Shown: positions 1 to 61,847 of the stretch, piece after piece | Position numbering within the stretch: position 1 is the first letter of the stretch | Layout: every line of letters starts with the position of its first letter | Origin: Gemmatimonadota bacterium | Lineage (GTDB): Bacteria; Gemmatimonadota; Gemmatimonadetes; Palauibacterales; Palauibacteraceae | NCBI GenBank assembly: GCA_046758745.1 | Contig: JBHIAV010000014.1 | Location: forward strand, 1 to 61,847 | Length of the DNA stretch: 61,847 bases | Direction of reading: 5' to 3' | Notes under the pieces: model-generated | What the model was told of the DNA's origin: nothing | Database searches by the model: none | The model's input: the letters and a program-made list of their open reading frames with translations, nothing else | Made by a program: the position numbers and the translations under genes

Positions 1-55
1 ACCGGGGACCTCTGCGTCCCGAACGCAGCGCTCTACCGGACTGAGCCACGCCCCG
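1..55 (-). tRNA. tRNA-Pro(CGG), 3' end truncated by window edge
   Basis: Reverse complement CGGGGCGTGGCTCAGTCCGGTAGAGCG; anticodon arm CTGCG-TT CGG GA-CGCAG. Confidence 0.92.
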
Positions 56-176
56 ACGGGAGTACACGGCGAGGGGCTCGCCGCCACGAAACCGCCCTGG
101 CGCTCACGCCCAGGGCATCCGAGGGATCCGCGTCACCGACTCCCCCGCCCGGTCCGCGACACCGTCCCTCGAGCGA

Positions 177-249
177 AGCGGGCGACCGGTCTCGAACCGG
201 CGACCTCAACCTTGGCAAGGTTGCGCTCTACCAACTGAGCTACGCCCGC
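177..249 (-). tRNA. tRNA-Gly(GCC)
   Basis: GCGGGCGTAGCTCAGTTGGTAGAGCG; anticodon loop TT GCC AA; GGTTCGAGACC T-arm. Confidence 0.97.
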
Positions 250-334
250 ATTGTCAGCCGCCCCACCGCCATCCCGAGCGTGGCGGGAGATCCATTCTTC
301 TTCGTTGCCCCCGGCACGCCTGCACCCGATCCGA

Positions 335-406
335 AGCCACCGGTCGGATTTGAACCGACGACCGCTCGATTACGAATCGAGTGCTCTACCCCTGAGCTAC
401 GGTGGC
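335..406 (-). tRNA. tRNA-Thr(CGT)
   Basis: GCCACCGTAGCTCAGGGGTAGAGCA; CTCGA-TT CGT AA-TCGAG; GGTTCAAATCC. Confidence 0.96.
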
Positions 407-461
407 GTCGACCTCCCCGGCGCGGGTCGGTTCCACCCGCCCGGTTCGGCGTCCGCAACAG

Positions 462-534
462 TGGAGCCGGCGGGGCTCGAACCCGCGACCTCATGAGTGC
501 GATTCATGCGCTCTCCCAACTGAGCTACGGCCCC
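462..534 (-). tRNA. tRNA-Ala(CGC)
   Basis: GGGGCCGTAGCTCAGTTGGGAGAGCG; CATGA-AT CGC AC-TCATG; G3:U70 Ala determinant. Confidence 0.96.
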
Positions 535-589
535 AGGTCACATCATCGAGCGGCTCTCCCCGGGCCGCTTCCCGGCTTTGAAAAACCGA

Positions 590-664
590 CGGGGCTGACG
601 GGACTCGAACCCGCGACCTCCGGTGTGACAGACCGGCACTCTAACCAAGCTGAGCTACAGCCCC
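590..664 (-). tRNA. tRNA-Asp(GTC)
   Basis: GGGGCTGTAGCTCAGCTTGGTTAGAGTG; CCGGT-CT GTC AC-ACCGG; GGTTCGAGTCC. Confidence 0.96.
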
Positions 665-743
665 AACGACCCGGTACGGCGTTTCAAACAGCGCGAGGTG
701 CCGGCCACGGGACGTCCATCCCCGGTCTCCGTCGGTGCCCCGA

Positions 744-817
<74 letters not shown>

Positions 818-997
818 CCAGAAACAGGCGAGCGGGACCCGGTGCAGGCGCCCGCTCGCAGGCGAAAAAACGTACTCGCCGCGGCTGCACCGGTCAAGGC
901 GAGGCGTTGCGCGGCTCCCCCGCTTGAGCACCGCGTCGGGCTCTCGTACGTTGCGTGCCCGATCAGCCGGTACGTCCCCGCAACCAGCCCGAGACTC

Positions 998-2629
998 ATG
1001 TCGAAAAGCGTCGCGCGTACGCCACCGTGGGCTTCCGTGTGCGTGCTCCTCCTGGGCGTGCACCCACTCGCCTCGCCGGCCTTCGGCCAGGAGCCGGCGC
1101 GTCGCCCGGAGGGGCGAAACGAGTCGGTAGGGTACCGGGCCTCGGCCTACCTTCCGCTCGGGCACTGGGCCTATCCCGCCATCGAGTACTGGATCTCGGT
1201 CGGTCGCATCGGGTCGCTCTCCCCCTTCGTGAGGCCCTACCGGCGCATCGACGTGGCACGGGCGCTCCGCAAGGTCGAGGAGGAGCGGCTCTATGCTTTC
1301 GAGAAGGACCTGATGCGCAGGCTCCGGGCCGAGTTTGAGCCGGAGCTGTCGGCCCTGCGGGGGACGGCCGAAGGGGCCGGTACGCTCGATATCCGCTTCG
1401 CGGCGGGGGGAACATACCGCTCCCAGCAGCATCGCGACGCGCTGCGGCCGGAGCTGGAGGGACGCTTCTCGGACGACGACGCCTTCGAGCACATGTCGGT
1501 CCGCGCTGTCGGCCAGGCGGGCGTGCTGGCCGGCGGCTTCATAGGGACGCGCGACAAGATCTTCGTCAACGACGCCCAGTTCCCGGACGGCCGCGTGGTC
1601 CCGAGGACGTCGTTCCCCATCTTCGACGAGGGCTCGTTCCGCATCCAGGAGGGATACGCGGAGCTCCAGACGAAGTTCGCCAGACTGTTCTTCGGCCGCA
1701 TGTACCGGAACTGGGGGCCGCCCGGGCTCCTGGGGTTTCTGCGCTCGAATTACGCGTACAGCGAAGAGGAGATCGGGTACCGCTTCGGTGTGGATGAAAT
1801 CTTCCTCATCGGGTTCTTCACCAGCTACGGAGACTTTCGGAGCGACACCACGCATTACCACGCGGTGCACCGCCTGGAGGTCCGGCCGGTCCACAACCTC
1901 ATGCTGGCCGTCTCCGAGGCCACCGTGCATGGAGGACCGTCCCAGAGCGTCAACTTCCGGCTCATCAATCCGGTCTCCATCTGGCAGTTCGCGCGGGCCG
2001 ACGACGATCCCCCGCACAACAAGCTGGGACAGCTGGACCTGTGGTGGCGGCCGGTGCGGGGGCTCGCTCTGTACGGCAGCTTCCTCGCCGACGCGACCAA
2101 CGAAGAGCAGTCGTGCTGCCAGATCGGGGGCTCTTTCGGCTTCGCGCTCCCCACGGTGGCGCCCGGATGGCTGGTGCGGGCCAACGTCACGGCGATCCAG
2201 AGCCTGGCCTATCGCACGTCGCTCCCCTGGGAGGAGTATTCCGTCGAGCGGATCGGGCTCGGATGGGACAAGACCGATCTCTACCTCGCGACGCTGGAGG
2301 CCGAGTGGTTCGCGGGTCCGGGTCTTCTCCTCCGCCCGCGGCTCGACGTGCAGGTGAAGGGCGAGGGGGACTTCCGCGAGCTTCGCCCGCCGGCGGCTGC
2401 GCTCGATACCTTCCCGCGCATTCTGGTCGGGGACGCCGAGACGACCTTCCGTCCGTCGCTCGCCGGACGCTGGCGCTCCGGCACCTCTTTCCCGATCGAT
2501 GTCGAGTGGGATCTCGGCGTCAATATCATCACCGACTACCGCAACGAGACCGGCGACGACCGCACGGAGTTCGTGGGAAGCGTGCGTGCGGTTATCGAAA
2601 CCCCGAGGATCGGCATCGTCCTCCCGTAG
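998..2629 (+). CDS. Outer-membrane beta-barrel protein, capsule assembly Wzi-like
   Basis: Signal peptide ending AFG|Q; 'FFGRMYRNWGPPG..GFLRSN' resembles the Wzi WGPG motif; amphipathic beta-strands; start taken at ATG 998. Confidence 0.65.
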   Translation: MSKSVARTPPWASVCVLLLGVHPLASPAFGQEPARRPEGRNESVGYRASAYLPLGHWAYPAIEYWISVGRIGSLSPFVRPYRRIDVARALRKVEEERLYAFEKDLMRRLRAEFEPELSALRGTAEGAGTLDIRFAAGGTYRSQQHRDALRPELEGRFSDDDAFEHMSVRAVGQAGVLAGGFIGTRDKIFVNDAQFPDGRVVPRTSFPIFDEGSFRIQEGYAELQTKFARLFFGRMYRNWGPPGLLGFLRSNYAYSEEEIGYRFGVDEIFLIGFFTSYGDFRSDTTHYHAVHRLEVRPVHNLMLAVSEATVHGGPSQSVNFRLINPVSIWQFARADDDPPHNKLGQLDLWWRPVRGLALYGSFLADATNEEQSCCQIGGSFGFALPTVAPGWLVRANVTAIQSLAYRTSLPWEEYSVERIGLGWDKTDLYLATLEAEWFAGPGLLLRPRLDVQVKGEGDFRELRPPAAALDTFPRILVGDAETTFRPSLAGRWRSGTSFPIDVEWDLGVNIITDYRNETGDDRTEFVGSVRAVIETPRIGIVLP

Positions 2630-2710
2630 GGCGGCGGCCGGGCTCCCCTCGCGGAGGCGGGCCCGGCCTTCCCGGGTGGAGACGGACCCGGACTCTCGTC
2701 GATCCGAGGT

Positions 2711-2848
2711 TAGAATCGCCTTGGGCCCCGCCGTCGGATTGCCGTGCGCTCCGCCCTCGGATTGCCGTGCGCCCCGCCCTCGGATTGCCGAGCGCTCCGC
2801 CCTCGGATTGCGCTTCGCCCCGCCCTCGGATCGCCTTGCGCCCCGCCC
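2711..2848. repeat. Tandem repeat, 6 x 23 bp (consensus TCGGATTGCCGTGCGCYCCGCCC)
   Basis: Units start at 2711 (degenerate), 2734, 2757, 2780, 2803 and 2826. Confidence 0.92.
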
Positions 2849-2947
2849 CGAGTGTGATAGCTTGCGGCGCTTCCGAGCCATCGGAGAGGCTGCGGCCGCA
2901 GCGGGGTGTGGCCGAGTCCTCGGCCCGTCCGGAACCGAACGATCGAC

Positions 2948-3667
2948 ATGCCAGCACGCGTGCACGTCACAATCGCGGCGACCTTCGTGCTCCTCGCTTC
3001 CGGAGCCATCGCGTGGCTCGTTGACCGTGCGCCGGCGAGCGCCACCGCACAGGAGGCGACGCCGTCCGTTCAGCTCGTCGGGATGACGGCACAGGAAGCC
3101 ATCCTCGCGCACGAGAGCGCGAGCCGGGGGCCCGCGCAGCCGATCCCCTTCAACCATCGCTTCCACGTGCGCGAGCTCCGCATGGACTGCCTGTACTGCC
3201 ACGCGGGGAGTGATCGGTCCCAGGTAGCGATCGTGCCGCCGCTCGACCTGTGCATGGGGTGTCACCGCGTGATCGGGAACGAGCTGGAGCCGATCCAGCA
3301 ACTGCGGGGATACTGGAGCCGGCGCCAGCCCGTGCCGTGGGAGCGCGTGTACAAGCTGCCCGAGTTCGTCCAGTTCTCCCATCAGCCGCATCTTCGGAAC
3401 GGGATCGACTGCCAGCAGTGCCACGGCCCGGTAGACGAGATGGACCGCGTCTACCGCGTCACATCCCTGCGAATGGGCTGGTGCCTGGAATGCCACTTCG
3501 GCGAACCGCGTGAGTCCGACGTCGCGACGGATTACGTGCTGTGGCGCGAGTTCCCGCCCCCCGACATCCCGGCCGGCCGGCAGTCCGCGGGCCTCTACCC
3601 GATACGCATCGACGAGCAGTACGCGTCCAACCGCGCGCCGATCGACTGCTTTGCGTGCCACTACTGA
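2948..3667 (+). CDS. actA: Alternative complex III pentaheme cytochrome c subunit
   Basis: N-terminal TM; five CxxCH (CLYCH, CMGCH, CQQCH, CLECH, CFACH); PQPIPFNH and LPEFVQFSH motifs; first gene of ACIII order. Confidence 0.88.
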   Translation: MPARVHVTIAATFVLLASGAIAWLVDRAPASATAQEATPSVQLVGMTAQEAILAHESASRGPAQPIPFNHRFHVRELRMDCLYCHAGSDRSQVAIVPPLDLCMGCHRVIGNELEPIQQLRGYWSRRQPVPWERVYKLPEFVQFSHQPHLRNGIDCQQCHGPVDEMDRVYRVTSLRMGWCLECHFGEPRESDVATDYVLWREFPPPDIPAGRQSAGLYPIRIDEQYASNRAPIDCFACHY

Positions 3668-3677
3668 CCGGGCGGGC

Positions 3678-6600
3678 ATGAGCCACCACGAGGGCGAAGG
3701 CATCCCTGACGGCCGACCCGCGAGCGGCCTCGAGGCACATCGCAACGGGGCCTCGCGCCGTGATTTCCTGAAGGTGCTGGGGATCGCGGGAGCGGGAACC
3801 GCGGCGACCGCGTGCGGCCCACCCGATGCAGGCGACAAGCTGATCCCGTACCTGATACCGCCGCAGGACATCGTCCCCGGCACGAACACCACCTACGCGA
3901 CGGCCCTCCGCTCGGACGGCCCGGAGCCGCTCGGCCTGCACGCATGGGTGCGGGACGGCCGGGTCATCAAGCTGGAAGGGAACCCGGATTTCCCCACCAA
4001 TCGGGGACGTCTCTCGGCGCTCGCCCAGTCGGCCCTGCAAGACCTCTACGATCCCGACCGACTGCGCGGGCCGAAGAAGCGGGAAGGCGACGCCCTGATC
4101 GACGCGACCTGGGAAGAGGCGATCGCGGCTGCCGGTACGGCGATCTCGCAGGACGGAGTCGTCCTCCTCACGAGCGCCGTGACCGGCACGAGTGACCGCT
4201 TCTTCGACGAGTGGGCCGGCACCGTGGGCTCGGAGCGGGTGCGTTACGAGAGCTTCGGCTATGAGGCTCTCCGGGAGGCGCACCGAATCGCCTTCGGGCG
4301 GCCGGAGATTCCATCCTACGAGCTGGACCGGGCCGACCGGATCGTGTGCTTCGGGGCCGACTTCCTGGAGACGTGGCTCGCTCCGGTGGAGCTGGCGGGT
4401 CGCTTCGCCCGGGCCCGAGATATCGAGGCCGGACGCCACGCCAAGTTCACCTTCGTCGGTCCTCGGCTCTCCACGACCGGGACGAACGCCGACGAATGGC
4501 TCCCGGCGCGCCGCGGAAGCGAGGGGCTCGTCGCCCTTGCGGTAGCCCGTGTCGTGGCCGACCGGCGCGGCGGCCCCCGGGCGGCGAGTGCGGCCTCGGT
4601 GCTGGCGCCCTACGCCCCGGAGTCCGTGGCCGAGGCAACCGGTGTCTCGGCCGAGCGCATCGAGCGGCTCGGAGCCGAGATCGCGGAGGCGCGCTTCCCG
4701 ATCGCTCTCCCGCCCGGTGTGGCGGCGCAGGGGCCGGCCGCCACGGAGGCGCACCTCGCCGCCGCGATCCTGAACTTCGTGTCCGGGGCCATCGGCACTA
4801 CCGTGCGGTTCGGGCGAGGCCCCGTCCGAGGGCGCACGGCCAGCTTCGCGCAGATGCAGGACCTCGTGTCGCGCATGGAGTCCGGGGCGGTGCGGACCCT
4901 CATCGTGGTCGGTCCGAACCCCGCGTTCACCCTCCCGAAGTCGTCCGGCTTCGCGGCCGCGCTCTCCAACGTGCCGAACGTGATCTCGCTGAACCCACAG
5001 CTCGACGAGACGACGGCCGCCGCGGGGTGGGCGCTGCCGTCTCACCACGAGCTCGAGGCGTGGGGAGACGCCGAGGCGGCACCGGGGACCCTCGCCCTCG
5101 CCCAACCGGTGATGCGGCCGCTTTTCGACACCCGCCAGGCGGAGGACATCCTCATGCAGGTGGCGGCGGCCGCGGGGCACGGCGACTTCGGAGCAGAGGA
5201 CTTCCGAGGTTACCTCCAAAATGCGTGGCGGGAGCTGCACACCGCTGCCGGCGCCGGCGGCAGCTTCGAGGCGTGGTGGCGCGAAGCGCTGAAGCGCGGC
5301 GGATGGTTCGCCGGAGATGGGGCGCCGCAGGCGCAGCCGGAGAAGCTCACGGTCGAAGCGGCTTCTTACCGCTTCGGATCCTTCGTGCCTGCGGAAGACT
5401 TCGCGCTCATCGCGTACCCCACCGTCCAGTTCTACGACGGGCGGGGAGCGAACCGGTCGTGGATGCAGGAGCTTCCCGACCCCGTGAGCCGTCTCACGTG
5501 GGGCACATGGGTCGAGATCCACCCGGAAACCGCCGAGCCGCTCGGCATCTCGAACGGGGACGTGATCGAGGTCCGGTCGAGCGAGGGAAGCCTGCAACTT
5601 CCGGCCTACCTATACCGGGGAATCCGGCCCGACGCGGTGGCGATCCCGCTCGGCCAGGGACACACGGCATACGGTCGGACCGCCCGGGGCCGGGGTGCCG
5701 ATCCGCTCGACCTCTTAGGCGCGACGGCGGATCCGGTGAGCGGTGCCTTCGCCTTCGGGGGCGCGAGCGTCCGGATCCGAGCGACGGGCGTTCGGACGAC
5801 CCCCGCGAGCGTGCAGGGGAGCGATGTCGACCGCGACCGCGAGATCGCGGAGGTGATGGGGATCGAGGCGGCAACGCGAGCGATCCGGGAGCACCACGTG
5901 GACATGGCGGCGCTCCTGGAGGCCGCATACGACTCCGACCCGAAGAGCCCGTACCGGTGGGGGATGACGATCGACCTCAACGCGTGCACGGGCTGTGGGG
6001 CCTGCGTGACGGCGTGCTACGCCGAGAACAACATCCCGACGGTGGGCGAGGAGCTGACCGCCCAGGGACGAGAGCTGGCGTGGCTCCAGGTGCACCGGTA
6101 CCACAAGGAGACGGAGGACGGCTTCCACACGGTGCACGAGCCCGTGCTCTGCCAGCAGTGCGGCGACGCGCCCTGCGAGCCGGTATGTCCGGTATTCGCC
6201 GCCTACCACACTCCGGAGGGCCTGAACGCGCAGGTCTACAACCGGTGCGTCGGCACGCGGTACTGCGCGAACAACTGCCCGTACAAGGTGCGCCGGTTCA
6301 ACTGGTACACGTACGAGTTCCCCCACCCCCTCAACATGCAGCTCAACCCCGACGTCACCGTGCGTCAGAAGGGGGTCATGGAGAAGTGCACCTTCTGCGT
6401 GCAGCGCATCAATCGGGCGAAGATCTCCGCCAAGCAGGAGGGGCGGCAGGTACGGGACGGTGAGGTGATGACGGCCTGCATGCAGTCGTGCCCGACGGAG
6501 GCGATCGTGTTCGGCAACCTGAAGGATCCGAAGAGCCGAGTCTCCCGCATCGCGAAGGGGGCGCGCGCGTACCACCTGCTGGGCGAGCTGGGCACCCGTC

Positions 6601-6695
6601 CGGCCGTGACGTACCTGAAGAGCGTGACGCACGCGGCCGTTCCGGACGCGCACGGCACGGAGACCGGGGAGGGGCACGATCCGGACCCTGGCTGA
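3678..6695 (+). CDS. actB: Alternative complex III ActB (molybdopterin-oxidoreductase-like domain fused to Fe-S domain)
   Basis: Tat motif SRRDFLK followed by lipobox-like ATAC; Fe-S motifs CTGCGACVTAC, CQQCGDAPCEPVC, CVGTRYCANNC, EKCTFC. Confidence 0.9.
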   Translation: MSHHEGEGIPDGRPASGLEAHRNGASRRDFLKVLGIAGAGTAATACGPPDAGDKLIPYLIPPQDIVPGTNTTYATALRSDGPEPLGLHAWVRDGRVIKLEGNPDFPTNRGRLSALAQSALQDLYDPDRLRGPKKREGDALIDATWEEAIAAAGTAISQDGVVLLTSAVTGTSDRFFDEWAGTVGSERVRYESFGYEALREAHRIAFGRPEIPSYELDRADRIVCFGADFLETWLAPVELAGRFARARDIEAGRHAKFTFVGPRLSTTGTNADEWLPARRGSEGLVALAVARVVADRRGGPRAASAASVLAPYAPESVAEATGVSAERIERLGAEIAEARFPIALPPGVAAQGPAATEAHLAAAILNFVSGAIGTTVRFGRGPVRGRTASFAQMQDLVSRMESGAVRTLIVVGPNPAFTLPKSSGFAAALSNVPNVISLNPQLDETTAAAGWALPSHHELEAWGDAEAAPGTLALAQPVMRPLFDTRQAEDILMQVAAAAGHGDFGAEDFRGYLQNAWRELHTAAGAGGSFEAWWREALKRGGWFAGDGAPQAQPEKLTVEAASYRFGSFVPAEDFALIAYPTVQFYDGRGANRSWMQELPDPVSRLTWGTWVEIHPETAEPLGISNGDVIEVRSSEGSLQLPAYLYRGIRPDAVAIPLGQGHTAYGRTARGRGADPLDLLGATADPVSGAFAFGGASVRIRATGVRTTPASVQGSDVDRDREIAEVMGIEAATRAIREHHVDMAALLEAAYDSDPKSPYRWGMTIDLNACTGCGACVTACYAENNIPTVGEELTAQGRELAWLQVHRYHKETEDGFHTVHEPVLCQQCGDAPCEPVCPVFAAYHTPEGLNAQVYNRCVGTRYCANNCPYKVRRFNWYTYEFPHPLNMQLNPDVTVRQKGVMEKCTFCVQRINRAKISAKQEGRQVRDGEVMTACMQSCPTEAIVFGNLKDPKSRVSRIAKGARAYHLLGELGTRPAVTYLKSVTHAAVPDAHGTETGEGHDPDPG

Positions 6696-6769
6696 GGCGG
6701 CGACGGACGGGCGGGCCGATTCCCGCAGCGTTCCTCGTCCGATGATGCACGAGAGGCCGTAAGGACTAC

Positions 6770-8122
6770 ATGGCGACGGCGGAGATCGAGGTACCCCAGG
6801 AAGTGCGGCTCACGCTGGCCGATGCCAACGAGGACATCATCCGTCCGATTTCGGCGCCGGCGTGGCGGTACTGGCTGGTCCTCGGGATCACAGGCTCGCT
6901 CATCCTGTGGGCCGGCTACGCCTGGATGGTCCAGATCAGGGACGGCCTCGGCGTCACGGGGATCAACAACCCCGTAGGGTGGGGCGTCTACATCGTCACC
7001 TTCGTGTTCTGGGTCGGGATCGCGCACAGCGGTACGCTCATCTCGGCCATCCTATACCTCGTGCGTTCGGGTTGGCGCACCACCATCAATCGCGCCGCCG
7101 AGGCGATGACGATCTTCGCCGTGATGACGGCGGGCCTCTTCCCCCTCATCCACCTCGGGCGTGTGTGGTACTTCTATTACCTGGTGCCCTACCCCTCGCA
7201 GCGCCTGATCTGGCCGAACTTCCGCTCCCCGCTCGTGTGGGACCTCTTTGCGATCGGGACGTACTTCACGATCAGCCTCATCTTCTGGTACGTGGGGCTG
7301 ATTCCCGATCTGGCGGCCATCCGTGACCGCCTCTCGGGCTGGAAGCGATGGATCTACGGCCTCTTCTCGGTCGGTTGGCAGGGGTCGGTGCGAGACTGGG
7401 CCCACTACCGCCGCTTGTACCTCTACCTGGCGGGAATCGCCACGCCCCTCGTCCTCTCCGTGCACAGCGTGGTCTCCTGGGACTTCGCGATGGGCATCGT
7501 GCCCGGTTGGCACTCGACGATCTTCGCCCCCTACTTCGTCGCCGGGGCGATCTTCTCCGGGATCGCCATGGTGATGACGCTGCTCATCCCGACGCGCTGG
7601 GCCTTCGGGCTCGAGGACTACATCACGGAGTACCACTTCGACAACATGGCGAAGCTGCTCCTGCTGACGTCGCTGATCGTCGGCTACGCGTACTTTGCGG
7701 AGTACTTCCTCGCCTGGTACTCGGCCGATCCGATCGAGCAGGAGAGCTTCCTGTGGCGCGCCGCCGGTGCCTACCAGGGTCCGTTCTGGATCATGGTCTT
7801 CTGCAACGTGGTAGTCCCGATGAGCCTGTGGTTCAGGCGAGTCCGCAGGAGCCTCGCGGCCCTGTTCGTCGTGTCGGTGCTCGTCAACATCGGGATGTGG
7901 TACGAGCGGTTCGTCATCATCGTCACCTCGCTCGCCCACGAGTTCGTCCCGGGCGCGTGGGGGATCTACACGCCGTCGTGGGTCGAGCTGAGCATCCTGG
8001 TCGGGAGCTTCGCGTGGTTCTTCTTCTGGTATCTGCTCTTCGCCAAGACGCTGCCGGTGATCAGCATCGCGGAGGTGAAGGAGCACCTCGCCCATCGGCA
8101 TGAGCATGGGGACGAGCACTGA
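6770..8122 (+). CDS. actC: Alternative complex III ActC (NrfD/PsrC family quinol-binding membrane subunit)
   Basis: About 10 TM; WVGIAHSGTLISAIL, IHLGR, NFRSPLVWD, SVHSVVSWDFA motifs. Confidence 0.92.
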   Translation: MATAEIEVPQEVRLTLADANEDIIRPISAPAWRYWLVLGITGSLILWAGYAWMVQIRDGLGVTGINNPVGWGVYIVTFVFWVGIAHSGTLISAILYLVRSGWRTTINRAAEAMTIFAVMTAGLFPLIHLGRVWYFYYLVPYPSQRLIWPNFRSPLVWDLFAIGTYFTISLIFWYVGLIPDLAAIRDRLSGWKRWIYGLFSVGWQGSVRDWAHYRRLYLYLAGIATPLVLSVHSVVSWDFAMGIVPGWHSTIFAPYFVAGAIFSGIAMVMTLLIPTRWAFGLEDYITEYHFDNMAKLLLLTSLIVGYAYFAEYFLAWYSADPIEQESFLWRAAGAYQGPFWIMVFCNVVVPMSLWFRRVRRSLAALFVVSVLVNIGMWYERFVIIVTSLAHEFVPGAWGIYTPSWVELSILVGSFAWFFFWYLLFAKTLPVISIAEVKEHLAHRHEHGDEH

Positions 8123-8123
8123 G

Positions 8124-8624
8124 ATGAGCGGTCTCCTGGCCGAGTTCGGGACTCTGGGCGAGACGCGGCGGGCGATCGAGAGGCTCCGGGACGGGGGGCA
8201 CGCCGACCTGGAGGTGTTCTCCCCCATCCCCGCCGAGGAGCTCGAGGAGGCGTTGGGCATCTACTCGAGCCCTGTTCGACGTTGGGCGCTCATCGGCGGG
8301 ATCACCGGGTTCAGCACGGCCGTTCTGCTCACGGCGTGGACCTCGCTCGCCTACCCGCTCGTCACGCAGGGGAAGCCGATCGTCTCGATTCCCGCCTACG
8401 TCATCATCATGTTCGAGCTCACCATCCTCTTCAGCGGGATCTTCGGGCTCCTGGGGCTCCTGCATCACGCCCGCAAGCCGACGTTTCGGCTCTCGCCGCG
8501 CTACCGGGAGACCTTCTCGGTGGATCGGTTCGGGGTGTTCGTGGCCGCTCCGGCGGAGCGCCGGGCGGAGGTGGAGGAGATCCTCAAGGGCGCCGGGGCG
8601 GTCCAGGTGGAGGCGGCCGAGTGA
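8124..8624 (+). CDS. actD: Alternative complex III ActD (DUF3341-like)
   Basis: EVFSPIP motif, two TM, GKP...PAYVIIMFELTILF; position after actC. Confidence 0.88.
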   Translation: MSGLLAEFGTLGETRRAIERLRDGGHADLEVFSPIPAEELEEALGIYSSPVRRWALIGGITGFSTAVLLTAWTSLAYPLVTQGKPIVSIPAYVIIMFELTILFSGIFGLLGLLHHARKPTFRLSPRYRETFSVDRFGVFVAAPAERRAEVEEILKGAGAVQVEAAE

Positions 8625-9229
8625 GACGGCGGCTCGGGCCGGGGGCCACGCGCCGGGGGCTCGCCCTCGCGGCGACACTCTTCCTCGCCACCGGTCTGGC
8701 CGGGTGCGACGACCAGATCAAGTACGTCCCCTGGTTCGAGACCATGACCGACCAGCCCTCGATCGAAACCTATCAGGAGGAGCCGATCGCGCCGCCGGAG
8801 GGGACGGTCCCGGTCGATGCGACCCACCGCTACGACCTACTCGAGGCGGACACGGTCCTCCTCAACCCGCTCGAGCCCAGCCCCGAGAACGCCGCGCGCG
8901 GCAAGGTGCAATACGAGCGATTCTGCCTGCCGTGCCACGGCGACACCGGAGAGGGGAACGGACCGGTCATCAGCTCGGAGCAGAACCCGGGCCGGTTGCC
9001 GCCCCTCCCGACCGCCAACCTGCTGTCACAGCGCGCCCGCGGTCTGTCGGACGGCTACATATGGGGAATGATCGAGAACGGCCGTGGTCTCATGCCCGCA
9101 TACAGCCGCGTGCCGCATGAGGAGCGCTGGTACCTGGTGGAGTATGTCCGCGAGCTGCAGCGCTCGTCGCCGGGCGACCTGAACCCGCAAGAGGTACGGC
9201 AGAACGCCTTGAGCCTGAGATCGTGGTAA
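8621..9229 (+). CDS. actE: Alternative complex III ActE monoheme cytochrome c lipoprotein
   Basis: GTG start overlaps actD stop; lipobox LAGC; PPEGTVP; CLPCH; axial Met in GRGLMPAY. Confidence 0.88.
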   Translation: MRRRLGPGATRRGLALAATLFLATGLAGCDDQIKYVPWFETMTDQPSIETYQEEPIAPPEGTVPVDATHRYDLLEADTVLLNPLEPSPENAARGKVQYERFCLPCHGDTGEGNGPVISSEQNPGRLPPLPTANLLSQRARGLSDGYIWGMIENGRGLMPAYSRVPHEERWYLVEYVRELQRSSPGDLNPQEVRQNALSLRSW

Positions 9230-10473
9230 CGCCGGAGCGCGCGCTCGCGACGATCCCCGGCCGACTGGCCGGCCGAAACCTCGCCCTGTGGCTCCTCGCG
9301 ATCGCCGTGGGAGCGGCCGGCTTCTGGGTGTCGCTGCAGGACGCGCCACAGCGTGCCTGGCAGACGGTGTGGGTGAACTTCCTCTTCTGGACCGCCATCG
9401 CCCAGGCCGGCATCATCTTCGGCGCCATCCTGCAGGCAGCGAAGGGCCACTGGGGAAAGCCGTTCCTGCGCGTTGCCGAGGGTGCCGGCGCCTTCCTGCC
9501 GGTCTCGTTCGTGCTCTTCTTCCTTCTCTATTTCGGGGCCGGCCACATCTTCCCGTGGCTGCAGCCCGTCGAGGGCCACATCAACCGGACGTGGCTCACC
9601 CTGGAGGGGGTGTTCCTGCGGAACGGTATCCTCCTCCTGGTCCTGTACGGCGCGAGCTTCGTGTACCTCCGGCTCTCGCTGAGGCCTGACGCTCCCCTCG
9701 TCGCGGAGCGTCTCACCGGCTGGCGACGCACGCTGGTGGCCGGTCTGGCGCGCAGGTGGCGGGGCGACGCGGCCGAAGTGGAGCGCTCACGGCGCATCCT
9801 CGGGTGGTACTCCCCGGCGCTCATCCTCGCCTGGGCGGTCGTGTTCAGCTTCCTGTCATACGACCTCGCCATGTCGCTGATGCCGGGCTTCATCAGCGTC
9901 GTGTGGGGACCGTATTACTTCATCGGCGGCTGGCTGTGCCTGCTAGCATTGGTCGCCTTCCTGTCGCACCGGTACAAGCTCGAGTACGGCCTCGCGGACA
10001 TCTGGGGGAAGTGGCAGTACCACGACCTCGGCAAGCTGATCTTTGCGTTCGTCATCTTCTGGACCTACCTCTGGTGGTCCCAGTTCCTGGTGGTGTGGTA
10101 CGGGAACCTGGGACACGAGACGATCTTCTTCGAGCAGCGGACCTCGAACGGGTTCGGCCCTTGGTACACCGCGCAGATGGTGTTGATATTCGGTGTCCCG
10201 TTTCTGCTCCTGTTGGGTCGCCGGCCGAAGATGAACTCGGCCTTCCTCGCCTTCGTCGCGACGATCATCCTGGCCGGCTTCTGGCTCGAGCGCTTCAACC
10301 TGGTGGTCCCATCGGTGTGGCAGGGGGAGGGTGTGCCGCTCGGCTGGATGGAGCTCGCGATCTCGCTCGGCTTTGTCGGGCTGTTCGGACTCGCCTACTC
10401 GCTCTTCGCGAGCACCTTCCCCAAGCTCCAGATCCGGGATACGCTGGTCGGGCGGGCGAGCCGGGGGCCCTGA
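9223..10473 (+). CDS. actF: Alternative complex III ActF membrane subunit
   Basis: About 10 TM; HDLGKLIFAFVIFWTYLWWSQFLVVWYGN motif. Confidence 0.87.
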   Translation: MVTPERALATIPGRLAGRNLALWLLAIAVGAAGFWVSLQDAPQRAWQTVWVNFLFWTAIAQAGIIFGAILQAAKGHWGKPFLRVAEGAGAFLPVSFVLFFLLYFGAGHIFPWLQPVEGHINRTWLTLEGVFLRNGILLLVLYGASFVYLRLSLRPDAPLVAERLTGWRRTLVAGLARRWRGDAAEVERSRRILGWYSPALILAWAVVFSFLSYDLAMSLMPGFISVVWGPYYFIGGWLCLLALVAFLSHRYKLEYGLADIWGKWQYHDLGKLIFAFVIFWTYLWWSQFLVVWYGNLGHETIFFEQRTSNGFGPWYTAQMVLIFGVPFLLLLGRRPKMNSAFLAFVATIILAGFWLERFNLVVPSVWQGEGVPLGWMELAISLGFVGLFGLAYSLFASTFPKLQIRDTLVGRASRGP

Positions 10474-10521
10474 AGGATCCGCGGCCCTCCCGGCGCTCGA
10501 GAGGGTTCCCGAATCGGGTAG

Positions 10522-10555
10522 GCGAGGGGCCGGCGGGCCCCCGCCGGCCCCTCGC
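10522..10555. terminator. GC-rich hairpin after act operon
   Basis: GCGAGGGGCCGGCGG-GCCC-CCGCCGGCCCCTCGC perfect 15-bp stem; no U tract. Confidence 0.6.
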
Positions 10556-10674
10556 GTGACTGCCGAAGCCCCCCGGATGACGTATGCTTCTTATGTAACC
10601 ACCTTGTACTGCCCTCTGACTCCTTTGTGGAGCGGTAGGGCCGCATTCCGTCGCGCGGTAACCGGGAGAACGAA

Positions 10675-11343
10675 GTGCCGCGTAGCCTCCCGCCACAGCT
10701 CACGGAGCTGTTGGACAGCCCCGACCCCGCGTCTCGGGAGACCGCCTGGGCGGCGTTCCTCGAGCGGTACAGCCCGGTCCTGCTCCACACCGCGCGCAAG
10801 CTGGCACGGGACTACGACGAGGCGATGGACCGGTATCGGTTCGTGCTTACCGAGCTTCAGCGCGATGAACACAGGAGGCTTCGAGCTTACGCCGCCTACA
10901 GCGGCAGTACCTTCTCAAACTGGCTCATCGTTGTCGCCAGCCGGCTATGCACCGACTACCACCGAGCGCGGTACGGTCGCGTCCGAGGTTCCGAGGGACG
11001 GGACCTGACGGCCCACGAGGCACGGGAGGTCCGTCGCAGGCTGGCAGACTTCGACGTGGAAGAACTGGACCCTTCGCGCGTGCCGAGTCGAGGGGACGCG
11101 AGCCCCGACCAGCGGGTGCGAATCGCCGAGCTCTCGCGGGCGTTGGCTACCGCCCTCGGCGCTCTCGATACCAGAGACCGACTTCTCCTGAAACTCCGCT
11201 TCGAAGATGACCGCTCGGTCAGAGAGATCGCGGGCATCATGGGCTTTCCATCGGTGTTTCACGTATATCGCCGGTTGAAGGCCCTAAACGCTGTCCTTCG
11301 GCGCCAGCTGAAGAAGCAGGGGATCGATGCACCGGAACCGTAG
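10675..11343 (+). CDS. ECF-type sigma-70 factor (CHAT-associated)
   Basis: Region 2 FSNWLIVVASRLCTDYHR; region 4 LDTRDRLLLKLRF..SVREIAGIMG. Confidence 0.85.
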   Translation: MPRSLPPQLTELLDSPDPASRETAWAAFLERYSPVLLHTARKLARDYDEAMDRYRFVLTELQRDEHRRLRAYAAYSGSTFSNWLIVVASRLCTDYHRARYGRVRGSEGRDLTAHEAREVRRRLADFDVEELDPSRVPSRGDASPDQRVRIAELSRALATALGALDTRDRLLLKLRFEDDRSVREIAGIMGFPSVFHVYRRLKALNAVLRRQLKKQGIDAPEP

Positions 11344-11396
11344 TGAACTCGACGGCCGGGCAAGAACGCCCCCGACCCGAAGCGAGAATGGGATCC

Positions 11397-11423
11397 GCGC
11401 AAGAACCCCTTCGGCCGACCGTT
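11397..11423 (+). promoter_or_regulatory. Candidate ECF promoter GCGCAA-N13-CGACCGTT upstream of anti-sigma/CHAT genes
   Basis: Same bipartite motif with identical spacing at 15190-15216. Confidence 0.55.
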
Positions 11424-11480
11424 CTAACCAAGTGGAGGGGAAGACGTGGAGAAGCTGACCGCTGCGGAGGAGCGAGCCGC

Positions 11481-12125
11481 ATGACGCCCATGGGTGAGGA
11501 TCGGCACGAAGGATCCTCCGGGACCCTGGGGAACGAGGAGACCGTCCACGTCACGACGGAAGAGATCGCGGCCTACCTGGAGCGCTCGCTCTCGAACGCG
11601 GAACAGGCGACGATCGAAGCACATCTGACGGAGTGCGCCCTGTGCCGCGAAGACGTCGCGCAGGCATGGGACCTTATTCACCCGAAGGCACCGCGGAAGC
11701 GCTGGCTGTACGCGATCCCGCCGGCGGCCGCCGCGGCCGTGGTCGCGTTTCTTCTGTTGGCCGGGCCACGAAGCGCCGGGCCTCCGGAACCCACCTGGGA
11801 GACGCGGCAGAGGACCGAGCGTGCTTCCGAGCGGGAGGCGGTGGCCTCGATCGCTCCCGTGACGCCGTTACCGGAGGCGCCTGTTGATCCGGACCGGATC
11901 ATGTTCACCTGGCGCGGCATCGGCGGCCAACCCTCCTACACCCTCACGCTCACCGCCGAGAACGGAGAGGCGATGTGGACCGCGGGCACATCCGACACCT
12001 CACTCGTCCTTCCGCCGGACATCCGCCTCGAGCCGGGGCGACTCTATTTCTGGTATGTCGACGCTCTGCTGGCCGACGGCCGCTCCGCTACCTCGGGGTT
12101 GCAAAGCTTCACGACAAGACAATGA
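11481..12125 (+). CDS. Membrane-anchored zinc-binding (zf-HC2/ZAS) anti-sigma factor with extracytoplasmic beta-rich domain
   Basis: RBS GGAGGA; HLTECALC; single TM AAAAAVVAFLLLAG; C-terminal Fn3/Ig-like part (FTW..YTLTL..YFWYV). Confidence 0.83.
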   Translation: MTPMGEDRHEGSSGTLGNEETVHVTTEEIAAYLERSLSNAEQATIEAHLTECALCREDVAQAWDLIHPKAPRKRWLYAIPPAAAAAVVAFLLLAGPRSAGPPEPTWETRQRTERASEREAVASIAPVTPLPEAPVDPDRIMFTWRGIGGQPSYTLTLTAENGEAMWTAGTSDTSLVLPPDIRLEPGRLYFWYVDALLADGRSATSGLQSFTTRQ

Positions 12126-15100
12126 GGTTTCCCGCCCTGTCGGCGAGCGCGTCGTGGCTGGTCATCCTGACCATCGCGGCTGGAGCCTGCTCGAGAGTGG
12201 GAGACCGGGAAGGAGCTGACGAAGGCGGAGGCCAAGAAGAAGCCACTTGGAAGGAGAGCCAACCCGTCGAACTCCACACGGCCCTCGACTCGCTCCTGGG
12301 CGCTGGCGAGCGCGCGTTCGAGGAAGGCGAGTACGCGAGCGCGCAGACCGCGTTCGATTCGGCACGCGAGATGGCGGGCGGGCTCGGCGATAGCGCGGAG
12401 GTCGCCCGAGCGCTCACGTGGAGCGGTATCTCTGCTCGCTGGCTCGGTGACTTCGAAACAGCACGCCGGCACGGCGAGCTGGCTCTGACGCTCAAGCAGC
12501 GGCTTCGCCTCCGGGGCCATGAGCCCGATCTCTTCAGCTCGTACAACTCGCTGGGGCTTCTCGCCTGGTGGGAGGGCCGGCTGTTCGACGCCCTCGAGCT
12601 CTACGAGAGAGCCTACGCATTGGCCGAGGCTGAGCCAGATGCTGAGAACCTCGCCAAGGTCGCCAGCAACCGCGCCCTCGTTCGCATGGACCTCGGGGAC
12701 TTCTCGAGAGCCCGAAGGGAGCTCGAGACGGCGCTGGCGACGGCGCGCACGATCGGAGATCCGCTCATAGAGGGCCGGGTGCTCGACAACCTCGCTACGC
12801 TGGAGGTTCAGGTCGGCAGCCCGGTGCGCGCTGTCGCCTTCCTCGAGGATGCGCGGCGGCTCAGCCGAGAGGCCGGCGACTTGACCGCCGAGACGTACAA
12901 CCTGGGTCAGCTCGGCAGCGCATACAGCGCGATCGGCGAGCTCGGCCGGGCGATCGCCTACATCGACAGCGCGATGCAGCTATCGCGGTCACAGGGACTG
13001 CGGTTTGAAGAGGCCGCGAACCTCGAGCAGCTCGCCGACGTCCACGCCGAAGCCGGCCGCTACCGCCATGCCCTTCGGTTGCTTGCCGAAGCGAAGGGGA
13101 TCCATGGCGGGCTCGGTCTCGATCTGGAGACCGGCATCGACCTGCGGCGGGAGGCCGACATCTACGACTTGCTGGGAGACCTCGAGCGGGCGCGGCGCCA
13201 CGCTTCCGAGGCCCTCGAGCGTCATCGCCGGGTCGGGGCACCTTTCGAGGTTCTCGCCGACCTGCTCCTGCTCGTGGATCTCACGCACCTGTCGGACCGG
13301 CCACATGAAACGCGGCGCCACCTGGACGGCGCGCGCAGGTTGACCATGGAACTTGACACCCGCCACGCGAGGGCTTCGCTGGCCCTTGCGGAAGCCAGGT
13401 TCGCCATGCGGGATCGGCGGGCGGATGATGCGTTAGCTTTCCTCGCGGCCGCCGCGCGCGATTTCGAAGGCGGGGGCTTCGGAACGGAGTGGCGGGCCCA
13501 TGCGCTACGAGCCCGTGCCCACGCGAGTCTCGGACGGCTCGATTCGGCGGCGGCGGCGGGCCGGGAGGCGGTCGCAGCCGTGGAACGATCGCGCAGCCGG
13601 TTCGCCGGGGCCGTACTTCGGGCCTCCTACGGGGCCGCCCGAGTGGAGGTGTACGCCGATCTCGTCGACATCCTGCTGAGTCTCGACAGGGTCGAGGAAG
13701 CCTTCGAGGTGGCCGACGCGGCGCGCGGTCGGGCGCTTCTCGAGTCACTACCGATGGCCACCGAACGCGCCCGCGAGCCGGAGACTGAGACTCCCGGTCC
13801 CGCGGCCTTTGCCGGGGCTCGTGAGCGACCGCGATCCGGCACCGGGTGGGAGACGCTCCAGGATCTCGCGACCGCGGAGGAGCTCCTGATCCGTATCGAC
13901 ACGCTCGTCCACCGGATCGACGGCATCGACTCGCTCCCGGCCGCCGAGCAGACGGAGCTCGAAACGGAGGCCGCCAGGCTGTACGCCGAGCTGGATCGCG
14001 CGAGATCGGAGTACGAGGCCGTGCTGGTCCGGGCGAATGAGGAGAATCCGGCCGGCTCGCGGCTCATAGGGGCGGGGCGGGCAGGAGCCGGAGAGGTGAG
14101 GACCGCCCTCGGCCACGACGAGGCACTGCTCGAGTTCCTGCTCACATCGAAAAAGCTGTTCCTGTTCGTCGTGCGGCCGAGCGGCGCCCAGGCGTTCGCA
14201 ACCGAGATCCAGCCGGAGCGTTTCAAGAGCCGGATCCGGGTGGCGCGGGAGCTTCTCCAGAGCCCTAAGGTTCTGGCGCCGGGGCGGAGCGCCGTCCTGT
14301 CCGGTCTCCGCGACCTGCTGATCGGACCGGCCATCTCGGCTGGCACGCTTCGGGGCGTGAGCCGGCTGGTGATCATCCCTCATTCCGAGCTCAATTACCT
14401 GCCCCTCGCGGCGCTGCTTGACGACGCGACGGGTCGCTACCTCGCGGAGGAGTACACTCTGCTTCACGCCCCGTCCGCGGCCGCGCTCGCGGCGATGCGA
14501 ACCCGGCCGCGCCGGCGGCCACCCGGAGAGAGCCCACCCCCGGAGGTCCGACGGCTCGAGGGCGGCGCGCCGGCCGCCTTTGCCCCGCTGCCCGAGGAGC
14601 TTCCAGCCACTGCCCTCGAGGCCGAAGCGTTCGGGCGCATCGTCGAAGGAGCCGAGGTCTTCCTAGGAGCGGAGGCGACGGAGGGACGGTTTCGTGAAAC
14701 GCTGGCGGGTGGCGGTGTGGTTCACGCCGCCACGCACGGGATCCTCAACGCCTGGAATCCCATGTTCTCGAGGATCGAGCTGGCGTCCGGCCCTGTCGGT
14801 ACGCCGGAGGACGACGGCCGCCTCGAAGTCCACGAAGTTCTGAACTCGCGCGTGCGCAGCCCGCTCGTCTTCCTCTCAGGCTGCGAGACGGGCCGCGGCA
14901 CCGTCGGTTCGACCCGATACGTCGGCGGCGAGGACTACGCAACGCTGGCGCAGGCCTTCCTGTTCGCCGGTGCCGAGAACGTGGTGGCCACTTTGTGGCG
15001 GGTCGACGATGAGGGCGCGGGCGCCTTCGCCGAGCGGTTTTTCCAGCGGCTCGGCACCTCTTCGTTCGCGGAGACCCTGGCCCTCGCGCAGCGCGATATG

Positions 15101-15169
15101 ATAGAGGATCCGCGGTACGCGAGTCCTTTCTACTGGGCGGGCTACCGGCTGGACGGACGCAGCCAATGA
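12122..15169 (+). CDS. TPR-CHAT (caspase-like) protease with predicted lipoprotein signal
   Basis: ATGA overlap with anti-sigma; signal ..LTIAAGAC; many TPRs; CHAT motifs LVIIPHSELNYLP, VHAATHG (His), LVFLSGCETG (Cys), VVATLWRVDD, SPFYWAG. Confidence 0.9.
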   Translation: MRFPALSASASWLVILTIAAGACSRVGDREGADEGGGQEEATWKESQPVELHTALDSLLGAGERAFEEGEYASAQTAFDSAREMAGGLGDSAEVARALTWSGISARWLGDFETARRHGELALTLKQRLRLRGHEPDLFSSYNSLGLLAWWEGRLFDALELYERAYALAEAEPDAENLAKVASNRALVRMDLGDFSRARRELETALATARTIGDPLIEGRVLDNLATLEVQVGSPVRAVAFLEDARRLSREAGDLTAETYNLGQLGSAYSAIGELGRAIAYIDSAMQLSRSQGLRFEEAANLEQLADVHAEAGRYRHALRLLAEAKGIHGGLGLDLETGIDLRREADIYDLLGDLERARRHASEALERHRRVGAPFEVLADLLLLVDLTHLSDRPHETRRHLDGARRLTMELDTRHARASLALAEARFAMRDRRADDALAFLAAAARDFEGGGFGTEWRAHALRARAHASLGRLDSAAAAGREAVAAVERSRSRFAGAVLRASYGAARVEVYADLVDILLSLDRVEEAFEVADAARGRALLESLPMATERAREPETETPGPAAFAGARERPRSGTGWETLQDLATAEELLIRIDTLVHRIDGIDSLPAAEQTELETEAARLYAELDRARSEYEAVLVRANEENPAGSRLIGAGRAGAGEVRTALGHDEALLEFLLTSKKLFLFVVRPSGAQAFATEIQPERFKSRIRVARELLQSPKVLAPGRSAVLSGLRDLLIGPAISAGTLRGVSRLVIIPHSELNYLPLAALLDDATGRYLAEEYTLLHAPSAAALAAMRTRPRRRPPGESPPPEVRRLEGGAPAAFAPLPEELPATALEAEAFGRIVEGAEVFLGAEATEGRFRETLAGGGVVHAATHGILNAWNPMFSRIELASGPVGTPEDDGRLEVHEVLNSRVRSPLVFLSGCETGRGTVGSTRYVGGEDYATLAQAFLFAGAENVVATLWRVDDEGAGAFAERFFQRLGTSSFAETLALAQRDMIEDPRYASPFYWAGYRLDGRSQ

Positions 15170-15189
15170 CGCCGCCCCTGCCAAGCGAG

Positions 15190-15216
15190 GCGCAAAGTAG
15201 CGATCCGGCGTCCGTT
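15190..15216 (+). promoter_or_regulatory. Candidate ECF promoter GCGCAA-N13-CGTCCGTT upstream of lipoprotein
   Basis: Matches 11397-11423; lies about 40 bp before ATG 15258. Confidence 0.55.
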
Positions 15217-15257
15217 ACCCCTGAACAAAGGACGTAACGCTCGCTCGGAGGTGTCCG

Positions 15258-16379
15258 ATGACTCCCGTACGCCGCTTCTCGGTCCCGCTCCTTACGAGCC
15301 TGGGGCTCGGGGCCGCCGCCTGGTCGGCCGCGTGCTCCGACTCCTCGCCCATGTCTCCACAGGTCATGGAGATACAGGCCGCCAAGGGAGGCAACGGCAA
15401 CTCAGGCGGGGATGTCACCGTGGACGCGACCGACCCGACGAGCGCGCCCCAGGGCGTCACGCTCGACGTCCGGATCCTCGGAATGGGGTACGAGCCGGGG
15501 TTCCAGGCGCGCTTCCTGCTCAACGGCAAGAAGACGGGCGACATTCACACGAACTCGACAGCGTTCGTCAGCCCGACCGAGCTCGTGGCGAACATCACGA
15601 TCGATGCGGACGCTACGACGGATCTCTTCGACGTCGAAGCCTTCAAGGGCAAGAGGCGCGGCATCGGCATCGATCTGTTCGAGGTCACCTGCGGCAGCCA
15701 ACCCCCGCACTCCGGAAGCAACGGCAAGGGGAATCAGGGCGAGGCCCTGAGCGTGCGGTTCCTGAGCTCGCAGGCCGGTGGCTTCGGCGTCAGCGCGGGC
15801 ATCTACGTGAGCTCCGCGCAGACGGTCAACGGCCAGAATACAGCGGACGGGACGGACATCAACAGCCAGGGGCCCTACACCCTCACCTTCGGGCTGCCGG
15901 CCGGCCACGCTTGCCTCATAGACGAAGCGTTCGGGACGGGGACGGATCCGGAGAGCGAAAGCGAGGACGTCAACCTGCTCGCGCTGCTGAACGGGAAGGA
16001 GCTCACCTCCGCTGACGGCTTCGGCATGGTCTTCGACAAGACCGAGGGCACCGGCGGCGGCTTCTCCCAGAACGACCGGATCCGGGTGGGCTTCAACTCG
16101 TTCACGATCCCCGAAGATGCGGTCCACGTCTACGCCATCCGCCTCCACAGCATCAACACGCCCGAGTACGATCCCGCCGTGGATGTGTGGTTCGAGGACA
16201 CGGTGGTGGACGGCCAGATCGTCGAGACGCGGATCAACGTCCGGAAAGAGAACATCCGCGTCGACAAGCTGCGGCCGACGGGCAAGAAGGGGAAGAACAC
16301 GTTGGAGCTCGTGGACCGCGACACCTGCGTGCTGGGCGCCGAATACGCCATCACCATCTCCCCAGCTCCGGCTCCGTAG
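15258..16379 (+). CDS. Hypothetical lipoprotein: IPT/TIG-like domain plus duplicated C-terminal domain
   Basis: RBS GGAGG; signal ..WSAAC; TIG-like VTVDATDPTSAPQG..FVSPTELVANITI; C-terminal 213 aa identical to 17588-18373 product. Confidence 0.8.
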   Translation: MTPVRRFSVPLLTSLGLGAAAWSAACSDSSPMSPQVMEIQAAKGGNGNSGGDVTVDATDPTSAPQGVTLDVRILGMGYEPGFQARFLLNGKKTGDIHTNSTAFVSPTELVANITIDADATTDLFDVEAFKGKRRGIGIDLFEVTCGSQPPHSGSNGKGNQGEALSVRFLSSQAGGFGVSAGIYVSSAQTVNGQNTADGTDINSQGPYTLTFGLPAGHACLIDEAFGTGTDPESESEDVNLLALLNGKELTSADGFGMVFDKTEGTGGGFSQNDRIRVGFNSFTIPEDAVHVYAIRLHSINTPEYDPAVDVWFEDTVVDGQIVETRINVRKENIRVDKLRPTGKKGKNTLELVDRDTCVLGAEYAITISPAPAP

Positions 16380-16380
16380 G
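15736..16380 (+). repeat. 645-bp direct repeat, copy 1
   Basis: Appears identical to 17730-18374 (offset 1994 bp); all overlapping ORF translations match. Confidence 0.93.
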
Positions 16381-16432
16381 ACAAGCCCGTGGACGCCTCG
16401 TTTTCGCGCGCTCCCGGACGCGCTTACCCTCC

Positions 16433-17203
16433 ATGCTAGAGCTCCGCACCCTGGGAGCGATCGACCTCAGAGCGCACGACGGACGGGACGTGCGATCGAT
16501 CCTTAAGGGCCCCAAGCGCCTGGCCCTTCTCGCCTACCTTGCCCTCCGCATGTCGCACGGCTTTCAGAGACGGGACGCCATCGTCGGTCTTCTGTGGCCG
16601 GAGCTGAATCAGGAACGAGCCCGGCACGCGCTTCGGAACACCCTCCACTCGCTGCGGTCGGCGCTCGCCGATGGCGCGGTGGTGAACCGGGGTGACGAGG
16701 AGGTGGGAATCGCGCGAGGACGGCTGTGGTGCGACGCGGTGGCCTTCGAAGAGGCTCTTGAGAGAGGGGATGGGTTCCGGGCCGCAGAGCTGTACCGCGG
16801 CGAGCTGCTGCCGGCTTTCTTCCTTGCCGACGCGCCGGACTTCGAACGCTGGCTCGAGGCGGAGCGCCGCCGGCTTCGCGCGCGGGCGGTCGACGCGGCA
16901 TGGAGCGCCGCGCGTGCGTGCGAGGCGGCCGACGACGTATCGGACGCCAAGCGCTACGGGCGCCGCGCGGTGGGGCTCGACCCGGCAGACGAGGTAAGCG
17001 TCCGCCGTCTCATCGCACTGCTCGACCGTCTGGGCGACCGGCTGGGCGCGGTCCACGCCTACCAGGAGTTCGCCTTGCGCTTCAAAGCCGAGTACGGTCT
17101 GCGGCCCTCCCCGGAGACGCGGGAGCTGATCGGAGTCGTGTCGAGTCGCGACGAGGCGGAGAGCGCCGCATCGAGCCACCGTGTGGAGGCCTCGACGCTG
17201 TAG
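16433..17203 (+). CDS. SARP/AfsR-type transcriptional regulator (wHTH + BTAD)
   Basis: LRTLGAIDL, PKRLALLAYLA, LLWPE, CDAVAFE, ELYRGELL, FERWLEAER, PSPET motifs. Confidence 0.9.
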   Translation: MLELRTLGAIDLRAHDGRDVRSILKGPKRLALLAYLALRMSHGFQRRDAIVGLLWPELNQERARHALRNTLHSLRSALADGAVVNRGDEEVGIARGRLWCDAVAFEEALERGDGFRAAELYRGELLPAFFLADAPDFERWLEAERRRLRARAVDAAWSAARACEAADDVSDAKRYGRRAVGLDPADEVSVRRLIALLDRLGDRLGAVHAYQEFALRFKAEYGLRPSPETRELIGVVSSRDEAESAASSHRVEASTL

Positions 17204-17587
17204 CTCCTGCACGAGGCCTCGCCGTGCCTGCACAACCGCACGCGCTCCGTACGCCCTCCCATAGTCCAATACTCTCAACTGTTTCTTCTCTCCGCCGCGC
17301 GAAGCGCCGGCGTGACACGGCTCGTCCGTGGAGGCTAGAGCCGGAGACGGCGGGGCAGCCGCCAAGTTCAGGTACGGCCAGCCGACAGCCGGCGACTGCC
17401 CAGCGGATGAATGGGCGGACGGCCACCGGACGACAGGCGGACGGTTACCGGACGACGGGCGGGCGGCCAGCGGATGCCCGTGAAGCATCCTGAAGGTGGC
17501 GCGCAACGAGCCGGAGTTCCCGAGCCACATGAGTTGCGCCCCCCGCTCGTCAAGCGACGGCCCGGAAACACTTACGAGGAGGGACCA

Positions 17588-18373
17588 ATGAGACGGCTCG
17601 CACACTGCTTCTGGCTACTCGCCATTACCGTCGGCCTCGCCGGCGCGTGCGATGACCAGATGACCATGCCGACGGCGGCCCCGGCCTTCGACAAGCCCCC
17701 CCATGCCGGCGGCAACGGCAAGGGGAACAAGGGCGAGGCCCTGAGCGTGCGGTTCCTGAGCTCGCAGGCCGGTGGCTTCGGCGTCAGCGCGGGCATCTAC
17801 GTGAGCTCCGCGCAGACGGTCAACGGCCAGAATACAGCGGACGGGACGGACATCAACAGCCAGGGGCCCTACACCCTCACCTTCGGGCTGCCGGCCGGCC
17901 ACGCTTGCCTCATAGACGAAGCGTTCGGGACGGGGACGGATCCGGAGAGCGAAAGCGAGGACGTCAACCTGCTCGCGCTGCTGAACGGGAAGGAGCTCAC
18001 CTCCGCTGACGGCTTCGGCATGGTCTTCGACAAGACCGAGGGCACCGGCGGCGGCTTCTCCCAGAACGACCGGATCCGGGTGGGCTTCAACTCGTTCACG
18101 ATCCCCGAAGATGCGGTCCACGTCTACGCCATCCGCCTCCACAGCATCAACACGCCCGAGTACGATCCCGCCGTGGATGTGTGGTTCGAGGACACGGTGG
18201 TGGACGGCCAGATCGTCGAGACGCGGATCAACGTCCGGAAAGAGAACATCCGCGTCGACAAGCTGCGGCCGACGGGCAAGAAGGGGAAGAACACGTTGGA
18301 GCTCGTGGACCGCGACACCTGCGTGCTGGGCGCCGAATACGCCATCACCATCTCCCCAGCTCCGGCTCCGTAG
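17588..18373 (+). CDS. Hypothetical lipoprotein, paralogue of 15258-16379 lacking the TIG domain
   Basis: RBS GAGGAGG; signal MRRLAHCFWLLAITVGLAGAC. Confidence 0.8.
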   Translation: MRRLAHCFWLLAITVGLAGACDDQMTMPTAAPAFDKPPHAGGNGKGNKGEALSVRFLSSQAGGFGVSAGIYVSSAQTVNGQNTADGTDINSQGPYTLTFGLPAGHACLIDEAFGTGTDPESESEDVNLLALLNGKELTSADGFGMVFDKTEGTGGGFSQNDRIRVGFNSFTIPEDAVHVYAIRLHSINTPEYDPAVDVWFEDTVVDGQIVETRINVRKENIRVDKLRPTGKKGKNTLELVDRDTCVLGAEYAITISPAPAP

Positions 18374-18374
18374 G
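17730..18374 (+). repeat. 645-bp direct repeat, copy 2
   Basis: Matches 15736-16380. Confidence 0.93.
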
Positions 18375-18395
18375 GCGCGCCAGCGTGGGAAACGA

Positions 18396-18421
18396 AAGGG
18401 GCGACCGGACGGTCGCCCCTT
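18396..18421. terminator. Hairpin between convergent genes
   Basis: AAGGGGCGACC-GGAC-GGTCGCCCCTT. Confidence 0.65.
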
Positions 18422-18450
18422 CCTGCGCCTGACGGTTCCGAGCTCGCGGA

Positions 18451-19236
18451 TCAGCGGCTCGCGAAGCTCACCAGGGCGAGGTCGGTCAGCGCCGTCTGCG
18501 CCATCTCGGAGACGAGTGCGTGCTCGTACTCCCCGTCGGACCACCGGGCCACCTGGACGCCCATCTCGCTGGTAACCTCGAGATCCGTGCGCTCGCCATC
18601 TCTCCCGCGGCTCATCGGGAGGCGGTAGTGCGCGAGGCGGCTCCCCGCCAGGTCGTACTCGATCATCGCCCCCCGCCTACCGTCGATCTGGCAGATGATG
18701 GCCCGTTTCACCTCGGCATCGGCGAGCCGCACCGGAACGATCCGCCGGCCGAGCTCTCGCATGTAGAAGGTCGCCAGCGTGCCCGAGTCGAGAGACGCCG
18801 GGACGGCGACCTCCTGGACGGCCATCCGCACGTAGTCATCCGCGTACTTGGCCGCTCCCAAACGTCCGTCCGCCCCGGCGCGGAGCCAGAAGGCCGCCCC
18901 GGCGAGCAGGGCGACGGCCGCGGCGGCGGCGACCCGGGAGGAGGCCGGAAATCGTCGGGACAGGGAACGTCCCGGCCGTGCTCCCTCGCCCGAAGCGATG
19001 ATCGTCCTCTCGCGCGCCAGGGCGTCGTACAGACGTTCGCGGAACTCCGGGGGCGCCTGAACCGAGAGCGAGACGCTCCGCAGCGCCCGCGTCAGCAGCG
19101 CGTCCCGCTCGAAGAAGTGGCGGCAGGACACACATCCCGCCAGATGCACGCGTGCCTCCTCCTCACGAGGCTCGAAGCCGCGCGGCTGATCGAGCGGCCA
19201 CAGGACCTCTCGAGCCTCGTCGCACGTCATGTTCAT
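18451..19236 (-). CDS. Membrane-anchored ZAS anti-sigma factor
   Basis: N-terminal C..HLAGCVSC; single Ala-rich TM; downstream of a sigma factor. Confidence 0.78.
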   Translation of the reverse strand: MNMTCDEAREVLWPLDQPRGFEPREEEARVHLAGCVSCRHFFERDALLTRALRSVSLSVQAPPEFRERLYDALARERTIIASGEGARPGRSLSRRFPASSRVAAAAAVALLAGAAFWLRAGADGRLGAAKYADDYVRMAVQEVAVPASLDSGTLATFYMRELGRRIVPVRLADAEVKRAIICQIDGRRGAMIEYDLAGSRLAHYRLPMSRGRDGERTDLEVTSEMGVQVARWSDGEYEHALVSEMAQTALTDLALVSFASR

Positions 19237-19239
19237 CCG

Positions 19240-19926
19240 TCAGCAACCTCCCTTCATTCGCACGCGCACCTTCGTCTCGGCCTCGGCTAAGAGGGCCCGC
19301 TCCATGCTCCGGTGCAGCGCCCGCCTCCCCTCAAACAATAGTTGCCGGAGCTCGGAACGCCCAACGCCGATCGCCTCCGCCGCCTCGGCGTAACCGACAC
19401 CCACGCTGCCAACGAGCCACGTGGCAGCCCGCTGCTCCAGCGGCAGCTCGACCAGCGCCTGCCGTACGAGCTCGCCGAATCGCTCCGGATCCGCGCTTTC
19501 CAGCCGGCTCGCCGCCTCCCACCCTGCCGCACTCCTCCCGCCCGGCTCCATCTCACCGGCCGGTCCCTCCTCGAGAGACCAGGACATCAACACCTCGACC
19601 GGGGCATGCCGTTCCCGCATGAAGTCCAGGTACTGCCGGACCATCCGCGTCAGGATCCAGGCCCGGAAATCCGAGGGACGGGGACCGCGCCGGAACGCGG
19701 AAGCTCCCCTCACCACCACGTCGAGCGCCAAGGCCTCGGCGCGGTCCGCCGACCCTGTCAGGAGGACGGCGCCATCGTACAGCGCGTCGAGCACGCCGCT
19801 GATGCACTCCTCGTAGGTGCACGCGCCACTTACCCTATTCCGTAGTTCCCTGAGCTTTGACAACTTGCCCACCGTTGTGTCACGCCACCCTTCCACCCGG
19901 ACGGCACCTTGCAAACCGGTAAACAA
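19240..19926 (-). CDS. ECF sigma-70 factor, divergent region 2; start uncertain
   Basis: FRAWILTRM; region 4 ALVELPLEQRAA..YAEAAEAIG..LFEGRRAL. Confidence 0.75.
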   Translation of the reverse strand: MFTGLQGAVRVEGWRDTTVGKLSKLRELRNRVSGACTYEECISGVLDALYDGAVLLTGSADRAEALALDVVVRGASAFRRGPRPSDFRAWILTRMVRQYLDFMRERHAPVEVLMSWSLEEGPAGEMEPGGRSAAGWEAASRLESADPERFGELVRQALVELPLEQRAATWLVGSVGVGYAEAAEAIGVGRSELRQLLFEGRRALHRSMERALLAEAETKVRVRMKGGC

Positions 19927-20081
19927 GTGTGCAGGCCACGAGGTTCACGGAGAGGGCGTGGGCTCCGAGGCGCGCTGCTCGGCGGGGGTTGCGCGCGGCT
20001 TCCGGCGGCCCGGTGGCGGTGCGTCGGGCTTCGCCCACTCAACGTCGGCCGACCGACCGAGCGGGCCATCTCGGCCGCTTT

Positions 20082-20972
20082 CTACGGACCGGCGAGCCGG
20101 GCGACCCCCGCGCTCACCCCCCAGTCCGGAGAGGTGCCGGCGTAGCCGAGGGAGAGATGGGCGTCCAGCAGCCATCCTCCGGCGCGGTAGTCCGCGCCGA
20201 AGCGAAGCTCGCCGAGGTCCTCTGTGCCGAGCGGCACCCGGTCGCGGGTGCTCGCCCGCCCGTCCACCCCGAGCGCCAGCCGTCCCCTTCCGGCCGCGAT
20301 GCGGAGGAGGATCTCGCCGCTGTACATGAGGACGTCGTTTTGCTCGAAGCTCTCGAGCGGCGCCTCCAGGATCCCCACTCCCACGTCGGCGGTCACCCGA
20401 AGTCGTCGCACGCCGTAGCTCCCGAGCACGCCGAAGCGGAAGTCCGTCGTGTTCGTCCCGATCCCCTTCGTCTCATCGGAGTTCGGCAGCTTCACCTCCA
20501 TCCGCAGCCCTCCCGACAGGCCTTCGCGGCCACCGATCGGAGAGAAGAGCGTGCCGATGCGGAAGTCGCCTACGTCGCCGCTCGTGCCGTCGGCGACACC
20601 CGGATCGAGGGGGATCGCCGGCAGTCCCGCCCGCTGTACGGTGAGGACGCGATACACGTCGCCTTCCAGCATGACCAGGACCCGCGACGCGAGACCGTAG
20701 GCGACGGTAAGGCGAGCCACGCTAACGAGATCACCCGCGAGAGCGGAGAGGGGGAACTCCGCGTCCGCCGCGTAGCCGGATCCTCCGCCGACGAGCAGAT
20801 CTCCGCGCGACACCTCGGCCACGGGCTGTACCGTCGGGGCTCGACGGAGCTGCGCTACCGCGTGGCCCGGAAGAGCGACCAGGCCCAGCAGGAGGTCCAC
20901 CGAGAGAAGCAGAGCGAGCCTTTCCCGCCCGGCGTGCCGACACCGCTGTCGCGAGACGGGGAAGGCGGACAC
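20082..20972 (-). CDS. Hypothetical exported beta-barrel-like protein
   Basis: Signal-like LLGLVALPGHAVA|Q; GDVGDFRIG..VKLPN..GIGT resembles 'transporter'-type barrels. Confidence 0.55.
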   Translation of the reverse strand: MSAFPVSRQRCRHAGRERLALLLSVDLLLGLVALPGHAVAQLRRAPTVQPVAEVSRGDLLVGGGSGYAADAEFPLSALAGDLVSVARLTVAYGLASRVLVMLEGDVYRVLTVQRAGLPAIPLDPGVADGTSGDVGDFRIGTLFSPIGGREGLSGGLRMEVKLPNSDETKGIGTNTTDFRFGVLGSYGVRRLRVTADVGVGILEAPLESFEQNDVLMYSGEILLRIAAGRGRLALGVDGRASTRDRVPLGTEDLGELRFGADYRAGGWLLDAHLSLGYAGTSPDWGVSAGVARLAGP

Positions 20973-20991
20973 CGCCGTCGGGCCTCGACGG

Positions 20992-21497
20992 CTACTGGCT
21001 GCGATAATTGCCGAACTGGAGCTCGAGGCCGAAGTCCCTCTCCCGCAGGGCCCGGATCACCTTCTGCAGGTCGTCACGGTCCGGACCCTGCACCCGCAGC
21101 TGGTCTCCCTGGATGTGGGCCTGCACCCTCTTCAGCCCGAGGTCCCGCACCGCCCTGCTCATCTGCTTCGCTACCTCGCCGGGGATCCCCTGCTGTAGCG
21201 AGAGCTCCATCCGGCTGGCACCGCCCGCCGCCGGTTCGACCTTCCCTGCCCGCACGTTCTTGAGCGGAACACGGCGACGGGCGAGCTTCTCTCGCACCAC
21301 CCCGAGAAGCGCCCGCAGCCTGTACTCGTCCCCCGCCACCAGGCGCACCACGCCGGCGCTCCGCTCGAGCTGGATCTCCACCCTCACGCCCTTGAAGTCG
21401 AAGCGCTGCGAGACCTCCTTGCGCGCCTGGTTCAGCGCGTTGTCCACCTCCTGGAGGTCGACCGTCGAGGTGACGTCGAACGACTGCATCCTGGCCA

Positions 21498-21498
<1 letters not shown>
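20992..21498 (-). CDS. yajQ: YajQ family nucleotide/c-di-GMP-binding protein
   Basis: SFDVTSTVDLQEVDNA..RFDFKG..IQGDQLRV..RDDLQ..LQFGNYR; TGATG coupling to sucA. Confidence 0.95.
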
Positions 21499-24368
<2,870 letters not shown>

Positions 24369-24452
24369 GGCTGAAACCTCTCTTCGATGCCTCCGATCAG
24401 GAGCGGACAAACTAATGCGGGCGGCGGTACCAAACAGCCGGCGTGCGGATCG

Positions 24453-24478
24453 GGAACCCGGATCCGTGCGGGCTTGTT
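24453..24478 (+). promoter_or_regulatory. Candidate SigR/SigH-type promoter GGAAC-N18-GTT
   Basis: GGAAC 24453-57, GTT 24476-78; recurs upstream of other redox/metal genes. Confidence 0.55.
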
Positions 24479-24561
24479 TCGTTTCGATGGGATACTGTTG
24501 AACCCGGAGGAGGCCGCCCCTCGCGGCCACGATCATGAAACCGCAGCACAGGAGGAAGGCG

Positions 24562-24948
24562 ATGAAGGCACTGGCGCTGGCCGCGGGAGCCGCGTTCGCC
24601 ACGGTCGGCCTCGCGGCCGCGGCCCCCGGCGATCAGGCGGAGCCGAGCCAGGAGGCCCAGGAGACGACGATCACGGCCCAGGTCGTGGACCAGTCGTGTT
24701 ACCTGGCGAACGGGCTGAAGGGCGCGGATCACAAGATGTGCGCCGAAGTGTGCGCCAAGAAGGGAATCCCTCTCGTCTTGCTCGGCGATGACGGCCAGAT
24801 CTACCTGCCGGTGGACACGGCCATGCCGGGGGCGGCCTTCAACGAGCAGCTCCTGCCGCACGCCGAGGCGAAGGTGAAGGTGACGGGTAAGGTGGTGGAG
24901 AAGTCTGGAAGCAAGGCGATCGTGGTGAAGAAGATCACCGCTGCCTGA
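24562..24948 (+). CDS. Exported small Cys/His protein, putative metal-binding
   Basis: RBS AGGAGG; signal peptide; D.SCY..H..CA..CA..GIP motif. Confidence 0.75.
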   Translation: MKALALAAGAAFATVGLAAAAPGDQAEPSQEAQETTITAQVVDQSCYLANGLKGADHKMCAEVCAKKGIPLVLLGDDGQIYLPVDTAMPGAAFNEQLLPHAEAKVKVTGKVVEKSGSKAIVVKKITAA

Positions 24949-25062
24949 TCCAAGCCGCCCGGCACCGCTTCGGGCGCGCGATTTGAGTACAGCGAGGGGG
25001 CAGCCGATCGGCTGCCCCTTCGTGCTTGCCGAGCCCGTGGCTTCCCGTGTGCCGGGGGCCCC

Positions 25063-26673
25063 TCACTCCCGCCCGCTTGGTACCATGCCGTCGTGTCGGT
25101 GTGCCGACGGCTCGAGGGCGTCGCCCCCATGCGCCGGCGCGGCCCGCTCGATCTCGGCGGCGAGCGTCTCGGTGAGGCGCTTCCAGCTCGCCTCGCTCCC
25201 GAAGCCGAAGAACTCCTCTACCACCCGGCCTCGATAGTCCGCCAGGACGGTGTACGGCAGGCCCGGAAAGCGAAAATGATCCTGCATCTTCCCGCGGCCC
25301 AGGAAGAGCGGGAAGGGGAGGTCGAGGGATGCCGCGAAGCCGCGCGCCGCTTCCTCGTCCTCATCATCCGAGATGGCCAGGAACTCGACCCGGCCGCGGT
25401 CCAGCCTCTCGTAGAGGGCCTTCAGCCGGGGCAGCTCGGCCCGGCACGGGACACACCAGCTCGCCCACACGTTGATGAGGAGAGCTCTCCCCCGGTAGTC
25501 GGCGAATGTGACCGAGTCGCCGCCGAACCCCTCCAGGACGAGGCCCGGCAATGACCGCCGCTCGGGCGGCGGAGCGCTGTTCACGATCGCGGCATCGTCG
25601 ACCCTGTAAACCCGGCCGGCATCGTCCACACCGAAGGAAGTCCAGCCGGCGGGCACCGTCGTCGCGCGGAGGAGCGTCCCGTCGGCAGGATCGTACACCT
25701 CGACGCGCCGGTGGCCCACCGGCGGGCCCGAGCTCGAACCTGGCAGGCTGTCGGAGGCGGTGAGCGCGTACAGCAGCTCATCCGGCCCGATCGCCAGGGC
25801 CTGCGTAACGGGTCGCACCCGGAGGGTACGCCCGCCATCATCGGCGGCGAAGGTCGGTTCCATGGGCGGCAGGGAGAGGGAGCGTGTGACCCGCCACGCC
25901 AGGCGGCCATCGGACCGGTACGCCCGCAGCTCGTTGCGAAGGAGAAAGGCGAAATAGCCCGAGCCGTCGGGGCCGGCCGCGACAGCCCCCGCGTTTGCCA
26001 GCCGGTTGAGCTCGGCGTGCGTGACGGGCTCGATCTCCGCGATCGCCGCGCCTTCGCCGCGTAGCGGGTCGAAGCGGTAGAGAAGGGGCTCGCCCGGCGG
26101 CGTGGGATCGAAGCCGAGGATGTAGGGCGAGCGGGCCGTCCACAGCGCCCCGTCCGGCGCGGCCGAAAGGCTGCCGTTGATCAGCGGGGGCTCGCTGGAT
26201 CCCCGGTACCGCCCCCGCTCGTCGAAGTAGAGCAGCCCCTCCGGGTGCTCGACGTCGATCAGGAATGTCGCGCCGCCGCGGGTCGCCGCCACCGAGAGGG
26301 GCAGACCCACGCCGCCCCTCTCCTCGGATGGTCCGCCGATGGTCCGCACGACCGACAGATCCGGGCCGACGACGAGGATCCGGCCGGCGCTCTCCTGCGG
26401 CAGGTAAGCGTTGCCGGCCGAGTCACGGGGGACACCACGGCCCCGATAGAAGACGAGGGCGAGCCCCTCCGCCGGAGGCTCCTCGTACACGAAGAGCGAC
26501 TCGCGCGGCGTGATCCATTCGATCAGGGGAAACTCCCCCGCTTCCGCCACGCGGGGCGGGACGTAGGCCGGGTAGGGACGCCCGACCCGCCCGTCCGGCC
26601 GCTCTCCGGCGCACGCCCCGGCGAGCCACGCCGTGAAGATCGCCGCAGACACGACGAATCGGCCTATGTCCAT
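25063..26673 (-). CDS. Lipoprotein: NHL/6-bladed beta-propeller fused to TlpA-like thioredoxin domain
   Basis: Lipobox LAGAC; propeller repeats; LINVWASWCVPCRAE; cis-Pro GLPYT. Confidence 0.83.
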   Translation of the reverse strand: MDIGRFVVSAAIFTAWLAGACAGERPDGRVGRPYPAYVPPRVAEAGEFPLIEWITPRESLFVYEEPPAEGLALVFYRGRGVPRDSAGNAYLPQESAGRILVVGPDLSVVRTIGGPSEERGGVGLPLSVAATRGGATFLIDVEHPEGLLYFDERGRYRGSSEPPLINGSLSAAPDGALWTARSPYILGFDPTPPGEPLLYRFDPLRGEGAAIAEIEPVTHAELNRLANAGAVAAGPDGSGYFAFLLRNELRAYRSDGRLAWRVTRSLSLPPMEPTFAADDGGRTLRVRPVTQALAIGPDELLYALTASDSLPGSSSGPPVGHRRVEVYDPADGTLLRATTVPAGWTSFGVDDAGRVYRVDDAAIVNSAPPPERRSLPGLVLEGFGGDSVTFADYRGRALLINVWASWCVPCRAELPRLKALYERLDRGRVEFLAISDDEDEEAARGFAASLDLPFPLFLGRGKMQDHFRFPGLPYTVLADYRGRVVEEFFGFGSEASWKRLTETLAAEIERAAPAHGGDALEPSAHRHDGMVPSGRE

Positions 26674-26770
26674 GACTTTCCCTGATTTCCCTGTCGTTCT
26701 TCTCGTCCTGAAGTCGGTCCTGACCTGAAACCGGAATCCGTGCAGTCGCCCGGTGCTCTCCCTCCGATCC

Positions 26771-26796
26771 AACCCACATCGAAGGTACCGGGTTTC
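26771..26796 (-). promoter_or_regulatory. Candidate ECF promoter GAAAC-N18-GTT upstream of TlpA fusion
   Basis: Minus strand GAAAC ccggtaccttcgatgtgg GTT. Confidence 0.45.
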
Positions 26797-26833
26797 CGGC
26801 GCTCGAACACCGGACCCGGCCGGACCGCCCACC

Positions 26834-26859
26834 GGAACCGCCGGGAGCGCGCGGCTGTT
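26834..26859 (+). promoter_or_regulatory. Candidate ECF promoter GGAAC-N18-GTT upstream of DUF3179 gene
   Basis: GGAAC cgccgggagcgcgcggct GTT. Confidence 0.55.
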
Positions 26860-26927
26860 CCCCCTTCGGGCCCTTGGCCGGGGAAACCGGCGCATCCTGA
26901 CGGTGAACCGTCGAACAGGCTCTCCTC

Positions 26928-28115
26928 ATGCGACCGACCAGCCAGACCGCACCGCCCGCCGGATCGCCATGGCGACCGGCGATCCGCGCCGTGCTCCTCG
27001 CTGCCCTGTGCGGTGCGACGCTCGGTCCGGCCGCCGGCGCCCAGACGAGCGAGGCCAGGCGGGTGGCGGGGAGAGACGGGTGGCGCACCGACTTCAGCCG
27101 CGCGTCGGTCCCCCTGTCGGAGATCGCTTCCGGCGGTCCGCCCAAGGACGGGATCCCCGCCATCGACAGGCCGCGCTTCGAGTCCGCGGGGGAAGCGGAC
27201 GAGTGGCTCGGAGACCGCGATCCGCTCGTCGTGCTCGAGCACGGGGGCACGGTGAAGGCCTACCCGCTCGGCATTCTGATCTGGCACGAGATCGTCAACG
27301 ACGAGATCGCCGGCCTCCCGGTCGCCGTGACCTTCTGCCCCCTGTGCAACACGGCGCTGGCGTTCGACCGGCGCGTCGGGGACCGCGTCCTGGACTTCGG
27401 GACCACGGGCCGGCTTCGCCACTCCGACCTCATCATGTACGACCGGCAAACGGAGAGCTGGTGGCAGCAGGCGATCGGGGAGGCGATCGTCGGCGAGCTG
27501 CTCGGCGAGAGGCTCGAGCTCGTATCGGCGAACACGATGGGGTGGGCGCGGGTGAAGGAGCTCTACCCGGCCGTGCGCGTGCTCTCGCGGGACACGGGTT
27601 TCCCCGGGTACCGTACGCGCGGGCGGTACGGCCGAAACCCCTACGCAGGCTACGACACGCGGCGGGGGCCGTATCCGCGTTTCTTCTCCGAGCGTGTGGG
27701 CGGAAAGCTGCCCGCGATGGAGCGGGTGGCGGCCGTGGACCTCGGGCCCGGTTGGGCCGCGCCTTTCTCGGAACTGCGCGAGGCGCGAGTCGCCAACGCG
27801 GAGGTGGAGGGCCGGCGCTTCGTCGTCTTCTGGGCGCCGGGCGCGGCGAGCGCGCTCGACAAGGAGCGGATCGCGCGGGGACGCGACGTCGGACAGACCG
27901 CGGCCTTCGATCGTGAGCTGGACGGCCGGGCGCTCACTTTCGAGTGGGAGGGCAAGGCGTTCCGCGACCGGCAGACCGGCTCCCGGTGGGACCTGGCCGG
28001 ACGGGCGACGTCGGGGCCGTTGGCGGGCAAACGGCTCACACCGGTTCCCCACGGCAACCACTTCTGGTTCGCGTGGGTCGTCTTCCGTCCGGACACCGAG
28101 CTGTGGAGTCGGTAG
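26928..28115 (+). CDS. DUF3179-family exported protein
   Basis: GGPPKDGIPAID, AYPLGILIWHEIVND, TFCPLCNT, FGTTGRL..SDLIMYDRQTESWWQQ, FWFAW..FRPDT. Confidence 0.88.
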   Translation: MRPTSQTAPPAGSPWRPAIRAVLLAALCGATLGPAAGAQTSEARRVAGRDGWRTDFSRASVPLSEIASGGPPKDGIPAIDRPRFESAGEADEWLGDRDPLVVLEHGGTVKAYPLGILIWHEIVNDEIAGLPVAVTFCPLCNTALAFDRRVGDRVLDFGTTGRLRHSDLIMYDRQTESWWQQAIGEAIVGELLGERLELVSANTMGWARVKELYPAVRVLSRDTGFPGYRTRGRYGRNPYAGYDTRRGPYPRFFSERVGGKLPAMERVAAVDLGPGWAAPFSELREARVANAEVEGRRFVVFWAPGAASALDKERIARGRDVGQTAAFDRELDGRALTFEWEGKAFRDRQTGSRWDLAGRATSGPLAGKRLTPVPHGNHFWFAWVVFRPDTELWSR

Positions 28116-28314
28116 CTCTTCGGACCCGCCAGGAACGCTAGCCGCATTCGCAAGATAGACCGATCCACAGGGGGCCGGAGATCGCCCCGTCGGCGAGAAG
28201 AGCTTCGAGGAAGACAGGCGGTCGCCGACCTGTTACCTTGGGCTGCGTCCCCCTGCAAGCAGTCGACCGGCAGGGTCCGACGGTATCCCACGGACGGCCG
28301 GGAAAGGAGGAAAC

Positions 28315-29316
28315 GTGCGCACCGTAGCTCTCTCCCTGGCAGCCGCCACGATCCTGGGTCTCGCCGCGTGCGATGGCGACGACGGCGAGAACGGGATGAT
28401 GCAGCCCCCACCAACCAACCAGGCGCCCACGGCCACGATCGCCGCGCCGGGGACCGGGTCCATCTTCACCGCGGGTCAAGACGTCTCCTTCCAGGGGTCG
28501 GCGAGCGATCCGGAGGACGGGGCGCTGAGCGGCGCCTCCCTGGTGTGGACGAGCGACCTGGACGGACAGATCGGCACCGGTGCCTCCTTTACCAAGAGCG
28601 ACCTCTCCGTGGGAACGCACGTGATCACCCTCACCGCGACCGACAGCGACGGCGCGACCGGCACGGCCACCGTGCAGATCACCGTGGCGCCGGCGGGCAA
28701 CCAGGCCCCCACCGCCAGCATCGCCGCGCCGACGGCCGGGGCCGGCTTCACGACAGCCGAGAACATCTCCTTCCAGGGATCCGGAAATGATCCGGAGGAC
28801 GGGGCGCTGAGCGGCGCCTCCCTGGTGTGGACGAGCGACCTGGACGGACAGATCGGCACCGGTGCCTCCTTTACCAAGAGCGACCTCTCCGTGGGAACGC
28901 ACGTGATCACCCTCACCGCGACCGACAGCGACGGCGCCACGGACGCGGCCAGCGTGACGATCACCGTCCAGGCAGTAGGGGCGGGGCAGACCATAGACCT
29001 CAACATCGAGGACAACGCCTTCGTCGACCTGCAGGGAAGGAGAAACGAGCAGGCGGACGTGGTCATCACGCTCGGCACGACGCTCCGGTGGACCTACCTG
29101 CCGAGCGGCATCTCGATCCACACCGTGACGTCCGGTGCGGGAAGCGGAGGGGGAACGGGATCCGGAGTGCCGCCGGGAGGAACGGCGTTCGACAGCGGGG
29201 TGCTGAGCCCGGGTCAGACCTTCACCTTCACGCCGGATGCGGTGGGCACGTGGACCTACTTCTGCCAGGTCCACCCCACGATCATGTTCAACGCCACGAT
29301 CACCGTGGTGCCGTAG
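28315..29316 (+). CDS. Lipoprotein with two PKD/Ig-like repeats and a C-terminal cupredoxin domain
   Basis: RBS AAGGAGG; lipobox LAAC; 2x NQAPTA..DPEDG..GTHVITLTATDSDG; type-1 Cu ligands H..YFCQVHPTIM. Confidence 0.87.
   Translation: MRTVALSLAAATILGLAACDGDDGENGMMQPPPTNQAPTATIAAPGTGSIFTAGQDVSFQGSASDPEDGALSGASLVWTSDLDGQIGTGASFTKSDLSVGTHVITLTATDSDGATGTATVQITVAPAGNQAPTASIAAPTAGAGFTTAENISFQGSGNDPEDGALSGASLVWTSDLDGQIGTGASFTKSDLSVGTHVITLTATDSDGATDAASVTITVQAVGAGQTIDLNIEDNAFVDLQGRRNEQADVVITLGTTLRWTYLPSGISIHTVTSGAGSGGGTGSGVPPGGTAFDSGVLSPGQTFTFTPDAVGTWTYFCQVHPTIMFNATITVVP
28507..28937 (+). repeat. Intragenic 149-bp identical direct repeat (28507-28655 and 28789-28937)
   Basis: Offset 282 bp; encodes the two Ig-like modules. 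Confidence 0.9.
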
Positions 29317-29374
29317 CGCCGGGCTGACCGCTCGGCGGACCGGCGAGCGGCCGTAGCGGCCGTACTCTTACGCA

Positions 29375-29402
29375 ACCGGCCCCGCCCGAGGGCGGGGCCG
29401 GT
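29375..29402. terminator. Hairpin between convergent genes
   Basis: ACCGGCCCCGCCC-GA-GGGCGGGGCCGGT. Confidence 0.6.
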
Positions 29403-29419
29403 CTCACCCACGCAGCTTC

Positions 29420-29630
29420 TCAGCCGGGAGGCGCCTGGAGCTTCGCCTGGAACTCCTGCGCCTCGGAGAGCCTGTGCACCTCCGAGTCCAACCCCCCGAG
29501 CTGCTGCTCGAGCAGGTCCAGCCGCTGCCGGATGATCTCCAGCTCACGGCCCGCTCCCCGGGCCTCCTTCACCTTCGCCATCGCCTCTGCGATCGGCTTG
29601 AGAGCGTAGCCGACCGCCGGCGTCCCCTGT
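29420..29630 (-). pseudogene. Small coiled-coil protein, possibly 5'-truncated
   Basis: Coding-like LKPIAEAMAK..RLDLLEQQL..EVHRLSEAQEFQAKL; no clear start or RBS before the divergent permease. Confidence 0.45.
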
Positions 29631-29678
29631 ACCTTGGGGCGCCATGCCCCCGCCACCGATCTCACGGCTCGCCCCAAC

Positions 29679-30998
29679 GTGATCCGTCGGGATCCGTTCG
29701 ACCTCGCGGGCCAGGGCACGGCCGTGAGAACAGAGCTCCTGGCGGGCCTCACCACCTTCCTGACGATGGCCTACATCACGGTCGTCAACCCCGCGATCCT
29801 CTCCGCCGCCTTCGGCACCGATCCCGAAACGATGCACGCGCTGGTGACGGCGACCTGCCTCTCCGCCGCGGTCGCCACCCTGGTCATGGGACTATGGGCC
29901 AACTACCCGGTCGGCCTGGCCCCGGGCATGGGAAGCAACGCCTTCTTCGTGAGCGTGTGCACCGGTGGCGTGATCGGGGCGACGGTGGGCTGGCAGACGG
30001 CGCTCGGCGCCGTCTTCTGGTCGGGCGTCCTCTTCCTGGCGCTCTCCGCCTTCCGGCTGCGGGAGACGATCATCAACTCGCTCCCGGCTTCCCTCAAGTG
30101 CGGGATCGCCGCCGGAATCGGGCTCTTCCTCGCCTACATCGGCCTGCGCAACGGCGGCCTGGTCGCGGGTGCCCCACCGGAGTCGGGACTCCTCACCGTC
30201 CGAGGCGACTACGGGTCCCGCGACGTGTGGGTGATGGCCTTCGGGCTGCTCGCCACCGGGGTGCTGCTCGCGCGGCGGGTTCCGGCCGCGATCCTCATCG
30301 GGATCGTAGGCGCCACCGGCTTTCACCACCTGTTGAACGGCGGCCTGCCCGACGGGCTCCGGGTCGTGGCCGCGCCGAGCTTCTCCCTGTTCGGGAAGCT
30401 CGACCTCGGCGGCGTGTGGCGACGCGAGCTGATCCAGGTGCTGCTCGTCTTCCTGTACATGGACCTGTTCGACACGGTGGGGACGCTCGTGGCGGTAGCC
30501 AAAGAGGGGGACCTGCTGGATGAGCGCGGCCACCTGCCGCGCGCGGGTCGTGCCTTCGTCAGCGACGCGGCCGGCACGATGGTGGGTGCGCTGTTCGGCA
30601 CTTCCACGGTCACCAGCTACATCGAGTCGGGAGCGGGCATCGCAGCCGGCGGGCGCACGGGCCTCACCGCGATCGTCGTGGCCGCGCTCTTCCTCGCTGC
30701 GATCCCGTTCGCGCCGCTCGCCGCGCTGGTGCCGGCTGCCGCGACGGCTCCGGCGCTCGTCATCGTGGGGATCATGATGATGCGACAGGTCGGAGAGCTG
30801 GACTGGAAGGACTGGGCGCAGCTTCTGCCCGCCTTCATCGTCATCCTCGCGATCCCCTTCACCAACGGCATCCACACCGGGATCGCGTACGGCTTCATCT
30901 CCTACGCGGCCGTCATGACGCTGGCGGGACGATGGCGCGAGGTGAGCCTTCTCACCTATGTGCTGGCGGTGGTCCTCCTCCTCCTCATCCTCGCGTAA
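29679..30998 (+). CDS. NCS2/AzgA-family purine permease
   Basis: ELLAGLTTFLTMAYI..VNP, LAPGMG, DLFDTVGT, GTSTVTSYIES; start at GTG 29679 uncertain. Confidence 0.92.
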   Translation: MIRRDPFDLAGQGTAVRTELLAGLTTFLTMAYITVVNPAILSAAFGTDPETMHALVTATCLSAAVATLVMGLWANYPVGLAPGMGSNAFFVSVCTGGVIGATVGWQTALGAVFWSGVLFLALSAFRLRETIINSLPASLKCGIAAGIGLFLAYIGLRNGGLVAGAPPESGLLTVRGDYGSRDVWVMAFGLLATGVLLARRVPAAILIGIVGATGFHHLLNGGLPDGLRVVAAPSFSLFGKLDLGGVWRRELIQVLLVFLYMDLFDTVGTLVAVAKEGDLLDERGHLPRAGRAFVSDAAGTMVGALFGTSTVTSYIESGAGIAAGGRTGLTAIVVAALFLAAIPFAPLAALVPAAATAPALVIVGIMMMRQVGELDWKDWAQLLPAFIVILAIPFTNGIHTGIAYGFISYAAVMTLAGRWREVSLLTYVLAVVLLLLILA

Positions 30999-31084
30999 CG
31001 CCGACCCCAGCGGCGGAGACCCGCGCGGCGCCCGCGATCGCCCGGCCCGCGGTCGGGCAGCGGTGGATGCGGACGGCGGCAGCG

Positions 31085-32188
31085 TCAGAACTCCACCGCC
31101 ACCCGCCACACCACCTCGTGCCCCGTGTCGGCCAGGAAGAGGAGTCCGAAGGGGGAGGCGGCGAGCCCTCGCGGCAGCCGAAGCGACGTCGCGCCCGCGG
31201 CGAGGAGGTCTCCGTTGAAGGCCGGATCTCCGGTGCCGGCGAAGGTGGTGATCACCCCCGTCGTCAGCCGGACGGTCCGCACCCGGTGGTTCCGGGTGTC
31301 GGCGATGTACAGGGTGCACCCATCGAGGGTGACCGCTACGTCCTCCGGGACGTCCATGGCCGCCTCGACGGCGGGACCGCCGTCTCCGCCGAAGCCGCGC
31401 ACCCCGCTTCCCGCCGCGGTCCCGATGCCCCCGCTGGCCAGGTCGATGACCCGCACCCGATCGTTGCTCGCGTCGGCCACGTAGAGCCACCCCTGCGCGA
31501 GGGCGAGGCCGGCCGGAAGATTCAGCGCCGCGTCCGCCGCCGGTCCCCCATCCCCGGCGAAGCCGGCCTCGCCCGTGCCGCCGAGCGTCCCCAGCGTGCC
31601 ATCGGGCCGGATCGTGCGGATGCGGTGCGCGAGCCGCTCCGAGAAGTAGATGATCCCCCCCGCTCCGACGGCGATGCCGAGCGGCGAAGTCACCGGGGAG
31701 CCGGCCGCCGACGCGCCATCGGGCGTCGTTCCCTGCTCCCCCGTCCCGGCGATGACGGTCGGGAGGCCGGCGGCGATGTCGATCCGCCAGATTCGGTGCC
31801 CCACCGGATCGGCCACCAGCAGCCCTCCCGACCCGTCGAGAGCGAGCCCGGCCGGCCGCTCGAGACAGGGCTCGGTGGTGCAGCGACTGTGGTCGATGAG
31901 CACGCCCATGCGGCCGGAAGAGGTGACCGATACGACGCGGGCGTTGCGCTGATCCGCCACGAACAGGACGCCCTCGTCCCCGATCGCCAGGCCGACCGGG
32001 TCGTCCAGCCGACTGGCGGTGGCAAGCGGGTCGGTCGTGTTGCCGGAGAGATCCGGCATGCCCGCCACGATCCGCATGATCCCCGGGATGTCGCCCACCA
32101 CGGCCAGCGGCTCGTCGCAGGCGGATACGCCGACCGCCAGCGCCACGGCCATCGCCCCGCCGCGCCCGGCGCGCCGGCCGCCCCTCAC
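31085..32188 (-). CDS. NHL-repeat lipoprotein
   Basis: Lipobox VSAC; repeated P.GLA..ADxxNxR.R and GFAGDGGPA motifs; GTGA overlap. Confidence 0.88.
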   Translation of the reverse strand: MRGGRRAGRGGAMAVALAVGVSACDEPLAVVGDIPGIMRIVAGMPDLSGNTTDPLATASRLDDPVGLAIGDEGVLFVADQRNARVVSVTSSGRMGVLIDHSRCTTEPCLERPAGLALDGSGGLLVADPVGHRIWRIDIAAGLPTVIAGTGEQGTTPDGASAAGSPVTSPLGIAVGAGGIIYFSERLAHRIRTIRPDGTLGTLGGTGEAGFAGDGGPAADAALNLPAGLALAQGWLYVADASNDRVRVIDLASGGIGTAAGSGVRGFGGDGGPAVEAAMDVPEDVAVTLDGCTLYIADTRNHRVRTVRLTTGVITTFAGTGDPAFNGDLLAAGATSLRLPRGLAASPFGLLFLADTGHEVVWRVAVEF

Positions 32189-33450
32189 GGAGCGATCCTC
32201 ACCACCCATATGTCGTGCCGACCGGCCGCGTCCGCTCGCGCGAAGGCCAGCTCCGTCCCGTCGGGCGACACGGCGGGCTCGCGGCCGCCCTCCGTCCCCG
32301 ACATCGGTGACTCGGCGCTGCCGTCCCGGCCGATGCGCCAGATCCGGCCGGCGCGCCGGAAGAAGATCGTCCCCCCGTCCGGCGACCACGCCGGTTCGTC
32401 TCCTTCACCGAGCTCCCGTGGATCGCTCCCGTCCGGGTGGATCAGGGTGATGACCCGGCGCGCGATTCGGTAGTCCGTGCGCTCTTCCACGCAGCTCACG
32501 ATTCGGCCCCCCGTTCGAGGGTCGATCGTGAAGTACTCGCACATCGCGTCAACGCCCTGGATGCGCTCGAGCCGAGAGAAGGCGATCCACTCGCCGTCCG
32601 GACTCCACGCCGGCGAGACGCCGTCCTGCGTGTTCGCCACCGGCACGACGCTGCCGTCGGCGAGGCTCCACACGAGAAGGCCGAGCCCGTCGCTGAACAC
32701 CAGGCGGTCTCCGGCGGGCGACCACGAGGGGCGGAAGGGAAGGACGGTCTCCTCGTCGAAGAGCCGCTGGAAGGGGAAGTAGTCGATGACGAACACTCCC
32801 TCCAGGCCGCCGGGATGGCGGCTCGTGTCGAGGAACCGGCCGGGGAAGCTCACCTCGAGCGCGGGGTCCTCGTCGATCGGGCCGGTGGCTGCGAAGGCCC
32901 GCACCCGGAGTACGACGCTCGAAAGGCGCGGCGCGGGGGGCAGCTCCGTCTCCCCCTCGGGAAGGCACTCCACGGCGCCGCTCTCGCACAGCACGCCGCT
33001 GTCGAGGATCGAGATCACCTGCGCGTAGGCGACCCGCGCGCCCCCGGGCGCCACGGCCGGGGTCACCAGCATGCGCGGGGCTCCCGTGGGGAGCTGAACG
33101 GTCGGGAGGAGCGGCTGCGCGACGCCGCCCTCCCGGGGCATCGTCACCAGGACGCCGTCCGTGAGGGGCAGGTGCCCGAACCCCTCGGCCGAATAGAAGA
33201 CGGAGTCGCCCGAGGGAGACCACACGGGCGAGCGGTCCTCGCCCTCGCTGAAGGTGAGCCGGCGCACGTCTCCCGGCGGCAGCGGGTCGGGCGGCCGGAA
33301 CGGCTCGGCCGCTTCCCGGCACGCCGTCCAGCCGAGAGCGGCGAAGGCGAACGCGAGGAGGCCGGCCGCGGGGCGCGAGCGCAAGCCGCCCCACTGCGGG
33401 CTCCGCGGCGTCACGGCCGCCCCGCCGCGCGCCGGCGACCCCGGCCTCAT
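32185..33450 (-). CDS. TolB-like (PD40/WD40) beta-propeller lipoprotein
   Basis: Lipobox-like WTAC; multiple PxWSPDG motifs. Confidence 0.85.
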   Translation of the reverse strand: MRPGSPARGGAAVTPRSPQWGGLRSRPAAGLLAFAFAALGWTACREAAEPFRPPDPLPPGDVRRLTFSEGEDRSPVWSPSGDSVFYSAEGFGHLPLTDGVLVTMPREGGVAQPLLPTVQLPTGAPRMLVTPAVAPGGARVAYAQVISILDSGVLCESGAVECLPEGETELPPAPRLSSVVLRVRAFAATGPIDEDPALEVSFPGRFLDTSRHPGGLEGVFVIDYFPFQRLFDEETVLPFRPSWSPAGDRLVFSDGLGLLVWSLADGSVVPVANTQDGVSPAWSPDGEWIAFSRLERIQGVDAMCEYFTIDPRTGGRIVSCVEERTDYRIARRVITLIHPDGSDPRELGEGDEPAWSPDGGTIFFRRAGRIWRIGRDGSAESPMSGTEGGREPAVSPDGTELAFARADAAGRHDIWVVRIAP

Positions 33451-36299
33451 CGGAACGAGAGCTCCACCCCGAGCCTCACCTGCGTCGCCTCTCCATACAG
33501 GAGGGAGGGATCGTTGCGGTCGAGGGCCGCCGCGAAGCGGGCGGTGGCGAACTCATCCGCCGTGATTCGGCCGTCACGGTCCAGGTCCGCGAGCGGGCTG
33601 TAGCGCGGCGACTCCCTGGGGATCGCCGGCTGGCTGCCCGGCAGCGTCCCCACCAGCTCGTTCACCGTCTGGAGGCTCGGAGCGATCTCTCCCGTGTCGC
33701 GCCGCAGCGCGATGATGTTGTTCCTGCCGAGGATGTTGCGCCCGTCGAGCACGAGCCGCAGGCGGCAGCTCCGGCACCCGGGGAAGGAGCCTATCTCCCG
33801 CGTCACGCGAAGGTCGAGGCTCACGGTCCACGGCAGGCGCTCCAGCGCCGGGGGGCCTTCCACGGGATCGGTCACGATCCGGCGGTCGAGGGGAAAGCCG
33901 CTCTGCACCATGGCGGTAAGGACGCCTCCCCATCCGGTGCGCGACCCTCCCGCCGCCCGACCGGCGAGGAATGTCAGGTCGACCGAGTGACGCCGGTCGA
34001 AGGCGAGGGGGAACTCCACCCCCTGGCCGGCTTCGATCGTCGTGGTATCGTTTCCGATGCCGGAGGTGATCCCGGTCGCCCGCTGCAGGGCGTAACCGGC
34101 CCTCAGCTCTCCCCACAGCCACCGCGTCCGAACGGTGAGCTCCGCGCCCTGAACGGTACCGTGGTCCCCCGTGGTGAACTGGCCCGGCTGCGTGCCGGCG
34201 AACCGAACGTTGCCCGTCACCAGGTCGGTGAGCTCCTTCCGGAACAGCGTCAGCCCGACCCCCACGACGTCCTCGAAGAGGTGGCTGAAGCCGAGCTCGA
34301 AGGAGCGTCCCTCCTCGAACGCCAGGTTGGGATTGCCCTGACGTCGTATGTCGGTGCGCAGCGAATCGCCGATCGTGTTGTCGAGGAAGAACTGGAAGTC
34401 GGGAGGCTGCGCCACGCGCGTGAAGTTGAAACGAAAGGCGCTCCGGCCGGCCGAGTTCCGGAACGCCCCCGCCACGCCGAAACGGGGCATGAAGCTTACC
34501 TTCCAATCGGTGTCGATGACGGGGGCGAGGAAGTCGGCCCGGTCGCGACGGAGCTTGAGACCCGAACGGAAGCTCTCGACCCGTACCCCGAGCGTGACGG
34601 CGATCGGCTCCTCCGGCTCGAGGCGTACCTCCGCGAACCCGCCCAGGGTGGCGGGGTGGAAGCGCGCGAAGTTGGGAGCCGAGCCGGGGAGGAAGCTCCG
34701 CGTCCGCTCGTAGCTCTCCACCTCGTAGAACCTCCCGGACGCGCCTGCCCGGAGCGCGGTGCCGGAGGCCGAGAGGAACTCCCCGACCACGTCGCCGCCG
34801 AGGAAATCGGAGCGGCTCCAGTTCGCGATGCCGGGAGTCCCCTCCGTCACGAAGATCGCCTCGGCAGCCGGTCCGAACGGCGATCCCAGCGAGCCCTGTG
34901 GCTCCACGTACCCCGGCACGGCGAGCCCGGAATCGAGCTGCTCCTCGATCGGGGAGCGCACGAAGTCCTCGCCGAGAAACTCGAAGTCCGAGAAGCCGAA
35001 GCCCGCCACCTCGAGGCGGTCCTCCAGAGTCTCCGCGTCGAGCACGCCCAGATACCGGTCGAGCCGCTGCGCGGCGAAGCGGACCGTCAGATGGGTGGCG
35101 CGTCCCTCCCGGTGCGAGGTGAGATCGAGGGTGAGGGTGCCGAGATTCCCGGTGGTTCGTCGACCGAGCTGATGGCGAGGGTTGTACTTGAACTCGGGCG
35201 TGTACAGCTCGTTCTGGGTGCGGTTGCGCAGGAGGGTGGCCGTGAGCATCGCTCCGCTGGAGATCGGTCGATCGAGACGGAGGAAGCCGATCAGCTTGTC
35301 CCCCTCCTGGTTGGGAAGCGCCTGCCGCTCGAACGGACAGTGCAGATGCGCCGTCGCGGCATCCGCCGCTAGCGCCGTGATCTCCGCCGCCAGCTCCGGA
35401 TCGGCATCCTCCGGGCGCAGGCAGGTCAGCCCCCGGGCGCGCGGGTCCGCATCGCGGAAGCCTTGCAGGAAGAGGTCGGCGAAGAGCGTCGACCCGGCTC
35501 CGAGGAAGCCGAGCGGCCCCCCCACGGTCACGGTGGCGCCGGTGAAACCCGTGAAGATCTCGCTCGGCGCCCACTGGTCGCTGAGCACGGATGCCGCGCC
35601 CTCCCAGCGCTCCGGGTTCCCCCGCCGCGTGACGTAGCTGACCACGCCGGAGAGGGCCGATCCGTACTCGGCCCCGAACCCGCCCGTCACGACTTCGAGC
35701 GCTTCGAGAGAGGTGGGGGAGAGCTCGATGCCGGGGCCCTGCAACGAGCTCTCGAGCTGGTTCTTGATCGCGATCCCGTCGACCACGTAGGTCTCCTGCC
35801 CGATCCTGCCGCCACGGAACCGGCCGTCCGACACGCCGGTGGTCAGCTCGATCGCTTCTCGCACCGCCGTGACGGGCAGCTCGCGCAGCTCGCGCCCGCT
35901 CAAGATCTCGCGCGACTCGCTCACCTCAGGCTCGATGAGCGGCTGGCGCTCGGCGTCGACCACGATCGGCTCGACCGCGATCGCGGTCGGCTCCAGCCGT
36001 ACCTCCACCTCGATGGCGCGGCCTCCGGGCACCGACACGCCCTGAAGCGTGACCGGCTTGTAGCCCACCAGCCGGAACTGCAAGTCCTGGCGGCCCGCCG
36101 TCACGCCTGCGAGGACGAAGCGACCATCCGGGGCCGTGATCGTTTCCCGGCGGAGGTGCACCGCGCGCACCAGGGTGCCGCCGAGCGGCTCAGCCGTCAT
36201 CCCATCCGTCACCCTTCCGAGGATGGTGCCGGTGGTCTGGCCGGCGGCCGGGCCGGCCGCGAGGAGGAGCGTGAGCAGAAATGTCGCGCCGGCCTTCAC
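33447..36299 (-). CDS. TonB-dependent receptor with carboxypeptidase-regulatory-like N-domain and C-terminal EF-hand-like loop
   Basis: Signal ..PAAG|Q; TGTILGRVTD; plug FRGGR..YVVDG, VTGGFGAEYGSALSGVV; GNPNL; C-terminal GVELSF. Confidence 0.88.
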   Translation of the reverse strand: MKAGATFLLTLLLAAGPAAGQTTGTILGRVTDGMTAEPLGGTLVRAVHLRRETITAPDGRFVLAGVTAGRQDLQFRLVGYKPVTLQGVSVPGGRAIEVEVRLEPTAIAVEPIVVDAERQPLIEPEVSESREILSGRELRELPVTAVREAIELTTGVSDGRFRGGRIGQETYVVDGIAIKNQLESSLQGPGIELSPTSLEALEVVTGGFGAEYGSALSGVVSYVTRRGNPERWEGAASVLSDQWAPSEIFTGFTGATVTVGGPLGFLGAGSTLFADLFLQGFRDADPRARGLTCLRPEDADPELAAEITALAADAATAHLHCPFERQALPNQEGDKLIGFLRLDRPISSGAMLTATLLRNRTQNELYTPEFKYNPRHQLGRRTTGNLGTLTLDLTSHREGRATHLTVRFAAQRLDRYLGVLDAETLEDRLEVAGFGFSDFEFLGEDFVRSPIEEQLDSGLAVPGYVEPQGSLGSPFGPAAEAIFVTEGTPGIANWSRSDFLGGDVVGEFLSASGTALRAGASGRFYEVESYERTRSFLPGSAPNFARFHPATLGGFAEVRLEPEEPIAVTLGVRVESFRSGLKLRRDRADFLAPVIDTDWKVSFMPRFGVAGAFRNSAGRSAFRFNFTRVAQPPDFQFFLDNTIGDSLRTDIRRQGNPNLAFEEGRSFELGFSHLFEDVVGVGLTLFRKELTDLVTGNVRFAGTQPGQFTTGDHGTVQGAELTVRTRWLWGELRAGYALQRATGITSGIGNDTTTIEAGQGVEFPLAFDRRHSVDLTFLAGRAAGGSRTGWGGVLTAMVQSGFPLDRRIVTDPVEGPPALERLPWTVSLDLRVTREIGSFPGCRSCRLRLVLDGRNILGRNNIIALRRDTGEIAPSLQTVNELVGTLPGSQPAIPRESPRYSPLADLDRDGRITADEFATARFAAALDRNDPSLLYGEATQVRLGVELSFR

Positions 36300-36300
36300 G

Positions 36301-36843
36301 CTACCGTTCGCCTCGGAACCGCACCGTGACCTCCGATTGGACGCCGCCACACTCTCCGAGAAACGTCGAAGCGGCGGCGATCGCGTCTCCGCTCAGCGAG
36401 CCGCCGAACGCGTTGCCCCCGATGAGAAAGACGCACCCGGTAAGGTCCTCGAAGTCGTTCTCGCTTCCGCCCGGTACGATCACCAGGAGGACCAGGGCGC
36501 CTCCGGTCCGGACCTCCCCGTCGATCGGACCCGCCTGCTCCTCGCAGCCGTCCCCCGGCCGAATCATGAAGCTGCCGGACAGCCTGCCGCTCTCCGTCTG
36601 CCCCTCGATGGTGAGGCTCCCCGCGCACGAGTCGACCGCGCTCTCCCCGGTCACGAGGACCTTTCGCTCCACCTCCCACACGCCCTCGAAGCTCCCCCGG
36701 GCGTCCGGCAGGCTAGCCGTCGGCTTCATCGCATCGTCCCCGCCGCATGCCGGAAGCAGGCCGGCGATCAGCGCGAGGGCGAGGACGGAGCTTCGGCTGC
36801 GCGACGCTGGCGGCGAGGCGGCAGGAAGGGTTCGGCCGGCCAT
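36301..36843 (-). CDS. Hypothetical lipoprotein
   Basis: Signal VLALALIAGLLPAC-GGDD; four mature Cys; abuts receptor start. Confidence 0.7.
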   Translation of the reverse strand: MAGRTLPAASPPASRSRSSVLALALIAGLLPACGGDDAMKPTASLPDARGSFEGVWEVERKVLVTGESAVDSCAGSLTIEGQTESGRLSGSFMIRPGDGCEEQAGPIDGEVRTGGALVLLVIVPGGSENDFEDLTGCVFLIGGNAFGGSLSGDAIAAASTFLGECGGVQSEVTVRFRGER

Positions 36844-36851
36844 GCCGGCGC

Positions 36852-38978
36852 TCAGCGGGGGAACGCTTCGGGGAGACCGCCGTCGACCGGGAGGGTCGCT
36901 CCGGTGGTGGGGGTCGCTCCGCTGGCGAAGAAGACCACCGCGTTTCCCACATGTCGCCCGGTGACGCGCGCCTTCAGGAGGTTGCGTTTCCGGTAGTAGT
37001 CTGGCAGCTCCTCGAGCGGCATCCCTCGGGCCTTCGCCCTCTCCGGACCGACCGTTTCCCACAGGCCCGACGGGTGCGCCGCATCGCCGAACACCGCGTC
37101 GGCGTTGATCATGTTCACCCGGATGCCGTGCTCGGCGAGCTCCAGCGCGGCGACCTTGCCGAGCTGGTGCCCGGCCGCCTTGGAAGCGCTGTACGCGGCG
37201 AATTCTCGGCCGGGCGCGAAGACGTTCTTGCTGGCGTTGATCACGATGTGGCCGCCGATGCCCTGCGCCTTGAGGATCCGGATCCCTTCCTGCATGAAGA
37301 GGAGGTATCCGAAGAGGTTGATGTCCATCACGAGCCGGAACTCGGCCGGATCCATCGAGTCGATCGGCGCGGCCCGGGCGATGCCGGCGTTCGGTACGAC
37401 AACGTCCACCCCACCGAAAAGCTGACACATCCGCTCGAACCCCGATCGGACGCTGGCCGGGTCCGTGACGTCCATCACCAGCCCGGCGGCGCGGCCCGCG
37501 CCCCACCGCGTCTCGAGCTCCTCTACCGTTCGGCGCAGGCGCGCCTCGTCCACGTCCGCCAGGGCCACGTGCGCCCCGGCCGCCGCGCAGCGGTCTGCCA
37601 CCCCCGCCCCGATGGCGCCGGCCCCGCCGCTGATCGCCACGATGCGGCCGGTGAGCGGCATCTCCTCTTCCGGCGGGAGCTTGGCCAGTTGGAGCCCCCG
37701 GAACTCCATCTCGAAGAGATGCTCCGGCGGGAGCGCCCGGTATCCACCGATGAGGTGCGCCGTCTCCTTGACGGCCAGCGTGTGCTCGGTCACGTCGGCC
37801 GCGATGCGGGCGTCCTCGCGGGTGGGACCCCAGCAGAACGCCCCGGCGCCGGGGAGGAGGACGACCGCGGGAGAGGTGTCGGCCTCACGCGCCGCCTCCG
37901 GCGGACCGCCGGCCGGCGTGTCTACCGCAAGGTGCGCCTCGATGTAGCGCCGGTACGCCTGCCGGTAGCTCCCGACAGCCTCTCGCAGCAGCTCTTTGAG
38001 GGCCGCCGGGTTCTCCCATTCCGGGTCGCGCACGTACAGCGCGTGCGTGCGTGTCCGAATCAGATGATCCGTCACCAGAGGACCCGTCGCGGCGAGCTCT
38101 CCCGCCTCGGCGCTGTTCACGAAGCGAAGGACATCCTCCCCGGCCCGCCAATCCAGGATGGGCGCGCGGTAGGGTCGGTCCTCGTCCTCGGTCGCCGTCG
38201 CCAGGAGCCCGCGGAGGATCGGGGCGACCCGGGCTGCCAGCTCCCCCGGCGGAGCCGTCGTCCGGAACGACGTCGTGAGCTTCCGATCCCCTCGCCGCCG
38301 CGCCGCCAGCAGCTCGCATGCATCCACGATCTCGATGTGGCGCTCGTACGCGCTACGAGCGTCCTCCCCGCCGGTGAAGAGGCCGTGATGTAGGAGGACG
38401 AACGCGTCGGCCGCGGGCTCTTGCTCGTGCGCCTCCGCCATGGCGATCGCCAGCTCGAAGCCGGGGCGCACGTACGGGACGATGACGACCCCCTCGCCGA
38501 CCGCCTCCCGGACCATGGCCTCGCCCCCCGGCTGGTTCGTCAGGGCCAGGACGGCGTCCGCATGGGAATGGTCGATGTAGCGGTGGGGGAGGAAGGCGTG
38601 CACCAGGGTCTCGATCGAGGGGAGCGGAGCGTCCGCGTCGAAAGCGGCCCGGCGGAGCTCGTTCACCATCTCCGCGTCGGTGAGGGAGGGCAGCGCGCGG
38701 AGGCGACGAAGCGGCGTGAGCTCAAGAGCGGCGAGGTCCGCCGGCTCAAGCCCGGCGAGGTCCCGCCCGGATCCCTTGACCAGGATGGCCTCGACGTATT
38801 CGCCGAGGACGGTCCGGAGGCGCCGCTTGAGCGAGACGTTCCCACCGCCGTGCAGGACCAGCGCCGGGTCCGCCCCGATGAGCCGCGCGGTGTAGAGCCG
38901 AAGCGCGACGTCCTCACCGCACCCCTCCCACCGCTCGATCGCCTCGCGGGCCTCCCCCTCGCTCCAGCGGCTCCTCAT
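36852..38978 (-). CDS. Bifunctional class II aldolase / short-chain dehydrogenase (RhaD-SDR-like)
   Basis: LVLHGGGNVS, VKGSG, PSIETLVH, HSH; SDR GGAGAIG, PNAG, YSASK, DGG. Confidence 0.9.
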   Translation of the reverse strand: MRSRWSEGEAREAIERWEGCGEDVALRLYTARLIGADPALVLHGGGNVSLKRRLRTVLGEYVEAILVKGSGRDLAGLEPADLAALELTPLRRLRALPSLTDAEMVNELRRAAFDADAPLPSIETLVHAFLPHRYIDHSHADAVLALTNQPGGEAMVREAVGEGVVIVPYVRPGFELAIAMAEAHEQEPAADAFVLLHHGLFTGGEDARSAYERHIEIVDACELLAARRRGDRKLTTSFRTTAPPGELAARVAPILRGLLATATEDEDRPYRAPILDWRAGEDVLRFVNSAEAGELAATGPLVTDHLIRTRTHALYVRDPEWENPAALKELLREAVGSYRQAYRRYIEAHLAVDTPAGGPPEAAREADTSPAVVLLPGAGAFCWGPTREDARIAADVTEHTLAVKETAHLIGGYRALPPEHLFEMEFRGLQLAKLPPEEEMPLTGRIVAISGGAGAIGAGVADRCAAAGAHVALADVDEARLRRTVEELETRWGAGRAAGLVMDVTDPASVRSGFERMCQLFGGVDVVVPNAGIARAAPIDSMDPAEFRLVMDINLFGYLLFMQEGIRILKAQGIGGHIVINASKNVFAPGREFAAYSASKAAGHQLGKVAALELAEHGIRVNMINADAVFGDAAHPSGLWETVGPERAKARGMPLEELPDYYRKRNLLKARVTGRHVGNAVVFFASGATPTTGATLPVDGGLPEAFPR

Positions 38979-39096
38979 CGCCCGGCCCTCGTCACGCCGA
39001 AGGCCGACCCGCCTCCCCGAGGAGCCGTGTCCGGGCGCCGCTCCTCACGCCCCGTCGCCCCGCGCTCGGACGCCCGGGCGAGAGCCAAGGCGCAGC

Positions 39097-39906
39097 TCAG
39101 GCGGTGGCTCCCGCTCCCTCCGGGGCGTGAGCCAGCTCCTCTAACAGCTCCCACGCCTCCTCCGTCGACAGCCCCTCCTGGACGATGCCCCGCACCGCGC
39201 GGATCATCGCGACCGGCCATTCCGACTGGAAGATGTTGCGGCCCATGTCGACCCCGGACGCTCCCTCCCGCACCGCGTTCGCGGCGAGCTCGAGGGCCTT
39301 GCGCTCCTCGATCTTCTTCCCCCCCGCGATGACCACCGGGACGGGGCACCCACGCACGACCGTCTCGAAGCTCTCGCAGTAGTAGGTCTTCACGAGCTGC
39401 GCTCCGAGCTCGGCGGCGATCCGACAGGCGAGCCCGAGGTAGCGGGCGTCGCGGGTCATCTCCTTCCCGACCGCCGTCACCGCGAGCACGGGAAGACCGT
39501 ATCGGCGGCCTTCATCGCACAGGCGGGCCAGGTTGGCGAGCGTTTGCTTCTCGTGCGGCGCGCCGACGAAGATCGAGAGGGTGACGGCGGAGGCGTTGAG
39601 CCTGATCGCGTCCTCGATCGATACGGTGATCTCCTCGTCCGAGAGGTCTTCCTTGAGGATGCTCGTGCCGCCGGACACCCGGAGCACGATCGGTGTTCTG
39701 TCGGCTGGATCCACGCAGTTTCGCAACACCCCCCGCGTGAGCATCAGGGCGTCGGCGTAGGGAAGCAGCGGTGCGATCGTCTTCCCCGGGTCCTCGAGGC
39801 CGGTGGTGGGCCCCTGGAAGTAGCCGTGATCCACGGCCAGCATCACACAGCGGCCGGTGTCCCGCCGAAGGATCCCCGCCAGCCGGTTGCTCATCCCCCA
39901 GTCCAT
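39097..39906 (-). CDS. lsrF: LsrF-like class I aldolase/thiolase
   Basis: MDWGM.NRL, LAVDHGYFQGPTTGLE, AAELGA..VKTYY, VIAGGKK, GVDMGRNIFQS. Confidence 0.88.
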   Translation of the reverse strand: MDWGMSNRLAGILRRDTGRCVMLAVDHGYFQGPTTGLEDPGKTIAPLLPYADALMLTRGVLRNCVDPADRTPIVLRVSGGTSILKEDLSDEEITVSIEDAIRLNASAVTLSIFVGAPHEKQTLANLARLCDEGRRYGLPVLAVTAVGKEMTRDARYLGLACRIAAELGAQLVKTYYCESFETVVRGCPVPVVIAGGKKIEERKALELAANAVREGASGVDMGRNIFQSEWPVAMIRAVRGIVQEGLSTEEAWELLEELAHAPEGAGATA

Positions 39907-40118
39907 GTGTTTCCTCCGTGGCTGCGCGATCTCGATCTCCCGCACGTTCCTGACGGACGCCCCCGACCGACGGCGGGGGACGTGGCGGCGACGCCGGTGA
40001 GGAAATTAGGGGCGTGAAGGCCGCGGGGACAGAAAGGTTGGCGACGGGCCGGCCCGCGCCGCGGTCTCATGGCCGCTGGAGGGTCGCGCTCAGCCGACCC
40101 TCGCGTGCTACCGTCGGA

Positions 40119-40520
40119 TCAGCCGTCTTCCCGCACCACGATCACGGCCTTCATGAACGGGTGCGGGTTGCAGTGATACGAGAAACGACCCGGCGATTCG
40201 AAGGTGAACTCGTACGTCTCGCCCGGCCCGATCAGCGGCGACCCCCAGTCGCCTCGGTCCGACGTGCTCGTGTGCCCGACGGGATCCTTGTTCACCCAGC
40301 GCACGGTCGTGCCCACCGGGATCGTGAGCTCCCTGCGGCCAAAGCTGAAGCGCGAGATCTCGATCTCGACGACCCGGCGGCCGTCGACCGACGGGCCGGG
40401 CCCGCCGTCGGTGCGTTCCGTGAGGGGCTGTGCTCCCGCCGGAGCCGCGGCGAACAGGCCCGCGACGAGAGCCGGCAGGAGCACCCGCTGACGGGTGCCG
40501 GCCCACTCGTTCCACTTCAT
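40119..40520 (-). CDS. Exported cupredoxin (amicyanin/plastocyanin-like)
   Basis: Signal ..PAGA|Q; GTTVRWVN.D..GHT; YHCNPHPFM. Confidence 0.9.
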   Translation of the reverse strand: MKWNEWAGTRQRVLLPALVAGLFAAAPAGAQPLTERTDGGPGPSVDGRRVVEIEISRFSFGRRELTIPVGTTVRWVNKDPVGHTSTSDRGDWGSPLIGPGETYEFTFESPGRFSYHCNPHPFMKAVIVVREDG

Positions 40521-40561
40521 CCGATCCTCCCGAACGTGGTCCCACCGGCTCTCGACTCGCG

Positions 40562-40587
40562 AACCGTCCAGAAGAGCGCCGGGTTCC
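40562..40587 (-). promoter_or_regulatory. Candidate ECF promoter GGAAC-N18-GTT upstream of cupredoxin
   Basis: Minus strand GGAAC ccggcgctcttctggacg GTT. Confidence 0.55.
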
Positions 40588-40751
40588 ACTCCGGCGTCGG
40601 CCGCGCGGCCGCCTTCACGAAGGCCGCCTCCTCGAGGGAGCCCTCTGGAAGCCTTGCGCTCGGGCGACCGGCTCCTCCAGCCTGGAGAAGTGTCGGGCAG
40701 CCCGCCGGCCGCCCAGTTGGAAAGCCGATGGAAGGGTCGGACGCGAGGGAT

Positions 40752-41018
40752 CTACGCGCCGTCCGCCGCGTCGATCCGCTCGAGCTCGGCGAGCTTCCGG
40801 GAGATTCGGGCCATCAGATCCTCGGGGACCTGGATCCGCCGGATCTTGGCGCGCAGCTCCGCCACCACGCTCGCCTCGAACCGGTACTCGCTGGCGCACG
40901 CTGCGCATCGCTCGAGGTGGTCCTCGACGAGCCTGACCTCCCCCGGGCTCAGCTCCCGGTCCACGAAGTCGTCGAGCCGCCGGAAGACCTCCCGGCAGGT
41001 AAAGCGGTCCATAGCCAT
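40752..41018 (-). CDS. Soluble ZAS anti-sigma factor (RsrA/RshA-like)
   Basis: TCREV..FVDREL..HLERCAAC; no TM; TGATG-coupled to sigma. Confidence 0.88.
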   Translation of the reverse strand: MAMDRFTCREVFRRLDDFVDRELSPGEVRLVEDHLERCAACASEYRFEASVVAELRAKIRRIQVPEDLMARISRKLAELERIDAADGA

Positions 41019-41623
41019 CAACGCGTCGCCCCTTCGGCGGTCAGAGACGACACGATCCCCTCCTCCTCCGCTATATGCCACAGCATCTTCTGCAACATCT
41101 TCCTCCCACGGTGCAGACGCGACCGGACGGTCCCGACCGGCACGTCCAGCGCCTCTGCGATCTCCGGGTACGTGAGCTCCTCCAGCAGATAGAGCGCCGA
41201 CACCACTCGGTACTCGTCGGGTAGGGCCTCGATCGCCCTTGTCATCTGCTCCAGGCTCAACCTTCCGAGCACCAGACGGGCCGGGTCGTCGCTTCGCGCG
41301 TGCAGGCCCGCTTCGAGTGTGCGCCGGAAGAGATACAGCTCCGGCACATCGTCCAGGTCCACGCTGGACGGCTGTCGCTTTTCCTTTCGCCGCTGGGCAT
41401 AAAAGGCGTTCGTGAGGATCCGGAAGAACCACGCCTTGAAGTTCGTTCCCGTCCGGAAGGTGCTGAAATGTCGAAACGCCAGCAGGGAAGCCTCCTGTAC
41501 GAGGTCCTCCGCCTCGGCGCCATCGTGAGCGAGGCTGACGGCGAGCCCGTACGCGGCGCCGAGGAGGGGCGACAGGAGCGCTTCGAAGCTCTTTCTGCTC
41601 GAGTGCGGCTCGTGGTCCGGCAT
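41018..41623 (-). CDS. ECF sigma factor, SigR/SigH-like
   Basis: AEDLVQE..FRTGTNFKAWFFRILTN; YPEIAEALDVPVGTVRSRLHRGR. Confidence 0.92.
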   Translation of the reverse strand: MPDHEPHSSRKSFEALLSPLLGAAYGLAVSLAHDGAEAEDLVQEASLLAFRHFSTFRTGTNFKAWFFRILTNAFYAQRRKEKRQPSSVDLDDVPELYLFRRTLEAGLHARSDDPARLVLGRLSLEQMTRAIEALPDEYRVVSALYLLEELTYPEIAEALDVPVGTVRSRLHRGRKMLQKMLWHIAEEEGIVSSLTAEGATR

Positions 41624-42122
41624 CGTCTCCGCGGGCTGGGTGGAAGGGGGATGCGCGGCGGCATCCATTCGAGCGGCGCGAGGCCGAGACATGTGCCCTG
41701 GTGACGAATATTCCCGGGAGCTTCGGCAGGCGTCAACTTGCGCGCGTCCGTCTCCGACCCTCCGGCGGTCGTGGGCCGCGAAACCGACGCTCCTTTTCCG
41801 GTTCCGGCTCGGGCCACTCTCTCTCATCCACCCACCCGCCCGCTGGATGTGTAACGCCCGACGGGTCCCTAATGCCCGATGGGTGCGTAATGCCGCGAGG
41901 TCGGGGATGGTTCCATGGCCTCGGGAGAGTGTCGCCCGGCGCCTCAACGTCTGGGCCACCGGCGCGCGGAGCCCGGCCACCGGCACGGGCCGAGACGCCC
42001 ACAGGCATCCACTTCGTCCTCCACCCGCACCCCTCCCGACCTCTTCGCACCCCGCCCGGCCCGTGGGCGCCCGATGCCCGCCCTTTCCCTCAGAACGCTC
42101 GCGCACTCAGAATCATGACATC

Positions 42123-42149
42123 TGTCACAACGGAACTTCTCGAACGTTC
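42123..42149 (+). promoter_or_regulatory. Possible autoregulatory ECF promoter TGTCACA-N15-CGTTC
   Basis: Immediately upstream of GTG 42165; resembles TGTCACA-type ECF promoters. Confidence 0.35.
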
Positions 42150-42164
42150 TTGAGATGGCGGGCT

Positions 42165-42671
42165 GTGGACTTTCCGGACGCCTACAGAAGCCTGTATCCG
42201 GCGGTCTTTCGATATCTGAACCGGCTGACCGGAGACGCGGACCTCGCGGAGGACCTGGCTCAGGAGGCGTTCGTGCGCCTCCTGGAACGGGAGCTGCCGG
42301 AGGACGACGCGCGGGCGTGGATCTTTGCCGTGGCGACCAACCTGGCTCGCGATCATGCGCGGACGAGACGCCGGCGCCACAGGCTGCTGGAGGAGAGGCA
42401 GGTGCGTGCGGACAGTCCGGCTTGGCCGGACCACGAGGTCGAGCGAGCGGAGCGGATCGAGGCGGTTCGGCGGGCCCTGGCCGCGCTCTCCCCCCGCGAC
42501 CGTCAGATGCTCCTGATGCGAGAGGAGGGGTTCAGCTATCGGGAGATCGCCGAGGCGGTCGGTGTGCTCCCGGGTTCGGTCGGGACGCTGATCGCCCGGG
42601 CCCTGCAGCGGTTCGGTTCGGCGTATTCGACCCACTCCTCGGCAGAGAGAGGCGATGAGCCACCTGAGTGA
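42165..42671 (+). CDS. ECF sigma factor
   Basis: AEDLAQEAFVRL, ARAWIFAVATNL, LSPRDRQMLL..GFSYREIAEAVG. Confidence 0.92.
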   Translation: MDFPDAYRSLYPAVFRYLNRLTGDADLAEDLAQEAFVRLLERELPEDDARAWIFAVATNLARDHARTRRRRHRLLEERQVRADSPAWPDHEVERAERIEAVRRALAALSPRDRQMLLMREEGFSYREIAEAVGVLPGSVGTLIARALQRFGSAYSTHSSAERGDEPPE

Positions 42672-43416
42672 GACCCAGCTGCTGAGCTATCTGGACGGCG
42701 AGCTCTCGCAGAAGGCCAGCGAGGAGGTGGCCGCGCACCTCGGCGAGTGCGGGGAGTGCCGCGCGTCACTGGAGGCGCTGCGGCAAGCCGCTCGTCACTT
42801 CTCGGCGGCGGTGTCGCTGCTCGACGTCGAGGCGGAGGTGCCGCGGACGATTCCCGAGGGCCCGCGTCCGCGCCGCGTCCGCCCGCCGCGGCCCTGGAGG
42901 ACGCTCGCTCGAGCGGCCGTGCTGGTCCTCGCTCTCGCCGGAGTGGCATCGGCCGTGATCCCCGGCTCGCCCGTGCGCTCCTGGGTGGCGGCACTCCATC
43001 TCGGCGGAAAGGAGGAAGCCCCGATCGTCCCCACCGTAGGGCGAGAGGAACCGGCGCCGGAGGGAGAGAGGGGACCGGCGGGGGTCTCCGTGCTGCCGGA
43101 CGCGGGAGTCCTTCGGATACTTTTGACGAACTTCGCGCCGGAGTCTAGTGTGCGGGTTCGCCTGGTAGATGGGGCCGAAGCGCACGTGGAGGTGGGAGAG
43201 GACGCAGAAGCGCGCTTCCGGATCGGTCCGGGACGGATCGAGGTCTCGGGGAGCGGCCGGGGAGACCTGGTGGTCGACCTGCCGCGCTCCGCGCTGGAAG
43301 CCACGGTGGAGGTGGAGGGCCGCATCGCCGTGATGAAGAAGGGCAAGCAGCTCCGGCTGCTTCGGCCGGCGGTGGATTCGCTCCAGGGGGATGTGAGGTT
43401 CCGCATCGGGCCCTGA
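42655..43416 (+). CDS. Membrane-anchored zf-HC2 anti-sigma factor
   Basis: HLSE..L..YLDGEL..HLGECGEC; single TM. Confidence 0.85.
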   Translation: MSHLSETQLLSYLDGELSQKASEEVAAHLGECGECRASLEALRQAARHFSAAVSLLDVEAEVPRTIPEGPRPRRVRPPRPWRTLARAAVLVLALAGVASAVIPGSPVRSWVAALHLGGKEEAPIVPTVGREEPAPEGERGPAGVSVLPDAGVLRILLTNFAPESSVRVRLVDGAEAHVEVGEDAEARFRIGPGRIEVSGSGRGDLVVDLPRSALEATVEVEGRIAVMKKGKQLRLLRPAVDSLQGDVRFRIGP

Positions 43417-43549
43417 CAGGTCGCTTGGAATGCGACCCGCGGTGGGTTAGCTGAGACAGAGGCCGCACCCGGAGGGTTTCCCCCGGGGAGCGGCCGTTCC
43501 ACATTCTAGGCCGGACCACCGGGGTGTTCTTCTCAGCGTGGGCGGCTTG

Positions 43550-45787
43550 ATGACGGGTCTCTTCACTTTGCTGGCCAGCGTCGGGCTCGCGACGCAGCAG
43601 GCCTACGGTCTGGTCGAGGGATACGTTCGAAGCGCCGGGACGGACGAGCCTCTGGCGAACGGGCTCGTCACCGTGGTCGGCGGCTCCGCTCACCCCCGCG
43701 TGCTCACCGACTCGACGGGTCGTTACAGGCTCCCCGGTCTGCCCGCCGGGAAGCAGCGGATCCGCGCCACCCGGATCGGCTACACGCCGCTCGAGGTCGA
43801 GCTGATCGTGCCGCCCGCGGGCCGCATGCTGGTCGACTTCCTTCTTCCCCTCCGTCCCGTGTCCATGCCGCCGGTGGTGGCCGAGGCGGACGCCTCCCCG
43901 CCAGGACCGCGCTCCGCGGGCGACGGGGCGGAAGACACGGACATCGGTGAGCGGGGGACCGGTGCGGTCCGCGTGGTCGACGCGACGACCGGGATCTCCG
44001 AGTTCGGGATTCTGGCCGGCGCCCGGGCGCTGCAGCGGAAGCCGCGTCAGCCGAGAGGCCAGAACGTGCTCTTCGTGCGCGGGGCCGGAGCCAACCTCAA
44101 CCTGGTGCTGCTGGATGGCGCGCCCGTCCACACCCCCTTCCACCTCGGCGGGCTCCTGGAGCGGCCCGTTCCCGAGGCGATCGCGCGCGCCACGCGGTTT
44201 CAGGGCGGCGCTCCGGCCCGATTCGACGGCGGGCTCTCCGATGTCCTGCAGCTCGAGACCCATACGGGCTCTACGGGTCGGCCGCGCACGGCGGCCTTCG
44301 CGGACATGGTCTCCGCCGGCGGGCTCGCCGAAGGCGGTCTCGGCGAACGGGCCAGCATCCTCGCGGCCGGACGGACCCTGCACGGCGCCGCGAGCGGTCC
44401 CTTTCTCGACGAGGCCTTCCCGCAGCGCTACACGGACGGGCTCGCCCGGATCGATCTCCATATGGGGGCGGGCGGCGATCTCAGCGCGACCGGATTCTTC
44501 AACCGGGAGAGCGTGAACCTCGGCGGCGTGCGCCCCTCGAGCGAGCGGGCGGAGTGGGGGAACACAGCGGCCTCGCTCCGCTACGTGCACGCGGTGGGCC
44601 GCTCGATCGCCACCCTCGGGGCGGCGTTCGGAGAGTTCCGTACGGATCTCCCCCTTGGAACACAGGCACAGGTTCAGGCCGCGGGGCGGGTGCGCCGCAC
44701 TCGCATCACGGCGGATGTCGCCCGCCTCGTCGGTCCGGTCCGGCTGGGCTATGGCGCCCAGGTGGAGCGAATGCGGCTCCGCACCCGCTTCTCGGGCGTG
44801 CGTCAATTGAGCGGGGACTCCGTGAGGCTCGTGGCGGAGAGCCAGGGCGACACCTACTCGGGATACGTGGACGGCGCGTGGAACGTCTCCGACGACATCC
44901 GGCTGGGTGCCGGGCTCCGCGTGAACCTCTTCACGGAGGATCGGGGGCACAGCCTCTCGCCACGCGTCCGGGCCGAGTGGCGGCTCGCTCGGGGCGTGGC
45001 CCTCGACCTCTCCGCCGGCCGCTTCCACCAGCTCGTGGTCGCTCCGGACACGGCCGTGCCCCTCAGCCTCGCCTTCTTCACGGCCGGCGACGGGGGGCCT
45101 CTCGGCAACGCCTTCACCGACATCCGCGTCGCCGAATCCTCCCAGTTCGTGCTCGGCCTCGGCCACGAGGGGCCCGGCCTGGAGCTTCGCCTCGAGGGGT
45201 ACTGGAAGACGCTGGCAGGGGTCCCCGGGGCGGAGGACGAGCGTCTCCGGAGCACCGGCATCGACGTGTGGCTGCGACATGGATCCCAGGCCCTGAGCTT
45301 GTGGGCCACCTACACGATGGCGTGGGCGTGGGCCGAGGGGGAGCCGGGACTCCGAAGCGGGATCTTCTCCGGGCGTCACTTCCTGCGGGGCGGGGCCGCG
45401 ACGCTCCTGGCAGGCCGCTTCCGGCTGGAGGGAGACCTGGCGTTCGGGGCCGGGCTGGAGTTCGGGGCCCTCCCGGGTCCCAGCTTCGCCGCAACGGGTG
45501 CGGCGTCGGACGGTCCGGCCGGCGCGTCGCTCTCCAACGTGGACAGTCCCGGGGAGAGCCGGCTTCCCGACCCTGCCTACCTGCGGCTCAACCTGCGACT
45601 CACCGCCCTCATGCGGACACGGATTCTCGGGGTCGAGACGAAGCTGTATCCCTACGTCCGCGTGATCAACGCCCTCGGCCGGGCCGACGCGCTCTTCTAC
45701 CAGTTCGACGGCGAGGGCGATGGTGAGCCCCGAGCGGTCGGCGACGTGCCGCTCCTTCCGGTCCTCGGCATCGAGTGGAGAATGTGA
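43550..45787 (+). CDS. TonB-dependent receptor-like protein with carboxypeptidase-regulatory-like domain
   Basis: TDSTGRY..RIGY; plug-like LFVRGA..NLVLLDGAPV..GGAPARFDG.LS; C-terminal LGIEWRM. Confidence 0.8.
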   Translation: MTGLFTLLASVGLATQQAYGLVEGYVRSAGTDEPLANGLVTVVGGSAHPRVLTDSTGRYRLPGLPAGKQRIRATRIGYTPLEVELIVPPAGRMLVDFLLPLRPVSMPPVVAEADASPPGPRSAGDGAEDTDIGERGTGAVRVVDATTGISEFGILAGARALQRKPRQPRGQNVLFVRGAGANLNLVLLDGAPVHTPFHLGGLLERPVPEAIARATRFQGGAPARFDGGLSDVLQLETHTGSTGRPRTAAFADMVSAGGLAEGGLGERASILAAGRTLHGAASGPFLDEAFPQRYTDGLARIDLHMGAGGDLSATGFFNRESVNLGGVRPSSERAEWGNTAASLRYVHAVGRSIATLGAAFGEFRTDLPLGTQAQVQAAGRVRRTRITADVARLVGPVRLGYGAQVERMRLRTRFSGVRQLSGDSVRLVAESQGDTYSGYVDGAWNVSDDIRLGAGLRVNLFTEDRGHSLSPRVRAEWRLARGVALDLSAGRFHQLVVAPDTAVPLSLAFFTAGDGGPLGNAFTDIRVAESSQFVLGLGHEGPGLELRLEGYWKTLAGVPGAEDERLRSTGIDVWLRHGSQALSLWATYTMAWAWAEGEPGLRSGIFSGRHFLRGGAATLLAGRFRLEGDLAFGAGLEFGALPGPSFAATGAASDGPAGASLSNVDSPGESRLPDPAYLRLNLRLTALMRTRILGVETKLYPYVRVINALGRADALFYQFDGEGDGEPRAVGDVPLLPVLGIEWRM

Positions 45788-46095
45788 AAGGCCGGTAGCG
45801 GCCCCTTCCTCGGCGGCTCCCGGCGCTTCGCTCCCCGCGCGGCGACGCGGACCCACCGCCTCGTTCCGTCTGCGGTTGCCGGACCTCCCCGAATGCCCGT
45901 AATTTATTTCATCTGAACGCGGAGCGGGGGTGGGCCTCGGATTCGAGCGCCGTGCCGGATCCACCTGCTGGCGGCAGCGCTCCGACGCTCACGATACCTG
46001 AAACAGGACCTCGGGAGCGACCTCTCCGTGGCGGCTGGCCGCCCACCCCTGTCGCGCTCTCCGCCTGCTCTCGTGCCGGCCTGTGAGGACGCGCT

Positions 46096-48000
46096 ATGCA
46101 GCAGACGGAACGTCCGCCCAGGAATCACCTCGACCTCCTCTTCCAGGCCAGCCTCGAGTTCAACTCGACGCTCGACCCCGACGCGCTGCTCTCTCGCGTC
46201 TTCGACCGGGTGGTCGAGATCCTCGAGGCGGAAGCCGGCTCGGTGTGGCTGCGCGAAGGCGACACGGTCGTGTGCCGGATCGCCAGGGGCCCGGTCGCGG
46301 AGCAGATCGAGGGGCTCGAGCTCCCGCTCGGGGCCGGCATCGTGGGCGACGTGGCCCGCCGGGGAGAGTCCGAGCTCGTCGCCGACGCGAGGGAGGACCC
46401 GAGGTTCGTACACCAGGTGGACGAGGCGACGGGGTTCACCACGCGCTCGGTCGTCTCCGTCCCGTTGAAGGCGAAGGGGCACGTGCTCGGCGTGCTCCAG
46501 GTCCTGAACAAGCGCTCCGGGTCCGGCCTGTTCGACGAGGCGGACCTCGCCCTCCTGGAGGGGCTCGCCTCCACGGCCGGGCTCGCTCTGCGCAACGCGC
46601 AGCTGCACGACGCCGAGAAGCGGGCGCACGACCTCGCCGCCCTGCTCGGCATCAGCCGAGAGATCACCTCGACGCTGGACACGGACCGGCTCGCCGTCTC
46701 GGTCGTCAACCTGGCCAGCCAGACGCTGGCGTACGATCGCGCGGCGATCGCTCTCGAGGAGGGCGGTCGATTCGTCCTGCGGGCGATCTCCGGGCAGGAG
46801 ACGGTGGACGTCGGTTCCGAGGACACCCGCACACTCGAGCGCCTCATCGCATGGCTGGCGGAGCGGGACGAGCTGGTCTACCTGCCCGACTTCTCCGTCG
46901 GCGAGGACGGCATCGGGGCCGACCTGCGAAGCGTCTTCGGCGATCACCTCGAGGGCCGGGGCGTCCGCTCGCTCTGCCTCATTCCCCTCAAGGACGAGGA
47001 AGGGCGGCTCGGCGCGTTCTACATGGAGTCCGGGAGACCGGACTTCCTCGGCGAGACGGGCCACGAGGCGGCGGAGCTGCTCGCCAACCAGGTGTCCGTC
47101 GCCGTTCGAAACGCCGACCTGTACGGGCAGGTCCCGTTCATCGGCCTTCTGGAGCCGCTGGCGGCGTGGCGCCGCCGGCTCGCCGCCATGCCCCGCCGCG
47201 CGCTGATCCGTCGCTACGGCATCCCCGCACTCGTCGTCATCGGGCTCATCAGCATCCCGTGGGCCGAGCGCATCACGCCGAGCGATGTACAGCTGCTGCC
47301 CGCCGATCGGATGCCCGTGCGGGCCACCGTGCGAGGCCTGCTCACCGAGATCCGCGTGAGCGAGGGCGACGAGGTCGAGAAAGACCAGGTGATGGCCGTG
47401 CTGCGCGATGACGAGCTGCGCATGGAGCTGCAGGAGGTTCGCTCTTCCCTCATGGCGGCCGAGCGGCGAGCCGCGGTGGCCCGGGCCCGCGGCGACGAGC
47501 CCGGCGCGCAGCTCGCCCAGGTCGAGGCGCGAGAGCTCTCGGCGCGCATGGAGCTGCTGAACGATCAGCTCGAGAGGACCCGGCTACAGGCGCCCGTGGG
47601 GGGGGTCGTCCTCACCTTGCGGCCGTACGAGATGCTGGGCGAGTGGCTGGAGGCCGGAGAGACGTTCGTCGTCCTCGGCCGTACGGGGCAGCTCGAACTG
47701 GAAGCCCGGGCCGCACAGCGTGACATCGAGCGGGTGCGGGTGGGGCAACGGGTCCGGCTGAAGGTCCCGGCGCAGCCGAACCACATCTTCGTCGGCAGGG
47801 TGACGGAGATCGCGCCGAGCGCCGACGCGGCGCCCGGTGGCGAGCCGACCTTCGTCGTGCGGGCGGGCCTCGACAACGGACAGGGGCTGCTCAAGCCCGG
47901 CATGGAGGCGAGGGCCAAGATCGTCGGCGCGCGCCGCCCCATCGGCTACCTGCTGGCCCGCCCCCTCGTGCGCTGGATTCGACTTCGCTTCTGGCGGTGA
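46096..48000 (+). CDS. GAF-GAF-TM-HlyD (membrane fusion protein) fusion
   Basis: GAF1 GIVG.V..DPRF..VDEATGFTTRS..VPL..NK..FDEAD; second GAF; TM; lipoyl-hairpin VSEGDEVEK..APVGGVV; LKPGM. Confidence 0.9.
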   Translation: MQQTERPPRNHLDLLFQASLEFNSTLDPDALLSRVFDRVVEILEAEAGSVWLREGDTVVCRIARGPVAEQIEGLELPLGAGIVGDVARRGESELVADAREDPRFVHQVDEATGFTTRSVVSVPLKAKGHVLGVLQVLNKRSGSGLFDEADLALLEGLASTAGLALRNAQLHDAEKRAHDLAALLGISREITSTLDTDRLAVSVVNLASQTLAYDRAAIALEEGGRFVLRAISGQETVDVGSEDTRTLERLIAWLAERDELVYLPDFSVGEDGIGADLRSVFGDHLEGRGVRSLCLIPLKDEEGRLGAFYMESGRPDFLGETGHEAAELLANQVSVAVRNADLYGQVPFIGLLEPLAAWRRRLAAMPRRALIRRYGIPALVVIGLISIPWAERITPSDVQLLPADRMPVRATVRGLLTEIRVSEGDEVEKDQVMAVLRDDELRMELQEVRSSLMAAERRAAVARARGDEPGAQLAQVEARELSARMELLNDQLERTRLQAPVGGVVLTLRPYEMLGEWLEAGETFVVLGRTGQLELEARAAQRDIERVRVGQRVRLKVPAQPNHIFVGRVTEIAPSADAAPGGEPTFVVRAGLDNGQGLLKPGMEARAKIVGARRPIGYLLARPLVRWIRLRFWR

Positions 48001-48866
48001 AGATGAAGGTGAAGATGAACAGGATCAGAAGCCTTTCACTCTGGCTGGGCAGCGTGGGGCTGGCGGCATCCGTCGTCTCCTGCGCGCAGGAGATCGAGTC
48101 CAGTCCGGATACGGACGGGACGACCGAGCGCCGAACGACCCTGGCGGCCGCGACTCCGGAGGAGAGATCGGACGACCTCTACCAGACCCACCTGTACTCC
48201 GAGCGAGACGCCGACGTGTACGCCCGGCTGGACGAGGACGAGCTGAGCGGGAGTGGCCTGCCGGTGGTGGCCATCCACGTGGAGATCGGGGATGCCGTGG
48301 GCGCGGGACGCCTTCTCGCCACCCTGGAGGACGCCGAGGCGAAGCTCGCCGTCGAGGAGGCTCGAGCGGAAGCCGACGCGGCGAGGGTCAACTTCGAGCG
48401 CATCCGGGAGCTCCGCGAGCGGGAGGTCGTCTCGCCCTCCGAGTACGACGATGCGCTGTACGAAAACCGCCGTGCGCAGGCGGCGCTCCAGCGCGCCGAG
48501 CTGAACCTCGCGCGGACCCGCGTGCGGGCTCCCTTCGCCGGCGTGGTCTCCCGGCGCTACGTGCGCGTGGGAGAACTGGTCGAGGAACGAACGCCCCTCT
48601 TTCGGATCACGGCGCTCGCCCCGCTCCGGGCGCGGCTGCTGGTGCCGGAGGCAAGGGCGGGCGCGTTCAGCCTCGGAGCCACGGTGCGTCTCACGGCGGC
48701 GGATGGGACGACCGGAGAGGCTCCCGTCATCCTCATCGGGCCGACGGTCGACCCGGCCAGCGGCATACGGGAGGTGATCGTAGAGCTGCCGGAGGCCGGA
48801 GCGTTCAAGCCCGGCGCGGCGGTGGTGGCCGAGCTGGTCGGGGAGGACGTGGGGATCGATCGGTGA
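47997..48866 (+). CDS. Periplasmic adaptor / membrane fusion protein (HlyD-like), lipoprotein signal
   Basis: GTGA overlap; signal ..VVSC; VEIGDAV..; RAPFAGVV; PTVDPASG; FKPG. Confidence 0.88.
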   Translation: MKMKVKMNRIRSLSLWLGSVGLAASVVSCAQEIESSPDTDGTTERRTTLAAATPEERSDDLYQTHLYSERDADVYARLDEDELSGSGLPVVAIHVEIGDAVGAGRLLATLEDAEAKLAVEEARAEADAARVNFERIRELREREVVSPSEYDDALYENRRAQAALQRAELNLARTRVRAPFAGVVSRRYVRVGELVEERTPLFRITALAPLRARLLVPEARAGAFSLGATVRLTAADGTTGEAPVILIGPTVDPASGIREVIVELPEAGAFKPGAAVVAELVGEDVGIDR

Positions 48867-50929
48867 GCTCCGCCCTCGAGTCGCGCCCGAAGCTGCGAGA
48901 AGACCTCAAGATCGTGAGGCGGGAGGTCCGCGGTAAGGTCCACTACATCGTGAAGCTGCCGGCCGAGGGCAAGTACTTCCAGTTCGGAGAGACGGAAGTC
49001 CGCCTCATGGAGCTCATGGACGGCCGCCGCACTCCGGAGAGAATCGCCGACGCCGCCCGGGAGGTCCTGGGCGCCCGTCCGCACGCCGGCCAAGTGGCCG
49101 ATTTCGCCCACAGGCTGAAGCGACTCGGGCTGGTGGAGCGGACTCCGGTCGAGAAGCACCTGATGCTGATGGAGCACCTCCGGGCCCAGCGGAAGGTGAG
49201 GACGCGGCGCCGCGCCAAGGGATCCATCCTCAGGCTCACCTTCTCGATCGGGGACCCCGACCGATGGTTCGAGCGGGTGGTCGCACGCCTCGGATGGGTG
49301 TGGTCCCCCGCGTTCGTCGGGGCGTCGGTCGCCCTCTTCGCGGTGTACTTCCTCATCCTCGGCTACCGGTGGGACGAGTTCTGGGAGGGGACCGCCGGGC
49401 TCGTAACGCTCTCGGGCTTCGGGGCGACGGACTGGATTCTCTTCTACCTCATCGTGCTGGTGGTGAGCGTGATCCACGAGCTCGGCCACGGTCTCACCAC
49501 CAAGTACTTCGGAGGGGAGGTGCACGAGATCGGGGCCATGGTGCTGTACTTCAGCCCCGCGCTCTTCTGCAACACGAACGATGCATGGACGTTCGAGCGG
49601 CGCTCGCATCGCCTGTGGGTGACCTTCGCCGGGCCGTGGATCGAGCTCGTGCTCACCGCGCTGGCAGCGATCGTTTGGGTGACGACGGAGCCGGGAACTC
49701 TTCTCCACCTCCTCGCCTTCCTCGCCGTGCTGGCAGGCGGGATCGTGGCGGTGGTGATGAACTTCAACCCCCTCCTCCCCCTGGACGGCTACTACGCGCT
49801 CTCCGACTGGCTGGAGATCCCCAATCTGCGGGGGCGCGCCTTCGCCTACTGGGGATGGATCGGGAAGCGCTTTCTCCTCGGGGTGGACGCGCCGCCTCCC
49901 CCCGCGACCCCACGCGAGCGGAGGATCCTGATCGTGTACGGCGGCTTGGCCCTGCTGTACAGCGCCCTCACCGTGGCGCTCTCCCTCTGGTGGCTCATCA
50001 GCGTCGTTGGCCGCTTCCTCGGCCCGTGGGTGTGGGTGATCCTCGCGGTCATCGCCGGCAGGGTGGTGCTGCGCCTCGCCGGACGCTCCCGCATGCTCGC
50101 CCTCGCCGCCAGCACCGCATGGCAGGCGGGATTCCTCCGCGGGCGGCGGGCCGCCCTGCTGACCGCAGGAACCGTCCTCCTGGTCGGCCTCCCGTTCGCG
50201 ATCCCGTGGACGCTGCGGGCCCGGGGGGAGTTCCTCGTGGAGGCCGCTCCCCGCGTCCAGGTGCGGGCCGAGGCGCCGGGCATGCTGGATCGGCTTCACG
50301 TGCGGGAGGGCGACACGGTAAGCGCCGGGCAGTCCCTCGCGACGCTGTGGAGCCCGGAGCTGGAGGCGACGTTCGCGGCGGCTGTGGCGCGCCTCGAGCG
50401 GCTCCGCTTGACGCGTGCGCAGGGGGGGAGCCGGGACGATCTCCCGATGGCCGCCTCGGCGGAGGCCAGCCTGGAGGGAGCGCAGCGGGAGTTCGAGGTG
50501 GTCCGCGCCGAGAGGGAGCACTTGGCGATCCTCTCCCCCATCGACGGAGTCGTGCTCGGCTACCGGCTCCGGGAGCACCTCGGGCAGGCCGTCGAGCGCG
50601 GCGAGCTGTTGCTGGAGGTGGCCCCGATCGACGCCCGCACGGCGCGAGTGCGGGTGCCGATGAAGTGGGCCGGGGAGCTGGCAGCCGGACAGCGCGCGAA
50701 CCTGAAGCTCTCGGCGGCGGCCCACCTGAAGTTCCGGGGGACGGTCGCCAGGGTCGCCCCGGCGGCCGAGGAAGGCTGGCTGGAGGTCGAGGTCCCCTTC
50801 CCGACCGGGGGCTGGCTGCCGGCGCCGGGGATGATCGGCATCGCCAAGATCGCCACCCGCCGGACCACCGTGGCGGGCGCGATCGTGCGCGCGTGGCGAC
50901 AGACGGTGCGGAGCGAGCTGTGGCTCTGA
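48863..50929 (+). CDS. RRE/PqqD-like domain + M50 (site-2) intramembrane metalloprotease + HlyD fusion
   Basis: N-terminal beta3-alpha3-like YIVKLP..KYFQFG..LMDGRRT..IA..LGLVE; HELGH; NFNPLLPLDGYY; C-terminal VREGD.V..SPIDGVV..PGM. Confidence 0.88.
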   Translation: MSSALESRPKLREDLKIVRREVRGKVHYIVKLPAEGKYFQFGETEVRLMELMDGRRTPERIADAAREVLGARPHAGQVADFAHRLKRLGLVERTPVEKHLMLMEHLRAQRKVRTRRRAKGSILRLTFSIGDPDRWFERVVARLGWVWSPAFVGASVALFAVYFLILGYRWDEFWEGTAGLVTLSGFGATDWILFYLIVLVVSVIHELGHGLTTKYFGGEVHEIGAMVLYFSPALFCNTNDAWTFERRSHRLWVTFAGPWIELVLTALAAIVWVTTEPGTLLHLLAFLAVLAGGIVAVVMNFNPLLPLDGYYALSDWLEIPNLRGRAFAYWGWIGKRFLLGVDAPPPPATPRERRILIVYGGLALLYSALTVALSLWWLISVVGRFLGPWVWVILAVIAGRVVLRLAGRSRMLALAASTAWQAGFLRGRRAALLTAGTVLLVGLPFAIPWTLRARGEFLVEAAPRVQVRAEAPGMLDRLHVREGDTVSAGQSLATLWSPELEATFAAAVARLERLRLTRAQGGSRDDLPMAASAEASLEGAQREFEVVRAEREHLAILSPIDGVVLGYRLREHLGQAVERGELLLEVAPIDARTARVRVPMKWAGELAAGQRANLKLSAAAHLKFRGTVARVAPAAEEGWLEVEVPFPTGGWLPAPGMIGIAKIATRRTTVAGAIVRAWRQTVRSELWL

Positions 50930-51636
50930 GCCGGCAGCAGCAGCACGAGGAGCTGCTGAGCGCGGCGCGCGACTTCTCCTTCCTGAAGGGGGCGGACGAG
51001 TCGGCCCTCGAGGAGTTGGCCGCTCTCGCCGTCTGCCACGACTATCCGAAGAACAACATCCTCTTCTACCGGGGAGAGCCGGCGGGACCCGTATTGCTCG
51101 TCGTGAAGGGCAGGGTGAAGCTGATCCTGGACAACGAGGAGGGGCGCGAGGTCGTGGTGAGGCTGCTGAGACCCGGCGGGCTCTTCGGACTGATCGCGGC
51201 GCTGGACGGCGGTCCGCAGGCGGCTACGGCGGTGGCGGTCACCAAGTCGCGGCTCGCCAGGTTCGAGGGCGACGCCTTCGTCGGGTGGATGACCCGTCAT
51301 CAGGTGACGCACGAGACGTTCCTGCGGGAGTTCGGGCAGCGGGTGCGGGAGGCATATCACAGGATCGGGGAGCACGCCCTGCTCGGCGTGAAGGAGCGGC
51401 TGTGGTCCACCCTGCTCGAGATCGCCGAGCGGGAGGGCGAGCCGGACCCCGGGAGCGAGGAGATCGTCTTCACCCGGCCGACGCACCAGGAGCTGGCGCA
51501 CCGGATCGGCTCCAGCCGGGAGGTCGTCACGCGCCTCCTCAAAGAGCTCCTGGAGAGCGATCTCCTCGAGGCCGAGGGCCGGGTGATCCGCGTCTCGGAG
51601 TCCGCCCTCATCCTGCACGACGAGCTGGCCGATTGA
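50920..51636 (+). CDS. Crp/Fnr-family transcriptional regulator
   Basis: cNMP-binding fold ILFYRGEP..VKGRVKL..EGREVV..PGGLFG; HTH THQELAHRIGSSREVVTR; buried in the 49264-51636 ORF, GTG 50920 start. Confidence 0.92.
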   Translation: MALSRQQQHEELLSAARDFSFLKGADESALEELAALAVCHDYPKNNILFYRGEPAGPVLLVVKGRVKLILDNEEGREVVVRLLRPGGLFGLIAALDGGPQAATAVAVTKSRLARFEGDAFVGWMTRHQVTHETFLREFGQRVREAYHRIGEHALLGVKERLWSTLLEIAEREGEPDPGSEEIVFTRPTHQELAHRIGSSREVVTRLLKELLESDLLEAEGRVIRVSESALILHDELAD

Positions 51637-51722
51637 GCCGCGCAGGACGCGTGCGAGGGGCCGGCGGCCCGGCGAAGCGCCCCGGCCGGGCGACGCCTGC
51701 GAGGCGGGTTCGTCGCCGGAAG

Positions 51723-51738
51723 TGTGACGAACGTCACA
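51723..51738. promoter_or_regulatory. CRP-type operator TGTGA-N6-TCACA
   Basis: TGTGA CGAACG TCACA, perfect consensus, directly downstream of crp gene. Confidence 0.8.
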
Positions 51739-51942
51739 TGGTTCCGGCTGCCGTCGTCACGTGTGCTTGCGCCCTGGGAGCACGGCCGGACCCCGGAGTC
51801 GGCGCACATCCGGCGGCCGCCTGCGGTCACGGTCCCCTCGTGCCGTCCGTCCTAACACCCTGGCGAGCGATCCGGTACCTTTGGATCGTCCGGCCCGACG
51901 GAAACATCGGGCAGCCCACCGATCCCAGCGCGGAGGCACACC

Positions 51943-52092
51943 GTGGAGAAGAAGGAGAAGATCCGCATCCAGCTCACCGAGGAGCAGAAGCGGCAGATCC
52001 GCGAGTCCACCGGGAAGGAGGCCGCGGCGATCGAGCTGACGGTCGAAGAGCTCGAGAACCGGGTCTCCCCGCGCCTGGCCAGGCCGCAGTAG
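51943..52092 (+). CDS. 49-aa putative precursor peptide MEKKEKIRIQLTEEQKRQIRESTGKEAAAIELTVEELENRVSPRLARPQ
   Basis: RBS GGAGG at 51932-36, GTG start, TAG at 52090-92, nearly all codons G/C-ending, own terminator; below ORF-track size cutoff. Confidence 0.85.
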   Translation: MEKKEKIRIQLTEEQKRQIRESTGKEAAAIELTVEELENRVSPRLARPQ

Positions 52093-52117
52093 CGCCAGTT
52101 CCCTGTCTCAAGCCAAC

Positions 52118-52160
52118 ACGCGGGGTGGCCGCTTCGGCGGTCACCCCGCGTCGTCTTTTC
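52118..52160 (+). terminator. Intrinsic terminator after peptide gene
   Basis: ACGCGGGGTGGCCGC-TTCG-GCGGTCACCCCGCGT then CGTCTTTTC. Confidence 0.75.
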
Positions 52161-52180
52161 CACCACCACCCGTCCGCACC

Positions 52181-55100
52181 GTGACCCACCCGCTCCCCGA
52201 AGGCAGCGCCGCCTGCCCGGAGTGCGGGGCCCGGTGCTCACCGGATGCCGCCTTCTGCTCCGCGTGCGGCGTGAATCTCGGCTCGCTCGGGGTGGAGGCG
52301 GAGCGTCGGGTGATCACGGTGATGTTCGCCGATCTCTCGGGCTTCACGCCGCTCACCGAGCGCCTCGACGCGGAGGAGGTGCACGCGCTCATCGCCAGCT
52401 TCCTGCACCCCCTGTGCGACTGCGTGACGCGGTGGGGCGGCTTCGTCGACAAGTTCATCGGGGACTGCGTGATGTCGCTCTTCGGCGCCCCGCTCGCGTA
52501 CGAGAACGAGCCGGAGCGCGCCGTGCGGGCGGCGCTCGACATGCACGCCGCGCTCCACCGATGGGCCGAGGAGGGGGGGCCGGGGGGGGCGAAGATCGAT
52601 CCGTCGTCCCTCCAGCTCAGCATCGGGATCAACACCGGCCCGGTGGTGACGGGGCTCTTCTCGGGTGGGGGCGCCCGGGACTACACGGCGATCGGGGACA
52701 CGGTGAACGTCGCCTCTCGCCTCCAGGGGGTGTGCGCGCCGGGGCAGATCCTGGTGGGGCCGGACACGTACGAGCAGACGAAGCACGTGTTCGAGTACGG
52801 AGGGGCGCAGCTCCTCCGCGTGAAGGGACGGCGCGAGCCGGTGGGCGCTCGCTACGTGGTCGGGTTGCGGGCGGAACGGGGCGAGGTTCGCGGCTTCCGC
52901 GGACGCCGAATCCCCCTGGTGGGGCGCGCTCGCGAGCTGGAAGAGCTTCGGGAGCGGTGGAGGAGCGCGTCGCAGGGTCGGTTCGAGCTCTGCGTGCTGT
53001 CGGGCGCTCCCGGCATCGGCAAGTCACGCCTCCTCGAAGAGCTGGTGCGCGTCGAGGGGCTCGAGCCCGAGGAGGTGGCCACCTCCCGCTGCTATCCGTA
53101 CGCGCGCAGCACCCCCTGGGAGCCGGTGGCCGAGCTGATCCGCGACCTGCACGGCCTCCCGCCGGACTGTCCGGCCGCCGAGGCCGCCGCGGCGATCGTG
53201 CACGGCACGCCAGGCGACTGGCTGCCCGACGATGCGGCGGTCCTCGCCGTAGTCCTCGGGGGCTCGGCGGAGGGGGTGCCGCGGCTCGAGGACCAGGGCC
53301 CCGAGGAGCGCCTGGCCAGCCTCGCCGGCGCGGTGGCCCGCGCCCTCGGCACGAGCGAGGCCGGACCCCGCCTGCTCATCGCGGAAGACCTGCACTGGGC
53401 CGACCGGACGACGCTGGAGTTCCTGCACCGTGTGCCCGACCTCGAGATCCCGGGTCCCATGCTGATGGTTCTCGTCACGCGGCCGCCCGTGCCCGGAGAG
53501 CGGCTCATCGCCCGACTCCTCGACCGCATCGAGGCGCGCGTCGAGCTCGGCCCCCTGCCGCAGGAGGTGTCGCGGGAGCTCATCGACGCGCTGCTCGGTT
53601 TCCACCGGCTTCCCGACGAGCTGGTGCGGCTGATCGTCGAGCGGGGTGACGGCAACCCCCTGTTCATCGAGGAGATCCTCAAGTCCCTGGTGGAGCGGGG
53701 CGATCTCCGCCTCGAAGGCGGGGTGTGGCGGACGTCTCTCGATGGCCGGAGCCTCGGGGCTCAGGTCCCCGATTCCATCGAGACCCTCATGAGCACCCGG
53801 ATCGACCAGCTCGATCAGTCCACCAAGCGGGTGCTCCAGTACGCGGCGATCGTCGGGCGGCGCTTCTGGTCCGGGGTGGTGGCCGACGTCATGGCGCGCA
53901 AGCCGGTCGATCGCGAGCTCGACGACCTCGTCGAGAGCCATTTCGTGCGTCCCGAGTCGGATTCGCTCGTCTCCGGAGACAAGGAGTTCATGTTCGAGCA
54001 CCTCCTGCTCCAGGAGGTGGCCTACGACGGCCTCCTGCGCGGGCTGCGGGCCCAGCTTCACGGAGCCGTCGCCGCGTGGCTGGAAGAGCATCTGGCGGAT
54101 CGGTCCCCGGAGTACGACGACTGGGTGGCCTACCACCACGAGCGCTCGAAGGAGCCGGGACGGGCTCTTCCCTTCCTGGAACGGGCCGCCGCGCGGGCGA
54201 GCGCGCGGGGCGCCCTGCTGGACGCGGCTTCGCTGGCCGAGCGCGCACTCGCGGTGGCCCCGGGGCCGCAGGAGCAGCTTCGTCTTCTCGGACTGGTGGA
54301 AGAGATCGCCGCCGTGATGGGGGACGAGAAGCGGCGCGAGGAGGCGATCGAGGAGCTCGAGGCGCTTGCTCGCCTGCATGGGGACGAGGCGATCGGGGCG
54401 GAGGCAGGATACAGGCGGGCCCGGCGCCTCCTCGCCACGGGAGAGCTGGCTCGGGCGCGCGCGGTCGCCGAAGAGGCGATGGCGACGTTCGAGGGGCTCA
54501 AGAACATCGACAGGCAGGGAGACTGTGCCGCGCTGCTCGGCAGGGTGGCGCACCTGTGGGGGGAGTACCCGGAAGCCCTCGCGCGCTACAGGTCGGCTCT
54601 GCCTCCACAGCGCGAGGTCGGCGATCGGCAGGGCGAGGCGGAGATACTCGATCGGCTGGGCCTCGTGGAGATCGACCGCGGCGACTTCACGCGGGCCCTC
54701 GACTACTTCGAGACCGCCGCCGAGCTCTTCCGGCTGCTGGGCAACCGGCCGATGGAATCCCGCGTGCTGGCCCACCGGGCGACCGCGGTGCGATGGCTCG
54801 GCCTCCTGGAGGAAGCCGAGGCGCTCGCCGGCGAGGCGGGAGCGATCGCCCGCTCCTGCGGATCGCGGCGTGCCGGGGCCTCCGCGGAGCTGACGCTGGG
54901 CATCGTGCTGGTCGCCATGGGGCGCCGCGAGGAAGCGACGGCGATCCTGGCCGAGGTGTGCCGCCGTGCGGAGGAGCTTCGGCGTCCGGGGCTCGCGGCG
55001 CGGGCCTGGCTCGCCCTCGGGGAGCTGGAAAGCGGCGAGGAGGGGCTGCGGTGCCTCGCCCGCGCGCGGGAGGCGGCGCGGGGAGCCGGGCTCGTGCACA

Positions 55101-55429
55101 TCGCCATCCTGGCCGCGAGCCGCGAGGCGGAGCTGGCGCTGGAGAGTGGAGACACCGCGGCGGCGGACCGCGCCTCCCGCGAGGCGATCGAGGGACTTCG
55201 TCGGCACGGCAACATCCAGGGTCCGGAGGAGGAGGTGCTCTACACGCGAGCGCGAGCGCTCCTCGCGCTCGGACGCGACGGGGAGGGGCGCGATCTCCTC
55301 CGCGAGGCCCGCGAGGCCATCCACCACAAGGCAGGACTGATCGAGGATCCCGAGCTGCGCCGGCGTTTCCTCGATGAGGTCACGATGAACCGCCAGATCC
55401 TCGGCGCGCCCAGCCAGGCAGCGAGATGA
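52181..55429 (+). CDS. Zn-ribbon + class III adenylyl cyclase + STAND-type ATPase + TPR protein
   Basis: CPECG..CSACG; FADLSGFT, DKFIGD, YTAIGDTVNVASRL; Walker A GAPGIGKS; EDLHWAD; GNPLFIEE; TPRs. Confidence 0.92.
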   Translation: MTHPLPEGSAACPECGARCSPDAAFCSACGVNLGSLGVEAERRVITVMFADLSGFTPLTERLDAEEVHALIASFLHPLCDCVTRWGGFVDKFIGDCVMSLFGAPLAYENEPERAVRAALDMHAALHRWAEEGGPGGAKIDPSSLQLSIGINTGPVVTGLFSGGGARDYTAIGDTVNVASRLQGVCAPGQILVGPDTYEQTKHVFEYGGAQLLRVKGRREPVGARYVVGLRAERGEVRGFRGRRIPLVGRARELEELRERWRSASQGRFELCVLSGAPGIGKSRLLEELVRVEGLEPEEVATSRCYPYARSTPWEPVAELIRDLHGLPPDCPAAEAAAAIVHGTPGDWLPDDAAVLAVVLGGSAEGVPRLEDQGPEERLASLAGAVARALGTSEAGPRLLIAEDLHWADRTTLEFLHRVPDLEIPGPMLMVLVTRPPVPGERLIARLLDRIEARVELGPLPQEVSRELIDALLGFHRLPDELVRLIVERGDGNPLFIEEILKSLVERGDLRLEGGVWRTSLDGRSLGAQVPDSIETLMSTRIDQLDQSTKRVLQYAAIVGRRFWSGVVADVMARKPVDRELDDLVESHFVRPESDSLVSGDKEFMFEHLLLQEVAYDGLLRGLRAQLHGAVAAWLEEHLADRSPEYDDWVAYHHERSKEPGRALPFLERAAARASARGALLDAASLAERALAVAPGPQEQLRLLGLVEEIAAVMGDEKRREEAIEELEALARLHGDEAIGAEAGYRRARRLLATGELARARAVAEEAMATFEGLKNIDRQGDCAALLGRVAHLWGEYPEALARYRSALPPQREVGDRQGEAEILDRLGLVEIDRGDFTRALDYFETAAELFRLLGNRPMESRVLAHRATAVRWLGLLEEAEALAGEAGAIARSCGSRRAGASAELTLGIVLVAMGRREEATAILAEVCRRAEELRRPGLAARAWLALGELESGEEGLRCLARAREAARGAGLVHIAILAASREAELALESGDTAAADRASREAIEGLRRHGNIQGPEEEVLYTRARALLALGRDGEGRDLLREAREAIHHKAGLIEDPELRRRFLDEVTMNRQILGAPSQAAR

Positions 55430-55443
55430 GAAGGCAGGCGAAG

Positions 55444-55577
55444 GGCGACGCTTCGGCGCGCCGGGACGACCCGGCCCGCTCGGGCGCTCCGGCCCACGGG
55501 AATGCCTCGGTCCGTCCGGACGGCCCGGCCCGTTGGGGCGCTCCGGCCCACGGCGACGGTTCGGTCCATCCGGACGC
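55444..55577. repeat. Intergenic tandem repeat, about 2.5 x 54 bp
   Basis: Units 55464-55517 and 55518-55571 (GGACG.CCCGGCCCG.T.GGGCGCTCCGGCCCACGG...). Confidence 0.8.
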
Positions 55578-55595
55578 CCCGGAGCGGAGAGCCCC

Positions 55596-55985
55596 GTGAC
55601 GCAGGATTGGGCGATTCTGCTCCTCGGCCTGCTCGTCGCCCACTTCCTGGGTGACTTCACACCCCTCGCCACGGCCCGCATGCAGGAGGCCAAGGCGAAC
55701 GCGGGCCCCATGTCGCAGGTCGCCGCGCACGCCGCCGTGCACGGGCTGCTCGTCGGCCTCGTGGTCGCGCTCCTGTCGGTCTCGAGCTGGGGGCTGATCG
55801 CCGCGGCGGCGGGGATCGAGTTCGCGACGCACTTCCTGATCGATGCCGCCCGTGCCCGCGCCGGCTTGTACGTGGCGACGCTCCGGGATCCAGCGCGTCC
55901 GGCGTTCTGGCGCGTCCTCGGCGCGGACCAGCTCGCCCACCAGCTCGTTCTCGTCTTCCTGGCGGTCCTGGTCCTGAGGGCCTGA
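55596..55985 (+). CDS. DUF3307-family membrane protein
   Basis: AHFLGDF..H..VH..THFLID..DQLAH. Confidence 0.85.
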   Translation: MTQDWAILLLGLLVAHFLGDFTPLATARMQEAKANAGPMSQVAAHAAVHGLLVGLVVALLSVSSWGLIAAAAGIEFATHFLIDAARARAGLYVATLRDPARPAFWRVLGADQLAHQLVLVFLAVLVLRA

Positions 55986-56038
55986 AGAACCATCCGAAGG
56001 CCGGGCCGTGCCCTCGCGTGGAGCCGATGCATGGGTGC

Positions 56039-56608
56039 ATGCCGGTGAAGCGTTGCGAGTGGGCGGGTAGCGAGCTCATGAGACGCTACCACGACGAGGA
56101 GTGGGGCGTCCCGGTCCACGATGAGCGGACGCTGTTCGAGTTCCTCGTCCTCGAGGGAGCGCAGGCAGGACTCAGCTGGGAGACGATCCTCCGAAAGCGC
56201 GACGCCTACCGGGCCGCGTTCGACGCGTTCGACCCCGCAGCGGTGGCGCGCTACGGGCCGCGGAAGATCGCCAGTCTGCTCGGAGACGCCGGCATCGTGC
56301 GCAACCGCCTCAAGATCGAGTCCGCCGTACGGAACGCCCGCGCCTTCCTCCGCGTGCAGGAGGAGTTCGGAAGCTTCGACGCGTACATCTGGCGGTTCGT
56401 CGGCGGGCGGCCGCAGGTGAACGCGCGGCGATCACTGGAGGAGATCCCGGCCCGCAGCTCCAAGTCCGACGCGATGAGCGGGGATCTCCGGCATCGCGGC
56501 TTCAGCTTCGTCGGCTCGACGATCTGCTACGCCTTCATGCAGGCGACCGGGATGGTGAACGACCACGTGGTGAGCTGCTTTCGTTTCAGGGAGCTGGCAG
56601 AGAGGTAG
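56039..56608 (+). CDS. tag: DNA-3-methyladenine glycosylase I
   Basis: RCEW..YHDEEWG, LEGAQAGLSW, GIVRNRLKI, FVGSTICYAFMQATGMVNDHVVSC. Confidence 0.96.
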   Translation: MPVKRCEWAGSELMRRYHDEEWGVPVHDERTLFEFLVLEGAQAGLSWETILRKRDAYRAAFDAFDPAAVARYGPRKIASLLGDAGIVRNRLKIESAVRNARAFLRVQEEFGSFDAYIWRFVGGRPQVNARRSLEEIPARSSKSDAMSGDLRHRGFSFVGSTICYAFMQATGMVNDHVVSCFRFRELAER

Positions 56609-56854
56609 CCGGAGCATGGCGTCTGGCGGTCTGCCTGGCTTCCTGCAGCGGCGTCGCCCGGCATGCCGGCCTGCGCGTCGCGGGCCTTGGTCGCCGCCGG
56701 GCACGCTGGCCCGCGCGTCGCCGCCCGGCGTCGGCACCGGTGATCGCTTACCCGGTCGTCGCCGATCGCCCCCCGCCCGCTCCCCTTCAAGTGCACGCGC
56801 CATCGGGTTATGCTTTATCCGGCCCTCGCACCTCACCCCCAGCAAGGAGGCGCC

Positions 56855-57418
56855 ATGGTCCCGCTCGGCTCGCTCTGGCTGCCCATCATCCTCTCCGCCG
56901 TGATCGTCTTCTTCGCGGCCTTCGCTCTGCACACGATCGTCCCCCACCACCGGACCGACTACTCGAAGGCACCGGACGAGGAAGCACTTCTCGAGGCGCT
57001 TCGAAGTCAGGGAATCGGCCGCGGTCAATACCACTTCCCCCACGTCAGCAGCCCGGCGGAGATGAAGGACCCCGCATACGTGGAGAAGGCGGAGCGGGGA
57101 CCGATGGGACTGCTCTACGTGATGGAGCCCACGGTCGGTCCCAGCGGCAAGCAGCTCGGCCTCTACTTCGTCTACTGCGTCGGCGTCTCCGTCTTCGCCG
57201 GGTACCTGGCGGGCGCCACGCTGCCGGCCGGAGCGGCGTACCTGAGCGTCTTCCGGGTGGTAGGAACGGCGGCGATCCTCGGGTACGCGGGGGCGCTGTT
57301 CAGCGACGCCATCTGGTTCGGGCACACGTGGAGCAGCACCTGGAAGCACGTAATCGACGGCGTCATCTACGGGCTCCTGACCGCGGGGACGTTCGGGTGG
57401 CTGTGGCCGGCGGTGTAG
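56855..57418 (+). CDS. Hypothetical membrane protein (about 4 TM)
   Basis: RBS AAGGAGG; LWLPIILSAVIVF..PHH..; hydrophobic segments. Confidence 0.8.
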   Translation: MVPLGSLWLPIILSAVIVFFAAFALHTIVPHHRTDYSKAPDEEALLEALRSQGIGRGQYHFPHVSSPAEMKDPAYVEKAERGPMGLLYVMEPTVGPSGKQLGLYFVYCVGVSVFAGYLAGATLPAGAAYLSVFRVVGTAAILGYAGALFSDAIWFGHTWSSTWKHVIDGVIYGLLTAGTFGWLWPAV

Positions 57419-57557
57419 CGGTGCGATCGCGGGCGGTGCCCGCATCGGTCAACGTCTGGGGCGACTGACGCGCCGGCGGCGCGCCTGTATGTTGAGCCGG
57501 GAACGGGGTCGGCCGCCGCGCGGGGGCCGAGGTCGAACCACTTCGAACAGGGATGAC

Positions 57558-58100
57558 ATGGGCTCTCGAAACAGATGGACCGCTGCGACGGCGGCCGTTC
57601 TCGGCGCAGCGGCCGTCGCCGCCGTCATGATGGCGGGGAGACGGTCAGGCGAGGCCGACGCGCTCTCCACCGCCGACACCCTCTCCGCGACCGACGCCGT
57701 CCCGGCGAGCCCACCGGCATCGAACATCCGGGGAGCGAAGGTCACCGTATACAAGTCCCCCACCTGCGGCTGCTGCTCGAAGTGGGTCGACCACCTCCGG
57801 AAGAGCGGCTTCGAGGTCGTGGCCCTCGACGTGACGGATCTCGTATCGGTGAAGGCGCGCCACGGCGTCCCGCCCGAGCTTTCCTCCTGCCACACCGCGA
57901 CGGTCGAGGGCTACGTGATCGAGGGGCACGTGCCGGCGGATCTTATCGCCCGGCTGCTCGAGGAGCGGCCTGAGGTGGCGGGTCTCGCGGTCCCCGGCAT
58001 GCCGATGGGATCGCCGGGAATGGAAGGCGCGCGGAAGGATCCGTACGACATTCTCGCCTTCGACCGGGAGGGCAACGCCCGGGTGTACGCCAGCCGATAA
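57558..58100 (+). CDS. DUF411 / CopG-like exported metal-binding protein
   Basis: VYKSPTCGCC..W, SCHTA..GY.IEGHVP, GLAVPGMPMGSPGME. Confidence 0.92.
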   Translation: MGSRNRWTAATAAVLGAAAVAAVMMAGRRSGEADALSTADTLSATDAVPASPPASNIRGAKVTVYKSPTCGCCSKWVDHLRKSGFEVVALDVTDLVSVKARHGVPPELSSCHTATVEGYVIEGHVPADLIARLLEERPEVAGLAVPGMPMGSPGMEGARKDPYDILAFDREGNARVYASR

Positions 58101-58270
58101 CCTCTCGGGCGAGGCCACCCACCGGTCGGGGCGCAAGAGCGCTCGCGGTCCGCCCGCGGGGATGCGCCAGCCGATAACCTCTCCGGCGAGGCCACCCACC
58201 GGTCGGGGCGCAAGAGCGCTCGCGGCGCGCCTGCAGGGGTGCGCCAGCCGATGACCGCTCGGCCGAGGCC
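58088..58270. repeat. Tandem repeat, about 2.4 x 77 bp
   Basis: CGCCAGCCGATAACCTCTC.GGCGAGGCC.. at 58088 and 58165; degenerate partial copy at 58242. Confidence 0.88.
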
Positions 58271-58293
58271 GCGGCAGCTAAAGGAACAGGAGC

Positions 58294-58710
58294 ATGTTTC
58301 GAAACATCCTGGTCCCCGTCGACCTGACCGAGAAGAACGCCGCCGCGGTCGGAGTAGCGCGCGACCTCGCCCTCCAGAGCGACGGGGAGGTCACACTCCT
58401 TCACGTGATCGAGACGCTCGACCTTCCGTTCGAGGAGCTGGAGGACTTCTACCTCAAGCTGGAGGAGCAGGCGGGCCGCGGCATGGACGAGCTCGGGCGC
58501 CCGCTTCGGGAGGCCGGTGTCACGCTCAAGCAGCACATATGCTACGGGAGGCGGGCGAGCGAGATCGTCGCGTACGCGGAGGAGGCGGAGACCGACGTCA
58601 TCATCCTGAGCTCCCACCGGCTCGACCCGGAGAATCCGGAGCGGGGCTGGGCCACCATCAGCCACCAGGTCGCCATCCTCTCGCAGTGCCCGGTCCTCCT
58701 GGTCAAGTAA
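58294..58710 (+). CDS. Universal stress protein (UspA family)
   Basis: MFRNILVPVD..TLLHV..DVIILSSH..CPVLLVK. Confidence 0.92.
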   Translation: MFRNILVPVDLTEKNAAAVGVARDLALQSDGEVTLLHVIETLDLPFEELEDFYLKLEEQAGRGMDELGRPLREAGVTLKQHICYGRRASEIVAYAEEAETDVIILSSHRLDPENPERGWATISHQVAILSQCPVLLVK

Positions 58711-58865
58711 GTCACCAGCCCGGCGGAGCATTCTCCGTGCGTGCGTAGCACGCGCCCCCCTCGCGTCGATCCGGAGAACCTGGTCCGCACCGCGCAACGG
58801 GATCGCTGGCCGGGTGGGACCGGCGGACATAGTCTTGTGCCAGCCTCCGACGGGAGCCGAGGACC

Positions 58866-60128
58866 ATGGCCGTCTCGTTCGACCGGCTGAAGGCCGCCCT
58901 CGAGGACCGCTACGACGTCGAGCGCGAGCTCGGACGCGGCGGGATGGCCACCGTCTACCTGGCCCGGGACCTCAAGCACCACCGCCGGGTGGCCATCAAA
59001 GTGCTCCTCCCGGAGCTCGGCGTCGCGCTCGGTGCGAAGCGCTTCCTGCGCGAGATCGAGATCTGCGCGCAGCTCGCGCACCCCCACATCCTTCCCCTGT
59101 ACGATTCCGGCGAGGCGAGCGGCTACCTCTACTACGTCACGCCGTACCTCGAGGGGGAGACGCTCCGGGAGCGCCTGAAGCGCGAGCGCCAGCTACCGCT
59201 CGAGGACGCGCTGCGGATCACCCTGGAGGTGGCCGACGCGCTCGCCCACGCCCACGCGCACGACGTGGTGCACCGGGACATCAAGCCCGCCAACATCCTC
59301 CTCTCCGGCGGTCACGCCATCGTCGCCGACTTCGGCCTGGCGCGCGCGATCACACTGGCGGGAGGCGAGAGGCTCACCCAGACGGGCTTCGCCGTGGGCA
59401 CGCCGGAGTACATGAGCCCCGAGCAGGCACGGGGAGAGGAGAGCCTCGACGGCCGGAGCGACGTGTTCTCCCTCGGCTGCGTGCTGTACGAGATGCTGGC
59501 CGGGCGGCCGCCCTTCACCGGCCGTACCCCGCAGGTGATCATGGCCAGACGCATGAGCGAGCCGCCCTCTCCCCTCGGCCGCCTCCGGGAGGCCGTTCCA
59601 CCCGGGGTCGAGATGGCGGTGAACAAGGCGCTGGCGAAGAACCCCGTCGATCGCTTCCCGACGATGGAGAAGTTCGCGGAGTCGCTGGAAAGGGCGGTCG
59701 ACCCTCTGTCGGGGAGCGGGCCGAGCATCCCCGTGCCCGTCTCCGGAGTCTCGCGGGCGGTCCCGTCCTTCTGGGAGGAGCTCAGGCGCCGGGAAGTCTA
59801 CAACACCGGGTTCGTTTACGCGGTGGTGGCGTGGCTCCTGGTGCAGATCGTGGAGACCACCTTTCCCTACCTCGGCCTCTCCGATCAGGCTGTCACGGCG
59901 GTGATCGTGGTGGCGATCGCCGGCTTCCCCATCGCGCTCGGCCTCTCCTGGGCGTTCGAGATCACCCGGGAAGGGATTCGGCGCACCCAGCCGGTGGAGA
60001 TCGCGGGGGACGCCTCGCCGAGCGGGAGGTGGTGGGTCTCGAAGCGGACGCTCGTCGTGCTGGCCATCCTGCTCGCCCTCGCCGCCGCAGGGTGGTGGTG
60101 GCTGGACCGCCTCCCGGGGCCCTCGTAG
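58866..60128 (+). CDS. Hanks-type Ser/Thr protein kinase with C-terminal TM segments
   Basis: GRGGMATV, VAIK, HRDIKPAN, DFG, GTPEYMSPEQ; FWEELRRR.V + 3 TM. Confidence 0.93.
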   Translation: MAVSFDRLKAALEDRYDVERELGRGGMATVYLARDLKHHRRVAIKVLLPELGVALGAKRFLREIEICAQLAHPHILPLYDSGEASGYLYYVTPYLEGETLRERLKRERQLPLEDALRITLEVADALAHAHAHDVVHRDIKPANILLSGGHAIVADFGLARAITLAGGERLTQTGFAVGTPEYMSPEQARGEESLDGRSDVFSLGCVLYEMLAGRPPFTGRTPQVIMARRMSEPPSPLGRLREAVPPGVEMAVNKALAKNPVDRFPTMEKFAESLERAVDPLSGSGPSIPVPVSGVSRAVPSFWEELRRREVYNTGFVYAVVAWLLVQIVETTFPYLGLSDQAVTAVIVVAIAGFPIALGLSWAFEITREGIRRTQPVEIAGDASPSGRWWVSKRTLVVLAILLALAAAGWWWLDRLPGPS

Positions 60129-60336
60129 CGACCGCTCTCTCCGGGTCGTGCTCGCCGCGCCCTGGCTACCCTCCTCCGAAGGCGACCGTAAGGGCTTACG
60201 TGAAGAGCCGCGACCATCGAGAGGCCTCAGGATCCCCGGGACGGGTGGGGGGCAGGGTCGAAGTATAGCGCCCCCAAAGATCGAAAAACCTGGCCTTCAT
60301 TGACACCGGAGCCAACCCAACGGTACTCGGCCTCCT

Positions 60337-60975
60337 CTACGACGTACGTTCGATAGAGATCGTGTAGCTAATGTCGGGCGCCGCCGAGTTGCAGGTTCTG
60401 CCAGCCTTTCCCGGTCCCTTCATGCGCCACTTCGTCCCGGTCACCACGGTCGTGTTGCCCACGGCAGGAAGCCAGGCACCGGCGATGCTCCCGTCCGACA
60501 GCGTGAGCGTGTAGCTAACCTCTTTCTCGCCCTTCCCATCAAAAGCGTCGAAGAAGAAGGTGGCCGCTGCCTTCGTGGCGTCCTCCTTGTCCTGACGCAC
60601 ATCGAGCGTGCCACTGATGGGTTGATTCTTGAAGCAGTTGGTTCCGGGGGGGAAGATGAACATATCCCGGAAAGCGTCGAGGAAGGTGATCTCGATCTCC
60701 TTGGCTACGACACCCAGCGTGGGTTTCTCCGCCACGGTGGTCGTGCTTTTTGATCCCTGAAGAAGGAGGATCGGGGGCACAGCCTCCGCATCCCTGCCCG
60801 AAACCGCGACGGTGAAGGTCCCCCCTCCTGCGGGGTCATGCGGCGGGGGGCCTCCATGGTTGAACTGCGGGCCGAAGTCTCCTGGGCCCACGGGACTGGA
60901 TCCCTGCTCCTGGCAGCCCCACGTGAACGTGGAAACCAGGAGCGCTAGGGGGATCGTGAGGGCAGGTGTTTTCAT
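60337..60975 (-). CDS. Hypothetical lipoprotein
   Basis: RBS GGAGG; signal MKTPALTIPLALLVSTFTWGC; P/G-rich linker PQFNHGGPPPH. Confidence 0.78.
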   Translation of the reverse strand: MKTPALTIPLALLVSTFTWGCQEQGSSPVGPGDFGPQFNHGGPPPHDPAGGGTFTVAVSGRDAEAVPPILLLQGSKSTTTVAEKPTLGVVAKEIEITFLDAFRDMFIFPPGTNCFKNQPISGTLDVRQDKEDATKAAATFFFDAFDGKGEKEVSYTLTLSDGSIAGAWLPAVGNTTVVTGTKWRMKGPGKAGRTCNSAAPDISYTISIERTS

Positions 60976-61013
60976 TTCGGTTCCTCCGGCTTCTCGTGGG
61001 ACGCATAGCACGA

Positions 61014-61285
61014 GCTCTCTCATCATGGGCGGGAGGGTTCATGGACGACCGGCGGCTGTATGAGACGATCCTCGGGCTGGAGGCCCCATGGTACGTGGAG
61101 GGAGTCGAGGTCCGAGCGGAGGAAGAGGAGATTCTCGTCCGCCTCGAGAGGGCGGAGAGGACGCCGCTCCTGTGTCCCGAAGGCGGGCAGTCCGCTCCGG
61201 GCTACGACCGCTCGCCCGAGCGCCGACCTCGTGCGCGTCCGGGTGGAGCCTGCGGTGGAAGCCAGCCTCCTCCATTTGGTAGAGC
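61014..61285 (+). mobile_element. Internally deleted ISL3-family remnant (transposase N-terminus from 61041)
   Basis: MDDRRLYETILGLEAPWYV..CPEGG..GYD..ERR resembles ISL3 N-terminus/zinc finger, then degenerates; weak terminal IR GCTCT..ATGG / CCAT..AGAGC. Confidence 0.65.
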
Positions 61286-61301
61286 GCTACTCTTCCAGAC
61301 A

Positions 61302-61847
61302 TTATTGCACCGCTAAAGCCGCTTTGACCGGATGATCTCTTGCTTTCCTGACGCTCGCTTCGTCCGCCGCCAGCACAAGTAGCTGATCCTCTTTCCGAAT
61401 CTGGTATTCGTTTTCTCTCACCGTTAAAGGATTGCAGAGAATCTGCCGGTCAATGTGGAACCGCTTTTGGAGCATGTCGCGGAGGACGCCTCGATCGATA
61501 ACCTCTCGCATCCTTCCGGCCTTCCTCTCGTTCTCGTCCAGCAGGATGACCTTTATCCCGACAAGCAGCACCTTGTACTCGCTTCTGAAAACAGGCAGCA
61601 CTTCGTTGAAAGTCTTCTTTTCGACCCACGGGTAATCGGAGGCATCGACGAGGTAGAACTCGTTCACTTGATTGTACGACAGCAACTCACGCAACACGTC
61701 TGAGAGCCCGTGATTGAAGGTGCTCTGCACCATGATGCTCTCCGCCAGTTCCGTTGAACAAAGTACCTCGTTGACATCGCATTCGAGTAGGCTATCCCGG
61801 TACTCGTCATTGTTTATCTCAGCGATAATGTAAATTTGATCCGCTAG
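61302..61847 (-). CDS. C-terminal part of an RCK/TrkA-type ion channel-associated protein (5' truncated by window)
   Basis: Open to the edge; IIAEI..DVNEVLC..ELA..GLSDVLRELL..NEFY..LLVGI..NP..DQLLVLA; visibly lower GC. Confidence 0.65.
   Translation of the reverse strand, partial: LADQIYIIAEINNDEYRDSLLECDVNEVLCSTELAESIMVQSTFNHGLSDVLRELLSYNQVNEFYLVDASDYPWVEKKTFNEVLPVFRSEYKVLLVGIKVILLDENERKAGRMREVIDRGVLRDMLQKRFHIDRQILCNPLTVRENEYQIRKEDQLLVLAADEASVRKARDHPVKAALAVQ

Follow-up and report, generated by a model that had tools for sequence, protein, structure and literature searches.

We describe, at positions 46096 to 55429 of a 61,847-nucleotide window of a Gemmatimonadota contig (JBHIAV010000014.1; "window" hereafter means this whole stretch), a locus that would probably, if by no means certainly, constitute a leader-guided peptide maturation and release system. 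It joins a site-2-type protease fused to a membrane-fusion arm with the gene of a 49-aa peptide, a linkage that recurs in two phyla. It is predicted to represent a possibly widespread, pump-less way for bacteria with two membranes to cut, and probably release, short peptides.

Organization of the locus

The genes, the CRP box, the 49-aa open reading frame (ORF) with its ribosome-binding site and the terminator listed by the first-pass annotation of this DNA were all recovered in plus-strand orientation, at the following positions:

46096-48000, plus strand: adaptor 1, GAF-GAF-TM-HlyD (Pfam GAF E 3e-30, HlyD_D23 E 2.8e-18)
47997-48866, plus strand: adaptor 2, a short HlyD protein (Pfam HlyD_3 E 4.1e-17; NCBIfam RND_mfp 139 bits, cut-off 94.9)
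48863-50929, plus strand: PqqD-like RRE/M50/HlyD protease in one chain (HlyD_3 E 1.9e-17; Peptidase_M50 27.6 bits, cut-off 27.2; PqqD E 0.0027)
50920 (alternative start 50893)-51636, plus strand: Crp/Fnr-family regulator (cNMP_binding E 1.2e-19, HTH_Crp_2 E 1.5e-11)
51723-51738, no strand assigned: perfect CRP-type palindrome TGTGA-N6-TCACA (sequence match)
51827-51881, plus strand: conserved promoter-proximal block, putative (invariant columns in 15 aligned orthologous upstream regions)
51932-51936, plus strand: ribosome-binding site GGAGG, read in the sequence 6 nt before the GTG start
51943-52092, plus strand: precursor peptide ORF, 49 aa, GTG start (sequence and leader profile)
52118-52160, plus strand: intrinsic terminator-like hairpin and T run (15 pairs, 12 of them G-C)
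52181-55429, plus strand: zinc ribbon/class III adenylate cyclase/STAND NTPase (AAA_16)/TPR protein (Guanylate_cyc E 2.5e-20, AAA_16 E 1.2e-18, TPR_12 E 2.6e-10)
55533-55985, plus strand: DUF3307 membrane protein, 3' of the cyclase gene (Pfam DUF3307 E 1e-10)

The first four genes overlap successively by 4, 4 and 10 (or 37) bases, the adaptor 2 gene having a GTGA start/stop overlap at each end. Pfam and hydropathy place two GAF domains of adaptor 1 in the cytoplasm, ahead of a single transmembrane helix (residues 369-388) and a HlyD-type membrane-fusion domain in the periplasm, and the N terminus of adaptor 2 is signal- or lipoprotein-like by hydropathy (hydrophobic residues 12-30, then VVSC). 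Of 57 loci with 3 kb or more of flank, 56 have both adaptor genes upstream of the protease gene.

That no pump or TolC is linked to these genes, as had been noted for the locus, extends to the related loci. The window's contig carries none of the genome's 37 ABC_tran, 11 ACR_tran or 12 OEP matches, and among the loci compared a TolC homologue was found in 0/100, a SecA_DEAD homologue in 0/100 and an ABC-like ORF in 2/101. Six TolC-family genes are present elsewhere in the genome.

The precursor peptide and its linkage to the protease gene

The 49-aa ORF is a real gene. GGAG-type sites comparable to its GGAGG precede its homologues, and the hairpin at 52118-52160 was found once against a mean of 0.3 in shuffled sequences. 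The peptide consists of an acidic 43-aa leader ending in ELENRVSP and a basic 6-aa tail, RLARPQ. Its homologues share this architecture, with a conserved leader of ~44 aa that ends in ELEERIAP or ELENRVSP and a hypervariable basic tail after it; strong conservation is confined to the leader. Among 69 distinct peptides, 67 have a leader of 41-45 aa with a mean charge of -2.8; the tails, 4-24 aa long, average +1.9 in charge and are rich in R, K, P and G, with 66 out of 67 distinct. The placement of Pro in the tail is nonrandom (position 5 in 24/63, position 1 in 0/68). In some relatives the tail is a long run of 5- to 12-aa repeats, with 3-20 units in tandem, most of which have (R/K)-x-x-P at their end, like the leader; a few repeat families lack Pro, some tails have only 4 residues, and Acidobacteriota relatives carry long lysine/arginine repeats matching histone-H1-like low-complexity models. 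The peptide profile matched 3952 proteins at E <= 0.001 among 8000 scored.

The suspicion that a small peptide gene belongs with the HlyD/M50 genes was borne out: of 30 Gemmatimonadota loci having enough flank on both sides, 28 contain one. The leader motif is close to the daptide ELExMEAP. In the Acidobacteriota, 10 of 20 regions have a gene with a homologous leader that lies convergent to the protease gene and no more than 500 nt from it. The position of the peptide gene varies by clade, either after Crp or before the operon, and occurrence is patchy (53/401 genomes, 24/148 genera). The same expectation of co-occurrence for Crp and the cyclase stood in part: both accompany some loci (of the 57 that have 0.8 kb or more downstream, 26 carry Crp; a cyclase-bearing STAND gene adjoining the peptide gene in 11 of 80) but fall outside the conserved core.

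The RRE-M50-HlyD protease

The protease chain carries an RRE at residues 1-112, an M50 site-2-type core (HELGH 205-209, NPLLPLDG 302-309) and a HlyD-type adaptor at about 450-688. The RRE-like domain read from the letters is upheld by structure modelling: residues 1-112 (pLDDT 86) are predicted to fold as an RRE, their top Foldseek matches being PqqD and leader-bound RREs of lasso peptides and thiopeptides (probability 1.00, E 1.9e-4 to 2e-3). NCBIfam daptide_HExxH matches residues 28-411 with E 1.1e-58 and 199 bits, below its cut-off of 300. Residues H205, E206, H209, N300, N302, P303, D308 and G309 are invariant, as are HExxH and NxxPxxxLDG across 149 relatives, and the HlyD arm is kept in 51 of 52 sampled relatives.

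Regulation of the peptide gene

The regulator beside the peptide gene is the only part that changes between lineages, and, going by the sites beside it, regulation in each of them falls on the peptide gene. In the window's lineage, Crp and a CRP-like box stand beside it. The box at 51723-51738 lies 220 nt ahead of the peptide start codon; on its own it is not beyond chance in the window, where 38 of 100 shuffles also give at least one match at up to one mismatch, and its weight comes from conservation at the same place in related loci. In the window's clade, 21 of 22 peptide genes have a box scoring at least 8/10 at a distance of 170-245 nt upstream, against 2 of 41 in Gemmatimonadales, and CRP-like sites occur at 7/7 Longimicrobiales peptide genes; no CRP-type box was found upstream of the adaptor operon. 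The putative promoter-proximal element at 51827-51881 contains an everted TCAC...GTG dyad (51827-51842), TCCT (51850-51853) and a -10-like TACCTT (51876-81); a sigma-70 consensus scan found no site. The perfect box stands ~157 nt upstream of the putative transcription start, a distance unusual for direct CRP activation.

In Gemmatimonadales the corresponding place is taken by a SARP-STAND regulator gene carrying Trans_reg_C and BTAD domains, with TTCACG direct repeats at 11-nt spacing at 33 of 41 peptide genes. In the Acidobacteriota it is an NtrC-type two-component system, the sensor encoded nearby being a HAMP-domain histidine kinase of the membrane, and a sigma-54 promoter (TGGCA-N7-TTGC) precedes 7 of 10 peptide genes.

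Cyclic-nucleotide coupling of both expression and gating, as first put forward, is upheld only in part. GAF1 resembles cNMP-binding GAFs most, its closest solved relatives being the PDE5, PDE10, CyaB2 and PDE2 GAFs, which keeps it plausible that the adaptor receives a cyclic-nucleotide input. In contrast, the window Crp and its orthologues align as FGL...PQAA with FGE...PRTS of Mycobacterium tuberculosis CRP, so that the phosphate-binding cassette for cyclic nucleotides is without its Glu and Arg. Lacking the canonical cAMP contacts, Crp makes a cyclase-to-cAMP-to-Crp step doubtful. The closest solved relative of the cyclase is Pseudomonas aeruginosa CyaB (3r5g, E 1.1e-29).

Proposed mechanism and alternative explanations

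From the computed domains, RRE fold, protease motifs, two-phylum linkage, leader/tail architecture and regulatory sites, we infer leader binding, cleavage and its site, export, ligands and biological role as follows. The 49-aa product would be a precursor whose acidic leader is held by the cytoplasmic RRE of the protease, and the M50 core would cut at the E-x-R-x-(A/S)-P motif or immediately beyond it, freeing the basic tail or, in relatives, several tandem cassettes. The cut peptide would most likely be passed outward via the adaptor assembly, since the protease is fused to a periplasmic arm and cotranslated with two further adaptors, one a presumed lipoprotein and one with cytoplasmic GAF sensors; the assembly would probably dock on an unlinked TolC-type channel. 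The cotranscribed Crp-family regulator would switch production at the peptide promoter, and the cyclase-STAND-TPR protein would provide a cyclic-nucleotide input, received most likely by the adaptor's GAF1 and not by Crp. For the peptide itself, we favour the role of a species-specific extracellular signal. Several points weigh against this scheme. Neither an energy source nor an inner-membrane conduit is identifiable, and a cationic peptide moving outward opposes the membrane potential. Moreover, site-2 proteases are known for cutting membrane-embedded or hydrophobic segments, whereas the tails here are hydrophilic, and the tails of only 4 residues together with the repeat families without Pro indicate that the proposed cut site is not general.

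The absence of a linked pump, ATPase and outer-membrane channel in ~100 loci would also fit an intracellular switch without export, in which envelope-sensing or anchoring adaptor arms control the protease and the peptide is cut inside the cell, its leader or tail fragment acting in the cytoplasm, e.g., on the STAND TPR sensor or on Crp. Site-2 proteases have a classical role in regulated proteolysis, the conserved part of the peptide is its leader and not its tail, the STAND-TPR gene adjoins the peptide gene in two different arrangements, and the ligand pocket of the window Crp is noncanonical. Nevertheless, we hold such a switch to be unlikely, given that three membrane-fusion domains with AcrA-length helical hairpins would be a large investment for a sensor, that the HlyD arm is so widely kept, that released products are typically the ones with hypervariable tails and tandem cassettes, and that the HAMP kinase of the Acidobacteriota fits an outside signal. 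Rather unlikely, too, is that the exported products are not signals but cationic effectors, either antimicrobial or membrane-active, or polycations that bind to the producing cell's envelope and matrix or to extracellular DNA. With 4-8 residues, tails such as that of the window fall below the size of known pore-forming or matrix-binding peptides, no conserved immunity gene was found beside the locus, and every lineage pairs the peptide gene with dedicated sensors and regulators, as autoinducing circuits do; yet the tails are R/K/P/G-rich and net positive, those of the Acidobacteriota include the histone-H1-like repeats, the spread is patchy, and daptides, whose protease is the closest named relative, are haemolytic and membrane-active according to the accessible part of a preprint (bioRxiv 10.1101/2023.03.08.531785).

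Kamneva, Poudel and Ward (2015; PMC4452313), in the accessible part of their report, describe M50/HlyD, HlyD and GAF/HlyD proteins alongside a secondary SecA_DEAD ATPase and, in some cases, an OEP. The adaptors and protease could accordingly be a remnant or variant of a SecA_DEAD-associated, type-I-like module secreting large proteins that bear a similar tag at the N terminus, with the peptide as regulator, decoy or chaperone. This we regard as very improbable: besides the lack of SecA_DEAD in 100 loci, no SecA beyond the housekeeping one was found in the genome (87% complete), two phyla stably keep the form that lacks SecA and has small peptides, which is therefore not a one-off loss, and a six-frame search of the same genome returned the 49-aa ORF as the sole match to the leader profile, arguing that no large tagged protein is present.

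Comparison with known systems

Read as a leader-guided maturation and release system, the locus shares with the daptide peptidase MpaP/DapP (NCBIfam NF041824) an RRE at the N terminus and, after it, an HExxH-bearing M50 core; daptide proteases, however, lack the HlyD arm. Daptide precursors, as described in the accessible part of the preprint (bioRxiv 10.1101/2023.03.08.531785), have ELExMEAP as their leader motif and undergo trimming by a site-2 protease fused to an RRE; they share with the peptides here an ELE-x-x-x-x-P motif and the frequent presence of several precursors per locus. The clusters described there, from Actinomycetota, Bacillota and one Pseudomonadota cluster, have MpaB/C/D/M-type modifying enzymes, ABC transporters, plus a C-terminal Thr that does not vary, none of which is seen at the window locus. 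As for the module of PMC4452313, the same three adaptor-bearing proteins recur, including the GAF and M50 fusions, and M50 was proposed there as a possible inner-membrane component, which anticipates the putative three-adaptor channel around M50 that the first-pass annotation suggested. It differs by its SecA-like ATPase and occasional OEP gene, SecA_DEAD and TolC being absent from the 100 loci here, and the accessible part of that report gives the core without substrates and names no RRE or regulator.

Other parallels concern the logic of the pathway. A protease of the export machine removes the leader, and a membrane-fusion protein with TolC carries a small peptide across two membranes, in CvaAB-TolC and RaxABC, as is predicted here; there, the enzyme acting on a double-glycine leader is a C39 cysteine peptidase joined to the energizing ABC pump, instead of a zinc site-2 protease-adaptor fusion with no linked ATPase. 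In Firmicutes, a site-2 protease matures Eep/RseP-dependent peptide pheromones, and Phr pentapeptides act through TPR receptors. Short, species-specific peptides there originate at the C terminus of a small precursor, and a TPR-bearing regulator gene likewise lies beside the peptide gene; the substrates, however, are signal-peptide-like or Sec-exported, and the systems involve no RRE, no adaptors and a single membrane.

On the regulatory side, the Gemmatimonadales STAND gene with its Trans_reg_C and BTAD domains and 11-nt-spaced direct repeats before the peptide genes is of the AfsR/SARP type. In the window, Crp and the TGTGA-N6-TCACA box stand in place of this SARP-STAND, as in CRP-type activation, but with a Crp that departs from the canonical cAMP contacts, and the STAND protein has a cyclase output, not a DNA-binding domain. 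A DUF3307 homologue lies directly 3' of the cyclase gene in 8 loci (L002, L003, L006, L009, L016, L017, L018 and L028), and the DUF3307 gene is possibly part of a clade-specific unit.

Organization of the locus

On the plus strand of the window, whose G+C content is ~70%, we recovered every element that the first-pass annotation had assembled into one locus, namely the adaptor, protease, and Crp genes, a CRP box, a small peptide ORF with its own ribosome-binding site, a terminator, and a cyclase gene. The features of the region are as follows (domains of the three adaptor and protease genes from Pfam/NCBIfam).

Features of the locus and of its flanks
42155 to 45787, plus strand: genes for an ECF sigma factor, a zf-HC2 anti-sigma factor, and a CarboxypepD_reg/Plug/TonB-dependent-receptor-like outer-membrane protein, directly upstream of the adaptor operon
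46096 to 48000, plus strand: GAF-GAF-HlyD adaptor gene
47997 to 48866, plus strand: short HlyD adaptor gene
48863 to 50929, plus strand: PqqD-like/M50/HlyD protease gene
50920 (or 50893) to 51636, plus strand: Crp-family gene
51723 to 51738: perfect TGTGA-N6-TCACA box
51827 to 51881, plus strand: everted TCAC...GTG dyad, TCCT, and a -10-like TACCTT, invariant or conserved in 15 orthologous upstream regions
51932 to 51936, plus strand: GGAGG ribosome-binding site
51943 to 52092, plus strand: 49-aa peptide ORF with a GTG start
52118 to 52160, plus strand: hairpin of 15 pairs with a T run
52181 to 55429, plus strand: zinc-ribbon/cyclase/AAA_16/TPR gene
55533 to 55985: DUF3307 membrane-protein gene, directly 3' of the cyclase gene, as in 8 related loci

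The start and stop codons of the first four genes, from GAF-GAF-HlyD to Crp, overlap, and the three HlyD-type domains encoded there are those of membrane-fusion proteins. Hydropathy indicates one membrane helix in the GAF-adaptor protein (residues 369 to 388), a signal-like N terminus for the short adaptor, and some seven helices in the protease (residues 145 to 451). This pattern would place the GAF and RRE parts in the cytoplasm and the three HlyD parts in the periplasm. The DUF3307 gene may belong to the unit specific to the window's clade. The upstream sigma factor, anti-sigma factor, and receptor-like genes were considered as parts of the system and rejected, as they are not conserved beside the adaptor and protease genes in related loci. 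An Rfam search of positions 51600 to 52250 gave only a chance-level miRNA match.

The protease joins an RRE fold to a site-2 core

The Pfam match of the protease N terminus to PqqD is weak (E value of 0.0027), and the proposal of an RRE-like domain was borne out by its predicted structure. The AF2 model of residues 1 to 112 (pLDDT of 86, built on 32 sequences) places strands at 16 to 22, 25 to 32, and 37 to 41 ahead of four helices, i.e., the winged helix with a three-stranded sheet that is typical of RREs. The top Foldseek matches of this model were PqqD (5sxy), TbiB1 (5v1u/5v1v), 6jx3, and the PbtF RRE (8t19), all with a probability of 1.00, and the best among them include leader-bound RREs of lasso-peptide and thiopeptide pathways. 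The downstream core has the motifs of a site-2 protease, HELGH at residues 205 to 209 and NPLLPLDG at 302 to 309; across 149 relatives, H205, E206, and H209 are invariant, and N300, N302, P303, D308, and G309 are invariant or nearly so. The Pfam model PF02163 is matched at 27.6 bits versus a cutoff of 27.2. The daptide_HExxH model NF041824 aligns with residues 28 to 411 (E value of 1.1e-58) at 199.3 bits, below its cutoff of 300, which leaves the protein outside that family as defined. No PDB entry was matched by a sequence search with the RRE-M50 part.

The RRE-M50 family is very large, with 10479 representatives at an E value of ≤0.001 and 2065 at ≤1e-30, and 51 of the 52 full-length representatives sampled carry HlyD domains. 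Planctomycetota, Pseudomonadota, and Acidobacteriota are the commonest phyla of the look-alike clusters in the Atlas. One further Atlas cluster, of ~690-aa proteins with Chloroflexota as its commonest phylum, has cNMP_binding in 97% and Peptidase_M50 in 46% of its members and aligns structurally to protease residues 1 to 426 (TM of 0.49), which gives a second, independent hint of a cyclic-nucleotide link to the protease family.

A leader peptide family accompanies the protease

Sampling the relatives of the protease at one genome per species gave 80 loci. Among the 57 loci whose flank extends to at least 3 kb, 56 have both other adaptors directly upstream of the protease gene; the sole exception (L020) is rearranged. 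Homologues of the peptide were found by tblastn in 49 of the 80 loci. Where at least 4 kb of upstream and 1.6 kb of downstream sequence was available, they were present in 28 of 30 Gemmatimonadota loci, so that the co-occurrence of a small peptide ORF with the HlyD and M50 genes, on which the first-pass annotation depended, held in nearly all loci with sufficient flank; L002 and L027 are the two misses. Loci often have two or three peptide copies, each with a GGAG-type ribosome-binding site. The place of the peptide gene depends on the clade (after Crp in Longimicrobiales and in the clade of the window, before the operon in Gemmatimonadales), so its linkage to the machinery survives rearrangement. 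The window's own genome, which is 87% complete, holds a single leader-bearing copy and no larger protein with the same leader.

Among the 69 distinct peptide sequences, 67 fit a strict motif. The leaders of these 67 are 41 to 45 aa long (mean charge, -2.8) and close with E-L-E-x-R-(I/V/T)-(A/S/T/M)-P. The tails behind them measure 4 to 24 aa (median, 8; mean charge, +1.9), are enriched in R, P, K, and G, and comprise 66 different sequences among the 67. The peptide of the window consists of a 43-aa leader and the tail RLARPQ. Proline is not randomly placed in the tails (position 5 in 24/63, position 1 in 0/68), a pattern that echoes the leader's end, and three members of the clade have 2 to 4 tandem RKAMP-like pentapeptides.

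The family has no name: a profile of 38 peptides matched at least 3952 sequence clusters at an E value of ≤0.001 among 8000 candidates scored, annotated only as "hypothetical" or, wrongly, as "DUF1192," and no Pfam or NCBIfam model matched, as searches of the peptides at permissive E values returned only low-complexity or subthreshold matches (DUF1192, HC2, TRH precursor); no LEPR-XLL-type model was among them, so these searches lend no support to a link with that tag. The conserved neighbor clusters of the peptide genes include no modifying enzyme, the one exception being a SAM-dependent methyltransferase lying among the peptide genes of two loci of one Gemmatimonadota subclade (L052, 6130 to 6891; L053, 11059 to 11856); in the strict sense, which calls for a modification enzyme acting on the core, the peptide does not qualify as a RiPP. 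In L052, L053, and a third locus, L061, the tails are not hypervariable and are conserved, ending in IGTFF. The subclade of L052 and L053 may represent a modified, RiPP-like branch.

Several single loci deserve mention. In L020, GAF residues 8 to 260 are joined straight to protease residue 141, indicating a rearranged or misassembled region; L020 and L021 come from different bins and have identical peptide regions. In L002, the cyclase gene comes directly after Crp, with the peptide gene missing between them, and in L027 the protease match ends at residue 623. The protease is present in 53 of 401 Gemmatimonadota genomes and in 24 of 148 genera (counting the unpublished genomes G057 and G182), and a housekeeping role was rejected on account of this restricted occurrence.

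Regulatory sites center on the peptide gene, and lineages differ only in the regulator

In the window's clade, 21 of 22 peptide genes have a CRP-type box scoring at least 8/10 at 170 to 245 nt upstream, and 16 score at least 9, compared with a mean of 6.5 in shuffled sequences; the perfect box taken alone is not above chance within the window. No CRP box was found upstream of the adaptor operon. Also shared by the aligned promoters are another conserved dyad and, ~60 nt ahead of the start codon, a -10-like TAnnnT; a sigma-70 consensus scan found no site. If the -10-like element is real, the perfect CRP box would lie near -157, a position that we cannot explain. Longimicrobiales show a TGTAAC-N4-GTCAC-like site at 111 to 149 nt in all 7 peptide genes.

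In Gemmatimonadales, Crp is missing, and only 2 of 41 peptide genes reach a CRP box score of 8. There, a divergent Trans_reg_C/BTAD/AAA_16 (SARP-STAND) gene adjoins the peptide genes, 33 of 41 of which have at least two TTCACG copies with 11-nt spacing at 60 to 110 nt upstream. Ser/Thr kinase genes of ~276 aa and ~855 aa lie downstream of the protease gene (12909 to 16370 in locus L048, 13065 to 16618 in L038, and similarly elsewhere), with the SARP-STAND gene on the other side, an arrangement that we take to be reminiscent of the AfsK/AfsR pairing. A kinase of the same BLAST cluster is encoded in the window at 58866 to 60128. Acidobacteriota have genes for a HAMP histidine kinase and an NtrC-type activator ahead of the peptide gene; 7 of 10 peptide genes show TGGCA-N7-TTGC at 52 to 79 nt upstream, and the remaining three show near matches.

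The first-pass annotation had cyclase, Crp, and GAF domains coupling the locus to a cyclic nucleotide, and this link is weaker than was proposed. The cyclase part stood: the domain is that of a class III adenylate cyclase (Guanylate_cyc, Pfam E value of 2.5e-20), and its alignment with Pseudomonas aeruginosa CyaB (3r5g; E value of 1.1e-29) has FxDxxGFT, DKFxGDCVM, GINTG, and VNxASRL in common. Such motifs stand for the metal, substrate, and transition-state functions of class III cyclases, and judged by its sequence the domain looks active. The Crp part is doubtful. The protein has a cNMP-binding domain, a C-terminal HTH, and a TGTGA-N6-TCACA target, as expected of the Crp family, and its FGL...PQAATA aligns with FGE...PRTSSA of Mycobacterium tuberculosis CRP; 20 orthologous segments have FGL or CGL and Q, H, or N at the Arg column. 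The Glu and the Arg of the phosphate-binding cassette, which contact cAMP in CRP, are therefore missing, and in this respect the protein departs from CRP proper; the NCBIfam CRP model scores 86 bits versus a cutoff of 266. Moreover, in Longimicrobiales Crp occurs without any cyclase gene, in a five-gene unit flanked by housekeeping genes. GAF1 appears to be a better candidate than Crp as the cyclic-nucleotide receiver because it most resembles cNMP-binding GAFs, its best solved matches being PDE5 (E value of 2.6e-22), PDE10A, CyaB2, and PDE2A. The GAF fusion is also found in lineages without a cyclase in the locus.

Relation to pumps and to described systems

The lack of an ABC or RND pump and of TolC at the locus, as noted at the outset, was confirmed: the genome has 37 ABC_tran, 11 ACR_tran, and 12 OEP Pfam matches, none of them on the contig of the window, and no ABC or RND inner-membrane pump is encoded with the adaptors. 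An ABC motif scan, about half as sensitive as Pfam (19 ORFs versus 37 Pfam matches, ~30 of them strong, in the same genome), was positive in 2 of 101 loci, both times more than 4.7 kb away. Six TolC-family genes lie elsewhere in the genome (contigs C35, C28, C60, C11, C41, and C46), five of them beside RND pump genes, and the C46 copy has no RND match on its contig. No TolC homologue was found in 100 loci.

Two described systems resemble this one. In the daptide paper (bioRxiv 10.1101/2023.03.08.531785), RREs are reported to be fused N-terminally to a site-2 protease that removes the leader, and the precursor leader has the motif ELExMEAP. The leader ends ELEERIAP and ELENRVSP found here are motifs of the same kind, whereas the modifying enzymes, ABC transporter, and C-terminal Thr that the paper gives for daptide clusters are all missing at these loci; the C-terminal residue is Q in the window's peptide and varied among other tails, and no daptide-type companion gene was found near the locus in the window or among conserved neighbor clusters. 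Kamneva et al. (2015, PMC4452313) describe a set of M50/HlyD, HlyD, and GAF/HlyD genes that is accompanied by a secondary SecA_DEAD ATPase and sometimes an OEP gene; they propose that it acts in type-I-like secretion, with M50 possibly forming the pore, and leave substrate and function open. The same three-gene set is present here, whereas the secondary SecA_DEAD ATPase is absent from both the locus and the 87%-complete genome, in which there is one SecA_DEAD match (a 1170-aa frame). SecA_DEAD homologues (0/100) and TolC are missing from all 100 loci; the form that lacks SecA_DEAD and is linked to a peptide therefore represents a stable variant rather than a single loss. Our literature searches found neither a description of an M50-HlyD peptide system nor a published substrate for the RRE-M50-HlyD family. 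We regard the system as a variant of these known kinds, the daptide-type leader peptidase and the 2015 T1SS-like module.

Counterparts in Acidobacteriota

Matches at an E value of ≤1e-60 that include the protease part occur in 42 of 301 Acidobacteriota genomes (a count including the unpublished genomes G426 and G554). All 20 regions examined (L095 to L114) contain the protease-adaptor match, and 19 also have a GAF-adaptor gene, which in L095, the only region scanned for these domains, encodes three GAF domains. In 10 of the 20, the protease gene has a convergent neighbor, no more than 500 nt from its end, that encodes a homologous leader; the other 10 regions had no match to the peptide profile, a result that does not imply absence there. 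Nine of the 10 convergent genes continue after the leader with long tandem repeats of 5 to 12 residues in ~5 to ~20 copies, and most repeat units end in (R/K)-x-x-P. Near the module in these regions, STAS and FHA-GAF-SpoIIE genes (of the partner-switching type) recur, and a cNMP_binding-FHA gene is present in three loci.

Proposed mechanism and role

The most likely scheme is one in which the leader would be held by the RRE domain, the site-2 protease would cut at the E-x-R-x-(A/S)-P motif or after it and, in repeats, at every cassette boundary, and the short basic products would exit via the adaptor assembly, probably using an unlinked TolC, while lineage-specific sensors would control the supply of the precursor. 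Binding, cleavage, export, energy source, and product role are all inferred. As to this role, the products may be cationic effector peptides, with which the basic character of the tails is compatible, or the system may be an intracellular switch; the patchy distribution, the hypervariable tails, and the dedicated sensors lead us to prefer a species-specific signal. The fullest form of the signaling reading is one that we consider unlikely as a whole: a pumpless, protease-coupled secretion in which the RRE-guided site-2 protease would be the inner-membrane gate of a three-adaptor conduit, releasing ~5-residue species-specific autoinducers, sometimes many per tandem-cassette precursor, with a STAND-TPR cyclase, a SARP-STAND regulator with Ser/Thr kinases, or an NtrC-type regulator with its histidine kinase as sensors, and thus forming a peptide quorum-sensing family in Gemmatimonadota and Acidobacteriota.

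The link between peptide and protease gives the orphan 2015 module a candidate cargo, a means of recognizing it (the RRE), and associated regulators. If export is true, peptides would be able to pass an envelope of two membranes without relying on an ABC pump, and abundant soil and sediment phyla would use short ribosomal peptides, possibly as signals. The Gemmatimonadota version comprises one 49-aa precursor and four cotranslated genes and is therefore convenient to reconstitute.

Other bins and public reads

The full arrangement of the window's clade, with protease identities of 60% and 48%, also occurs in L003 and L023, two loci from bins labeled Akkermansiaceae and Thermoanaerobaculia, respectively, reflecting either misbinning or recent transfer. 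Public read data containing the region amount to four runs from one hydrothermal-vent study, apparently of the DNA type, with no RNA run listed.
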